A stretch of DNA of 64,000 bases from Nageia nagi (taxonomy: Eukaryota; Plantae; Pinophyta): the NCBI GenBank assembly GCA_050084985.1, contig JBITNC010000001.1:90396001-90460000 (forward strand), given 5' to 3'. The position numbers were made by a program, and so were the translations under genes. Under the pieces are notes generated by a model. That model was given only the letters and a program-made list of their open reading frames with translations, ran no database searches and was not told where the DNA came from. Positions 1 through 64,000 of this stretch are shown here, in pieces (within the stretch, counting starts at the first letter, position 1; each line of letters starts with the position of its first letter).

Positions 1-372
1 TTGGAGGTTCAGAAATTTGAAAAACGTTTGGTTCAGTTGAATCACTTAAGGAAGAAAACATTTATTAGAATCTGTTCTAATAGTAGACTGTATATAAGAC
101 ACATGTCTCACTCTAATGTTGTACAACCTGCTCTGCAGATATTCATTTCAATAGAAGAATTACGGGTAGAGAAAGGAAATATACAACAATAATTTTAACA
201 CTGATCTTTAATATTCCTCAGACATTGTCTACTTGCTTGTGTATTTTCATCATTCTAAGAAATAACAACTACAGATTAGTATTAATCACTTCATGAAAAT
301 ACATGTCTTGAAATGTCAATGAAACCTTAAGAACTGTAGAAAGTAAAACTTCAGCTACATAGGATAACTAAC

Positions 373-403
373 CTGTATATACCTCTTCTACATCTTGTAA
401 TAT
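373..403 (-). CDS. LSM11: LSM11-like gene, internal exon (ILQDVEEVYT; end of Sm1 motif)
   Basis: Minus strand reads ttctgcag|ATATTACAAGATGTAGAAGAGGTATATACAG|gttagt. It is in phase after the 648-509 exon and gives the L-x-D-V-x-E-x-Y end of the Lsm11 Sm1 motif. An alternative donor would end the exon at 383. Later exons (Sm2) lie outside the window. Confidence 0.75.
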
Positions 404-508
404 CTGCAGAACTACAAAATGTATTATCAAGATAAACATGAAATTACCTCAAATACCATATTCTTTTCAATGGGTAAGAATTTTCAAATAGAGGTTTCAC
501 TAATGTAC

Positions 509-648
509 CATGTTCATATGGCAATCAAATGCATGCAGAAAGCCAATCAGGTTTCCTCTAACACCATGAGTGTGTCGGGTCCAGACTTGAACACGACCTC
601 TTTCTTGATAGCAGACAGAAAGATATCTTAGAGGACCTTTTGCCTTCT
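509..648 (-). CDS. LSM11: LSM11-like gene exon, Sm1 domain (EKAKGPLRYLSVCYQERGRVQVWTRHTHGVRGNLIGFLHAFDCHMNM)
   Basis: Bounded by ctgcag| and |gtacat; 140 nt with a phase-1 start matching the phase-1 end of exon 13624-13552. The peptide follows the Lsm11 pattern (PL..L..C.....V.V..R...G.RG...GFL.AFD...NM) rather than SmD2. Confidence 0.85.
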
Positions 649-896
649 CTGCAGAATAATAAAACATCAAAAAACATCCATACTGCAGCAGACTAACAGA
701 CCATACACACCAAGGCATTGAACAGGAAATGTTGAGTAAAATGAAGCCTAATACCAAAAACTATGTGAATCTCAGCAATAAAATATTTAACATTACAATC
801 AAGAATAACATCAAATAAAATTCTCAAAACAAAGACACGCTACCTTTGAATAAAATACAAAGTGTAATGGAAACCAAACAAAAAAATATATAATAT

Positions 897-1065
897 CCAT
901 TATCCAGATTTCAAAATAAAAAATTCTTGTAATTAGAGACATATAGACACTACCCCTCATGAAAAACCAAAGTCAAACTCTGAGCATCTTCCATCAGAAA
1001 GGCATAGCTTCTATTTGTTAAAAGAACAAACCTAACAGATTTTAACTTCTGCACAGAAAATTATA
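897..1065. repeat. ~165-bp host segment duplicated on both sides of the LTR element (left copy)
   Basis: ccattatccagatttcaaaat...gcacagaaaattata recurs with a few mismatches at 9634-9803. Confidence 0.9.
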
Positions 1066-1943
1066 ATAACCTAATTCTGAAATATTGCAAAACCCTGGCA
1101 GCAAACACAATATTTCTCCAAGAAAAATTTCTATTCTATAATGATAGAATTATGATCTAATAATAACTATAGAAAATTCATTCAAAACCCCACAATATTC
1201 AGGAAATCAAATCCATTCTTATTGAATTTTGAAATGAAATAGGTACAATGTAATGAATCAGCAGTACATGGCCTGAAATCTCCTTAATGATGAAAACTTC
1301 CAAAATAAAATAGTCTCCAAGCTGGCCGTTGGATGTAGATGATCAAATCTGAAGAATGATGTCACAATACATGCCCAAATATGGCTCCAAAAGGTGGATG
1401 GTTGGTGCCCCAAACTGTAGACACTGAATATGCTGTTCAAATTCTGCCCTAAGCCTTCCAATGGCTAAATATGCAATCTAGAATCACCAAGAACTGAAGC
1501 AATAATCACAACTGTAAACCCTGGGTAGGTTTACCTCATAGGAAACTCTAGGATTTTCGTCCTAGGTTTCTTAGCTAAGAGGCTCAAAGTTGACTCCTGC
1601 AGGTTTTCGTCCACAAAAGTAATCTCTTGTAGGGTTTTTGTTCTCTAGAGGTTAGGGTTTCAGCCTTCAGCCAAAAACACCAAGTACAAGAGAAATAATA
1701 ATCACCAATATCACATAAATGAGCCCCCTAGTCCCCTTTATATAGAAGAAATATTACAATTCTTCGTTGACTATTTACGAGGTTCCCATTAAAACTTAGA
1801 ACATAATATTATTTCTCCTAACACATGACCCTTATTTCTCCTTCTTATTAGTGTTATTTTTATTTTAGTATTTTCTTTCACTCTTAGGCACAAAACATAA
1901 AAATACAAATCACACAAGAGGGACTGAAAAATGGGACATTACA
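1062..1943 (-). repeat. 3' LTR
   Basis: Aligns to 4947-5603 plus 9424-9633. Ends ...gggacattaca and abuts the PPT complement aacccctccct. TATA box complement tttatatag at 1737-1745. Confidence 0.9.
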
Positions 1944-4200
1944 AACCCCTCCCTAGGATTGCTTGTCTTCACGCAATCAAACATAAACAAACCATGCTCA
2001 GTAGTAATACCAGGGTCCCAAACTAATCTGAAGAAACATTTGCACTGCTGCAATAGTTTTGACTCCATACACAAACCCTCAAAGAATACCTCCTTTACTT
2101 TGCTGATCACTGCCACTATTTGTTCTTCATTTAAAGTGCCAAGATACAAAGGAAATTGTGTATATAATTGCTCCCACTCTAACTTATCATAAGCCTTTGA
2201 ACTAATTTCTGAAACACAATAAATATGTCCATGTATATCACCGATCATCATAACCTGATCATTAAACACTGCCCCATGGAATGGAATAGCTATAACATTT
2301 GATGACTCCCAATAAATATCCAATGTTTTTCCTCTAACAATCTTCATAAATGCAACCACGAAGTTGAAAGAGAATGCAAATCCAAATTTGAGTCAAGAAC
2401 AATCCTCAACATTTGATTATCTTTTACCAATACATAAGTAATATACCTTGGAATATGAGTAAGAAACTCCTTGTATGCAACTCCTCTTTGTGTAGTAATA
2501 GAAACATCTAGCATAATAGAAGTATACACATCCCATACATTTGTAGCCAACACTTTCTGTCTATGTATCAATTTTCCACCAGCCAACAAATTAGCCCACA
2601 AAGATGTAGAGGCAGTCCCAAAATTTGCAATATTAGTGGGATTAAGCATAACAGAAAATTGTTCTTTATGTGCAGCCCCTGTATCAAATTTGGTGGTTCC
2701 CACTATGTAATGAGAAAGAAAATGATCATATTCAAATTGCTGGTCACTGTTTTCATTGTATAAACAGTCCATCCTCTTTTCATCATTACTCTCTAATTAT
2801 TCCCTTCGATAATCATCATGCATGCTTGGTTCCAATGCAATTAAACTTTGAGAATTTGATAGAACCCTTGTCACATAAAATGAGATGGGTACAAGGTGTA
2901 TCACTTACCTCTTTCAAATCTGAAACAATGCCATCTCTATTGGAAAATCCACTTCCCAACATCATTTTGATAGCTTCTATTTCTAATTTCATGTCTTCAC
3001 TACCATCATTTTCTTCATTAAACTTGGGCTCCTTACAATCATCAAATTTGAAATCACCAAAGTATAATGCTTCATCTTCATGGTCTTCACTATCCACGAG
3101 TAGGGCTACACAAAATTGTTACAATGCCATCAGAATTAACCTCATTCTTGTCAGTTGTAGCTTTTTCAATAATATCTTCATTGGTAGGGCTTAAAACAAA
3201 GTTGATAAATTCCGATTTGTTTTGAATATTTTCAGATTTACCTTCTTCAACCACGTCACTAGGTGTAACACTATCATCTTCTCCATTATTCTCAAAATTG
3301 AAAGAACTAGATGAAGTAATTACATTGCTGCCATGTAAATCAGAATTGTCCTTATTTGTCTCAACTTCATTGCAATGCTCTTGAGCTTGATCATTAAAGC
3401 TAATTGTGACAGGCCGGATAACTCCAAGATCAAAAAGCATTCTATTAGTGTAGAATATTGTGTAAATACAATTTGAAAAAGACTCTTCATGTTCACCTTC
3501 TTGGGTGACCTTTGAGATACATTGTAACTCCTCATATTCTACAAGAAATGACTCTCTAAATTCTAGCACACTCAAAGCTACGAATTTACTAAATATAGTA
3601 ATTATCTAATACTTTACTAACTATACCATAATCCCTAAGGATTAGGTGTCTAACAAATTGATCTTCACTAATTTCTATTTTTTTTCTTTACCTATTTTAT
3701 TTTTTCCACATACATGCCCATTACTCCAAGACCCTTCACATTTGAAACAAAATTGCTCCTTTCTTAATTGGGTTTTGCTTTTTTGTTTATGTTATGAGTT
3801 CTAAGGCTTTTTAAAATCTTTTTGCTACGTGTTTTCCTTATCCTTTCTTTGAGCTTTGTCTTCTTTTCTTGACTTTGGTGGAAATATAGATTTTGGTGGT
3901 GATCTTGGTAGAGAGCCTCCCTTACTACGCCATTTAGTTGCAAGTAACTTCTGAAAGAAAGATGCTTCCAGAATTCTGGTGCATCTACTTCTGGAACTCC
4001 ACTACCCAATGGCTGAATTTGCTCTTCTATTGAATTTATGTTTTGAAGTGTTGTGAAAATTTTTTATTCTATTTTGCCAATGAATCTGCATGTGTAATTT
4101 TCTTAGAATCTGAACTTTTATGACTTTGGGGAAATGTGTATTCTACCATTTGTTCGATTAGTTTCACCATAGCATCCCATTGCTCTAATTTAGACTTCAT
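1910..4200 (-). pseudogene. Frameshifted gag-derived/unknown ORF chain of the LTR element
   Basis: Near-contiguous minus ORFs 3764-4009, 3090-3575, 2816-3097, 2344-2772 and 1910-2359. Contains a CCHC knuckle, an acidic region, WEQLYTQFP (resembles a chromodomain end) and LVWDPGI near the PPT. Confidence 0.55.
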
Positions 4201-4933
4201 AGTGGCTTAAATGGAATGAATTTTTTAGCAAACCCTAAATCTATTGAAACCTGAAACACCCAAAATTGAAAATCTACAAAATCCTAGTTTTGCAATACCC
4301 AAAACCTAAAATTATTGAATTTGAAATAGCTAGAAACTTAAAACCCTGGATCTGATAATTCCGCAAAAACTTTTACTCAAAACCCCAATTCTGCCTAAAA
4401 TCCTCAAGTTAAAATTTTTTTGACTTGCCAAGATAATAGATCAAGACTTTTTATGCCCAAACATGGCCTTCAAACCTACAAATTTTATCTCCCAAGCCTA
4501 GACAACTTAGTCTAGGAATGCAATTTTTTTCAAAAAAATATCGTTTTGACCCTAAAATTGCTTTTTAAGTGCAAAACCCCTTGATCTACTAAATCACCCA
4601 AAAATCTCCAATACTCAGAAGCTAGAAACTGAAGATCTTAATTTTCCACAGCAAACTCTGACTCAAGATTCTAAAGAATACTAGATCTGATGAATGTAGT
4701 CTTGGATCTATGCAAAACAATATCATATCTACAAAATCTCCTTGTAATAATGATAGATCTATCAAATCTACTCAAAATAATATTAGATCTACTTGAGACA
4801 ATACTGGATCTGCTGGATCTATTCAAAATATAACTCGATCTATTGGATCTACTTGCAACAATGCTAGATCTACTCTAAATACTTGTGGATCTATTAGATC
4901 TGATGGATCTCCCCACATGATGGCAAGATCCAA

Positions 4934-4945
4934 GCTCTGATACCA
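4934..4945 (-). promoter_or_regulatory. Primer binding site, tRNA-iMet (TGGTATCAGAGC)
   Basis: gctctgatacca lies 1 nt from the LTR edge at 4947. Confidence 0.9.
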
Positions 4946-5960
4946 CCGTAATGACCTCACTCTGAAATATTGCAAAACCCTAGCAAACACAATATTTCTC
5001 CAAGAAAAATTTCTATTCTATAATGATAGAATTATGATCTAATAATAACTATAGCAAATTCATTCAAAACCCTACAATATTCAGGAAATCAAAGCCATTC
5101 TTATTGAATTTTGAAATGAAATAGGTACATTGCAATGAATCAACAATACATGGCCTGAAATCTCCTTATTGATGAAAACTTTCAAAATAAAATAGTCTCC
5201 AAGCTGGCCGTTGGAGGTAAATGATCAAATCTGAAGAATGATGTCACAATACATGCCCAAATATGGCTCCAAAAGGTGGACGGCTGGTGCCCCAAACCGT
5301 AGACACTAAATATGTTGTTCAAATCTTGTCCTAAGCCCTCCAATGGCTGAATATGCAATCTGGAATCACCAAGAACTGAAGCAATAATCACAACTGTAAG
5401 CCCTGGGTAGGTTTACCTTATAGGAAACTCTAGGGTTTTCATCCTCAAAGCTGACTCTTGCAGGTTTTCGTCTACAAAAGTAATCTCTCGTAGAGTTTTT
5501 GTCCTCAAGAGATTAGGGTTTTAGCCTTCAACCAAAACACCAAGCACAAGAGAAATAATAATCACCAACATCAAATAAATGAGCCCCCAAGTCCCCTTTG
5601 TTCCACATGATCAGGGAATGGGGAAACAGTGGAATAGGGGAAAAATAGGGTCATTTTTTGGAGAACGGTAAATATAATACTAGTAAAAATTATCAGAATT
5701 TTAACGTTTCCAATTCATTATTATTATAATGAATGATCGTATTATCAAATTTAATCATGTATACAAATTAAAAACATGAAATTTGAAATTAGAAATTTAA
5801 CTTCAAGACATAATCATAAAAAAAGGGTAAATCTGATAACAAAATCATAATGTCATAGGTTTGAAAGATTGAATCAAATACATAGAGGGGACATCAGTAT
5901 GTCGAATAAGTATATGAAAAACAAAATGAAAATACCAAAATAACCATTATAGTCTATGTC

Positions 5961-8564
5961 CTATGGCTCTATAGGCTCATGTGCTAATGGTTGTGTATCC
6001 ATATCCTCCTCATCTACTAAGCTCTTATCATCCAAATGAAGAGTATGCAATGGCAATCCAAACATCCACTCATCAGCCTCATCATCATCAGCCTCAAGCT
6101 GGCCTGCCTCCACTGGATCAATGTCCCAACATGCAGCTGGACTAGCCATATACTCTAGCGTAACTCTCTTACAAAGGCAAAGAGAGTTATGCACTGCAAC
6201 TAACTTCTCTGCTCTACGATAAGTAAGTCTATTCCTTTGGAGACTATGGATGAAGCCATAGGTAGACCAATTTCTCTCCACAGCAGATGAACTACCAACC
6301 TACAAACAATCATTCAAATTAGATTTCTCATTTTTGATTATGTGAGAATGAGAAATTTAAGATCTCAAACAATCATTCAAATTTCAAATTGACAAATAGA
6401 CTATAAGTCTATAATCACAAATGGCATCTACTATCCTAGGAAAGAAGCCTAATCGCAAGATGCTTCAAGTGTGGAGCATCATCTCCATATAGCTCCCACC
6501 ATCCAATGGGATCAGTTTGGGCAATGGTAGCTCTATCCTCCTTGCACTCTGGCATACTGAAATGAGGACTCTTCTCTAACTATACGGCCATCCTTTCTTG
6601 AAAACATCTTGGCAAAAAAGTTCATGAACCCATCTTTCAACTCAATATCATCATTAGGTGCCATTTTTCCAATGTTTGGTGCATACCATTTTGGGTTCAA
6701 CACATGAGCAGCCATATGCAAAGAGGTACTCATCTTATTCCACCTACAAAAAATTTAAAAAAAAAAATAATTTAATAAACTTAAAGACTAAAGTTAACAC
6801 ACCAAATTGAAACTAAAGTCAACAATCAACATTTGTTACCTCTTCTCTATGATCGGTTTAATATGGCTTTCATAAAAAGAAGGATCTTTGGCATTAATTA
6901 TTTTTTTCATTTCCCCAAGCATGCTATTGAAGGTCTCATATATCTCTCCTAAATTAGGAGAATCCGTATCAGCATACCTTATCACTTCAAAAACTAGGGA
7001 AATAAAAGATATTATGTACCTACATTCAATAAAAAAAGAGTTAAAAATCTTAGAACTAATTGAACGGTTACCTAGTAACCAATCAAACTTGAAATTCAAA
7101 CTACAATAGTGAAACTTTCAAACTTTGTTACCTGGCTTCAGCCCACCAATTTTCATCTAAGACTTTATCTCTAAGTCTTTTACCCTCCTGTGTTTGAGAT
7201 TCTGGCCACCTCTTCCATTCTACACAAACTACCATGGATTGTAGCGCCTCCTACACCTCAATCATCCTTTGCAATAGGATGAAATAAGTGGCATATCTCG
7301 TATCTATAGGTTTAAGAAACTCCTCCTTTGAGAAGGAGCAAAAGAGCGCCAATGATGTATGATGGTTGCAAATAAACATTTGCAAGTCTCTCGTTTCTGC
7401 AACCACATTCTTCATCCAATCTATTTTCCCAATGTCCTTCAATGCATGAACGCAACATGGGGTCCAAAAAATGTGCTTGTAAGTTCCCTCTATCAATTTT
7501 CCTACACACTTGCAAATAGAGGCTGCATTTGTAATTATTTGTACAAAAAAAAATTAAAACATTAAAATTTGGCATTTGCACAACAAAAAATTAATTTGAA
7601 AACTAAAAGCAAACTTAGTGAAGTGATTACCTGAACAACATTGGAGGATCCAATCTCCTCAATAGCCTCCTTCAATAGGAGAAACTAGAACTCTGCATCC
7701 TTCTTTTTCCCCGAGCAATCAAAAGCTCGAAGAAAATAAAGACCCTCTAAACATGACACCATTATATTGATGAGTGGACGTTAACGAATGTCAGTCCATC
7801 CATCCATAATAATGGAACATCCACTACGCACCCATGTAGCCTTCAACTCCTGCATCATCAAACTGCATCTAGTATACTGCTTCTCCAAAAGAGAAGTACA
7901 GAGTCTAGTCTCGCCAGGTAGTACATATGAAGGCCCAGCCAACCTTACTTCCTCAAATGCTGCCCTCAAGTAAGGTGAGTGTGCAAGATGAAAAGGCAAG
8001 GCATGTGCATAAAATAATTTGGCCACTGCATCATCAGCTCTCTCTTTCTGTTGCAAGTTTAATGCTTCAACTATATTTCCTCTTTTTTTGGAGGGGAATG
8101 TAGAACTTAGCAAGCTAGAAAAGAGTCCAATTTCTTTTTCTCTAGTTGATGAAGAGGAGGATACATGGGAGGCTTGGCTAGATTTAGGAATGGCAAGCCC
8201 ATGATTCTTAAGGTAAGCCTCTTGTGTAAGCCTACTATCTTCTGCAAACATAAATTTATTTATTTTTTTACAAACTCTCACCCTTGTCCCATGTTTATCA
8301 GTCAAATGTGATTCAACCCTAATATAACTCCCTTTAAATACAAATGTGACATTTATAAGTTCTTGCTCCCCCTTCAATTCTTTTTCCAACATCTAGGTTT
8401 GTGACAAATTGCAACAAAGGTTTAGGATTAAATGGCCATTTAGCAAAACCTTTTAACATTGTGGATGGGAAATCAAAAATTGATGTGTTTTCTTACTCAT
8501 TTTCAACTCCCATTTTTGTTTCTACCTCATAGCTTTGATTTTCTTCATCAACCTCACTACTCAT
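5961..8564 (-). pseudogene. hAT transposase pseudogene (intron-containing, with stops and frameshifts)
   Basis: Motifs in order: BED finger (GGARTYKCHIC..GSYIRVESHL..RVC), GCSIIMDGWTD, IFWTPCCVHAL, TRYATYFILL, LHMAAHVLNPKWY, ERNWSTYGFIHSLQRNRL..RAEKLV. Confidence 0.9.
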
Positions 8565-9180
8565 CTTGGTTTTTTTTTTAGAAAACAACTACAAGTAAAG
8601 TTTAACCTAAATAAGTAGAGACTGAGAAATAGAAAAACCTTGGATTGTGCTAGGTAACTTTTTTCTCCTCCTTAGCTTTTGTCCTCTACACTGTTGTGTT
8701 TCTTTTAATCCTTGCTCTCTTTCTCTTCCTTGCTATCTTTTTCTTCTACTATTGCATTTTTCTTCCTCCTTGCTCTCTTTCTCCTCTACACAATGACAAG
8801 TGATTACAAAATCACTTTTAGAGCACCTTTTTAGGGTTAGAGGGGGTGCAAACATGGGTTTTTTTGCTCATTTTCAACTCCCATTTATGTTTCTACTTCA
8901 TAGCTTTGATTTTCTTCCACAACCTCACTACTCATCTTGGTTTTTTTTTTTAGAAAACAACTACAAGTAAAGTTTAAAGTTTAAACTAAACAAGTAAAGA
9001 TTGAGAAACAGAAAAACCTTGGATTGTGCTAGGTAACTTTCTTCTCCTCCTTGGCTTTTGTCCTCTACACTGTTGTGTTTCTCTTCCTCCTTGCTCTCTT
9101 TCTTCTCTACACAATGACAAGTGATTACAAAATCACTTTTAGAGCACCTTTTTAGGGTTAGAGGGGGTGTAAACATGGGT
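8496..9180. repeat. Tandem duplication (~360 bp and ~310 bp copies) of the transposase start and leader region
   Basis: ctcattttcaactccc...gggggtg(c/t)aaacatgggt at about 8496-8858 and 8868-9180. Confidence 0.85.
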
Positions 9181-9633
9181 GGGGCCCATCATATTTTTTC
9201 CCCCGGCTTTCCTGGGTCTGGCCGCAGGGGGAACATTGGCCGTTCCCGATTTGGTGGACAACCGGGGAACATTTCCCCCATCCTAGGGGACGTCTCAATG
9301 ATGTCAACTAGCCATCTCCCAAAAAGGGAACGGCTGGGAAACGTTTCCCCGGGCGTTTCTAAAACTTGGGAACGTTGGGAACAGCTCCTCCAAGAGAGGG
9401 AACGCGTCCCCGTGGACCACGTGTTGTAATTCTCCGTTGACTATTTACAAGGTGCCCATAATAACTTAGAACATAATATTATTTCTCCTAACAAATGACC
9501 CTTATTTCTCCTTCTTATTAGTTTTATTTTTATTTTAGTATTTTCTTTCACACTTAGGCACAAAACATAAAAATACAAATCACACACACACCACACTATG
9601 TACACAATGGGGACTGAAAAACGGGACATTACA

Positions 9634-9803
9634 CCATTGTCCAGATTTCAAAATAAAAAAAATCTTGTAATTAGAGACATATAGACAGTACCCATCATGA
9701 AAAACCAAAGTCAAACTCTGAGCATCTTCCATCAGAAAGGTATAGCCTGTGTTTGTTAAAAGAACAAACCTAACAGAATTTAACTTCTGCACAGAAAATT
9801 ATA
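9634..9803. repeat. ~165-bp duplicated host segment (right copy)
   Basis: Begins immediately after the LTR end ...attaca and matches 897-1065. Confidence 0.9.
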
Positions 9804-10811
9804 GACTAACCTCTGATCAAGACGTTAGACATGTTTATGATGGATACAGAAAGCCATATAATAGAAATAAGTTATAACTATATTTTTCTTCATATATACT
9901 CTTAGCTTTTAGTGCCAAGTACTTTTGACATTAGCATGTATTACTCAATATTGTTTGTGGTAATGATGAATGCGCACTGCTAACTTGATCAATTAGATAC
10001 TTCAGATTAACGAGGGCAGCTGATCAATACTCTTTAAATTAATGATATATGTCTATGCCCATAAACAAAGCAAGATGTTCATCCAGGCTTGTGTTTAAAT
10101 GCAAATTAAGAAATTAGGATTGCAGATAATAAGTCATGAAGACACCAAGAATGCTAAAATAGTCATTGTTGAAAGGAAAATTTTAAACAAAATCCTCCCC
10201 TTAAATGAAGAATGTCAAATAAAACACTGCAAGAAGTCCCCAAAAGTTCAAGAATATTGAGCACAGTGAGGGAGCATGTGATATATTGGATGAAGCAAAG
10301 ACAACATAATATGAAAAAGGTGCAGCCACTAATTTTTAACGAGCAAAATATTACAGTTTCAATAGACATTCGCTTTGATTGTGATCTAAAAAATAAAGAT
10401 TATTGTAATGAACAATTTGTGTTGGACATTGTGATTAAATTTTTTTGCTATTCGAAATTTTTATCAGCCTCTTTGAAAAAACCAACATTTTTAACTTGTT
10501 TGCTATTTTACAGGGTCCTTTCTGTGTTTTAATCTTTCCTTTTCCTGGAGGATGGATTCTGGTATTGGACATACAATATTCAAACTCTATTTCGAGTGTA
10601 GTCATTAACAGCAGAGACATGAACGAAGAAGCACATAAAGGTCAAGGACTTATTAAATTTTTCAAGATATCTGGTACACAAGCATGCTGATGGCCAATAA
10701 TTGTAGAGGGAGAAATCAATCCATGACATAGCTCCCATTCTCAAGTGTTGTTTATCGTCTCCCACCTACAAGTCCTTAATGATGATAGTAGTAAAATTTG
10801 TACCCAAACTC

Positions 10812-11425
10812 TAATTCAGCTAGAGAAACTTCATCAAGACCAAGCACCAAGAATCAAGTTTTTGTAACCAACAATTAGCCTAATATGTACCCCAAGGAAA
10901 AGGTTATCAACATTGGGTTTGAAGTATCTGATGTCGAGTGTTAATCAGAGACCAAAGTTTACAAAACACAAGAAGCAATATCTTGCATAGCCACCCAAGA
11001 AGTATAAATCCCTAATAAAAATCCAATAATGAACATCTCCTTGGATTTGATTAAAACATGGAACTACAAATTCAAACAAGGAACAGGGCAAAGAACACCT
11101 GAATTTGGCTTTGATAATTCAGCTTGAGAAATGTCATCAAAGTTCATCAAAGACCAAGCATCTTGAAGCATGTTCTTTTAACAAACAGTTAAAGCTAGCC
11201 TGTTCCCCATGGAAAAGGTTATTGAAATTGGCATTGAGATATCTGATGTCAAGCATTAAGCAGAGACCAAAGTTCACAAAAAAATAAAAAGCAATATCTT
11301 GAATAGCCACCAAAGAAATATAAATCCCTAATAGAATCCAACAATGCACATATATTGAATTGAGACAAGCATGGAACTACAAATTTAAATGAAAAGGAAC
11401 AGAACAAATAACACCTGAGTTTGGC
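10812..11425. repeat. Diverged tandem duplication, ~300-bp unit x2
   Basis: aattcagct...gaacacctgaatttggctt at about 10812-11110 and 11114-11425. Confidence 0.75.
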
Positions 11426-13551
11426 TTCAATACTTCACTGACACTTCGCTGTTGAGCAAAAACTTTTGAATTGTCAAAATTTATGAAAATATTCTTAATG
11501 GAAGAATCTTTGAGCTTTAGTTCTCATCATGCACTAAAAATTACAAAATTCAACAGTATGCATTGGAATCAACAAGTTAACAAGAATTTGAGTGACCATA
11601 TTTGTACCGTAGTTCTATGTTTGTGTGCATAAGTCACATGCCCAACTAGAAACGTGATGTCATTATTACAATATCATGTCAAGAGAGTGTCAAGTTACTC
11701 AAAGCAACAAAGGCATGGAATGTCATATGCGTCATTTTATTGGCTTCAATCCTAGAATAGAAACTTGAGCTTTCGTAATCTAAAAAATTTTCTGCTGTAT
11801 AAGAAAGTTATATTCTCTTACATGTGTCAGTGCCCAACTTTCCTCTTATCATTATTATTTAAACAAGAAAAATGGCAACTTCCCCAACTTGCTTTCTGAG
11901 TCAGCTGACTCTGCTAACAATGATTTCTAACTCTAGCTAATGTCTAGAGGCACATAGCCCAAGTTTCAAGTTTGTCATCATTCAAAAAGTACTCAAACAG
12001 CCAAAAATATTGTCATCTATAAACTCATCATATTCACATATGTTCTGAGGTTGCATGCTAGCAGGTCTGTCCATTCTCATCTATGTTCTACCACTCCTGC
12101 TAATGCCATTTCCTATCACGTCACTACTGGCTGCTCCATTCAATACTTGACCCTGGGTCTCATTCTTCATTCTGGGTCCTAGTTACTACATGTAATCAAC
12201 CTTGTCATACCTTTCAAGTTTTCTACGAGCCCCTTAAAACCTGCTTTCCAGAGGTTTCTATTTTGCTTCCCATAACTTAAGGAAAAGCTTTAAATGAAGA
12301 AACTTCAAATATAATAATTAGTAACTAACTACTTTATTTTTGGACAATCTTCATTTAGATGTTCTATGTATCTGAATCAATTATGTACTGAATTAAGGTG
12401 TACTTGCCTTAGTGGGGATAACAATATCTGTTGAGAATAAATAGGAGATGGTAGCCAAAATGAAGATTCTTCTGTATTCTGAAGATGTATCACGATTCAC
12501 AACACTATACTGTTGGGTTACCTATATATTGTTATTGAAAGGAATGTATTAATCATCCATGAAATATAAATAAGTGTCATGAGAGGTAGTGAAACTCCAT
12601 TAATCATTATTGAAGATGCATTTCTCATATAAGCATTGCATTGTTAATCCTTTCTCATAGGAAGATGATACAATATTGATTCACCTCTTGAAGAAGTTCT
12701 TTTGATGTCATCATACAATGAGATGATTTATCCTCCATGCAAGAAGTTGATGTACTAGTACTAGATCTATAATTGGATCTTCAACGGGTGAAAGGAATGC
12801 AGTAGGCTATGGCTATCCAATCAATGCCTGAACAGAGTGATTAAATGAAAATCACAATAGTGAAGAAGTATGTTTCATTTTTTCTATAATTGTTCCATTA
12901 ATTGGTTAGCTTGTTATGCATTTGTCGTTCTATAGTACTTGTGGTTGAAAACTTGAAAGCTTTACATACGACATGAATCCATCAATCAGTATTACAAATA
13001 TTTTTAGTTCCTTCCATATCTAAATGCCTACCTAATTAACAAAATACACAAAAAACAAGATCATAAACGTAAGTGAATTGGTATTTTCTATTCAGGAAAA
13101 CCAAATAGAAAATTGTCTAAATGACATAACAATCAATTTGTAAGCGCAGATTGATTTTGTCAACAGGGCACAGGAGGTGGATTAAGCAATTGCTGGAAAA
13201 AAATATTAAGTTCTCCAGGTTTATATATGGATATCAAAAAAATTTAGGCCAGTTAAAAGAAGAGTGTATATGGAAAACTGTATCATTATCAGTGACTCAG
13301 TCAAATAAAGAAAATGTTCAAATGGGAGCTGGCACTGAGCACAGAAATATTGAATAGTGAGCTAGAGTTCATATTTCACTTGCTGAGAATATATGCGATA
13401 GTTGAGATAGCTGAAAGATAAGGCAAAACGAAGAACATACAGAATTTTTAAGGGAGTTGTTTTACAAGGGAAAAATATCAATCTGGCATCCTACTTTTGG
13501 AAATTAATGACATTAAACTGTTTAACAAAAAACAAATGGAAATGATAATAC

Positions 13552-13624
13552 CAGCAAGCATGTCAAAGATCTTGACTTGACGAGCCTTTTCTGCTGCCTT
13601 TTCAAGGTGGAGGGAAGTTCGAGC
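13552..13624 (-). CDS. LSM11: LSM11-like gene exon (ARTSLHLEKAAEKARQVKIFDMLA)
   Basis: tatcag|GCT...GCTG|gtatta; 73 nt and open. The phase-1 end joins exon 648-509 to make a Glu codon (G|AG). Confidence 0.8.
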
Positions 13625-13736
13625 CTGATAGCATAACCAACATGTCAATACTCGTGCACCTAAACAAATCTTTGATATAAATTAATTTATAGATTTTATG
13701 AAAATTACATTTTTAAGTACAAGACCAGTTTCCTAC

Positions 13737-13814
13737 CTTAGCTCGTTCTTGAGCTTCAATTGACTCCGCTGATCGGCTCTTATGAAATATATTAACTACT
13801 GATTCAGGGACTTC
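13737..13814 (-). CDS. LSM11: LSM11-like gene exon (EVPESVVNIFHKSRSAESIEAQERAK)
   Basis: ttcttacag|GAA...AAG|gtagga; 78 nt, phase 0-0, open. Confidence 0.8.
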
Positions 13815-13920
13815 CTGTAAGAAATACACAAATGTCTTAGCTTCTATGTGTGATAACACTAAACATCTAGAATATTGATGCATGGGAAAAAATAAATTAT
13901 ATTGCCCAAACTACACAGAC

Positions 13921-14028
13921 CTCTGGCAAAATGTGACGACACCTGTTCAGATTGTCCAAGGGTCGCACTCGCGGATTGGGAGGCTGAAGTCCCTCAGTTT
14001 GAAGGGCTTCCAATGGATCAAAATCTAG
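13921..14028 (-). CDS. LSM11: LSM11-like gene exon with the N-terminal motif (LDFDPLEALQTEGLQPPNPRVRPLDNLNRCRHILPE)
   Basis: ctgcag|CTA...GAG|gtctgt. FDPL.AL....P.P.....NL resembles the conserved Lsm11 N-terminal FLASH-binding segment (FDPLLALY..PP.PYPNAP.F.N). The acceptor could alternatively start the exon at 14024. Confidence 0.8.
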
Positions 14029-14939
14029 CTGCAGTTGAACCGTACTTTAGAATTCTACATTCTTTATCCCCATAAGATGCTTTAGCCATAGTAAAAAACT
14101 TAGGAAGGTCAAAACAAAGTGCAAAGATGGGAAAATAACTTGATCAAACTATACAGCTTTGAACAGACATAAGTGCATCAGATAAACATATTCCCTTAAT
14201 TTACTTATGATGAAACAATCTCCACAAAATAAACAATGAAGTGAAACTAAAGGTATCACTAATTTTCAGTTTCAATTAAATTAGTAGCACTTGCCCTGAA
14301 GCTGCAACTTCCTTAAGGATTCCCAAGCAAACACGGTTTCCTCTGGAGCATCATCTAAGGAAGACTGTTCTACAGAAATAAACTTTGTCCCTGTCCTCTT
14401 TATTTTCTGAAGCTGATTTCAAGTGTTGATGTTCATAATCCTGTTGTCACCCTCCATTTGAAAGGTAATTTCAAGCAAGCAATGGCATGGTGATGATCCA
14501 AATCGGGTAAAATATCAGTCAAAGATGAAACTAAGGAGTGAATTGAAACAAACAAGAAAAAATGTAACAATTACCCACTTCCTCTGATTTTAAAAAAAGT
14601 AAAGCTTAGGAATAATAAGATGTCTAGGTAGGTTGAAAAGCTGCAAAAAGCCAAGACCAGGATGGAATGAATTAGCTGGAATTTGTTTACCTTCGGGATT
14701 TGGACAGGAAGCCTGGCAACTCTTAGATAGTAGCTTTTTGAATCTTAGATTGTACTTCTCCAAGAGGCAAAGCTGGCATGCCAAACATTCAAATGGGTTT
14801 GAACATTTGGCTAGATTCTGAACAATTTATTTCCAATTTGAACATAGCAAAGAGGAACTCTGTTATGCTTTTAACTGACAGTTGCTGCCCCTTTTAAAGA
14901 ATAGTTTGTGAGAAAGTACTGGAAACTGTTCATGCTTTG

Positions 14940-15395
14940 GTTTATGGTCCAAATTCCAATTAAGACAGTCAATGTTTTTAGGAGTTGAATGCCTATCAAT
15001 ATTAAAAAGAGCCTTTGGACGTTAGCACATATGATTGAGAACATAGAAGATAAAGAAGGGCAGCAGGTTTTTGTATGGAATTGTAATGAATTTGCAAGTG
15101 ATACAAAATGAATTTCCAGTCTTGAACAAGCCAAAGAGGAGCTTTGGTATGTTTTTAGTTGACAGTTAATGCCCCTTTGAAAGGGTACTTTGTGAGATTG
15201 TATATGTGAAGGAATGGAAGTCATTCATGACTCAGTTATGCTCATAATTCCAATTAAGACAGGCAAATTTTTTGGAGGTTGATTGCCTATGAATATCAAA
15301 AGATCCCTATGGTGTTAGTATATATGGTAGAAGACATATAAAGAAGGGCAGCAGGATTTTGCTCGGAATTGTAATGAATTTGTTAGGGATACAGG
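14940..15395. repeat. Direct repeat pair of ~160 bp
   Basis: aattccaattaagacag...ggaattgtaatgaatttg at about 14950-15100 and 15246-15390. Confidence 0.7.
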
Positions 15396-15449
15396 ATGAA
15401 AAAGTTATTAAATGTTGCTGACCCTTTCTCATAAGGTAAGGCCAATGTT

Positions 15450-16750
15450 CAAGAGATTTGTACATAGTACAACAACCAGAATGGTAGAGACAAAATGTAT
15501 TCTAAGTTGGAATATGTTTTTGGCATCTAAAGCATTCTCTAAATCTTAAACAGGTATGACTATATATGGTGTGCTGTTCCTTTTTGTTCTGTCTAACCAT
15601 CATGTGCTAGATATTTCTTTTTATCTTCATAAAGGAGCTAAATGGGGTGATCTGAAGTTCAAGGGGATTCTGTAGAAATGTGTTACATTTAAAAACTTAA
15701 AGATTCTTGGACATTACTGAATTTCTTTGGGTAGTCTCCTCGGTATCATTGTTTTGATTTTTCAATTCAGAAGTTGCAATTATCAATCAAGACTGTTTGA
15801 GAAAGCCAAAACTTTTACGAAAATAAGGGTCTGTAGAAAAGCTCAAGGAAGAAGATAAAAATCAAGGCGTATATTCAGCAAGATCCAGAAAATCCGATAT
15901 TTCATTAAATGATGGTGTGATCTAAAAATGGCATAAGACTATTAGAGCTTGTTATGACTCTAGGAGTATAAAATTCAGAGTCCTAGACAAAAGTTCAAAA
16001 CTATTGAATCAAGGAATGCAATAAAGGATCTAAATATTGCTATAAAATGACAAAGGCTAGGAATTATAGTAGGAATAGATTGCATAGAAAAAAGTGGTCC
16101 TCATTTTTATGAAAGAGAAGTTATAAAAACAAACCTTCTTTGAAGTTTATAAAGAATGCTTCCCTTCTACGGGCTTTGATAAGAATGTCCAAAGGAATAA
16201 AAGATATGCTCCATGGTGATTCATAGAAAGATACGTAGGTGAGAAGAAATGACATTCTTGGTACATCCATCTGTTTATGAAATTAATGATGCAACTAGGT
16301 CTTTGATAAATGAGAAATACCATTGTATTAGTCGTTTCCCTGGAGAGTATATAAAGAGTTAGAGTTATATGCTTTCTAAAGAATTGGTAATGGTGTATAA
16401 GGAGGCATTCTAAGACTATCTAAGCTATTTTCAAACTTGTTTCCAAGGAAAGATGATAGAAATTTGATCAAGAAATGGAGATATATTACCATCCCCATTG
16501 TTATCATGTGAAATTGTGGCCAAAGCTTTAGCGAACAGACTCAACATTGTGCATCCTCCACTTGCGTTGGTAACTCGAACTAGATTACTTTATCATTAAT
16601 TCAAACTTGCAAGGAAATATCTAGGGTTACAATGTCCACAAAACAAGGCTGTACCATGTATGAGCCTTATAGAAAGCTTATCATCAAATAGGATGGCCTT
16701 TAAGATAATGCAAAGCAGGTAGGAATTCAGGATTTCATTTTATTCTCAAA
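15450..16750 (+). mobile_element. Decayed L1 LINE ORF2 fragment
   Basis: Remnants of LSNH (endonuclease SDH), IKKWRYITI..IVAKALANRL (RT start) and an EKAY..I.W-like motif; many stops. Confidence 0.6.
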
Positions 16751-18329
16751 GAACACAAATTTGATGACCCAATTTAGATCTTATCTTCCCAAAATAGATG
16801 AGATGACTGAGATCCTGTTTGTTGAAGTAATTTATCCCTCTCATGGAGGAAGAGAACTTGAAGAACCCAATTGATAAATAGATAAAGGGATCAATAAAAC
16901 CACAAAAATTTAAAATCAGTAGAGACTTAAACATACTAAAACATTCAAAAGAATGAACCTATCTCGTTTGATGAACAGAAATAGTAGGTAAAGAACGCAA
17001 CAAACATCTATGATATTACCAATACTACATAAGCTACAAGTAAAGACTCCAGGCAGCTCATGACCATGTTCATGAAATCACAAGGCAAGACTACCCAGAT
17101 GAATTCAGTGATTGAGTGGCAGCAGCAAGTAGAAATGTACAGGCAACAAAGTTATCAGACAGGCAGCAAAGCCATGGAATTGGAAGTGATGACGATGTTT
17201 GCCAAAGAAGGTGGATGTGTGGACAGGATGACTTCTTTGGCTACAAGGAAAAACTATGTCATGAAGTTTTCAAGATGAAACAATGAGGGATTGAAAATGG
17301 GCCAGCTCATCTCTTGGCTATCCAACATCTCCCAATTGTAAAAGGTCAGAAAACTCTTTAAATCCGATATTCAGATACAACATTCAGTGTACGAATACAT
17401 TTTTCTCAAATAGAAAGGGATGGCCACTCTAAACAATGTTTGAATAGGTTTTGTGGTGAAAATAGGTTATTGCAGGATATAGAAGACTTCCTGGGCTAAT
17501 TACAAACTCGTGGGAGCTTAACTGAGTGAATTGTGGGTGTTACCCATGATAGTTACAAAAAAAAAACTCGCTGAGTACATGCCCAAAGTTGGCCCTCCCT
17601 TGTTTTTCAAGCTCAACTCGATTAGTTTTTTTGGGCTTGTCGAGTTTTTGTTTACTCGTTTGTTTTACTTGTGTGAATTTTCTTTTTTAACTCACAAATT
17701 TATTTTTCACTCACTAGTTTTTTTTACCCCTCGACTATTTATTATGGATATTAATTTTGGATTTGTATAATGTCAATTAATTGTGATATGCATGAAAAAA
17801 AAAAATCCAATGACAAATTGCATTTTCTTAGGGTTTTTTGGCCAAATTTTTCTGATTTTTTTGCCAAGTCCAAGTCCAGATTTGGCAAGAGTTTCTCTAA
17901 TATGTTACCCAGTACAAAAAACCATATTCTGAAGAGAAACAAAAGTCCGCATGTAACCATGGTATACTTTGCATGAATGATTTGATGTTCTTATTTTCCT
18001 ACTATTTTTGCCATTTGTAAATTGAAATTGGAGTATTTGATTGTCAATGGAGCAATGTTCGGTCATGCTAAACAACATTTCATTAAGTGAAGCCACAGGA
18101 ATAAGATTTTAACTGTAAGACAATCAAAGAGCTATATAGTTAATTGGAATCAGTTAAGTTGTCGAATTCCAAATATTTACTGGTACTAAATCATTTTTCT
18201 TTAAATTGCAGGAGCTTCAAGGGGATACATTACTATATAACATTAAATCAGAAACCAAAGAGCCTTGGGAAAGGTCAATTTGAGTCTTAAGATTAGAAAG
18301 ATCATGTAAGAACCACAGAACTGTGTCAG

Positions 18330-20040
18330 CATGATATATATGGAGAAAGATTTGCCAGATTGGAAAACCAGATTGAAAATGAGCCATATGAAGATCAAGT
18401 TGATGTGGAAAAGGTAAATAGTTCGCCCATGCAAATAGATGCATGCTTCAACATTCATGGCTACTTTGATGAGCAAAAGATACCATTTTACCAATTAAAC
18501 ATGTTAAGTGACGCTTTGATTTGGAGGGAGAGTTATGCGTTAACATTGATAATGAAAAATGATTCTTCAGTGACTACAAAAGTGTCTTCAAGCATCTTAG
18601 AGAAAAGGAATTGTATCCTATTCGTTATGACTGGTGGTGCCTGAAATTACATTGATGAAGTGAAGAGTGATGCAGTGCCTCTCTATGTGTGTGAAGATGT
18701 TTTAGGCAGTGCATGTATATGGGCTAGATATGCCAATTTCCTAAAGAGGAAGCAGAAGTCTCACTCAATCAAGGAGGCTCAGCCCTATCTTATCAATAAA
18801 GATGAACACAAGAAAATGACTTCTCTTGTTTTTCACAATCAAGCAAAAAGATTGATAAAGGCAAGTAAAAAGCTTGTGTTGTTGAAGGCCAAGTAAAAAG
18901 AAAAGATAGTCGAAATAGAATCTTCAAGCAAATTGTCCCAGGATAAAGCAACTAAAAAGAGTTACTTCAAAGGTTCAAGTAACTGGTCCAAGACTAGAAG
19001 GTTTGCTTGCAACAAGAGAGGTGGAATTTGAAATATAATTGCAGCCTGATTCACCATTGTTTAACACTGGGTTGTATATGCATTTGATATTTAGAAAATA
19101 AAAAATCGAGAAGGTAAGTACAAGGTCTCTTCCAAAAAGTTGTTATCCATCCTCATTTTTTAGCACTTGATTCACCCGTCGTCTTGGTACCCAAGAAGGA
19201 TGTCATATAGAGGATGTGTGCACAATAGATGGCCATTTCCATGAATTAAAGATCTTCTTCATCAATTACAACCTGCCAACTATTTCACAGATTTGTCCTT
19301 AAGATTAGAATATCATCAACTTGAAGGCAGGAGAACCCTTGGAAAACTTGTTTCCAGACAAAGCTAGCTTTTATTAATGCTTTGCACTTCCATAAGATCT
19401 ACACATTGCACCCACCACATTCATGAATGTAATGAATGATTATTTTTCTCAATCAATCATTCATTAGCTAGATGGAATTCTTGCATAAAGTACCACATGG
19501 GAGGAGCATCTAAACCATTAAGAACCTTGGAAACATTGGAAAAAATCAACTGTGTTAATTTTTAGAAAGTGAGTTTGCATAGCAACCCTTCCTGTATCCA
19601 GGGTTTGTGGTTGATAGACGGTTGACCAAACAAAAATAGTAGCAGTCCTCAAATAGCTAAAGCCTACCACCAATGTAAGTTACTCGTTTTCTTGGGAAAA
19701 AATTTATCCAAAGTTATTTGAGGGAAAAAAGAAAAGCCAACAATACAAGGTTTATACCTTCCCTAATTTGCAGCAATTTTAACCAGTTTAAGATTGAAAT
19801 CGATGCATTAGGTTGTTCTAGAGAAGCTATGCTTATGCAAAGGAGGAGGATCGTTATGTTATTGTGTTTCTTGTGAAGTTATTTTGAAAGTATCATGTAC
19901 ACAAAAAATTGCTTCTATTGATTGCTGTCAAGAGATGGAATCACTATGTTTGGTGTAGAAACAATCATCCATATTGATAATCAAACACAAGAAGTACAAG
20001 AAAGAGGTCAACAATTAATAAAACTTCTCTTGGATGGGAT
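18330..20040 (+). mobile_element. Decayed Ty3/Gypsy gag-pol remnant
   Basis: A gag-like segment (DALIW) is followed by SPVVLVPKKD..RMC, YHQ, PTTFMNVMND, TWEEHL, FKIEIDA and VKRWNHY, in RT-RNase H order. Confidence 0.7.
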
Positions 20041-20428
20041 ATCTTTAATATCCTATATTGGGATATTGTATTTGTTTAGTAAAAGGTAAAAAATTTATTC
20101 AAAAAAATTCAAGTTTTAGATATGATTTTGATGATCTGCCTTTTTGGCTAGGTTCAAAATGCAATCAAAATAAACATTATATAGAGCCCTATATGTGGTC
20201 AAAATAAACATGAAACTCTTCCAAGTATTCTAAATTATTATCTTCATTTCCATGTAACCCAAAGTAGAGTTTATTATATCACGAAATGTTAGGGGAGTTG
20301 GGTGAAAAATGATTTTGGAAACTCTCAAATGATGTAAAGAGAGTCTCATGTTCAAATCCCACCCCTCACATGATGGAGATATGTCTCAAATGTCACATGA
20401 TAGTGACATCTCGATTTTTGAACCAATT

Positions 20429-22543
20429 TGTAAAAAATGGGGGGGGGGGGGTGTGGAGGGGGTAGGGTGGGGTGAATCAGTGTGATAAATTAAAAATCAA
20501 CTCTTTAACTTTACCACTTAAATGAGATTGTGCAAACATAAAACCAACTAGAGCAAGCACCACAAGAAAAGCATCACATAACACAAGATGTAACGAGGTT
20601 CACCAATGTGGCTACATCCTCGGATAAGACTGCTTGGATCATGGTCCAAAACCAGCCATTTCAAAGCACCAACTTTACAATCAGTTTATCAACACCAATC
20701 GAATGGAGCACCAACCCCAAGTTTATCAACTGCAACTGAAAGGAGCACTAACTCCTACTCTACCAGCACCAACTAGAAAGAACCCCAATCCCTCTTGCCA
20801 AGCACCAACTTGACGAACCAACAGTTCAATAAATTTTGACAATAAATTGCCAAACCCTTACTCTAAGACCCTCAATGATGTTGCTCTTCAATCTTCACTC
20901 TCTCGACTATCTTTGTTTGAATCTTACTATTGTTTTCATAGCCCATTGCTTATCATCTTTGCCAATCTATCTCTGCATGTCATCACCGGCATATCATTCA
21001 TACACACTTCAACATGCTACAGTCATCTACACGGTTCTATTTGCACACTACAGCTCATACATGCTCTATTTGCCTTACACAACCTGATTACTTCAGCACA
21101 CTATCACCATATGTTCCCCTAACCATGTGATACTTGTTCCTCAATCACTGTGATTGCGCCTAACAACAGTAAACTCTCCATATACATCTTCGGCAATTAC
21201 AGATGCATGTAATCATCAGCTTCATTTCAAAAAGACAATAACGATTTTTCAGTTACACAGCAACTCTCAACATACATGTCAACTTCTTCAACAGTAATCG
21301 AATGTTGATAACGATTAATGATAATTGTCACACATGTTTCCAATGCACAATACTGAGTTTCAGTACTCTCTCCATGAAGTTTGAAACTCCTTTAAGCTTT
21401 TTCACACAGTTCCTTGCATGTCGATAGCTAACATAGCATTTAAGCTACTATCTGGGCCCCTTGCATGCTTGTCAGCATCATATTTGTCATCTAGGATTCA
21501 ATCCGGTACTAAAACTCCCTTGTCGGTACTTGACTATTCAGAATTACCAATTTTAGTTCATTGGATCATTGCTTGGATAGGCATCATCATCTCTCTTTCT
21601 GCATGCTTTATCCTCCTTGTCGGTCTTTGACTTGGTCTCCACCAAACCTTTCCAAATAAATCATCGAACTTAGAGTAATTTTGGCAATCTTCTGCTTGCT
21701 GATGTCACTCTCTAGTAACGCTTTGTTCTATCTCCTTCACCAATACTTAACTTCGTTGTCTTCTAGTCTCCTTGCCTAAGGTGCCAGATCCTTTGTATTG
21801 TTGAACACCATCCATTCGTTGATGTCATCCACCAACATCTCTTTGCCTTTGCTCGCTTTGTCGGTCCTTAACTCGCACAGCAGAGAGTTCCTTCATCCGT
21901 ATTGTCGAACTTAGTTAAATTGGGAGCGACCATCGAAATGTTGACGTCATGTACTGGTATCCTTCATTGTATTTTCCTTTACCTGCACCTAACTTTACTG
22001 TGTTACGTTCTTCTCATCCGCACCACCGAAATCAATGCATTTTGGGTCATCTTCGCATCACTTACATCATCCACAAATGACTTGAGCCTTTGTCTTCCTT
22101 TACCGGTCCTTTGGCAAGCTTTCAACGAACCTCTCCATCTAAGATGTCGGAATCAGTTCATTTGGAACGACCTTCTCATTTGTTACATCATCAACCGGCA
22201 ATTCTTTGTTATTTTTGCTTTATCGATACTCAACCTCCCTCACAACTACGACCTATTGTCTAAGCAACTGGACTTAGTGCATTTTGTAGCGCCATTGTTC
22301 TGCTAACGTCATCACCCAGGAAAAAAAGGTTTTCAGCATCTATCTAAGTATACACGCATCCAACATACTGGCAGCCATTATTATCAATCAGCAACCATGA
22401 TAAACACCCGGCAGCACTAATAAACACTTGGCAGCAACATGATCATACCCGACATGTGTTCAATCACCTAGCAAACCTCAATCTTATCACCTGGCATGCT
22501 ATCTCACTATGTTGACAACAATGACAATCTCTTTGTATTAACA
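20429..22543 (-). mobile_element. Probable long LTR (Copia-type), reverse orientation
   Basis: TG...CA ends. G-run plus GGGTGAATCAGT and ACACAAGATGTAACGAGGTTCACC near one end; reverse-complement start TGTTAATAC...GTCATTGTTGTCAAC. No clean TSD. Confidence 0.45.
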
Positions 22544-24303
22544 CCCTTCTTAAGCAAATCAAAAAAAAAATAGAGCTTGTTATGAACTCAAATAGCTATG
22601 ACAAAACTTGTATGAATCACCATGCAAATAATAGGAAATAATCACATAAATATTTCCAAAATAAGGCAAAAATGATTAGTAAAGAACATAGATATTTAAT
22701 ACAATTCAAGAGGGGAACATAGATATTTAATAGAATTCAAGGTAGGGAAGCCCCATAAAATACTTCTTAAGGAATCACTCCAACACTTCAAGAGGGGAAC
22801 CTCCTAAATTTTCAAACACAATGCTTGAAAGCTGCAAATACAATTCTCATGTGTTATTCTCCACAATCATCTTGTAATGACATCTTCCCTTTATTTATTA
22901 GTCTATCAAATAATAAATACCATAAGCAAGTAAACAACATGATTATTAAAGCCTATGGGTGCTTTAAACCACCTATGAATATGTGCCATATGCTAGCCAT
23001 CCATTATCCCATTACAACGTGTCACAATATACTATGCAATAACATGATATAAGTTCCCTTATACAATGCAATATAATAATCATATACTTGTAATATGAGG
23101 CTATAGTAGCATAATAGGGCTTGAACGGAAATGACAACTTCATTTGAAAACTAATAAAGAGAAACATCACTTAAGGCATTGTTGGAAGGTCAGCCAATCA
23201 AAACAGCTTAAATGTACAGAGTTCTTGCATTTATCCTAGTTCATCTTGTTAAGAGCCATCAAAAGAAGAGTTCCTCTATTGTCTAGGTAGAGTAGACTCC
23301 CTAAGGTAAGGTGCAATGCATCATTGCTTCAAATATCTGAAAGAGGTTAGAGACCAAAGATTGTTCTTGAAAAGGCAATGAAATTTGCCTTGGATCTCAT
23401 TGTAGATGGCACATCTTAAAATAAAGTGGTAAAGGATTTTTGCTTCTCCCAAGGGGCAAAATAGGCAAATCCACTCCTCCCTTGATAAGTGGTGATTCGA
23501 CTCAACAAGAAGTTGGTGGAAGCATACCCTGATCTATCCAATCGGTAATCCGTAGACTGCATCATGAGTCGATGAAGTTAGCATGAAGGAACTACACATC
23601 CCTCTCTTACCACTTGGAAGTGATCGTGATAGACAACTTGGAGGAGAGAGGGATCCAAGTGCAACTGGTGTACTACAGATTGATGTCCTTTCAGATCTCA
23701 TTGAGTATCTACTCCTTACTCTGAGTTAAGGGGTAATAGGGGTCTCCCAAAGAGAATAGAGGGAGCCTATCGATCTATATATGATATTATGAATGTTGGC
23801 TAAGAGTGTTAATACATGAGAATACTAGCTTCTTTGACCGCTCTATGCATTCAAAGCTACGTCAATCAAGAAGCGTAAAGCCAGGTATGGATACTATTTA
23901 CACCCCAAAGAGCTATCTCCCATAGTGCAAATCATATGAAAATACGTAGTGATCTTGATGATGATCTTGAGTCAGAGGGGGAGGCCCCAAATGCTCCTAG
24001 GATAATGGAGTGAGGGACCATGCTTTTGCATAAAAATGGATCTTCGAAGAAAAATTGTCTATACCCGCTCCACACGAGACTATATAGTAGATCAAAGACT
24101 AGGTCCCCAAATCCCTAACCCATATGTCATAGCCATTGTGACCAAAGCATCAAAGATTTTCATCTTGACTAAAATATCATGAAAATGAGCTATAAAACAA
24201 CTTCACTCAAATAGAGAAAGGGTTGCATAACCCTTACAAATTTGGGCCTAGGCAACAAGTTTCATCCCAAAGGTGGATCCAATGAAAAGAAATCTTAGGT
24301 ACA

Positions 24304-25568
24304 TGTAGAATTTAAACTAAACTCTTAATATTTCAGTATTGTTCAACTCAATAATGTAGCAATAATCTTGATAAGATTATAACTCTCCAACATACACAGC
24401 ATAAGCATTAACATAAGTTGACCAATTATACACCCAAGATCAATTCCGGTAATACCCAGATACAAGAATGAACCATTAAAAAACTTGGAGCAATATCACT
24501 ATATACCATGAACAAATAAATGAGCATTTGAATGTTGAAGCAAACTACTCTAATGATACTCAAATAGATCACAAATGAAATATTGCAATCAAATTCATTT
24601 ATCTATTATGATAGGATACCATACTCTCCTATCAATGCTCTCATAGAGCTCTCTACTCTACTACATGCTCTTACAATGATCAATCCTTTATATAGATTCT
24701 TACAATCCACTACAAAACAATACATTTGTTATACTCGGTTTAATCTTGATGCTAACAAATCACTAACAACCAAAAAGAAGAAAAGAATAGTCACTACAAT
24801 TACAAATGGTTACAACAAAAAAACCTATATATATATATATTATATATATATATATATACATTTGTTATACTCAGTTTAATCTTGATATATATAGGTTTTT
24901 GTGTTGTAACCATTTGTAATTGTAGTGACTATTCTTTTCTTCTTTTTGGTTGTTAGTGATTTGTTAGCATCAAGATTAAATTGAGTATAACAAATGTGTG
25001 TGTGTGTGTATATATATATATATAGGTTTTTGTGTTGTAACCATTTGTAATTGTAGTGACTATTCTTTTCTTCTTTTTGGTTGTTAGTGATTTGTTAGCA
25101 TCAAGATTAAACTGAGTATAACAAATGTATTGTTTTGTAGTGGATTGTAAGAATCTATATAAAGGATTGATCATTGTAAGAGCATGTAGTAGAGTAGAGA
25201 GCTGTATGAGAGCATTGATAGGAGAGTATGGTATCCTATCATAATAGATAAATGAATTTGATTGCAATAATTCATTTGTGATATATATATATATATATAG
25301 GTTTTTGTGTTGTAACCATTTGTAATTGTAGTGACTATTCTTTTCTTCTTTTTGGTTGTTAGTGATTTGTTAGCATCAAGATTAAACTGAGTATAAAAAA
25401 TGTATATATTAAACTGAGTATAAAAAATGTATATATATATACATTTTTTATACTCAGTTTAATCTTGATGCTAACAAATCACTAACAACCAAAAACCAAA
25501 AAGAAGAAAAGAATAGTCACTACAATTACAAATGGTTACAACACAAAAACCTATATATTATATGTTAT

Positions 25569-25611
<43 letters not shown>

Positions 25612-26273
25612 TTTTTATACTCAGTTTAATCTTGATGCTAACAAATCACTAACAACCAAAAAGAAGAAAAGAATAGTCACTACAATTACAAATGGTTACA
25701 ACACAAAAACCTATATATGTATATATATAAAATAGTCACTACAATTACAAATGGTTACAACACAAAAACCTATATATGTATATATATAATATTTTATATA
25801 TATACATATATAGGTTTTTGTGTTGTAACCATTTGTAATTGTAGTGACTATTCTTTTCTTCTTTTTGGTTGTTAGTGTATATATATATATACATATATAG
25901 GTTTTTGTGTTGTAACCATTTGTAATTGTAGTGACTATTCTTTTCTTCTTTTTGGTTGTTAGTGATTTGTTAGCATCAAGATTAAACTGAGTTTAACAAA
26001 TGTATATATATATATATATAGGTTTTCAGGATATATGCACGAGCTTCCTAAGATGATATATGCATAGCATTTTTTATTTGATATACACAAAGATTTTGGA
26101 TGATATACGCATAGAGTTTACATGTTGCTATACACACGGGTTATCACCGCTACTATACGCATGGGTTGTCTTCGCTATTATATGCATGATGTTTCTGCTT
26201 GCATAGCCTAAACTCATAAATGACATATTTTCAAGGGAATGCAAGGCAAGTTTGGGGAGATCAGATTCCAACA
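24304..26273 (-). mobile_element. Solo LTR inserted in the RTE LINE, expanded internally by a palindromic array
   Basis: TGTAG...CCAACA ends with a near-perfect 5-bp TSD (GTACA 24299-24303 / ATACA 26274-26278). The LINE reading frame rejoins across it. Confidence 0.75.
24568..26025. repeat. Complex inverted and direct repeat array of a ~105-bp unit separated by (TA)n tracts
   Basis: The unit tatactcagtttaatcttgatgctaac...acaacacaaaaacc occurs about 9-10 times, whole or partial, in both orientations. Long inverted pair at 24568-24830 / 25020-25282. Confidence 0.95.
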
Positions 26274-27619
26274 ATACAAGTAAGAGGCGGTAATCTCTAC
26301 TTCCCGCCTCTCAAAATGGAAGTGAAAATGGAGAAGAGCTTCTTTAGTAGTATTGAACACCATTACCTTGGTTTTGAGTAGGTTCATTGTCAATAGTCTT
26401 AGGATACAAAATATAGTTAGTGCATCCAAATGACGTTGAAACCCCTTGGGGGTCGATACTAGAAGGACAACATCATTAATGAAGAGAAGGATAGAGATCA
26501 GTGTATGGTGAAGTGGACAATCATCCTCTATGTGTGTTCTTAGATAAATGACTCAAGTTCATCAATGAATATCCCAAAGAGTGTCAGAGAAAGAGGGCAA
26601 CCCTATTTCACTCCTATTGTGTTGAAAATGGTGTTTGAAAGCCCCTATGTAGGATGAAACCTACCTACTATTATCTTATACAATTGTGATACTACCACCA
26701 AAAGCTACCCAAACATGCCAACCAACTGAAGCCTCTTGAGTAACAAATGTTGAGGTACTATGTCAAAAGCTTTCCTAAAGTCTACAAAGCAAAAATAAAC
26801 TTTCAAAGATCTTAATCGCACCTCCTCAATAATGGTCCATAGGACCAAAATATGATCTATGGGCTGGTGGTCTTGCCAAAATCCTTTCTGGCTTTTCCTC
26901 CTCCAACCTACAGGAAAGAACTAAATATAACGTCATGGCATAAAGTTTAGCAAAGACATGGGTGCCCTCTCGATTTATGGATGGGTAAATTTTGTGTTGG
27001 ATTCAAAAGTCAGCAAAACTGGAACATACAATGAGATTGAAGACATCATTAAGGGGCATAACAGGTGGTGGATCAATACCATTCTTAAGGAATTCCACCC
27101 ATAACCTGTCCAAATCTGCCACCTTGCTGGTACAAAGCTTTCTACTGGTTTGTCTAATGAGTACAATATAAAAGAGGTGGCATGAGGTAGGGGGAGAAGA
27201 CTAAAGGAACATACCAATTTGTGTCCGGCTATCAGCCTTTGGAAAGCTCCATAACAGCTCGGACAGAAGCTTCTCACATCAAATTGCAAAAATTTAATGG
27301 GCAAAAAAGTTTAGATTATTACCTGATGCAGATAACAAGAGAAATCATAAAAAAGGTTAGAAGCATTGAGTGATATACAGTTTGGACTACCTGCCAGATG
27401 ATGGGCCACATAAAAGGCACATGTTACCAAGGGGAGTGAACCAGAAAAGCTGATTTATTTGAGGTTTCTGACCCTCACATTCAGGGCCCACTAGAAAGAT
27501 ATAATAGAGACAAAGCACCAAAGAATCATAAAGTAAGATGCAGACACATGGAGATACCAAAAATTTGACAAAGGTTACAATAATTGAACATGGCCAATGC
27601 TTTTATGGATTTCAGTCAT

Positions 27620-27890
27620 CCATGAGTTTGTAAAATACAAGAAGAGGATGGATCATACTAAGACTTATGCTCTTCAGGTGTATGCGGTTACAAATAAATT
27701 TTATTCTTAGGAAATGCCTATTTGCAATCACTTTTGGGATCGTAGGAGGTCTCAAGGATTTCACTGATTTTGTAAAATACAAGGGGATGGATCATACTAA
27801 GACTTACGCTCTTCAGGTGTAGGCAACTACAAATTGAAATAACTTTTATTCTTAGGAAATGCCTATTTGCAACCACTTTTGGGATCCTAG
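27620..27890. repeat. Tandem duplication of ~120 bp
   Basis: tttgtaaaatacaag...ggatcatactaagactta...aggaaatgcctatttgcaa occurs twice. Confidence 0.75.
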
Positions 27891-27949
27891 TAGGTCTCAT
27901 CATCTGCAAAGGACTCATGGTAGATCTGACAAAGGTTGCAGTAATTGTT

Positions 27950-29330
27950 CATGGCACCATCTTAGCACAACCTGGGGAGAGAACCTTGGAACATACTATA
28001 TAGTTTGCAAGTAAAAAATTGTCACTAGCAGAGGAATAAAAAATAACAGAACAAGAGACTATGGCGATAAATGCATTAGAAAATTTTAGGTCTTACATAT
28101 TGGGAATCCCATTTGCAGTCTTCACAAAGGGGATATGATACTTGGAAAACAATTCAGTCATCCACTCTATGCCCTACACACTCACAAAAATACAATTTTA
28201 TAAGATTGAGATAGGCGAAGTGATAAGGAGGGTGGTGCTTGTGTGATAAACCCTTCCTAAAATTTGTTTTTCTTTTGCAAATATAAATCAGAAATTTCAC
28301 AAAAATTTGCAGTATTGAAAAATACACAGAACTCATGAAAAAAAACTCCAGAAAAAATCTGAAAACACAGTCTAAAAATTTTATTAAAATTTTACAAAAG
28401 TGGAAATGAGATCTAGGAGCAAAAGGGTATCTCAAAAACACACCAGAATTCTTATTCAACCCTTTGGTAATGATGGTTGCCCTTCAGCGGCCCACTTTGT
28501 TCGAAGGTTCTTACTTTTATGTCAAAACTTATCATGTATGCCAAAGGGTGGGCAGATCAAATAAGAGATTTACAATGCCCCTACAATCAGAGTTACCTCT
28601 CCAACCATACGAAAAGTAATTCATAGATTTTGTTGACCAAATCACTCCTACCAACATGAACGTTGGAGCCAAATACATCATCAATGCAACTAAATATTTG
28701 ACTAGATGAGTTGAGGCATCTATGACCTGAGATTGCATAGCAGCCACAACTAGAAAGTTCATCTATGAAAACATCATAACCAGGTTTGGTTGCCCCAAAA
28801 TACTACTCAATTATCAAGGAAAACATTTATCAACAAGATTGTTTAGGACTACTATCTAAATTCCTTATTCAAAAAATACACGATATCATCCCCATCCCAA
28901 TAGAGTACCCTAAATAAGATGTCAATGTAGGAAGAACAGACAGGAATGACAGAATTACAACAATCCCATCGACCTATAGAAGCACTTAGAAAGACTGGAG
29001 AAGAAGACCCCATTCAAATTGGTGGGGACATGAAGCCACCTTGCCAATTGAATATGCAACATACACTGGCCACCAGACTCGGAGATAAAGAACCATTGAA
29101 AGAATAAATGAAGGTGTTGGAAAAACTGGACGCGGAAATAAGGATTGCAATGCTCAATCAAATGTTGGAAAAGAGGGCCCAAAAAGCCTAACATGACAAC
29201 TATGTGGAAAAATAACCTTGACATCAAGGCATATTGAACTTTTGTATGACAACAAATACAAGCATAGCCGAACAAAAGTCAAGATCAGGTGGTTGAAACC
29301 TTTCATCTTTGACCACATCAAAGAAGTAAT
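27950..29330 (+). mobile_element. Decayed Ty3/Gypsy (Tat/Athila-like) RNase H-integrase remnant
   Basis: ALENFRSYILGIPFAVFT (RNase H); PYEK*FIDFVDQI, YIINATKYLTR*VEA and FIYENIITRFGCPKILL (integrase core). Confidence 0.75.
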
Positions 29331-31697
29331 AATCACGCTAAAGACACATGGTGAAGGGATATGTGAATGACACCAAGTTGAAGCCATAGATTTGTCATGG
29401 CGCCATGCAAAAGAAGTTAAAAACCATGAAGGAAACGTCAGGAAAAGAAGACAAGCAATAAAATGAAGACAGACAAACAGTAGATGCATGGTAACACAAG
29501 CAAAATAAGATGTAACAACAAAATTCACGTGGGTGGATCTAGAGACATAATAAAAAGACTGTCATATGGATTTACCTGGTACAGGGTCATCATAGGACTG
29601 CTACACCAACATTTTTTTCGGTACAGCACCAAAAATCTATTGCTTTAAATTGGAGAGGACTGGATGGATACAGTATAAACCCACCAATTTCGGCGACTTG
29701 GCGCCAAGCAGTTTAATAGTTGGAAAAGTATAGGATAGAAGGAAGAAGGAAAATGGAAACAAAATCAGGATTAGAGATAATTTTGGAGAAAGGATCAGAT
29801 TCTTGCAAGAAGTCAACTGCAAAATCAGATTCCGTGAATGAATGGGAAGAAAACATAACATAGGACAAATCAAAATTGACTGAGTAAAGCACAAGAAAAG
29901 AGTTTGGGGCAAAAAAAGAGAGGTATGAAAGATTGCAAGAATGATATGTTGCAACAGCTAATTTTATATCTATAATTCTAGTTGGCATTGACCACAAAGG
30001 TCGCCAAAATTTGTAAAAGGCCACAAGACTTTCTCACAAATCACCTGTTTCTTTCAGAAGAGTTGCTAACTACAACAGGGAAGATTCAAACCAACTTAAT
30101 GCGGTAATTATGAAGTTTGAAAGTGATTGTAGCTCAAAAAGCCATGAAATTGGATTGGGTTGATTCTATTGACAAAGACAAAAGGGCACCAAAGAAAGGA
30201 AGAGAGATGGGAAAAACAGATCCAAAACCTCAAACCAATGGCTCAATAATTTCCAATAAGAAGCAATGCTGGTTCAATAATCTCTACTCTTTAACTGACG
30301 CATTCAATGAAAGATCTTGACAATGAAGCCAAATCTTACCGACAGGAAATCCAAGCTCGGGTGCAGCTCCTCGTATTCATTTCGCGGCAATGCAGGTTTG
30401 TTTGGATCGTCTTCAGCTGCCATTTTGGCCGTTGGAATAAACCCTCCGCCCACTTGAGGGGTTTTAAAATTAAGGAAATTTTAAACAAGTTTGCGAGTAT
30501 ATTTTAAATAGAGGAACATAATGCCTAGATTTTATTTACATATTGGTACCTGATAGCTATTGGCTCGTGGTTAGGACATTTAAGGGATTCATCGACTTGG
30601 CTAAACAATCATTTCCATCTTAAAGAGTCACTTTATTCATCATATTATGAAAGTGTTAATAATCAAATTTGAATATGAAATTTTTTGATATGATTGATAT
30701 GAGATGATTGTCAAAGGGTCGAGAGAGTTGAAATATACGAGTTTCTATGGTTTTTGCATCTTTCACTTTGTAATCTTTATAAGATTGTGTAGAATTTTTC
30801 AAAAGCCATTTATTGTTATTTTCATTATCATTTAATTTATTGTAGGCAAATTATATTACCTTTATAATGATGCTCGTTCAATTTGTAACTTCATCTTTGG
30901 GTGAAGCTGTTGGAGTAAGAAATAGCACTAGTCATGAGCAAACATCCTCTGAAGTTTATTTCCAAGGTGTATAATGAGGCAATCCCTCTCCTGACATTGT
31001 TATTCAATTGAATTAATTTAATCAAGCTTGTGCATGGTTTAAAAGCCATACTTTAATAAGATATTTCTTAGATTGTATTCCCTCTAACTTTGTTCTTAGG
31101 AACTTGATTGAGCAATATCAGCATCCATATGACATTTAGGTTTCTCATGTGTAGAACCTTACTAAAAAGTTCATTTTCTCTTTTTTTTATCCTAATAAAG
31201 CTCGATAAAATTTGAGACAAGGTACGTGATATATTCATAAAACTCTTCTTATTTTCCAATCATGGAATAGGAATTCATTGTTTCTAATTATGTGTCACTC
31301 ATTATTCTCATCGGGGTAGAATTCCCAAGACTTCCCCTAGCGATTTGAAATTTTCTTGAAAAAATTGGTCTCTCTCATAGGATATTTTATTTACGATTAG
31401 CCCACTTGCTTATATGTGGTTCGACCCATCCATAAAATGTATGTCAAATTTGACCTTGCTAAAAACCTAAAAGAGTATATCGATATTTAGGTAGGAGATA
31501 CTTTAATCCCCTAAAGGATGGTGTATGTGAATTTACCCAATGCTTGTTATTGGTGCCAATCAGTTACCCATATAATTGAGGATTGTTTGCTGATGGCAAA
31601 AAAAATCAAGATGAAAGGACTAATATTTTTATTTTTATTTTTGCAGCTCCCAACACTCTAACTCAACCTGCTAAAGGGATCTAGGAGGAATGGATAA

Positions 31698-34520
31698 TGA
31701 AGTAATAACACTAACAAGATAATTCCTAATCAACCAAGATCACATAAAAGCTCTCAATTCACATCTAACAAACTCACAAATAAGACAATCTCACGAAGTA
31801 ACTCAAGATGTAAAGTGGTTCCTCTAAGTATGAGTACATCTACTAACTAGATCTTTACTTCAATCACAAATTCAACTCTCTTATAATCCTCCTAAGCTTA
31901 ACTCTTACACTTTTATCCTATAACATAACTTTACTCCACAAATTAGTGTGTGATAACAAAGAGGGAGCCTTCTATTTATAAGCCAAAATCCCTCTTTGGA
32001 TCACCCTTTTATCCAATGTACAAAAGCATGACATGCACATCTTTTTACCCAAGGGGCATGCTCATGACATGGAGTGCAAGACAAGTTACATTATCATATT
32101 CACTTAAATACTTAAGGTATCAAATGATACCCTTAATATTAGTGAAATTACATAGAAGATTTAATACAAACCTTTACAATAAAGCATTATACATTCCAAA
32201 ACTCCCTTTTAATACAATATTGGAATAGAGCGAGTAAGAGAGAAGAAGAAAAGAAAGTAAGATAGTTTTCCTCCAAACATATACAACAGAAATGAGAACT
32301 TTTTACATATTTGTGAAGTAAGAAAGATCTAGTTTGAGACTCACTACTTTGCCAAATACAATCATTAACCATAATCAATTTCAATGTACATGAAGTAGTC
32401 ATCCAACTGGAAGTCATTAAGAGTCTCCGAGAGCTTGCATACCTAAGGTAAGTAACCTATAATTTCAAAGGAACCTGCAAGCCATAAGCAGCTCAAATAA
32501 CAAGATCAGTTAGATGCATCATATTCATATCAACAAAGATAAATGAATCACACAAATGGCATCATGAACTGATTAATTGTGCACTATAAGTCATCACAAA
32601 AATGCCATGCCAAAAAACTTAGTCACCTACAGTATATAAAATATGTGTTGATTAACATTACAAAATAGAGCATGCACATATGAGTTCCTCACATATGGAT
32701 AACTGAATAGTGCTAAAAGACACATAAGAGTTCTTCGCATATGGATAACTAAAAAGTGCTAGATTGACCAAAAAATAGAGTATGCACATATGAGTTCCTC
32801 ACATATGGATAATTGAACAGTGCCAAAAGACACGTAAGAGTTCCTTTCACATGGATAACTGAATAATGCAAGATTGGTCAATTTGTACAATAAGCTTCTC
32901 ATGTAGAGCGAACTTATCATGAAAGTGTATAATAAAATCAACATTATACAACATAAAATTCTCTTAAGGGTGAAGTTATGATCACAAACATGAATTCAAT
33001 TCAAGAATTCAAATTTCACTCCCCCTTGATGGCAACTTCACCAACCTGATAGCATCCTTAAACTTACAGAATTGAGCTTCTGGGAGGGGCTTGGTGAATA
33101 AATCAGTAGAGTTCAAGGTGGATGGATAATACTTCAGGTGTATGATGCCATTAAGAACCTTCTCTATAATAAAATGGGCATGAATTTCCATATGTTTTAT
33201 TCTCTAATGGAACACTGGATTCTTAGCCAAAGAATTAGCCGATTGATTATCTGAAGATATCAAAGATGAGCCACCTTGCTCATACCTAATTTCTTTCAAA
33301 AGATGCCTTAGCTAAATGGTTTCTTGGGCTGCAACAAACATGGCACAATATTCAGCTTCTATGGTGGAAAGAGAAATAGTAGGTTGCTTCTTGAAAGCCC
33401 AAGAGATAGCACCTAAACCAATGCTAAACACATATGCAAAGCTTGATTTTCTATCATCTCTATCTCCTCCATAGTCAGAATCTGAGAATCCAGAGAAAAT
33501 AAATAAGGGCAACTTGAAATACTTGAGAGCAAGATCCTTAGTCCCTGTAACATACCTCAAGATTTGTTTAACAGCATTGAGGTGCTCAACATAAGGTTTC
33601 TACATGAATCATGCCATCAGATTCACTGCAAAGGTAATATTTGGCCTAGATATAGTCAAATACAAAAGACTACCAATTAATTGCCTGTAAGTTGTAGTAT
33701 CAGCTAACTAAGAGTTAGAGCTTAAAGAAATAGTGATTCTATGAGAGATTGGGATTACAACATATCTACACTCCTCCATTCCAATCTTTTGCAAGATGTA
33801 CGATATATACTTAGATTGACTGAGGTAAGTATAATCCTTATATTGATACACCTGCATTCCAAGATAGTAGTGTAAAAGACCAATATCAATAATTTCAAAA
33901 GTTACTTTAAGTTTGGATATGCACTCTTAAATGATTTTGTCATTATTCCCAGTAATCAAAAGATTATCCACATAAAGGATAATCAAGACCACGTCGGCTA
34001 TGCTTTGATACCAAATTGAAGGAACAACACTAACAAGATAATTCCTAATCAACCAAAATCACATGAAAGCTCTCAATTCACATCTAACAAACTCATAAAC
34101 AAGACAATCTCACAAAGTAACTCAAGATGTAAAGTGGTTCCTCCAATTAGGAGTGCATCCACTAACTAGATCTTTCTTTCAATCACAAATACAACTCTCT
34201 TACAATCTTTCTAATCTTAACTCCTACACTTCTATCCTATAGCATAACTTTACTCCATAATTGGTGTGTAATCACAAAAAGAAAGCCTTCTATTTACAGG
34301 CCAAAATCTCTCTTTGGATCACCCTTTTATCTAATGTACAAAAGCATGGCATGCACATCCTTTTACCTAAGGGGCATGCTCATAACATGGAGTGTAGGAT
34401 AAGTTACATTATCATATTCACTTAAATACTTAAGATATCAAATGATACCCTTCAGTATTAGTGAACTTATGTAGAAGATTTAATACAAACCTTTACAATA
34501 ATGCATTATACATTCCAATA
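31698..34520 (-). mobile_element. Internally deleted Ty1/Copia LTR retrotransposon
   Basis: Two 504-bp LTRs (31698-32201, 34017-34520) and a perfect TSD GATAA (31693-31697 / 34521-34525). Met PBS complement gctttgatacca at 34002-34013 and PPT at about 32202-32210. Only the RT C-terminal half and RNase H remain. Confidence 0.92.
33009..33992 (-). pseudogene. Copia RT (C-terminal half) and RNase H pseudogene
   Basis: LIILYVDNLLITG, YYLGMQV, YRQLIGSLLYLTISRPNI, GFSDSDYGGDRDDRKS, ISWAFKKQPTISLSTIEAEY, HMEIHAHFIIE, TDLFTKPL. Confidence 0.9.
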
Positions 34521-35999
34521 GATAATAGTTTATGATAAGAAAGGGATAAATGGTAAGTTTATGCCTGATGGGAACCTTCATCGAGTTATGCTTAAGTTAC
34601 AACTCTTAAATTACCTTTGTAAATGCATGTGTCTACTCCAACTCCAACTCCAGCACCCACTCCTTCACTCAAAATAAGAGACTTCTATGATGAGGAAGGT
34701 CTACCTCTGTTTCATCAATCATCCAATAATTAGAGGCAACAAAAGGGTTTCAGATCGAATGATATGGTTGGTTGTCCTATAGCCCTCCTTAAGGAAACTC
34801 AACCATTATGGTAAACAAATAATGACAAACAAGTTTCTCAAGTATAAATATGAACATCTTTACAAGAAATCCCTTTCACACACTTGAAACTCTTAGTAAT
34901 TCTAACGAGTTCATAGGGTTGATGCACCCAACCCAACTATACATGGTTTAATATGAATTTGTTACTTATTTTTATCTTTATAGTATTCATGATTTTCTTT
35001 ATTTTCAAGAAGTTAAATATATTTATTTCACTTTATAATATGCATGCTACCTACTTTGGTCTGGTATCCATATGTACACCAATGATCATTCTCATGGTAA
35101 TAAAGACATTATCATTTTCATAGCTAACAAATAGAAAAGTAATATTGTTACCTATGGAATAAATCCTTCAAATCATGTAATTTGGATATTGCTTGAAGTA
35201 GAAGGAATATGCTTTGGGATCATCAATATACACTTAATGATACCCATGAAATATGTGCCCTTTAGCAATGGTGTGCTTATTATTACCACATATAGTTTGA
35301 CTTATGTGCAATGATTTCAACATGGTTGAAAAAACTTATGATAAAGTGATAAAGTGATTCATATTCCCAATAAGTGGGCTATTGGGGAGAGGGAAGCCTA
35401 TTTTTTTTATGAAAAGTAAATTAGGTTTGTTAGACCCTAATTCGTGTTTTTTCATAAGAGCAATTTTTAAAAGATATATTGTATATGTGATCTAATTTTC
35501 AAGCTATGCATGCAAGAGTTCTAAAATGACTTAGCAGAGCCATGTTGTCTAATCATATAGAAGTTTTCTTTCATCCAAAGGCTCTCTTATATGCCATATA
35601 TTGAATTCATTCCTAGCATGGTTGGTGTCCTTTATTCACACACCAATCATGTTTACATTAAACATCATGTTTAGTGTTGATGTTGGTGAGAACATTGGTC
35701 GTTCCTAATTTTTTGATGTTTGCCTAAGTGTTTGATGCCATCTTCAATGATCCTCTAGCTAATAGCATATTTTCCAATACTTGTCTCTTTGTACAATCGC
35801 ATAGTGTCACTGTCTTCTTCATCTTCATCATTATCCTTGTGGATTTCAACATTCATGTATATAACTATGGTATTTTCAACTTGTGTGATCATATTTGGAT
35901 TTTCTTCCACTACATATTCTTATCCATCATGGTTAAATTTAATCAATTTGTGTAATGTATATGGTACTCACCTCGTAGGATGTATCTATGGTTCTCCCA

Positions 36000-37700
36000 A
36001 GGAGTATGTCATAAAGAAGCTTCTCGTCGAGCACATAAGTCAAAACTTCCACTATCTTTGGTCCCAACTGAATAGGTAACATGATATGTTTGATACATGC
36101 TTTGCTATCATTTTCATAACTTGTGATCTTGTACTTCTTTCATATAAACATTCGCATCAATGTATCATCAAATTTCTTTAAGAGGCCAATTGAGCAAATA
36201 TTCAAACCTGCACCACCATCTACAAATGCATGCTTAACTATTTTTCCTAGTAACTTTACATATATATGGATTGGCAAGCATTTATCAATGATATCATCAT
36301 TAGGAATATCATATTTAGTAAATATGATAGCATTCTCGAAACAACCAATCATTCACACCAATGAGCTAATAGAAATATTTGTATCAACATCAATGTCACT
36401 AAATAGTTTGAACAACGTCAATCTATGCTCTTTAGATGTTTCAAATAATTCAAGCAAATGGATTATAGCATTTATTTTTTTAAGATTTTGCATAATACTC
36501 TTTTTTGCATTTATCTTTCCTCTTGTCCTCAAGGGAAGTTTTAGAAGGTACCTCTTTTGTAGTAGAAACTGGGTTATGAATACCTTTCTTTGATCATGTG
36601 GTTGCATTGCATATTTATTCTAAATTTGAACCTTCATTTGAATCTACTTTTAGACTAAATTCATCATCAAACTCAATATGTTCACCATTACCATCATAGA
36701 TAATCATATTCACCATATTGACGGAAGGTAGATCCTAATTTTTGACTTTGAACATATAATTTTCATATGAAATTGTACCATTATCCAACAAGTGTTTTAA
36801 CTTTTTTCTCAAAACATAACAACTAGTCGTATTATGCCCTTTGATTTGATGATATTTGTAAAATTGATTTTCCCTATACTAATTAGGCTTGTTATCATAA
36901 GGTCCATAGTATTTTCCTTGAATTCATTTAATTAAATGCTTCTTTAGACATTCTTCGAATATTTGGCTAGGGTTTACCGGTAATGGATACATTTCTTTAG
37001 CTGGTTTTTTATCTTTAGGTTTGTCTTAATGAGATGGTTCAACTGCATTAACTAAAGTATCATACATTTTGTTATAGGGCTTCCTACAATTATCTTTGTT
37101 AGAGGAGGATGATGTATGCTTAAGAAAATTAGACCTGTATTAAGAATTCTTCTTTCTTAATAAGCAAATGAATTGTATGCATAAATGAACTATTACCATG
37201 CTCAAGCCCTTTTTCACCAAGAATAAGATTAATAATTTCAAGGAATACCTTTTTAACGAAGCTCTCTTCCAACTTTTGTTAAATGGACCTCCAAATCTTG
37301 ATGAATCCAGGAGCAAATTTATGCAACCTCTTCATTTGACCTTACTTGAAATGGATCATATATATCAAATCAACTGGTTTCTTCATATTGCATTTGAAGT
37401 GAGCCTTAAACTGATCCTTCAATTGTTGATATGATGTTATAAAACTTAGTTTCAAGCTATGAAACTAATTACGAGCTTCGTCGGTTAAACTCATAGGAAA
37501 ATATTTCACTTTCAAATGATCATTAACCCTATATTTAAGCTCCATAATGTATCCAAAACCCTAAAGATGAGTGATAGGATCAATCTCACCATTGATTTTT
37601 TCAAATTTGGGATCCTTATCTATACAAACAAGGAGTGTATTTTGAATCTCCATGCTCAATAGGTTACCCTTATTTTATGTTTGATCTGTACAAACTTTGA
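36000..37700 (-). mobile_element. Decayed Ty3/Gypsy (Tat/Ogre-like) gag-protease remnant
   Basis: PKFEKINGEIDPITHL and KVKYFPMSLTDEARN (gag); YKYHQIKGHNTTSCYVLRKKLKHLLDNG (knuckle); HAFVDGGAGLNIC (protease). Confidence 0.75.
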
Positions 37701-39406
37701 ATTTTATCCCAAGTTATGCAACTTGAGATTCAAGATGTTTGAAATCTTCATTAGTTAAAGTTCTTGAATTGGGTGCACGATTGCCAACATTCATGTTGAT
37801 GGTAGCATTCGTGCTAGTTTGAGTGATAATTTCAATTATCAATGTAGATGATTTCGTAATAAGAGCTTGAAACTTGGGAATTGGCATCAATTTGGTCAAG
37901 ACTTTGAGAGTTATGTTTGTCATTTTTTTCACACTCATAAAATAGCTGATCAAATGCAACCAAGAACCCTAGGATTCTTGATGTAAAAAGATAGGTAGGT
38001 TCAATAGCACTTGTATTCTAACCCTAATTAAAAGAAAAAAATTACTATAAAGGTATCACCTAGGATTTTACTCCAAATGAACTAAAGTGCACATAAATAT
38101 TTATTGAATAATTTATCTAAACTGATTAACTCAAATAAGAATATGCAAATAAAAGAATATAACAATGTAGTAAAAAAATAATGAAATTACATTTATATCA
38201 AAATGTAAAACGAGTGACATGCACTAAAGAGAAAGGAATAAAGTGAAAGATAAATACTTATGTCCTTACTTATGTCAATGTTAAGGATATGATTGACGAA
38301 CTTATCAAAGAGCAACGACCTTGTTGTGTGAACCTTAAGGCCAACTATAGAAGAAACACTAGCATGGGTGCAAACATTCCTGAAGAATGAGATTCGCCAA
38401 TAAGGATCGATCCAACAGAAATGATGATAAATTGAACTAACATATGATCGTGAAAGTGGATAAAAAAGTTCACTTGAGTGATAACAATATTCCAATCTCA
38501 ATAGGCAACGTTTAGAAATAGCCAAGTGTAGGGTATCAGCTATCGAAATGTAATGTTAACATGTTTTCCCCAAGTTAGATATACTTACATTTATATCAGG
38601 CGAGATTCACCATTTGACCCCTTGAATATTGGTTGAAGCCATCCTGATGTACCTAACATAAAATATAAGAACATAACTTGATAAATATGTGATAGTAAAA
38701 TAAAACATGATTAAAAGTTTGTGTAAAGTTGCACCTATGTGGGATCATGCTAAGAGGATCACTTTTAGGTGTTAATGAATCTTACTAAATGTTTACAAGG
38801 CTCCAATGCATATTAGTAAGACTGTGCACTCATTTTAAGAGAACTTGCAATTTTTGAAGATGAAATAATATCATAGTAATTTTTAGAGCTTAGCTTAAAT
38901 TATTTCCACCTTATAAAATCCTAAATGAGTTTAATGTAATAACATAATAGGAATTAATATAGATTAATTCTATTTTATTCAAAAATTAAATTCTTAAATA
39001 ATTTATGTTATTTTACCTCAAATCAAATAAACTATAAATTACTTTGCAAAATATACTTAATTATTTCAAGTTTTCTTGATTTTTTTATAAAAAATCATAA
39101 CTTATTATATATTCCAATATTTATTTTTAACAAAAAAATTAGAATATTATAAATTGCAACTATATAATAAATATCTTAGCATAGTTAAAAATTTAACAAA
39201 AAAAAAAGATTTAAATATGAAAGAAATTAAAAACATCAATTTTCAAAAGATCTAAAGCTTAACCATAGAAAATATGTTAGATTTAACTTTTAGTTTCTTA
39301 AAAATTGAAACAAGGTTAAAGGTTATATATACCTTAAATGAGGGTTACGTTAAGAAGATGGGGTTAAAAATTGAAGCAAGTAACCATAAGGAGGCTTTGA
39401 TACCAC

Positions 39407-40077
39407 ATGGAGGAATTAAATGATTCCTTAAATAAGATCACTTACACATACTCCAACAAATTAACACTCATTATAACATCTTTCTTTCAAAACAACAATG
39501 AACAATCACATAAAGAGAGGTAAATTTTATAGTGGGTTCTCTCTATAAGAGAGAACTCTACTTTAATCTAAATATATTACTTATCTTCTCAAGATATCTC
39601 TTACAACCTTTATATCAACCGAAATCTCTCTAGAAATTATTAGCATGATAATGCTTCAACTACAAGTATTTATTACAACAAATCCTAACCTTCCTTTTAT
39701 AGGATAAAATCCTACTTTGGTTCACCCTTTTACCCAAGGGGTATACTAAAGTCCATGTAATATGCACATCATCATATTATGTGAGAATGGTAGGTGGAAG
39801 ATTTTCTACCTATGCATATTCAATAGTTACATATGCCCACACTTATATTTTAAGTGTGTGGGTCTACATACACATGTGGAAATACCCCTAATAAAAAATA
39901 AATGGGGCTCCATATTTGCATACATGAATAATCAAAATTTTATAATAAGTGGATTATTCCATTTTGCAAAATATTTTTCCTCCTAACTTAGGTGTTGTAT
40001 ATGTTCCTTTGATTTTTAATTAATTAGGAATAATATACCTAAGTTGTTTACACAATAATGCATTATATGTTCTAACA
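39407..40077 (-). mobile_element. Copia-family LTR with adjacent PBS remnant
   Basis: Preceded by ctttgatacca. Shares tcacccttttacccaagggg and taatgcattata..aaca with the LTRs at 31698 and 34017, and is the inverted homologue of 63112-63759. Confidence 0.65.
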
Positions 40078-42935
40078 AAGGAAGATGCAAAACTTATCAT
40101 AGTAATTACATTTCCATATAATATATAAAATAACTAATTCTTTTCTATTAACATTTTTTAGCAATTATGTAACTTAAAGAAGTCTATCTTATTCACAATA
40201 CATGAATAGTTTCCAACAAATGTATCCTTCCATTTGCATGTGCAAAGACTATTATGACATTCTTATGGAATCATTAGCATCCCTTTGGTATTGAATGGTG
40301 TCAATAATTGTGAACTGTTTTACCTTAGATTTTAGAACATATATGGTTTGAATCTTATACTTTATTTTATTAAATGTGTTGCATAAGGAATATTGAATAA
40401 ATATCCCAATTTTTATATCTACGTTCATTGAAAAAGATAATTAAATATTTCAAATGAGGTAGAATCGAGGCTCCATTATATAAAGGATTACTTATGATGA
40501 ATTTCAATTATGTTAGTATTAAGTGAAAAGGAATGATCTTGATCATGGTATATCCAAAACCAATGGTAAAGCATAAAAAGGTAAAGAATAAGTTTTGTAG
40601 TGTTTGTTTGACCATAATAAACACCGAGTTTGAACTTGGTAATGAAGCACATGAAAGAGGCCAATGAAAATCATACATGTTTCATAAATGGTAACAATAA
40701 CATGTGATTATAAAGTTATACGAGATAAATAAGGAGCACCATCACTAAATCAAAGAATATTGATTTTCAAACATGGAGCCACCAAACATTGATGGTGGTG
40801 ATAGCAGCAATAATTTGAGTGGTAAAAGGTGGCAACAACATATATTGAAAATCTTGAGGAGAGATAAAGAAATGTTGATGGAGGTCGTAGATTCAAGATC
40901 GAGAATTAGTAGAATGGTGGGTAAGACCATGAAAGATGCCCAATTACTATTAGAGTATATGTAGATAAGAATTGTCACCTTAGAATGATGGAGCGATGAC
41001 ATATGAGCAATCTTTGACTTTTTTACTAAGCCATACTTTATAATATTTCAACTACTTATAGCCTGGTAGATAGTTTCTTACTATGTAAAGACTTAATTTT
41101 TTTTTTATTACTTTTGCATGTTGAGCTTAATCAAAGATCTCTTCATAAATGTAAAAGGTTAACGGGGCCTTTTAAAATCCAATATATCAAATCTAATAAT
41201 AAATAAAGAACATCTTTAAAGAGGGAAAATTGTAAACACCTAAAATTAATTTATAAAAAAATAATAATCTAGGTATCTAAAATATTTTACTAATTAGAGG
41301 GAATAACAATGTTATAATTTCAAAATTCTAAAAAAGATCAACTAATCCTCTTATTGTCTTATTTCTTTTAAAAGGTAGAAAAGGAAGTCTCACAAACTCT
41401 TTCTTGAGGAGTCAAGGTGTAAAGAATCATAACAATTGACTTGTAAAATCATATAAGCTCACTATGATAATCAATTTGAAACTAATTCATCAAGGAGTAC
41501 ATTATATGAATATCAAGTAAACATGGTGGTTATTTCACACTAAAATATCAAGTTTCAAGCTAAAGAAAATGAAGTGAATTTGAGATTCAAGACCCTAAAT
41601 TTATCCAAAAGCCCCCACAAGTTTTATACATGTAAATGCCTTAAGAATATGATTACCAACAATCATATTTTAGGCTTATATGAGTGATAACACTCCTATT
41701 TTTTAAGTGCTTTTATCTTAGAAGGTTTATGGTTTCATCATTTTATTTTAAAAGTTTATATGACCTTGGTTTCTTTATTTCAAGTATTTCATACATGTTT
41801 TGAACTATTATTTCATTTTTATTTTGGTTTTGGTTACCAATAAATTGGGAGCATATTGATCATCATTGATATTCATTCTACCCTTATAAAGTCCAAGACA
41901 AGATGCATTAATCCCCTCAAAGTCATTGAATTTGTAGGCATCTTTGGGAGAAGTTTGGCGATAATTCTCAAAGGGTTAGATCCATCCAAAATAGTTGCTC
42001 AAGTATTTATTATATTTCATGCTTAATGTTGTTATATGTAGTTAGAACTAGGATTATTATAGATAATTATTTATATTTATCGTATATCTCTTATGTACCT
42101 TAGTTTATCATATTACATCATATTGTTATTTTTTTTTATCATTTATGGACAAAGTAATGTATTTGCAAATTAAATTTTTCAAAAAGCATTTTATTTTGTC
42201 TATAATGTGTATGCATTTTATAAGAGAAAAGGCATGGATAATGATGAAATCCTTCTAAAGATGGTAGGGATAAGATTCTTGACCTCGAGCATATGGAACT
42301 TAAGATTGATGAACTAGTTTAACCTTAAAGTGAATTCTCATGGGAAGATTTATGATTGTAATAACCATTTCCCTCATAAGCTGTTTCGGTATACATGCTA
42401 GCTAAAAAATTACCTCCCCCATAAGTATTGCTCGAGCATGTTAACTTTTCCATAATATGATATTTTAATATTTATATGGTGAAGTTGAAAGTTATCTTGT
42501 AATACTTGGTTCATTATTTAATTTCACCATAAATTAACTATATGCATTTATACTACATTCTTATGATTATTTGTATTGAGCTCATAAATTGAAAGTCTTT
42601 TACGATATACCGATGAAACATGTATTCCTTGATTGATACCAACATTCCATCTTCTTTCTTCTCATAATTACTTTAAAAAAATACCAAATATTTATTTTCC
42701 TTTTGAAAAACAAAACCGACACTTTTTTTGATAATTATAAATAAAAATACTAGAATAAATCATAATTCAATACCATTATTATAACTAATTATATTTAACT
42801 ATATCATTCTATTTAATATCATTTGCTATAATTTAATGAGAAAATAGAATCTACTTGGTTTAGGATATCTTGTAGGTGCCAATCATCCGGGCGGGCAGGA
42901 AGGCAAGGCAAAGAGTGCGCATGTGGTACTTAATA

Positions 42936-42984
42936 GTCCCACATGGGAGGGGAGAAGAGAACCTGGCCTAAGGAGAGACTATAA
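42936..42984 (+). promoter_or_regulatory. Plant snRNA promoter: USE (GTCCCACATGG) + TATA, Pol II spacing
   Basis: USE at 42936-42946 and TATAA at 42980-42984, 33 bp apart; TATA at about -31. Confidence 0.9.
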
Positions 42985-43010
42985 GATTGTAGGGGAGTAA
43001 GGAGGTAACC

Positions 43011-43165
43011 ATCTTTGCGCTTGGGGCAATGACGCAGCTAGTGAGGTAAAACCGAGGCGCGTCAATTGCTGGTTGAAAACTATTTCCAAACCCCCTCATC
43101 GGCCTTCCTCCTTGGTTGGCCGTTGAGAATTTTTGTAAAGGCCTACCTTCTTGGTTTGGGCCTCT
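43011..43165 (+). ncRNA. U4: U4 spliceosomal snRNA (copy 1)
   Basis: ATCTTTGCGCTTGGGGCAATGACGCAGCTAGTGAGG...GAGGCGCGTCAATTGCTGGTTGAAAACTATTTCCAAACCCCCTC matches plant U4. Sm site AATTTTTG, 3' stem-loops and an upstream USE/TATA are present. Confidence 0.96.
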
Positions 43166-43329
43166 CTACTCTAAAGCTAAATTGAAGCTGTAAATTTGAT
43201 ATGTGATTTTAATTCTAGCATTAGTGCCGTATTAGATTTATGGTCTTTTACTTTAAATTGCGGGTTTAATTTTCAGTTAGTGCATATGTTGTAAGTCTTT
43301 TTCCTAAGCAATTTTATGATTATATTTTT

Positions 43330-43900
43330 AGTTTTTCCCATCTAGCCAAACAAACAATTCTATCGTCTTGATCTTTTGCTTGTTCTACATGAAAGGGCCT
43401 GAATTGCATTAAAAAGTGCAGCATGTAAGAAGTTTGCCACTGTGGACCTCTCTTTTATCTAGGTCTGTGCGTTCACTCGTTTTTAGGTAAATAATCGAAA
43501 GCAAACAAAATGGAGGAATTGAACCGCAAAAATGATAATAATATTGTGTATTAGGACTTAGGAGTAGCCGATAAATAGGCCAGTTGCTCTTACTCAATAA
43601 AGTAGTCTTTTGTTTTACAGATTTTTATCATCTTGGCTCCCCAGTGAATGATATAAACCCTCCCATTCCTCAAATATGTTTGTTTCCCCGAAGGACTATA
43701 GTGTATTGAGATAAAATGTAAAGCAATGGTTACTTTTCTATATAAATTAGGATCATCAATCAGTCATTCAATCTTTCTGGGGTTTCCAATTCCGAAATTA
43801 TGGAAAGGGAAGGATCAAACGCTGGAGTTGACATTTTGCGAAGATCAAAGCAACCACTTCTACACACTCATCAATTTGTCCAATCTTCAGCTTCAATGAA
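43330..43900. repeat. U4-downstream module, copy 1 (middle part)
   Basis: Aligns to about 51840-52265 and 59330-59760. Confidence 0.75.
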
Positions 43901-44735
43901 TATTCGAAGGAGCTGTATGAGAGAACTTAATTGAGTTAATTTTACAATAAATCATATATTATGTATTGCAATATATTGTGTACTAATTGTCATATTATTA
44001 TTATTATTGTTTTTTTTTTTGGATAACATAAATAGAAAAAAGTAAGAAGAAAAAGAACGATAATTTTTGTAATTTTGTATGTAGTTAAAAGTTATAAATG
44101 AAAGAATTTAAATTATTTTTAATGTTTACAAAATTGATATCAATAGAAGAAGATTTTATTTCGAGTAAAAAAATATTTTTTGTATTATTAATAATGTCCA
44201 TGATGTGTATTTCACTATTTCATTTATATAATATTTTTGGTTTAAATTGTTTTTGATGAGTTACAAATTTGTGCGGAGGATTGACACCCATCGTATGTAC
44301 GCTCAATTTTGTGATAGGATGTTCATTTTATCATATTTTAAAATATAAGATTATTTTATAAATAATTTTCATGTGAATAGAGCTCATAAATTGAAAGTCT
44401 TTTATGATATACCGATGAAACATGTATTCCTTGATTGATACCAACATTCCATCTTCTTTCTTCTCATAATTACTTTAAAAAATACCAAATATTTATTTTC
44501 CTTTTGAAAAACAAAACCGAAATTTTTTTGATAATTATAAATAAAAATAAAAGAAAAAACCATCATTCAATACCATTATTATAACTAACTATATTTAAGT
44601 ATATCATTCTATTTAATATCATTTGCTATAATTTAATGAGAAAATAAAATCTACTTGGTTTAGAATATCTTGTAGGTGTCAATCATCCGGGCGGGCAGGA
44701 CGGCAAGTAAAAGACTGCGCATGTGGTATTTAATC

Positions 44736-44784
44736 GTCCCACATGGGAGGGGAGAAGAGAACCTGGCCGAAGGAGAGACTATAA
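44736..44784 (+). promoter_or_regulatory. USE + TATA of U4 copy 2
   Basis: GTCCCACATGG at 44736-44746 and TATAA at 44780-44784. Confidence 0.9.
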
Positions 44785-44811
44785 GATTGGTAGGGGAGGA
44801 AGTATAAAATT

Positions 44812-44966
44812 ATCTTTGCGCTTGGGGCAATGACGCAGCTAGTGAGGTAAAACCGAGGCGCGTCAATTGCTGGTTGAAAACTATTTCCAAACCCCCTCTT
44901 CGGCCTTCCTCCTTGGTTGGCCCTAGAGAATTTTTGGAAAGGCCTTGCCTCTCGGCTTGGGCCTCT
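44812..44966 (+). ncRNA. U4: U4 spliceosomal snRNA (copy 2, variant 3' domain)
   Basis: 5' domain identical to copy 1; Sm site AATTTTTGG; 3' stems altered but still able to pair. Confidence 0.96.
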
Positions 44967-45109
44967 CAACACCAATGCTAAACTGCAGTGTAAGTATATC
45001 GAAGCCCTGACTGGAATATCTCTTAAATTTAAGTTTTGATTTCCATTTATGGTATTGTGGTGTTGTTTGATTTATTGTAATCCCCTTGTAAGTCTATTCT
45101 ACTATATTA

Positions 45110-46620
45110 ATTTTTCTCAGCCTATGTTGTAGATATCTTGCCTCTTCCACCTAGCCGAACAATATTATTGGAGGAATATGTAGGTGGAACACGCAATGAC
45201 AAAATATATAGCAACGAATAGCATGCCTTTAGAGGACCACACCATCAGAAGATTTTTCATCTCGTTGACAGCTTTGTGCCCTTTATTCCTCTTAGCCTAT
45301 ACCTTATTATTAGTCTTACAGCTTTTGCTTTATGATGGCTTTTTCAATCTTGGAAACTCAGCTTTTCGGCTCAACGCCTAAAGTTGGTCACCTGATAGGC
45401 ACGCTAGATCCTGAAGATGATAGTCCAGTTTTGCGGAGAATTCATCATTTGGGTCCTAGAGGAATAGTTAGAAGAAGCCACCAATCTTTGAGCACCGTTC
45501 AGATTTGTTTTCCCTAGATTGATATGAAACACACTCCGAAAAAAGCTCCTATCGACCCTGTTAATATTACTGAAGCGAGAAATGTGTTTTAACTGATTTG
45601 AATAAGCCCTTTTATCAGATGCCTACATTTACTTATCCCACTTTTTTCTAATAATTAAGGAGTTTGGTTTTTGATTTGGGTTGCGAGGAGATGTGGATCT
45701 TGGCCTATTTTGTTTTTGAAAGGTTCACTGAAATGTAGAGTTTTCTCTTGGTTTCTGGTTATTTAAGAGATGAGATTGTAATTCTGCTTACTTTTGATTA
45801 CCCTAATGCAGGCAATGAAAGGTGGCCCTTTCTTTAATCTAGGTCTTTTCGTTCGCTTGTTTTTATGTAAATAATCGAAAACAAACAAAATGGAGATGGA
45901 ACCACTGAAATGCTAAGAATTTTGTGCATTAGGCCAAGCTGGAGCGAGGAAATGTTACAAGTGTCTCCAAGTTTATTCCTTCTCCTGCGCGACATCCATC
46001 TACAGGGCACAAGTTCACGAGGAGATGCAGGGCCATGACAAGCAGGCTGCTTCGTCCAAGAGGTGAACATGTTCCATCTTTAACATTTCAATATAGTTTT
46101 GGAGTATTAAGTGATTCATTTAAAGAAATTATCCATCTATAAGTAAAACGAACTACCTGGTTTATAGTATGTCAGCTTCCTATCTATGATTTTTTTCTTC
46201 TGTTTGTTGTATTGGCAGCTACTATTAAGGGTCCTTAAATTCAGAGAAAAAGCGAAGAAAGAGTAACATGTTTATTTTTCATCGTCAAAGTGATTTATGG
46301 GTAACTAGTTTTCCTTATCCACTTCAGTTGGATGAGAATGGAGATGGCAATCCAGGAATGTACGCCCAAGGTTCTTTCTAGAAGATATATCTGCTAATAC
46401 TCGATATCAACACTCCATGATCAAGGGCGCAGAGAAAAGGTGTTTACTGGATGGCATATGACTACTCCCATGATCACTTCCTAAGTGGGTTGGATTGCAA
46501 GGCAGTGGTGGTTATAGGAAAAAGCTACGATGCACGCAGAATTATATATTATAATAGCTGTTTTATATAGGTGTGATCATGACAGTAGTCATATATCCAT
46601 CTAGTAAATACATCTTCACT
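45110..46620. repeat. U4-downstream module, copy 2 (internal ~330-bp deletion)
   Basis: Aligns to 51035-52960 and 59130-60360. Confidence 0.75.
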
Positions 46621-48254
46621 CCCCAGTCCGATTGAGGAACCTTTTTGTTTGATTGGTAGCTAGTTCTTTTTGTGCCCATACTTATTTTAAAGGTGAAGTT
46701 ATCTCTGTACTCTTTGCCAGAAGATAGCAGTACCCAAATTCATTCAAAATGGTTTCTATATAAATTGAATTAGCGATTACGATTCCCGGTCAAATAATTT
46801 TAGATCTGTATTGAAAGGAGCATTATGAACGAACTCAGTTGATTTTTTAATTTTACAGTGAATCATATATTCATGTATTCTATATTAATTATCATCTTTT
46901 TAATTAAATAATTAGAAAAAATAAGAATAAAAGGATAATTTGGGTGCAATTTTGTATGTAGTAAAAACTTTATAAATGTAAGAATTTAAATTATATTATT
47001 ATTTACAAAAATGATATTGATAAAAGATTATATTTGGAGTCAAAAACTAATTATTTTAAATATTTATAAAATCGATATTGGTAAAAGATTCTGTTTGGAG
47101 TCAAAAACACAATTTTTTTAGAATATTTGTTTCATTTGATAAAATATACTTTTTTTAAATATCTATTTTACCTAATAACGTTAAGTTAATATGCCATCAA
47201 ATCATGTTGAGATCTTACAATAAGAAATGTTTAAAATATCTTATATTACGATCTTTTAATGCGTGAACATCATTATATTGACCAATCTAAACCCATTATA
47301 TGATCTTTTTAAGAAAATATGGAAACCTCCAACAAAACCAACTTCGTGACTAATAATAAAAAAGTCTTGTCTCTCCATAATAGTAGATGAAGCAAAAGAT
47401 ACTTCTCCAACTCTACATGTTTTATCATGTGAATATTTAATGTATACTTTTGTGGGCATTTGTGAAGTTTTAATATAGTTTCAATAAACTAAATGATACG
47501 AATTCGTAAATTTGAAATCAATAATGGAGTATTACATCAATGGTGCAAATTATCAAAAATTGAATATATAAATAGTACAATCAAATATGTACAATTTTGA
47601 ATGGAATTTAGTTGGATCTTTTATTCAACATATCATATTTTATTTGGTTTTTTATATTAAGTTATACATCAAGATGAAATAATTCAATCAATCTCATTGT
47701 TTAAGTAACTTAACAATTAAATACATAACATTTAAGAGAGAACACAATAACATAACATTTAATAGAGAACATAATAGTTGGAATGTGAAATAACAAGAAA
47801 AGAAATGAATAAAATATGAAAATACTTAAAATTAAGCGAAATGCAATGTTCATAAAATATGATTCAAGAGAGAACATAATAGTTTAACATTTAAGAGAGA
47901 ACACAATAGTTGGAATGTGAAATAATAAGAAAAGAAATTAACAAAATATGAAAAGATCCAAAATTAAGTGAAGCGCAATACTCACATTTATGAAACGTGG
48001 TTACGTTTTGTTAGAAATACGATGGCAATTGCATTTGAAATTAATCGATGAAAAGCGATGGTTTATGGGTAAAAAATTGAAAACTTGATTTTGATGATAG
48101 ATTTTGCTCTTCAAGTTGTTTCAATTTCCAACAATTTAATCCATGTGAATATTTTATTTATACAATATTTTAAAGGGTTTACTTTTATGTAGATTTGATC
48201 CCTTTACCACCTACTCAAAGCAAACCATGCAATGTTTTAAAGGAATTCTTTTGC

Positions 48255-48590
48255 CTCTTATAATTAAGTGGACTTCTAATATATAAAGAGATTATCTTAA
48301 CGTCGAGGGTGAACCTTACAAATTAATCTATATATTTGTAAAACACTTGACCTTCAAAATGTTGGTAGTAACTCTTTGAAATCATTAGAAAATCCACCTC
48401 ATACATGTAAAATTGATCCCTTCAAAAGTTACAATTAAGTAGACTTCTAATATATAAAATGATTATCTTAACTTCAACCTTACAAGTTAATCTACCTCTT
48501 CATAAGACACTTTACCTTTGAAATGTTGGTAGTAACTCTTTGAAATCATTACAAAATCCACCTTGTACATGTAAAATTGATTTGTTCAAA
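48255..48590. repeat. Tandem duplication of ~170 bp
   Basis: aattaagt(g/a)gacttctaatatataaa...aaatgttggtagtaactctttgaaatcatta..aaatccacct..tacatgtaaaattgat occurs twice. Confidence 0.8.
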
Positions 48591-50669
48591 ATTTTGAAGA
48601 TCATCTTGAAAATATGAAACTCCATTGTTATGCAATAAATTCAAAAGCAAAGTTTCTTTTCTTGCCTTTATGATATGAAATTTCATGATTATATAATAAC
48701 ACAAGTTTCTTCCAAATTTTAAAAGGTTTAAAAGTGAGATCCTACCTCTAACCAATTGTTCGTACTAAAAGACATATTCTATCATTATAGTTATGTTATA
48801 TAATGTTGAACTCTATGTTTTAGGGCATCTTCAAGTTGTGTTATAATACCTATAATAAAGTATTCATAAATATTTCATATATTTGTAAGATAAGTTCCAT
48901 CATATTGTATCTTATCTTTTTGGTGGTATCTTGATATATTCCATCCTATATTTTTATTAGCATCTTTAGGTTATTTTGTAAGAGCCTTCAAATCACGTTT
49001 GAACCCTATAAATGTTGTATTTTCTTTATTATGATTTTTTTTACATAAATACTAGCTTAGATATCTTAGACATGTGTTTAAAAATATCAAAGAGGTTTTA
49101 ATTTTGTGGAGTCTATCTTGGAAATCACATTTTCAAGAAAATATGGGGGCTATTTTGCACCAAAATATCAAGTTTCAAGATAAAGAAAATGAAATGAATT
49201 TGAGATTTGAGATCCTATATTTATCTAAAAGCCCCCACAATTTTTATATATGCAAAATGCCCTAAGAATATGATTACCAATAATCATATTTTAGGTTTAT
49301 ATGAGTGACAACACTCCTATTTTTTAAGTGCTTTTATCTTAGAGGGTTTATGGTTCCATCATATTTTAGTTTTAAAAGTTTATATAACTTTGGTTTCTTC
49401 ATTTCAAGTATTTCATGCATGTTTTGAACTAAATGGGGAGCATATTAATCGTCATTGATGTTAATCCTAACCCTCATCAAATCCAATACAAGTTGCATTA
49501 ATCTCCTCAAAGTTATTAAATTTGTAGGTATCTTTGGGAGAAGTTTGGTGATAATTCTCAAAGGGTTAGATCCATCAAAAATAGTTGCTCAAGTATTTAT
49601 TATATTTCATGCAGTTAGAACTAGGATTAAAACAAGTAATTATTTTTATTTATCATAGATCTCTTATGTACCCTAATTTATCATATTGCATTATATATAT
49701 ATATATATTATCATTTATAGACAAAGTATTTGTAGATTAAATATTTCAAAAAGCATTTTATTCTGTCTATAATGTGTATCTAATTTATAAGAGAAAATGT
49801 ATGGATAATGATGAAATCCTTCTAAAGATGGTAGGGATGAGATTTTGGACCTCAAACATATGGAACCTAAGATTGATGAACTATTTTCACCAAATATTTA
49901 ATTACATTCAAAGGTGCGAATGATAATATTTTACACATATCAGATCGTGGGATAAGGTGGAACCATATGTGAGCCATAAAGGTTATTAATGGCGAGGACA
50001 TAAATAATGTTGACTTTAGAGTGAGTTCTCATGGGAAGATTTATGATTGCAATAACCCTTTCCCCCCTATAAGGTGTTTTGGTGTACATGTTAGCTAAAA
50101 GATTGCCTTCGCCATAAGTATATTGCTTGAGCATGTTAACTCCTTCATAATGTGATTATTTAATATTTATATGGTGAAGTTGAAAGTTATCTTGTAACAT
50201 TTGGTTCATTGTATAATCTCACCATAAATTAACTATCTGCATTTACACTACATTCTCATGATTATTTGTATTGAGCTCATAAATTAAAGGTCTTTTATGA
50301 TATACTAATGAAACAATATATATTTCTCGATCGACATCAACATTCCTTTTTTCTCATAATTACTTTTAAAAGATACCAAATATTTATTTTCCTTTTGAAA
50401 AACAAAACTAACAAACAACTATTTACGAAAAAACCAACACGTTGTTTTTTTGATAATTATAAATAAAAATAACTTGAATAAGAATAAATCATAATTCAAT
50501 ACCATTATTATAACTAACTATATTTAACTACATCATTCTATTTAATATCATTTGCTATAATTTAATGAGAAAATAGAATCTACTTGGTTTTAGCATATGA
50601 TGGTAAGAAGTGACAGTCATCAGGGCGGGCAGGAAGGCAAGGAAAAGAGTGCGCATGTGGTATTTAATA

Positions 50670-50719
50670 GTCCCACATGGGAGGGGAGAAGAGGATCTGG
50701 CCGAAGGAGAGACCATAAG
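50670..50719 (+). promoter_or_regulatory. USE + mutated TATA (CATAA) of U4 copy 3
   Basis: GTCCCACATGG at 50670-50680; CATAAG at 50714-50719 where the other copies have TATAAG. Confidence 0.85.
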
Positions 50720-50745
50720 ATTGGTAGGGGAGGTAGGATAAAATT

Positions 50746-50899
50746 ATCTTTGCGCTTGGGGCAATGACGCAGCTAGTGAGGTAAAACCGAGGCGCGTCAA
50801 TTGCTGGTTGAAAACTATTTCCAAACCCCCTCATCGGCCTTCCTCCTTGGTTGGCCGTTGAGAATTTTTGTAAAGGCCTACCTTCTTGGTTTGGGCCCT
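50746..50899 (+). ncRNA. U4: U4 spliceosomal snRNA (copy 3)
   Basis: Identical to copy 1 over about 152 nt. Confidence 0.95.
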
Positions 50900-51034
50900 C
50901 CAGTCGAAGGCTAAACTGCATTGTAAGTATATCTGATCTTTTAGCGTAATGTATTTTAAATTTGAGATTTGATGTGCGTTTATATCATTTATGTTCTTTG
51001 ATTTACTATTAATTTCCTTGGAAAACATTTTTAT

Positions 51035-52960
51035 AATATTAATTTTTCTCAGCCAATTTTATCATTGGATTTCTCGTCTCACATATCTAGCCAAACCATA
51101 TTATGAAGCACAGAAGATCCGGTAAAGAACATGTTGCAATGCCAATATATTTAGCTGACCTCACCAGAATATTCTGCATCTTATTAACAGCTATGAGCCC
51201 TTTTACTCTTAGCTTTTGCTTTATGATGACCTACTCAATCTTGGAAACTAAGCTTTTCGGCTCAGCCCCAAAAGATCAGTTTATTTATACTCCTGGTATA
51301 ATTTCTATAATAACAGAGGATACTTTGGTGAACCAGATCGTCATGCTCAAGGCGGATCGTCTCAGGTCCGATAGCTATTCACTGAAAAATACGCCTTGTT
51401 ATTAATTAAGCAGTATTGGATCGGCCCAGTCTTCACAAAATAGGGTGCTGGGGGAGCGGTTAGAGACACGCTAGATCCTCTACTATGTTAGTCTAGCTTT
51501 GCGGAGTATTCATCATTTATGTCTCGAGGTAAAGTTAGAAGAAACGACCAATCTTTGAGCACCGCTCAGAGTTGTTCTTCATAGACTGCTATGAAACACA
51601 CGACCAAAAAAGCTCCCATCAACCCTATTAGTATTATTGAAGCGACAAGTCAAGAACTGTGTTTAAGATGATTTGAATAAGCCTTTCATCCGCTGCGTGG
51701 AGATGCGGATTTTGGCCTATTTTGTTGTTGAAAGGTCCTCAGAAAGTTAGAATTCTCTCTTGGTCTCTGGGTATTGGAGAGATGAAATTGTAATTCTGGA
51801 TACTTTCAAATTCCGCAAATGAAACAAGCTGGCCCTTTGTTTTATCTAGATTTGTTAGTTTACTCGTTTTTAGATAAATAATCGAAAGCAAACAAAATGG
51901 AGGAATTGAACCACAAAAATTATAACAATTCTGTGTATTAGCACTTGGGAGTAGCCATAAGCCAGTTGCTCTTACTCAATAAATTAGTCTGTTTTTAACA
52001 GATTTCAATCATCTTCGCTCCCCAGTGAGGGATTTATACCCTTTCACCCCTCAAATTTGTTTGTTTCCTGGAAATGACTATAATGTGTTGGGATCAAAAG
52101 ATTAAAAGTTAAGAGCAATGGCTCCATTTCTATATAAATTAGGATCATCAATCAGCCATTCAATGTTATGGCGTTTTCAATTCCGAAATTATGGAAAGGG
52201 GAGGAGTATAGCAACCACTTTTACACACTTTATCAATTTGTCCAATCTTCGGCTTCAATGAATAAATTGGGGAAATCTCTCTATTTGCCAAGCCAAACCG
52301 GAGGAAATGTGAGTGTCACCAAGTTTATTCTTTCTCCTGCTGGACATCCATCTATACGCACAAGTTAACGAGGAGATGCAGGGCCATGACTAGCACGCTG
52401 CTTCGTCGAAGAGGTGGACATGCTCCATCTTTATCATTTCAATATGGATTTTGGAGTATTAAGTGATCCGTTTAAAGAAATTACCCATCCATTAGTTAAA
52501 AGAACTCCAGTTTGATAATAAATCTGTTTTCCATTTATAATTTTTTTTTTCTTTTTGTTGAATTGGCAGCTAAGGGTCCTCAAATTCAGAGTAAAAGCAA
52601 AGACAGAGCAACAGGTTTTTTTTCCTTTATCCACTTCAGTTGGATGAGAACGGATATGGCAATCCAACAATGCACCCTAAGGTTCTGTTTAGAAGATGTA
52701 TCTACTAATACTCAACATCAACACTCCATGATGAAGGGAGGAGAGAAGAGGTGTTTACTGGATGGGTTTATGACTGCTCTGATCACTTCCTAAATGGGTT
52801 GGATTGGAGGGTGGTGGTGGTTAAAGGAAGAAGAGTGAGATGAGGATGATGGAGGCATATGGAGAACCAAGAGGTCATATATATTATGATTGCTATTTTA
52901 TATTGGTTTGATCATGACAGAGTAGTCGTATACCCATCTAGTAAATACATTTTCTCTCCC
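51035..52960. repeat. U4-downstream module, copy 3 (most complete)
   Basis: Covers the segments seen separately in copies 1, 2 and 4. Confidence 0.75.
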
Positions 52961-54921
52961 CTTTTGCACAATTCAGGCAGCTAGTTCTGACTCTATTAGG
53001 ATCAAAATTGAAGGGTTGCTTAAATTTTTTTAAGGTTGAATTCTAAGAATGCCTTTTTCGAGTGAAGGTTTATAAAACAGCACATCCTTTATTTCAAATA
53101 CATGTTTAATATGATATAATATTTTTTGGTAGTACAAATTTGAATGAAAAAAAAAAAGGTGAATGTGAATAAAAATGCTAAAAATGCATTAAAATGAATG
53201 TGAAGCAATATCGTTTTCATATTCTTTTCAATATCTACTAGTTAATAAGTAATAAAGACCACAATCAGGATCCAGAAATAAAGTAAAAGGTGACTTTTGA
53301 TGTTCACCAACTCAATTTTGAAAACATGTTCAATTGAAGTATAGAACTTCTTGTAACAAGTTCAATTAATTTAAATATTAACAATCTAATTACTTCCTCA
53401 AAAATTTGTATTGCATACTAATCTTAGTCATAGGAGTAACTCAATACTAGTTCTATTGAACATATTCTTGCCAGGAAATCTCAAAACCAAACCAGGTTCA
53501 TACAAACAATGATGAAAGCATTTCAAATGATGATCTTGCAAGATCAAGAACATGCAGACTCAGCATGGCATAGCGATTTCCAACTAAAATAAAGGCAGTC
53601 TCAGGTTTCGTGGAAGCTTCAATAGTGAAAAACTCAATAAATTGTTATGCGATCCTAATGAATAATTTAATATTCATGCACACTATTAAAGTTTACACAT
53701 GATAAATAGTCCTGAATAGCTGGCTGAATTGTTATCTATACTTATAGAAGATAAAGAAAAGCATACATGATAAAGAGGATAATTATAATCATATATATTT
53801 GTGTTATTGGACAACACATTTTCCTTGAAGAGGAGGTTCTACTATACAGGTATAAAAAATTTGCTGCACAATAGCTTGAGCATAAATAACATTCTAGTCA
53901 ATTAGCCCGATAATACTTTGAAACTTTCACTTGGATGAAAGTCGACTTAAGAAGTCTAGATCTAGGAAGGTACACAATACCCAGTTTAGTATAGAGTAAT
54001 AGTATAATAATTTAAAATAGCATATAAAAGAACCACATCTGCTGAAAATTAAGTTAAAGATCAAATTTTATAAAGAAAATTGTCAATTTCTAGAATAATA
54101 GTACTATATCCACAAAACCTTTCACATGAAAGGCCAACTCTAATGGATAGTAGATAAATTGAAGTTAAACATCATGATGTGTTGGGGGAGGAAAGAAATA
54201 TTCTAATTAACATTAGAAAGACCTTAGAAGTATGGTCTTTCTACTTGAGAATGCATAGTTATTTAGGTTAAGAAGTAGTCTAGCTTCTTTTACAAAGAAA
54301 TAATCAATATTAATTGTGGTTACAATCAATAATTTTGGTAATTTATTTTAATGATTAGAGATTAGTAAAGTAATCAAACTAATTTTTTTTAGAATCAAAA
54401 AGTATAAAGATTTAGAAGTATCATTGAAAAAGAAAACAAGAAAAACAAAATGATGTTGTGAATTTGATGAATTTTTTAAGAAATTATACAATATAAACAA
54501 GATTTTGAAGTATATTAGATGCCATTCATTCATCATCTTATGGAGATGGGAACAATGTCTAACCAACTATTTTTCACAGTTTGGAGGCATGGAATAAGTA
54601 GATATCTTTACTTTGTATGTTATAGGCTTATAATAGAGATGTTTAAGGGTTTAGATTTTCTTTATAATTTTTAACTCAATCAAACATATACTCTAATGTG
54701 AAATGGTATCAACAAGGCGAAATTTGTCATGATTCACATTTTTTTCTTTCAAAATTTAACATATATTGATGGACAAATGATAAGAAGTATCGTCAATGAA
54801 ATCTCAAAAGAAATAATCATTTTGAAGGGGCCAAATGATTCTAGGTATGATAAACAAGGTTTTCATTATATAAAATCTATGAAATATAAATAGAAATAAA
54901 GCTAACCCAAATTCATTATTT

Positions 54922-55258
54922 CAGCAATAGAATACATGATATTCATAAAGAAAATTCATCAATAAAAAAATTATATAAAAGCTTAATAAATACCTTTCTC
55001 TTGGGTGGTTTTATGTGTGGAATGTGGGTTTATAGCTTGTTTAGTCTTCAACTAAAATAGTAATATATATTAGATTCAATTAATAATTTAACAATAGAAT
55101 ACATGATATTCATAAAGAACATTCATCAATAAAAAAATTATATAAAAACTTAATAAATACCTTTCTCTTGGATGGTTTTATGTGTGGAATGTGGATTCAT
55201 AGCTTGTTCACTCTTCAATTAAAATAGTTATATATATTAAATTCAATTAAGAGTCTAA
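54922..55258. repeat. Tandem duplication of ~167 bp
   Basis: caatagaatacatgatattcataaagaa...tatatatta(g/a)attcaattaa occurs twice. Confidence 0.85.
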
Positions 55259-56316
55259 CAATATACACTCCCACGTTTGAAATGTCTCCAAATGCATTCA
55301 TATATACCAAATTTTAAAATTGGATGCTTGTTTTATGAATTGTAGAGATTAAAATTTCAATTTGCATTAGCAAATAGTTTCTTAGATAACTACATTAACA
55401 ATGGGCATCGGTGAACTAGAATTGGAAGGCTTGACAAATTAGTAGTTGATAATGGTAATTAATTTAGTAAGTACTACTTCACAATTGGCAACTTTCTTAA
55501 ATTCCTACCACATTCTAAGTTTAGAGCTTCAAAAATTAGTAATGAATAATATAATAACTAATAATTGTAGTTATATATTTTAATTTCAAAATTAATTTTT
55601 TTATATTTTAAAATTTTAAATTTAACATCGACCTTAAAGCATGAAGGGTATATTTAAATACTTGCATTTTATTTGATTGCTGATTTTTAAATCATCCATA
55701 TTGAAAGGGTAAAAATGCCTTTGAAGGCCATTGAAGGTTTCAAATTTGACCATAGGTTTCTATCCTTTACCAAAAGAGATCAATGGTGGTGAGCGATGAA
55801 GTACCCAAATCCATTCAAAATGGTTTCTATATAAATTGAATCAATGATTAGTACCTAGTTTTTAGCTAAATAATTTTTGATGAGTATTGAAAGGATTTGT
55901 ATGAGCGAACTCAATTGATTTGTTAATTTTACAATAAACAATATATTCATGCATTGCACTTGTATATTATATATTAATTATCTCATTTATTGGTGTTGTC
56001 TATCTAGGAGATGGATCACCTTCTTTGATAACCTAACATGATTTGATATGTTTGATGTATTATGATACTTGTGCATTTTTTTAGTTGATTGCTTTTTTTT
56101 TTGATGCATTATGATATATTTATGCATTTTTTAGTTAGTTGTTTTTATTTTTCAGCTAGGCATATTCATGAAACTATTCTTCCTAAGCAGATTCGCGAAG
56201 TTAACATGCAATAATAGTTTCGCCAATATGTATAAACATATTCATGATGCCAATATGAAAAAAAATCTAAGCTTCAAAATACATTTTTGCAAAGATTTCT
56301 AAAAGGATGTTTTAAA

Positions 56317-56372
56317 GATTCGAACCCAGTTCACTCAGTTCAAAGTCCAACATTTTAATCATTACATTAGCA
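56317..56372 (-). pseudogene. tRNA-Gln(UUG)-derived remnant (pseudo-tRNA or SINE head)
   Basis: Reverse complement reads TGTAATGATTAAAATGTTGGACTTTGAACTGAGTGAACTGGGTTCGAATC: A-box-like, CTTTGAA anticodon loop and B-box, but no acceptor stem. Confidence 0.4.
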
Positions 56373-59129
56373 TTTAATTTAACAACATGCCTTTCACTTT
56401 TTTAATTTATCTTTCACTTGATAGATTCACAAAACTATTTTTGCATATTAACTTTGTGAATATACTTCAAATGAAACTATTTTTGCATATTAACTCCGCG
56501 AAAATACTTCAAATGCCAGGAAAAACCCTTGGAAAAATGTATTCGATTTGTGAAAAATTTGTTGGATGTGTTAGATTGTTAAAGAAGGCAATAAATCTCA
56601 TAGCTACACATGTATTATTTATTATTATTATTGATTTTTTTTAAAATTAATTAAAATAAATTAAGAACAAAAGAAAGATAATTTATGTGTAATTTTATAT
56701 TCATTTAGAACTTATAAACTAAAGAATTTAAATTATTTTTAATATCTAGAAAATTGATATTGATAAACAATTGTATTTGAAGTAAAAAAAACCATTGAAG
56801 ACATTTAAAAAAATATGTATATCACTTGATAATGTCTTGTTAAATATTATAAGATTCTACTTTACATATTTCATGCTTTATAAGGCCTATATTTAGCGCA
56901 CTTGGGTTGGCCTTAGCCTTCCCTCACACCCAAGCTGTTGCACTATGCTCATCACTTCTTGAGTCTTAATTAAGGGTTGATTTGACCACTTGATTATGTT
57001 AGTCTACACCTCCCTTTTGGCTTGCAGATATTTCTAGGCCAATTCAGAGTGTGCTCCCACTAGCTTCAGATCAAGACTGATCACCATTTGACACATGAGC
57101 TTTGAGTCTATCGATTGTGCTTGATAGAGCCTAATATTGAGGATCATTTCATCTTTTGGTGTTTGATTTATTATGAGATTTAGGGGTGGTATAACTATCT
57201 TTTTTGGGATGCTTGTAGCTTGATCTTAACATTATTTCAGTTCCTAAACCATCGTTGTTTGACACTTTATATCAGAGAGACTTTCCTTCTTAGGAAACAT
57301 TTATTATTCGATTCCCAACACCTGATAGGTGATCGCTTGATTACCTCTTTCTTCCCAATTTCCTCAGGAGAGGGAGTTTGTAGGAGGATTGAGGACTCTC
57401 CTCAGTATACTCGATGTACCAGATAGAGGGTGCATATTGACCTTAGTTCTATGAGGTCGTAGCGGATCACAACCTTCTTTAGCTACAATAGTATCGATGT
57501 AAACACAGATCAGCCCAAGAGTGCACAGTCAAACATATCATGAGAGACCTTCCCTTTGACTATGTTTGCTTAATATGTTTCTTTGTTCGACTATTTATTT
57601 CCTTTTAGGGATTAGTTCCTACATTGTTCTTAGTCTTTTCATAGTTTGCTTTGAGTGAAGGCTATTGAGCCCCTCATGCTGCTTTAGACTTGTATTACCT
57701 TCAATCCTATTGATCGCTTTTGGTCATCTGTGGACATTAATATAATTTCTTTCTTTTTTTTTTATCTTCATTTTATGCCATGATGTGTACCTCAATGTTT
57801 TACGTATACAATATTTTAGATTTAAATTTGTTATTAGATGTTCATTTTATCATATTTAAAAATATGAGACATTATTTCTTGAAGAATTTTCATGTAAATT
57901 AAATTATGTATGAATATGATTGCATAATAGATTAAAAAATAATAATTGATTTTATAAATTAATCAATAAATTTTCAATTTTTAAAGATTATCTTTTAAAT
58001 ATTAAATGTAGAAACAAGATATTATGGTTTAAATTGTAAAATAAGCAATGGTAAATTTCAAATAATCTTTGCTAATATTATGATACATTATTAAAGTATT
58101 TTTTTATTGGTAAATTGTTCCTTGTGGGAATTAACCATGGAATTAGATTCCGTGTCTTAGAGGTTTTATTTTGTCAAAGTCATTTGAGAGTTACATAAGA
58201 TTCAATCGACATTAGCTAACTTAACTACCATTGATTGGAATGAGCATATCAAGAGGAGGGGCAGGATTTGATCCTGGGGTCTTTCTCTCCAACTCCTCTA
58301 GCATGATTGAATATATTATTAAATTTTTGATATATGTTTGCAATTTTGTAAATTGATAGTATCCAATTCACGAGAAAGTATAATATAGCATAATAAAAAA
58401 AAAAAAAAGATTTTTAGTATAAATTTAATTATATTTATATTCAATGAGATTTTCATATATGGATTTTGGAGTATTTGAAGGTCAAGAATTATATTCTTTT
58501 TGCAATGTTTCATACATTGGTTTCAAACATTTCCAATAAATATTGGTCTCTTTCTCCTTTCTAATTGGTGTTATTTTAGTAGTAAATTTCAATTCTCTAT
58601 GATTTTGAATGATTGATTTTTGCAATTCATTGTTAGAGGATAGAGTTACATCACAATTTTGTTTCAAAGCCAATTCATGAGAATTATTTTTCATAATATT
58701 TGGTAGCTAAATGATTGGGGATATAATCATTTTTTGATCATGCGAGTCTTGCAAAATGTGATGGATAATTCTTCTTGTTCTCTGTCAAAGGGCTTTTAGA
58801 AGCCAATTCTTTTACATCATTGTTTTCTTCTCATTAACTTGGTTGCATTTGATATAGGCATGATCATTAGATTTCTTTAGAATATCAAGGGTTTTCCATT
58901 ATTTTGTCTCATTTCTAGAAGGGTTATCCACATTATTGAGTTTAGATAAGATTTTTTAAGTTCTCCAACTATTGATATTTGTAGCATTGATTTTTTTTTC
59001 CTACTCAATAATTTGACACCACACTTGTAATTCAAATATATATCAATAGTTTGATGGCAAAGATATATCAATAGTTTAAAGCCAAGGAGCAAAATTTTTC
59101 ATCCAAACTATCATTCTTGCTTTTTATCC

Positions 59130-60360
59130 ACTACTTACTTTTATTTTCCCCACTTTTTTTCTAATAATAATGGGTTTTGGGTTGCAAGATGGGATCTTGG
59201 CCTATTTTGTTATTGAAAGGTTATTTGAAAAGGAGAATTCTCTTTTGGTCTCTGGGTACTAGTGAAATGGGATTGTAATTATGCTTACTTTCTATTACCC
59301 TAATGTAGAAAAATGAAAGAAGGTGCCCCTTTCTTTAATTTAGGTTCGTTCACTCATTTTTAGGTAAATAATAAAATTGCAAAGGTAAATAGTTGAAAAT
59401 AAATAAAATGAAAGAATCCAACCATGGAAATGATAATAATGTTGTCTATTAGGACTTAAGGAGTAAATAAATAAGCCAATTTTATTTACTCAATAAAATA
59501 GTCTTTTTTACATAGTTTTATCATCTTGGCTCCCAAGTGAGTGATATCAACTCCCATCCCTCAAATATTGATTATTTCCCCGAATGACTATAATGCATTG
59601 AGATCAAAAGTAAAGCAATGAATCCTTTATTATATAAATTAGGATCATCAATTGATCATTCAATCTTTTGATGTTTCTATTTCCAAAATAATGGAAGGGG
59701 AAGGAGCATAGCAACCACTTCTTTTACACATTAATTTATTCAATCTTCATCTTCAATAAATCAATTAGGGAAATTTCTCTATTTGACAAGTCAAATTGAG
59801 TGAAGAGACATGGTAATGTCTCCAAGTTTATTCCCTAATGGGAGACATTCATTTACAAACACAAGTTCATGATGAGATGCAGGGCTATGATAAGCACATG
59901 AGTTCATCTCGAAGGTGAATATATTCCATCTTTATAATCTCAATATAGTTTTTGGATTATTAAGTAATTCAGTTAAATAAATTACCCATCAATAAAAAGA
60001 AGTTCTAGTTGATAATGAGTCAGCTTCCTATCTATGATTTTGTTATTCTGTTTGGTGTATTAGTAGCTACTATAAATGACCCTCAAATTCAAAGTAAACG
60101 TAAAGAAAGAGTATCAAGTTTATTTTTTATCATCAAAGTGATTAATAGGAATAAGGTAACGGGTAAGTAGTTTTTCTTATCCATTTTAGGTGGATGAGAA
60201 TGGAGATTATAATCCAGTAATGTACACCAAGGTTCCTTTTAGAGGATGTATCTACTAATACTCAACATCAACACTCTATGATGGAGGGAGGAGATAAACG
60301 ACGTTTACTACATGGGCATATGACTACTACCATGATCACTTCCTAAGTGGCTTGGATTGG
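59130..60360. repeat. U4-downstream module, copy 4 (no U4 upstream; CpG-decayed)
   Basis: Aligns to copies 2 and 3. No USE or U4 seen at 55-59 kb. Confidence 0.75.
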
Positions 60361-60624
60361 AAGTGAATGAGAATATTGATATGTGAGTTATATAAACTCA
60401 CCAAGATAATCATTTTAAAGCTAATTCATTAATGAGTACATTATCAGAATTTCAATTAAACTTGGGAGGCTATTTCATAGCAAAATATCAAGTTTCAAGC
60501 TAAGTAAAATGAATAAAATTTAGATCTAGGACCACAAATTTATTGGACATCCCCCAAAAATTTTAGATTTGCAAATTGGCTTGGGAAAAAGATCACCAAA
60601 AATCATATTTTAGGCCTATGTGAC

Positions 60625-60796
60625 TATTGTAGAAATAAAGATTTATTATTTCTTTGTTGACTTTCATAAAGCCTTTGATAGTATCTCTACACATATCCTA
60701 TTCAAGAGATTTGAGAACTTAGGGATCCCTAAAGATGTTATATCCCTTGTCATGACATTATATGAATAAGTAGTGGGCCAAGTTCAAGTTGGTTCT
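60625..60796 (+). mobile_element. RTE-type LINE RT fragment
   Basis: IYYFFVDFHKAFDSISTHILFKRFENLGIPKDVISLVMTLYE*VVGQVQV. Confidence 0.7.
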
Positions 60797-61390
60797 TGTT
60801 GGAATGTGTAATGCATACTTGGGGATTAAAGTTCTTATGTATTAATTTAAATAAAAGGATAAACTATATTGTTATAGTTACTTAAGTGAGGGGAAAGATT
60901 AAATTCCATTAGACCAATATGTAGAAATAGAATCCTATGGATAATAAGATGCATGAATTAATATCCATCAACTCTCTACAACCTCGAAATCTATATATAA
61001 CATCCATGGGTTGATAATTATAGTGAAGAATTCAATAAAAGAATTCTATTGTAGAAGTTGAGTAGTGGCTATAGGAATAGAATAAGAATAGAGTTTGTAG
61101 AGAGATAAGTAGAGAATACAAGTAGACAAGTAGAGTTTGTAAAGAGACAAGTGAAGACAATGGAGAAATGCTAGTAAAATATTTTCATAGATATGTGATA
61201 TATCTTTTTGAGCATTTTGCAAATAATGAAGAGTAGTGTAAGCATAGTAAGCAACTACTGTTACATCATATTAAGCACATGGTGTTGTAAATAGATATAT
61301 TGTTGCATGTATTTTCACTTGAGATTAATGGAATGTTGGAGGATTCAAATTGGATATTTCCTTGCTGAATTTAAATAAGGTTTTACAACT
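60797..61390 (+). mobile_element. Probable solo LTR (Copia-like)
   Basis: Starts TGTTGGAATGTGTAATGCAT, like the Copia LTR start. Has a CTATATATAA box and an AG-rich tract, and ends near ...ggttttaca. TSD not clear. Confidence 0.45.
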
Positions 61391-63111
61391 ACAAATCTTT
61401 ATCTCTTATCTTGTATGATTATTGTTCATATATTTAGTGTAATAGAATAATGTTTTCTGTGAAAGATTTTTGGGTTTACTATGTATGCCACAATAATAGT
61501 TTTATTTATCTTATTTTAAATATCAAACAAGTGCTATTAGAGCCTATTCAACATAACAAAGTTCCTATTGAAGAGGTATATATGAACTCTTTTTTCTTTT
61601 ACAATATTCATTTATGGTTTTATAATATTATTGTTTAAAGATTGCACTTGGAGATATATATTCTCTTATCTCTCTAAGAACTATGTATGAGTTACAGTCC
61701 TAGATTATCCCATGGTATTCATTATAACACACTAAACACTCTCAACTATAGTTGAGATCTAAAAAATTGCAATAATATTCATCCACATAATCCATAATGG
61801 ACAAATTTACAACTCATTAATGGAGCTTTCTTTGGAGTCTCTTTTTTTGACATTATTATTCTCAATAGGATAAACTCTTTTATTGAATATTTAATTTCTT
61901 TTATCTTTACATTGTTTATTAGAATCTTAAGTAAACATTTTAATGGTTGTATCTGACTAAAACTCTAGTAGATTCTTCTCATAGAAGTAGAACTTTTTTT
62001 TTTGGGTATTATTATTTTTAATATTTTGGGTATTCAATATATTGAACTGAAAGTGTTCTTTCTTGTTCAAATCTTACTAGGTATCTCTCCCATTATGTTG
62101 AGCTTCAAGCTTGCAAAAATGGCTACACATGAGCTTTACAGTAAACTCTACATAAATTTATTCTTTTAGAAAAAATCTCTTTCATTTAAAAAGTTACTAA
62201 AGTTTATTTCAATAACAAAAGGCTATGAGTTGACATAAAGTTTTTATTCTAATGTTTACTTTATTAAATAAGTGAGTATTTATTTATTCCATTAAGCTTG
62301 ATTATACATTAAATATGTATAGGATCTTTTATATAGCCTGAGATCCTAAGATATTTTAAAATCTTATAAGCTACAACTATCCAAATAATATCATGAATAC
62401 TATATGGTTAAATATTTGGTAAATAGTTATATAGTAATATTATTATTGTGTTAAACAACATTTGTAAGGATAACTCTGTCGTTCCTTCTAATCTTCCTAT
62501 TATCTCATCATATTATTCTTGAACTGCTTTTTTCCTTTTCTCAATTATGTAACATTTTGTTCAAGTATTGATAGTTAGAATTTAGCACTATTTGGAACCT
62601 AGTAGACAAGGTTAGGGAGTCATTGACCAGGTGTTAAATTTTGTTAAGTATTTCAAGAAGCCAAAGTTGGGGAGATTTTGATAAGTGACATCATCTTCGA
62701 TTGTAAAAGCTTCAGACTCTAGAAGCACTTAATGGTAGATAGCAAATACTAGGATATTTTCAATTGTTGCTTCCTTCTCAGATATAAATGATCTGGATTC
62801 TTAAACTAATGATAGCTTGATGACTAATAACTCTCAAACCTAAAAGCCTCAGAAATAAAAGATCAAATATTAATAGAACAAGAAGCAGTTAGAACTAAGG
62901 GAAATTTAGAGCATGATGTTAGTACTCCACAAAAGTAATCGAAGCTAGCAACTATGGTTATTAGATATTGGAGAAGAATCGACACATCACAACTAGAGAA
63001 AATAAATATTACAACCAAATATCCCACACTTGCACTAATACCTAGTTCCATCCAATCTAGGATGTGGGACCCCCAGGCCTATATTAATGGGTTGATATTG
63101 AGACACATTTC

Positions 63112-64000
63112 TGTTAGAATTTGTATGCATTATTGTAAATAACTTAGTTGTATTGTTCCTAATTAAATAAAAATTATAGGAACATATATAATACCTAATT
63201 TAGAAAGAAAATATTTTGTAATATGGAATAATCCACTTATTATGTGGATTATCCATGTGTGCAAATATGGCACCCCAACTATTTTATATTAGGGGAAAAT
63301 CTATATATGCATGTTATCCCACATACTTATTATAAGTATGGGCATATATAATAGGTATGGGTAAAAGACTCCAACTACTATTCTCACCTAATGTGAATCC
63401 TATGGATGATGGTATTTCCCTTATGTAAAAGGATATACCAAAGTAGGATTTGAGCCTATAAAAGGAAGGCCATGCTTGTTGTAAATGATACACTTTTGTA
63501 GAAGCATTGTTATGCTATTAGTTTAGAGATATAGGGACAAAATGATTGTAAGAGAGAGTGCATTTTGAACAATAGAGATCTTGGATTAGTGGATGTACTC
63601 CCAAGGAGGGAGGAACTACTTTATATTGTGTCTCTTGTGTTAATTTGTGAGATTACTTGCATTAAGTTTCTGTTTATGTTAAGTTGGAGTTGGGTGTTTT
63701 CAAAGGATCTTGGGATTTAGGAAATTAGTGTGCTGCTTTAATTTCCATCAATTTCCCCATGGTATTAAGAGGTTTGTTGCACCAAGATCTAATACCCAAG
63801 ATGGATCATATCACTCTATAGTAGTTAGCCACCTAAATTTGCAAAGTAGAAATTCAATGGCTAATTAGAAATGGTTAGAACTATAGAACATAAAGCCTAG
63901 AAGATTATGGAATGGTATGAGTATGCTGTAGTGATACCATTTGCATAGATTATTGGGAGTAGCTAAACTAAGATTAAACATGAATGGGGAAATTTTAAAA
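63112..64000 (+). mobile_element. Copia-family 5' LTR (63112-63759) with degenerate PBS and start of internal region
   Basis: Starts TGTTAGAA, has a CTATAAAAG box and is homologous in inverted orientation to 39407-40077. Followed by TGGTATT-AAGAG. Confidence 0.6.

Follow-up and report, generated by a model that had tools for sequence, protein, structure and literature searches.

An expressed and spliced LSM11 gene with a FLASH-binding-type motif in the gymnosperm Nageia nagi

The 64-kb stretch of Nageia nagi DNA analysed here (the window, 64,000 nucleotides) raises the question of whether a gymnosperm possesses a true gene for LSm11, whether this gene is in use, and which process it may serve. 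Reviews up to 2023 describe the U7 snRNP as absent from plants (PMC10578488, PMC8600027). A first-pass annotation, made from the sequence of the window, had proposed an apparently intact LSM11 gene of five exons and had regarded it as the best candidate for an undescribed system. The explanation which we consider very probable is that the locus carries an expressed and spliced gymnosperm LSM11 orthologue, whose product by homology would take the SmD2 position in a heptameric Sm ring of the U7 type.

The five exons, which are exons 2–6 in the numbering used here, were reproduced on the minus strand with the proposed boundaries and phases and with translations that were alike letter for letter; every exon is flanked by AG and GT, and the phases are compatible (Table 1). 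To these a start-codon exon 16.3 kb upstream of exon 2 was added, which was found by a motif scan and by reading of the sequence and which aligns with the N-termini of the Cryptomeria protein and other orthologues. The 1410-nt contig of one sequencing run (X1) extends 195 nt past position 14029. The coding part of exon 1 accounts for 84 nt of this, and the overhang of about 110 nt is probably 5' untranslated sequence. No long open reading frames occur within intron 1. An extra exon at about 14288–14350 (..FAWESLRKLQLQGK followed by gt), which had been spotted by eye, was absent from all four transcript contigs and was rejected. The window thus holds the first six coding exons of the gene (373..30423, minus strand), amounting to about 170 of the expected 260–270 codons. 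The part of the gene that encodes the beta3-beta4 loop and Sm2 falls past the left window edge, and the C-terminal 95 residues of the orthologues found no match anywhere in the 64 kb. As the gene is cut by the window edge, its description as apparently intact stands for about the first 170 codons and does not reach the Sm2 part outside.

Table 1. Features of the LSM11 gene in the window (all on the minus strand; positions are those of the window)
Feature	Position	Strand	Description
Probable 5' UTR, extent inferred	30424..30533	-	overhang of the run X1 contig
Coding exon 1	30340..30423	-	ATG at 30423..30421; 28 codons ending LDFLS; donor GT 30339-30338; first half of the LSM11_N motif
Intron 1	14029..30339	-	16.3 kb, repeat-rich; exon 1 joined directly to exon 2 in contigs
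Coding exon 2	13921..14028	-	36 codons, phase 0/0, LDFDPLEALQ...ILPE; core of the LSM11_N / FLASH-binding-type motif; covered by spliced contigs
Coding exon 3	13737..13814	-	26 codons; both junctions confirmed in four runs
Coding exon 4	13552..13624	-	24 codons + 1 nt; part of the long helix preceding the Sm fold
Intron 4	649..13551	-	12.9 kb; contains retrotransposon sequence and degraded remains of hAT-type (DUF659) transposases, the DUF659 matches from ORFs at 7251-8392
Coding exon 5	509..648	-	2 nt + 46 codons; pre-Sm helix and Sm1 motif
Coding exon 6	373..403	-	10 codons + 1 nt (ILQDVEEVYT), end of Sm1; donor GT 372-371
Start of next intron	1..372	-	no fitting exon on reading the sequence

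Transcripts of the gene were found, correctly spliced over its two giant introns. Four runs from four different studies each yielded one spliced contig of 531–1410 nt, in which exons 1-2-3-4-5 were joined at the predicted sites, with junctions that span the introns of 16.3 and 12.9 kb. The runs were assumed to be RNA, which was argued from the spliced form of the contigs and from the size of the contig sets, roughly 50 Mb. In all four runs the last 30 nt of exon 1 formed a loose contig end joined onto exon 2, and at the other side the contig pieces stopped at 13552 with a loose end matching the first bases of exon 5 in reverse complement. Three of the originally proposed junctions (1-2, 2-3, and 3-4, here 2-3, 3-4, and 4-5) were thereby found in spliced contigs from four runs; together with the new junction 1-2 these are the contig-confirmed ones, and the call of exon 6 rests on its sequence, its splice sites and its identity with the orthologues.

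The exon structure is also far beyond what chance would produce, as judged from these junctions in four runs and from a collinear identity of 85–100% with a protein of Cryptomeria japonica (SUGI_0845700, P0096). Exons 2–6 tile this protein in order with identities of 92, 92, 96, 85, and 100% (33/36, 24/26, 23/24, 40/46, and 10/10 residues), giving 130 identical residues out of 142 (92%). With Ginkgo Gb_34777 (P0097) 126 of 142 residues are identical (89%), and 34 of 36 in exon 2 alone. The comparison with Taxus chinensis KI387_005552 (P0001), 94 of 106 residues, covers exons 3–6 only because the Taxus model lacks the exon 2 segment; this model is partial and chimeric, being fused to a hAT-like (transposase) N-terminus. 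Exon 6 is identical in all ten residues in all gymnosperm orthologues. The collinear layout marks the Cryptomeria, Ginkgo, and Taxus proteins as direct orthologues, from which the Nageia protein differs in the first ~20 residues; the protein itself has no entry in the protein collection searched. Among the plant proteins conservation is highest in the N-terminal motif, with at least 26 of 36 residues shared all the way from Klebsormidium to Nageia.

The family to which the product belongs was examined with single exons, or with two full-length orthologues, P0096 and P0002, in place of the spliced protein. Exons 1 and 2 encode ...LDFLS-L-DFDPLEALQTEGLQPPNPRVRPLDNL, a FLASH-binding-type LSM11_N motif (PF28412) that reads LDFLS-x-DFDPLEAL...PPNPRVRPLDNL across the two exons. 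A Pfam scan of the single N-terminal exons gave nothing because the Pfam copy used lacked PF28412. With the exon coding for Sm1 alone the Pfam LSM family scored a weak 14.3 bits; the full-length orthologues, which are 85–100% identical in the Sm1-coding exons, scored 42–47 bits. Precomputed assignments place LSM11_N on nearly all homologues found, and most of them carry LSM as well; where LSM11_N or LSM is missing, in a few cases, the model is partial or truncated at its N-terminus, as with the Taxus protein. An exhaustive search with exon 5 found 93 relatives, and in 47 of them Sm1 is preceded, at a distance of about 95 residues, by the N-terminal motif. When exon 5 alone was compared with solved structures, human LSm11 was the best match and the only Sm protein below E 0.1, and exons 5–6 align with human LSm11 residues 165–207.

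A profile built from 18 plant homologues matched human LSm11 with an E value of 1.3e-25 (93.7 bits) and SmD2 with 2.7e-12 (50.1 bits), so that by score the plant homologues are closer to LSm11. The match to human LSm11 consists of three collinear stretches, namely residues 24–78, Sm1, and Sm2, of which the N-terminal one has an independent E value of 0.009. FLASH binds LSm11 at residues ~20–50 (PMC10578488), and the overlap means that the matched region includes the FLASH-binding segment. Full-length P0002 likewise scored higher with LSm11 (3.9e-9, 39.7 bits) than with SmD2 (2.8e-6, 30.4 bits). In its AlphaFold model P0096 adopts an Sm fold, for which the LSm11 chain of the human U7 snRNP came out as the top match among solved structures; human LSm11 is the best sequence match of the exon and of the plant profile as well as the top structural match. 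The proposed identity as LSM11 with an N-terminal FDPL segment was thus borne out by LSM11_N, Sm1, and the profile scores, and as far as sequence comparison can place it, the gene product is an LSm11 orthologue, closer to LSm11 than to SmD2.

The arrangement of the parts points in the same direction. Animal LSm11 (PDB 6v4x_D, 8g1u_D, and 9nh5_D) has the order LDxxSxxFDPLxAL (LSM11_N), long linker, Sm1, loop, Sm2, and the same order is found in the plant orthologues, which are 247–266 residues long. Here about 110 residues including the conserved motif precede Sm1, as compared to 154 in human LSm11. All full-length orthologues continue with a beta3-beta4 loop of about 60 residues, compared to about 130 in human LSm11, and then with Sm2, which reads RHxxQVFLRGDSVVMV. 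No counterpart of the glycine-arginine cluster of human LSm11 (residues 58–79) is evident in the exons of the window.

These features bear on the idea that the gene encodes a diverged SmD2 or another LSm paralogue. SmD2 shares the position in the ring by homology and the Sm fold with an N-terminal helix, it was the second-best family in every search, and Foldseek with the P0096 model gave LSm11 and SmD2 chains nearly tied E values and so did not separate the two families. SmD2 proteins, however, have 110–118 residues and lack both LSM11_N and a long loop, whereas in the plant orthologues some 110 residues with LSM11_N precede Sm1 and some 60 residues separate Sm1 from Sm2, both of them LSm11 features; an SmD2-type build of about 110–120 amino acids, in which Sm1 adjoins Sm2 and an N-terminal motif is lacking, was not what was found. 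Together with the 43 bits by which LSm11 leads SmD2 in the plant profile this makes a paralogue of another kind hardly credible. That this copy is truncated or a transcribed pseudogene, its 3' part disrupted past the window, is improbable too, if somewhat less so. Such a disruption would be conceivable in view of the giant transposon-filled introns and of the Taxus model of the same family, a chimera with a transposase, and the Sm2 exons with their expected RHVGQVFLRGDSVVMV-like motif fall outside the window. Against it, all six exons are open and, except for the variable first 20 residues, 85–100% identical to the orthologues, and the sole exon difference tabulated between accessions, C>T at 13767, is synonymous; untabulated are one further difference in exon 2 and one Tyr/Phe change in exon 5. 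In addition, the contigs reach as far as 955 nt past exon 4, which leaves enough room for the missing ~290 nt of coding sequence and a 3' UTR.

What a true LSM11 would do in a gymnosperm is a different matter. By analogy with the animal system we infer that the Sm fold of plant LSM11 would sit in the ring and that the LSM11_N motif of exons 1–2 would bind a FLASH-like adaptor; this adaptor would bring in the cleavage module of CPSF73, CPSF100, and symplekin, which would cut histone pre-mRNAs after their 3' stem-loop. A U7-like histone pathway in a gymnosperm is plausible. In its wider form the proposal would be that gymnosperms, ferns, lycophytes, mosses, and streptophyte algae keep the animal-type U7 snRNP/FLASH cleavage pathway for replication-dependent histone mRNAs and that this pathway disappeared along with LSM11 at the base of the angiosperms. 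The conserved and expressed LSM11, the strongly constrained FLASH-type motif and the finding of no angiosperm homologue in two large searches are compatible with such a retention, which we put forward tentatively as a possibility somewhat short of probable. To our knowledge a U7 snRNP has been demonstrated experimentally in no land plant. The Sm site of U7 RNA is non-canonical, AAUUUGUCUAG-like. Within the 64-kb window there was no U7 RNA (RF00066), no histone stem-loop and no U7-like gene candidate; USE-like motifs away from the U4 genes (38735 and 63060) have no TATA or snRNA-like sequence downstream and were discarded.

The competing view accepts a true LSM11 and holds that land plants no longer use it for histone 3'-end cleavage: it might be part of a variant Sm ring assembled on a different small RNA, or serve another RNA process, and its N-terminal motif might have a different partner. 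This view is favoured by the polyadenylation of histone mRNAs in flowering plants and by the lack of any validated plant U7 RNA (PMC5054213), as well as by the absence of U7 and histone stem-loops from the window and by the 'decoupling' of SLBP and stem-loops in plants which was reported in a 2026 preprint (10.64898/2026.10.14.759114). Yet the very motif that binds FLASH in animals is the best-kept part of the plant proteins, with its 26 or more of 36 residues, and the distribution of LSM11 matches the lineages reported to have canonical histone stem-loops. A function apart from histone cleavage thus appears unlikely, though it deserves to be taken seriously.

Retention of the U7-type pathway outside the angiosperms would fit the further observations of the same preprint (10.64898/2026.10.14.759114), which reports LSM10 together with LSM11 in land plants, SLBP in seed plants, and histone stem-loops conserved in gymnosperms. 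The contrast with flowering plants on which the first-pass annotation had built its case did not apply: the host is a gymnosperm, its nearest relatives for this gene are Cryptomeria, Ginkgo, and Taxus, and two large searches for homologues returned no angiosperm LSM11. Nor is the system an undescribed one, since LSM11 with LSM11_N is widespread in non-flowering green plants, with orthologues ranging over green algae, mosses, ferns, and gymnosperms, and since LSM10 and LSM11 have already been reported in the preprint. LSM11 in this gymnosperm is a sound gene call of a known kind and not a new system. Being expressed and having an intact FLASH-type motif, it is one more transcript-verified case, and it adds to the preprint's revised view, in which the machinery for histone 3' ends is an ancestral one that was lost at a late stage of plant evolution. 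What the window itself contributes concerns the gene and not the pathway: a good model of the gene, including its two giant introns, and an apparent boundary of presence versus absence that separates gymnosperms from angiosperms. Its practical value is that it points to tractable relatives such as mosses and Ceratopteris for functional tests. Among the homologues, the Cryptomeria, Ginkgo, and Taxus orthologues are annotated merely as hypothetical or uncharacterised, and one green-algal protein carries the name LSm11 in NCBI.

The analysis shows that the gene on the minus strand of the window codes for a product with the N-terminal motif specific for LSm11 and an Sm1 motif of LSm11 type, and that it is expressed and spliced. 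The five exons proposed in the first-pass annotation (A to E, coding exons 2 to 6) were all reproduced on this strand with exactly the translations claimed, with AG and GT at every exon and compatible phases. Exon A starts at an acceptor site, so another exon must precede it. Exon 1, with the start codon, was located by scanning for '(L)DF(L/F)S', a motif conserved ahead of 'DFDPL' in the homologues; intron 1 therefore measures 16.3 kb, and the one that separates exons C and D 12.9 kb. These giant introns are filled with repeats. The next coding exon, expected to start with VRR, is absent from positions 1 to 372, and the gene leaves the window at its left edge, ahead of the loop and the Sm2 motif.

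Coordinates of the LSM11 exons and of neighbouring elements
Feature	Position	Strand	Remarks
Exon 1 (start codon)	30423..30340	minus	28 residues, MAAEDD...HPSLDFLS; GTAAG directly after
Exon A	14028..13921	minus	36 codons; AG/GT bounded
Exon B	13814..13737	minus	26 codons; AG/GT bounded
Exon C	13624..13552	minus	24 codons + 1 nt; AG/GT bounded
Exon D	648..509	minus	2 nt + 46 codons; AG/GT bounded
Exon E	403..373	minus	10 codons + 1 nt; AG/GT bounded
Broken ORFs with DUF659 matches	5961-8392	minus	inside the 12.9-kb intron
U4 snRNA gene	43011-43162	plus	full-length; Rfam
U4 snRNA gene	44812-44963	plus	full-length; Rfam
U4 snRNA gene	50746-50897	plus	full-length; Rfam

Contigs of four sequencing runs of one organism from four different studies (X1, X2, X3, and X5) were compared with positions 13350-14450. 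Sampled words of 13553-14028 were present to 43% in X1, X2, and X3, which is about the exonic share, and to 25% in X5. One contig per run (1410, 531, 1100, and 1127 nt, respectively) covered exactly 13552-13623/4, 13736/7-13813/4, and 13920/1-14028/9, leaving out 112 and 106 nt whose ends read CT..AC in plus-strand and GT..AG in minus-strand orientation. Inspection by eye showed that the 30 letters to the left of 13552 match the first bases of exon D (648 downwards) in reverse complement, and that the 30 letters to the right of 14029 likewise match the last bases of exon 1 (30370..30341). Transcripts thus confirm four of the five junctions in the window, including those across both giant introns, and the predicted joins A-B, B-C, and C-D occur in contigs of all four runs. 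That these runs are RNA is a guess, for which the intron-less form and the contig sets of about 50 Mb argue. In the exons compared, X5, one accession of this organism, differs from the window at three sites: an alanine codon at 13767 is GCA instead of GCG, which is synonymous, a further difference lies within exon A, and near 620, in the LRYLS stretch encoded by exon D, tyrosine is replaced by phenylalanine. As phenylalanine is found there in all orthologues, the reference allele carries the derived tyrosine.

The family to be distinguished from LSm11 is SmD2. Among solved structures, exon D alone matched human LSm11 best (E 0.011), and no other Sm protein fell below E 0.1. When exon D was searched exhaustively with phmmer against 1.84 billion representatives, 93 matches were obtained; in 47 of them the N-terminal motif is present as well, some 95 residues upstream, and 44 have the Sm2 motif. 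Searches used exons or orthologues, and the window was tied to full-length proxies by exon-by-exon alignment and identity counts. A profile of 18 plant relatives matched human LSm11 with E 1.3e-25 and 93.7 bits in three collinear stretches, namely, residues 24-78, the Sm1 region, and the Sm2 region, the first of which overlaps the FLASH-binding residues at about 20-50 (PMC10578488). The best SmD2 reached 50.1 bits, so that the orthologue profile favours the proposed assignment to LSm11. The AlphaFold model of the Cryptomeria japonica orthologue (P0096; mean pLDDT 72, with values above 90 for the Sm fold, which lies behind a long helix) had LSm11 from the human U7 snRNP structure as top Foldseek match, with SmD2 chains practically tied; the predicted structure thus confirms the Sm fold but not the subfamily.

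Full-length relatives occur in gymnosperms (Cryptomeria japonica, Ginkgo, and Taxus chinensis), ferns (Ceratopteris and Adiantum), a lycophyte (Diphasiastrum), and mosses (Ceratodon and Sphagnum). Further ones are found in streptophyte algae (Klebsormidium, Chlorokybus, Chara, and Mesostigma) and in chlorophytes, including Micractinium conductrix PSC71977.1, named 'U7 snRNA-associated Sm LSm11' at NCBI. Over exons 2 to 6 identity is 130/142 (92%) with Cryptomeria, 126/142 (89%) with Ginkgo, 84-85% with three transcriptome proteins, 63-67% with the ferns, lycophyte, and moss, and 58% with Klebsormidium; with Taxus it is 94/106 over exons 3 to 6. The Pfam domain PF28412, called LSM11_N in the Atlas, is precomputed on nearly all relatives and PF01423 on most; those lacking one of the two are partial or truncated models, such as Taxus without PF28412. 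Angiosperm homologues were found neither by single-sequence search, nor by profile search, nor among the best ten taxon-unlabelled matches, while far more distant chlorophyte members were recovered by the same searches. The absence of angiosperm matches suggests that LSM11 may have disappeared when the angiosperms arose. Taken with the identities and the giant introns full of repeats, it points to a gymnosperm genome, most likely that of a conifer close to Cupressales. The Nageia nagi gene is a further, unremarkable representative of a known family. The premise that plants lack Lsm10 and Lsm11 agrees with reviews (PMC5054213, PMC10578488, PMC8600027), but it concerns flowering plants and has been overtaken for other green plants by the Pfam family and a 2026 preprint (10.64898/2026.10.14.759114).

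Four transcriptome-derived plant homologues (P0003, P0005, P0009, and P0098) have two or three tandem LDFxSxxFDxLxAL...PP copies before the Sm domain, whereas gymnosperms, mosses, and animals have one; the tandem copies could serve multivalent partner binding. In Chara braunii CBR_g40430 (P0011/P0143, 1247-1309 aa; its name mentions an N-acetyltransferase domain) and in Mesostigma (P0030, 804 aa) the LSM11_N and Sm unit lies inside a much longer gene model, which may be a real fusion or merged neighbouring genes.

By analogy to the animal system (6v4x; PMC10578488), plant LSm11 would take the place of SmD2 in an Sm ring of U7 type that also contains LSm10, and its N-terminal motif would bind FLASH. 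The pair would bring in CPSF73, CPSF100, and symplekin, which would cut histone pre-mRNA downstream of the stem-loop. In the alignment of the plant proteins this motif is the best-conserved region outside the Sm fold, which argues that its partner may be conserved, too. According to the preprint of Zhao, Bond and Ni Leathlobhair (10.64898/2026.10.14.759114), land plants have homologues of LSM10 and LSM11, FLASH is widespread beyond the animals, SLBP occurs in seed plants, and histone stem-loop features are strongly conserved in bryophytes and gymnosperms. Within the 64-kb window Rfam detected neither U7 nor a histone stem-loop, only three U4 genes. A U7-type gene at two USE-like motifs away from these was rejected, as the motifs lead nowhere.

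The three U4 spliceosomal snRNA genes (107-111 bits) sit 13-20 kb past the LSM11 start. Flanks included, they share 93% identity, with several changes in the 3' stem of copy b. In each of them a TATA-like box, CTATAAGA, lies at about -30, and the upstream sequence element conserved in plants, GTCCCACATGG, at about -74.

The partial Taxus model KI387_005552 (P0001, 403 aa) fuses a hAT-like transposase fragment (residues about 55-175) to the part of LSM11 that begins with exon 3, the LSM11_N exons missing; this looks like a mis-annotation due to a giant transposon-filled intron. DUF659 is typical of hAT-type transposases. The chain of broken ORFs in the 12.9-kb intron of the Nageia gene matches DUF659 (E 1.5e-7 and 2.5e-5), shares 30-36% identity with the N-terminal portion of the Taxus model, and is a decayed hAT-type transposase.
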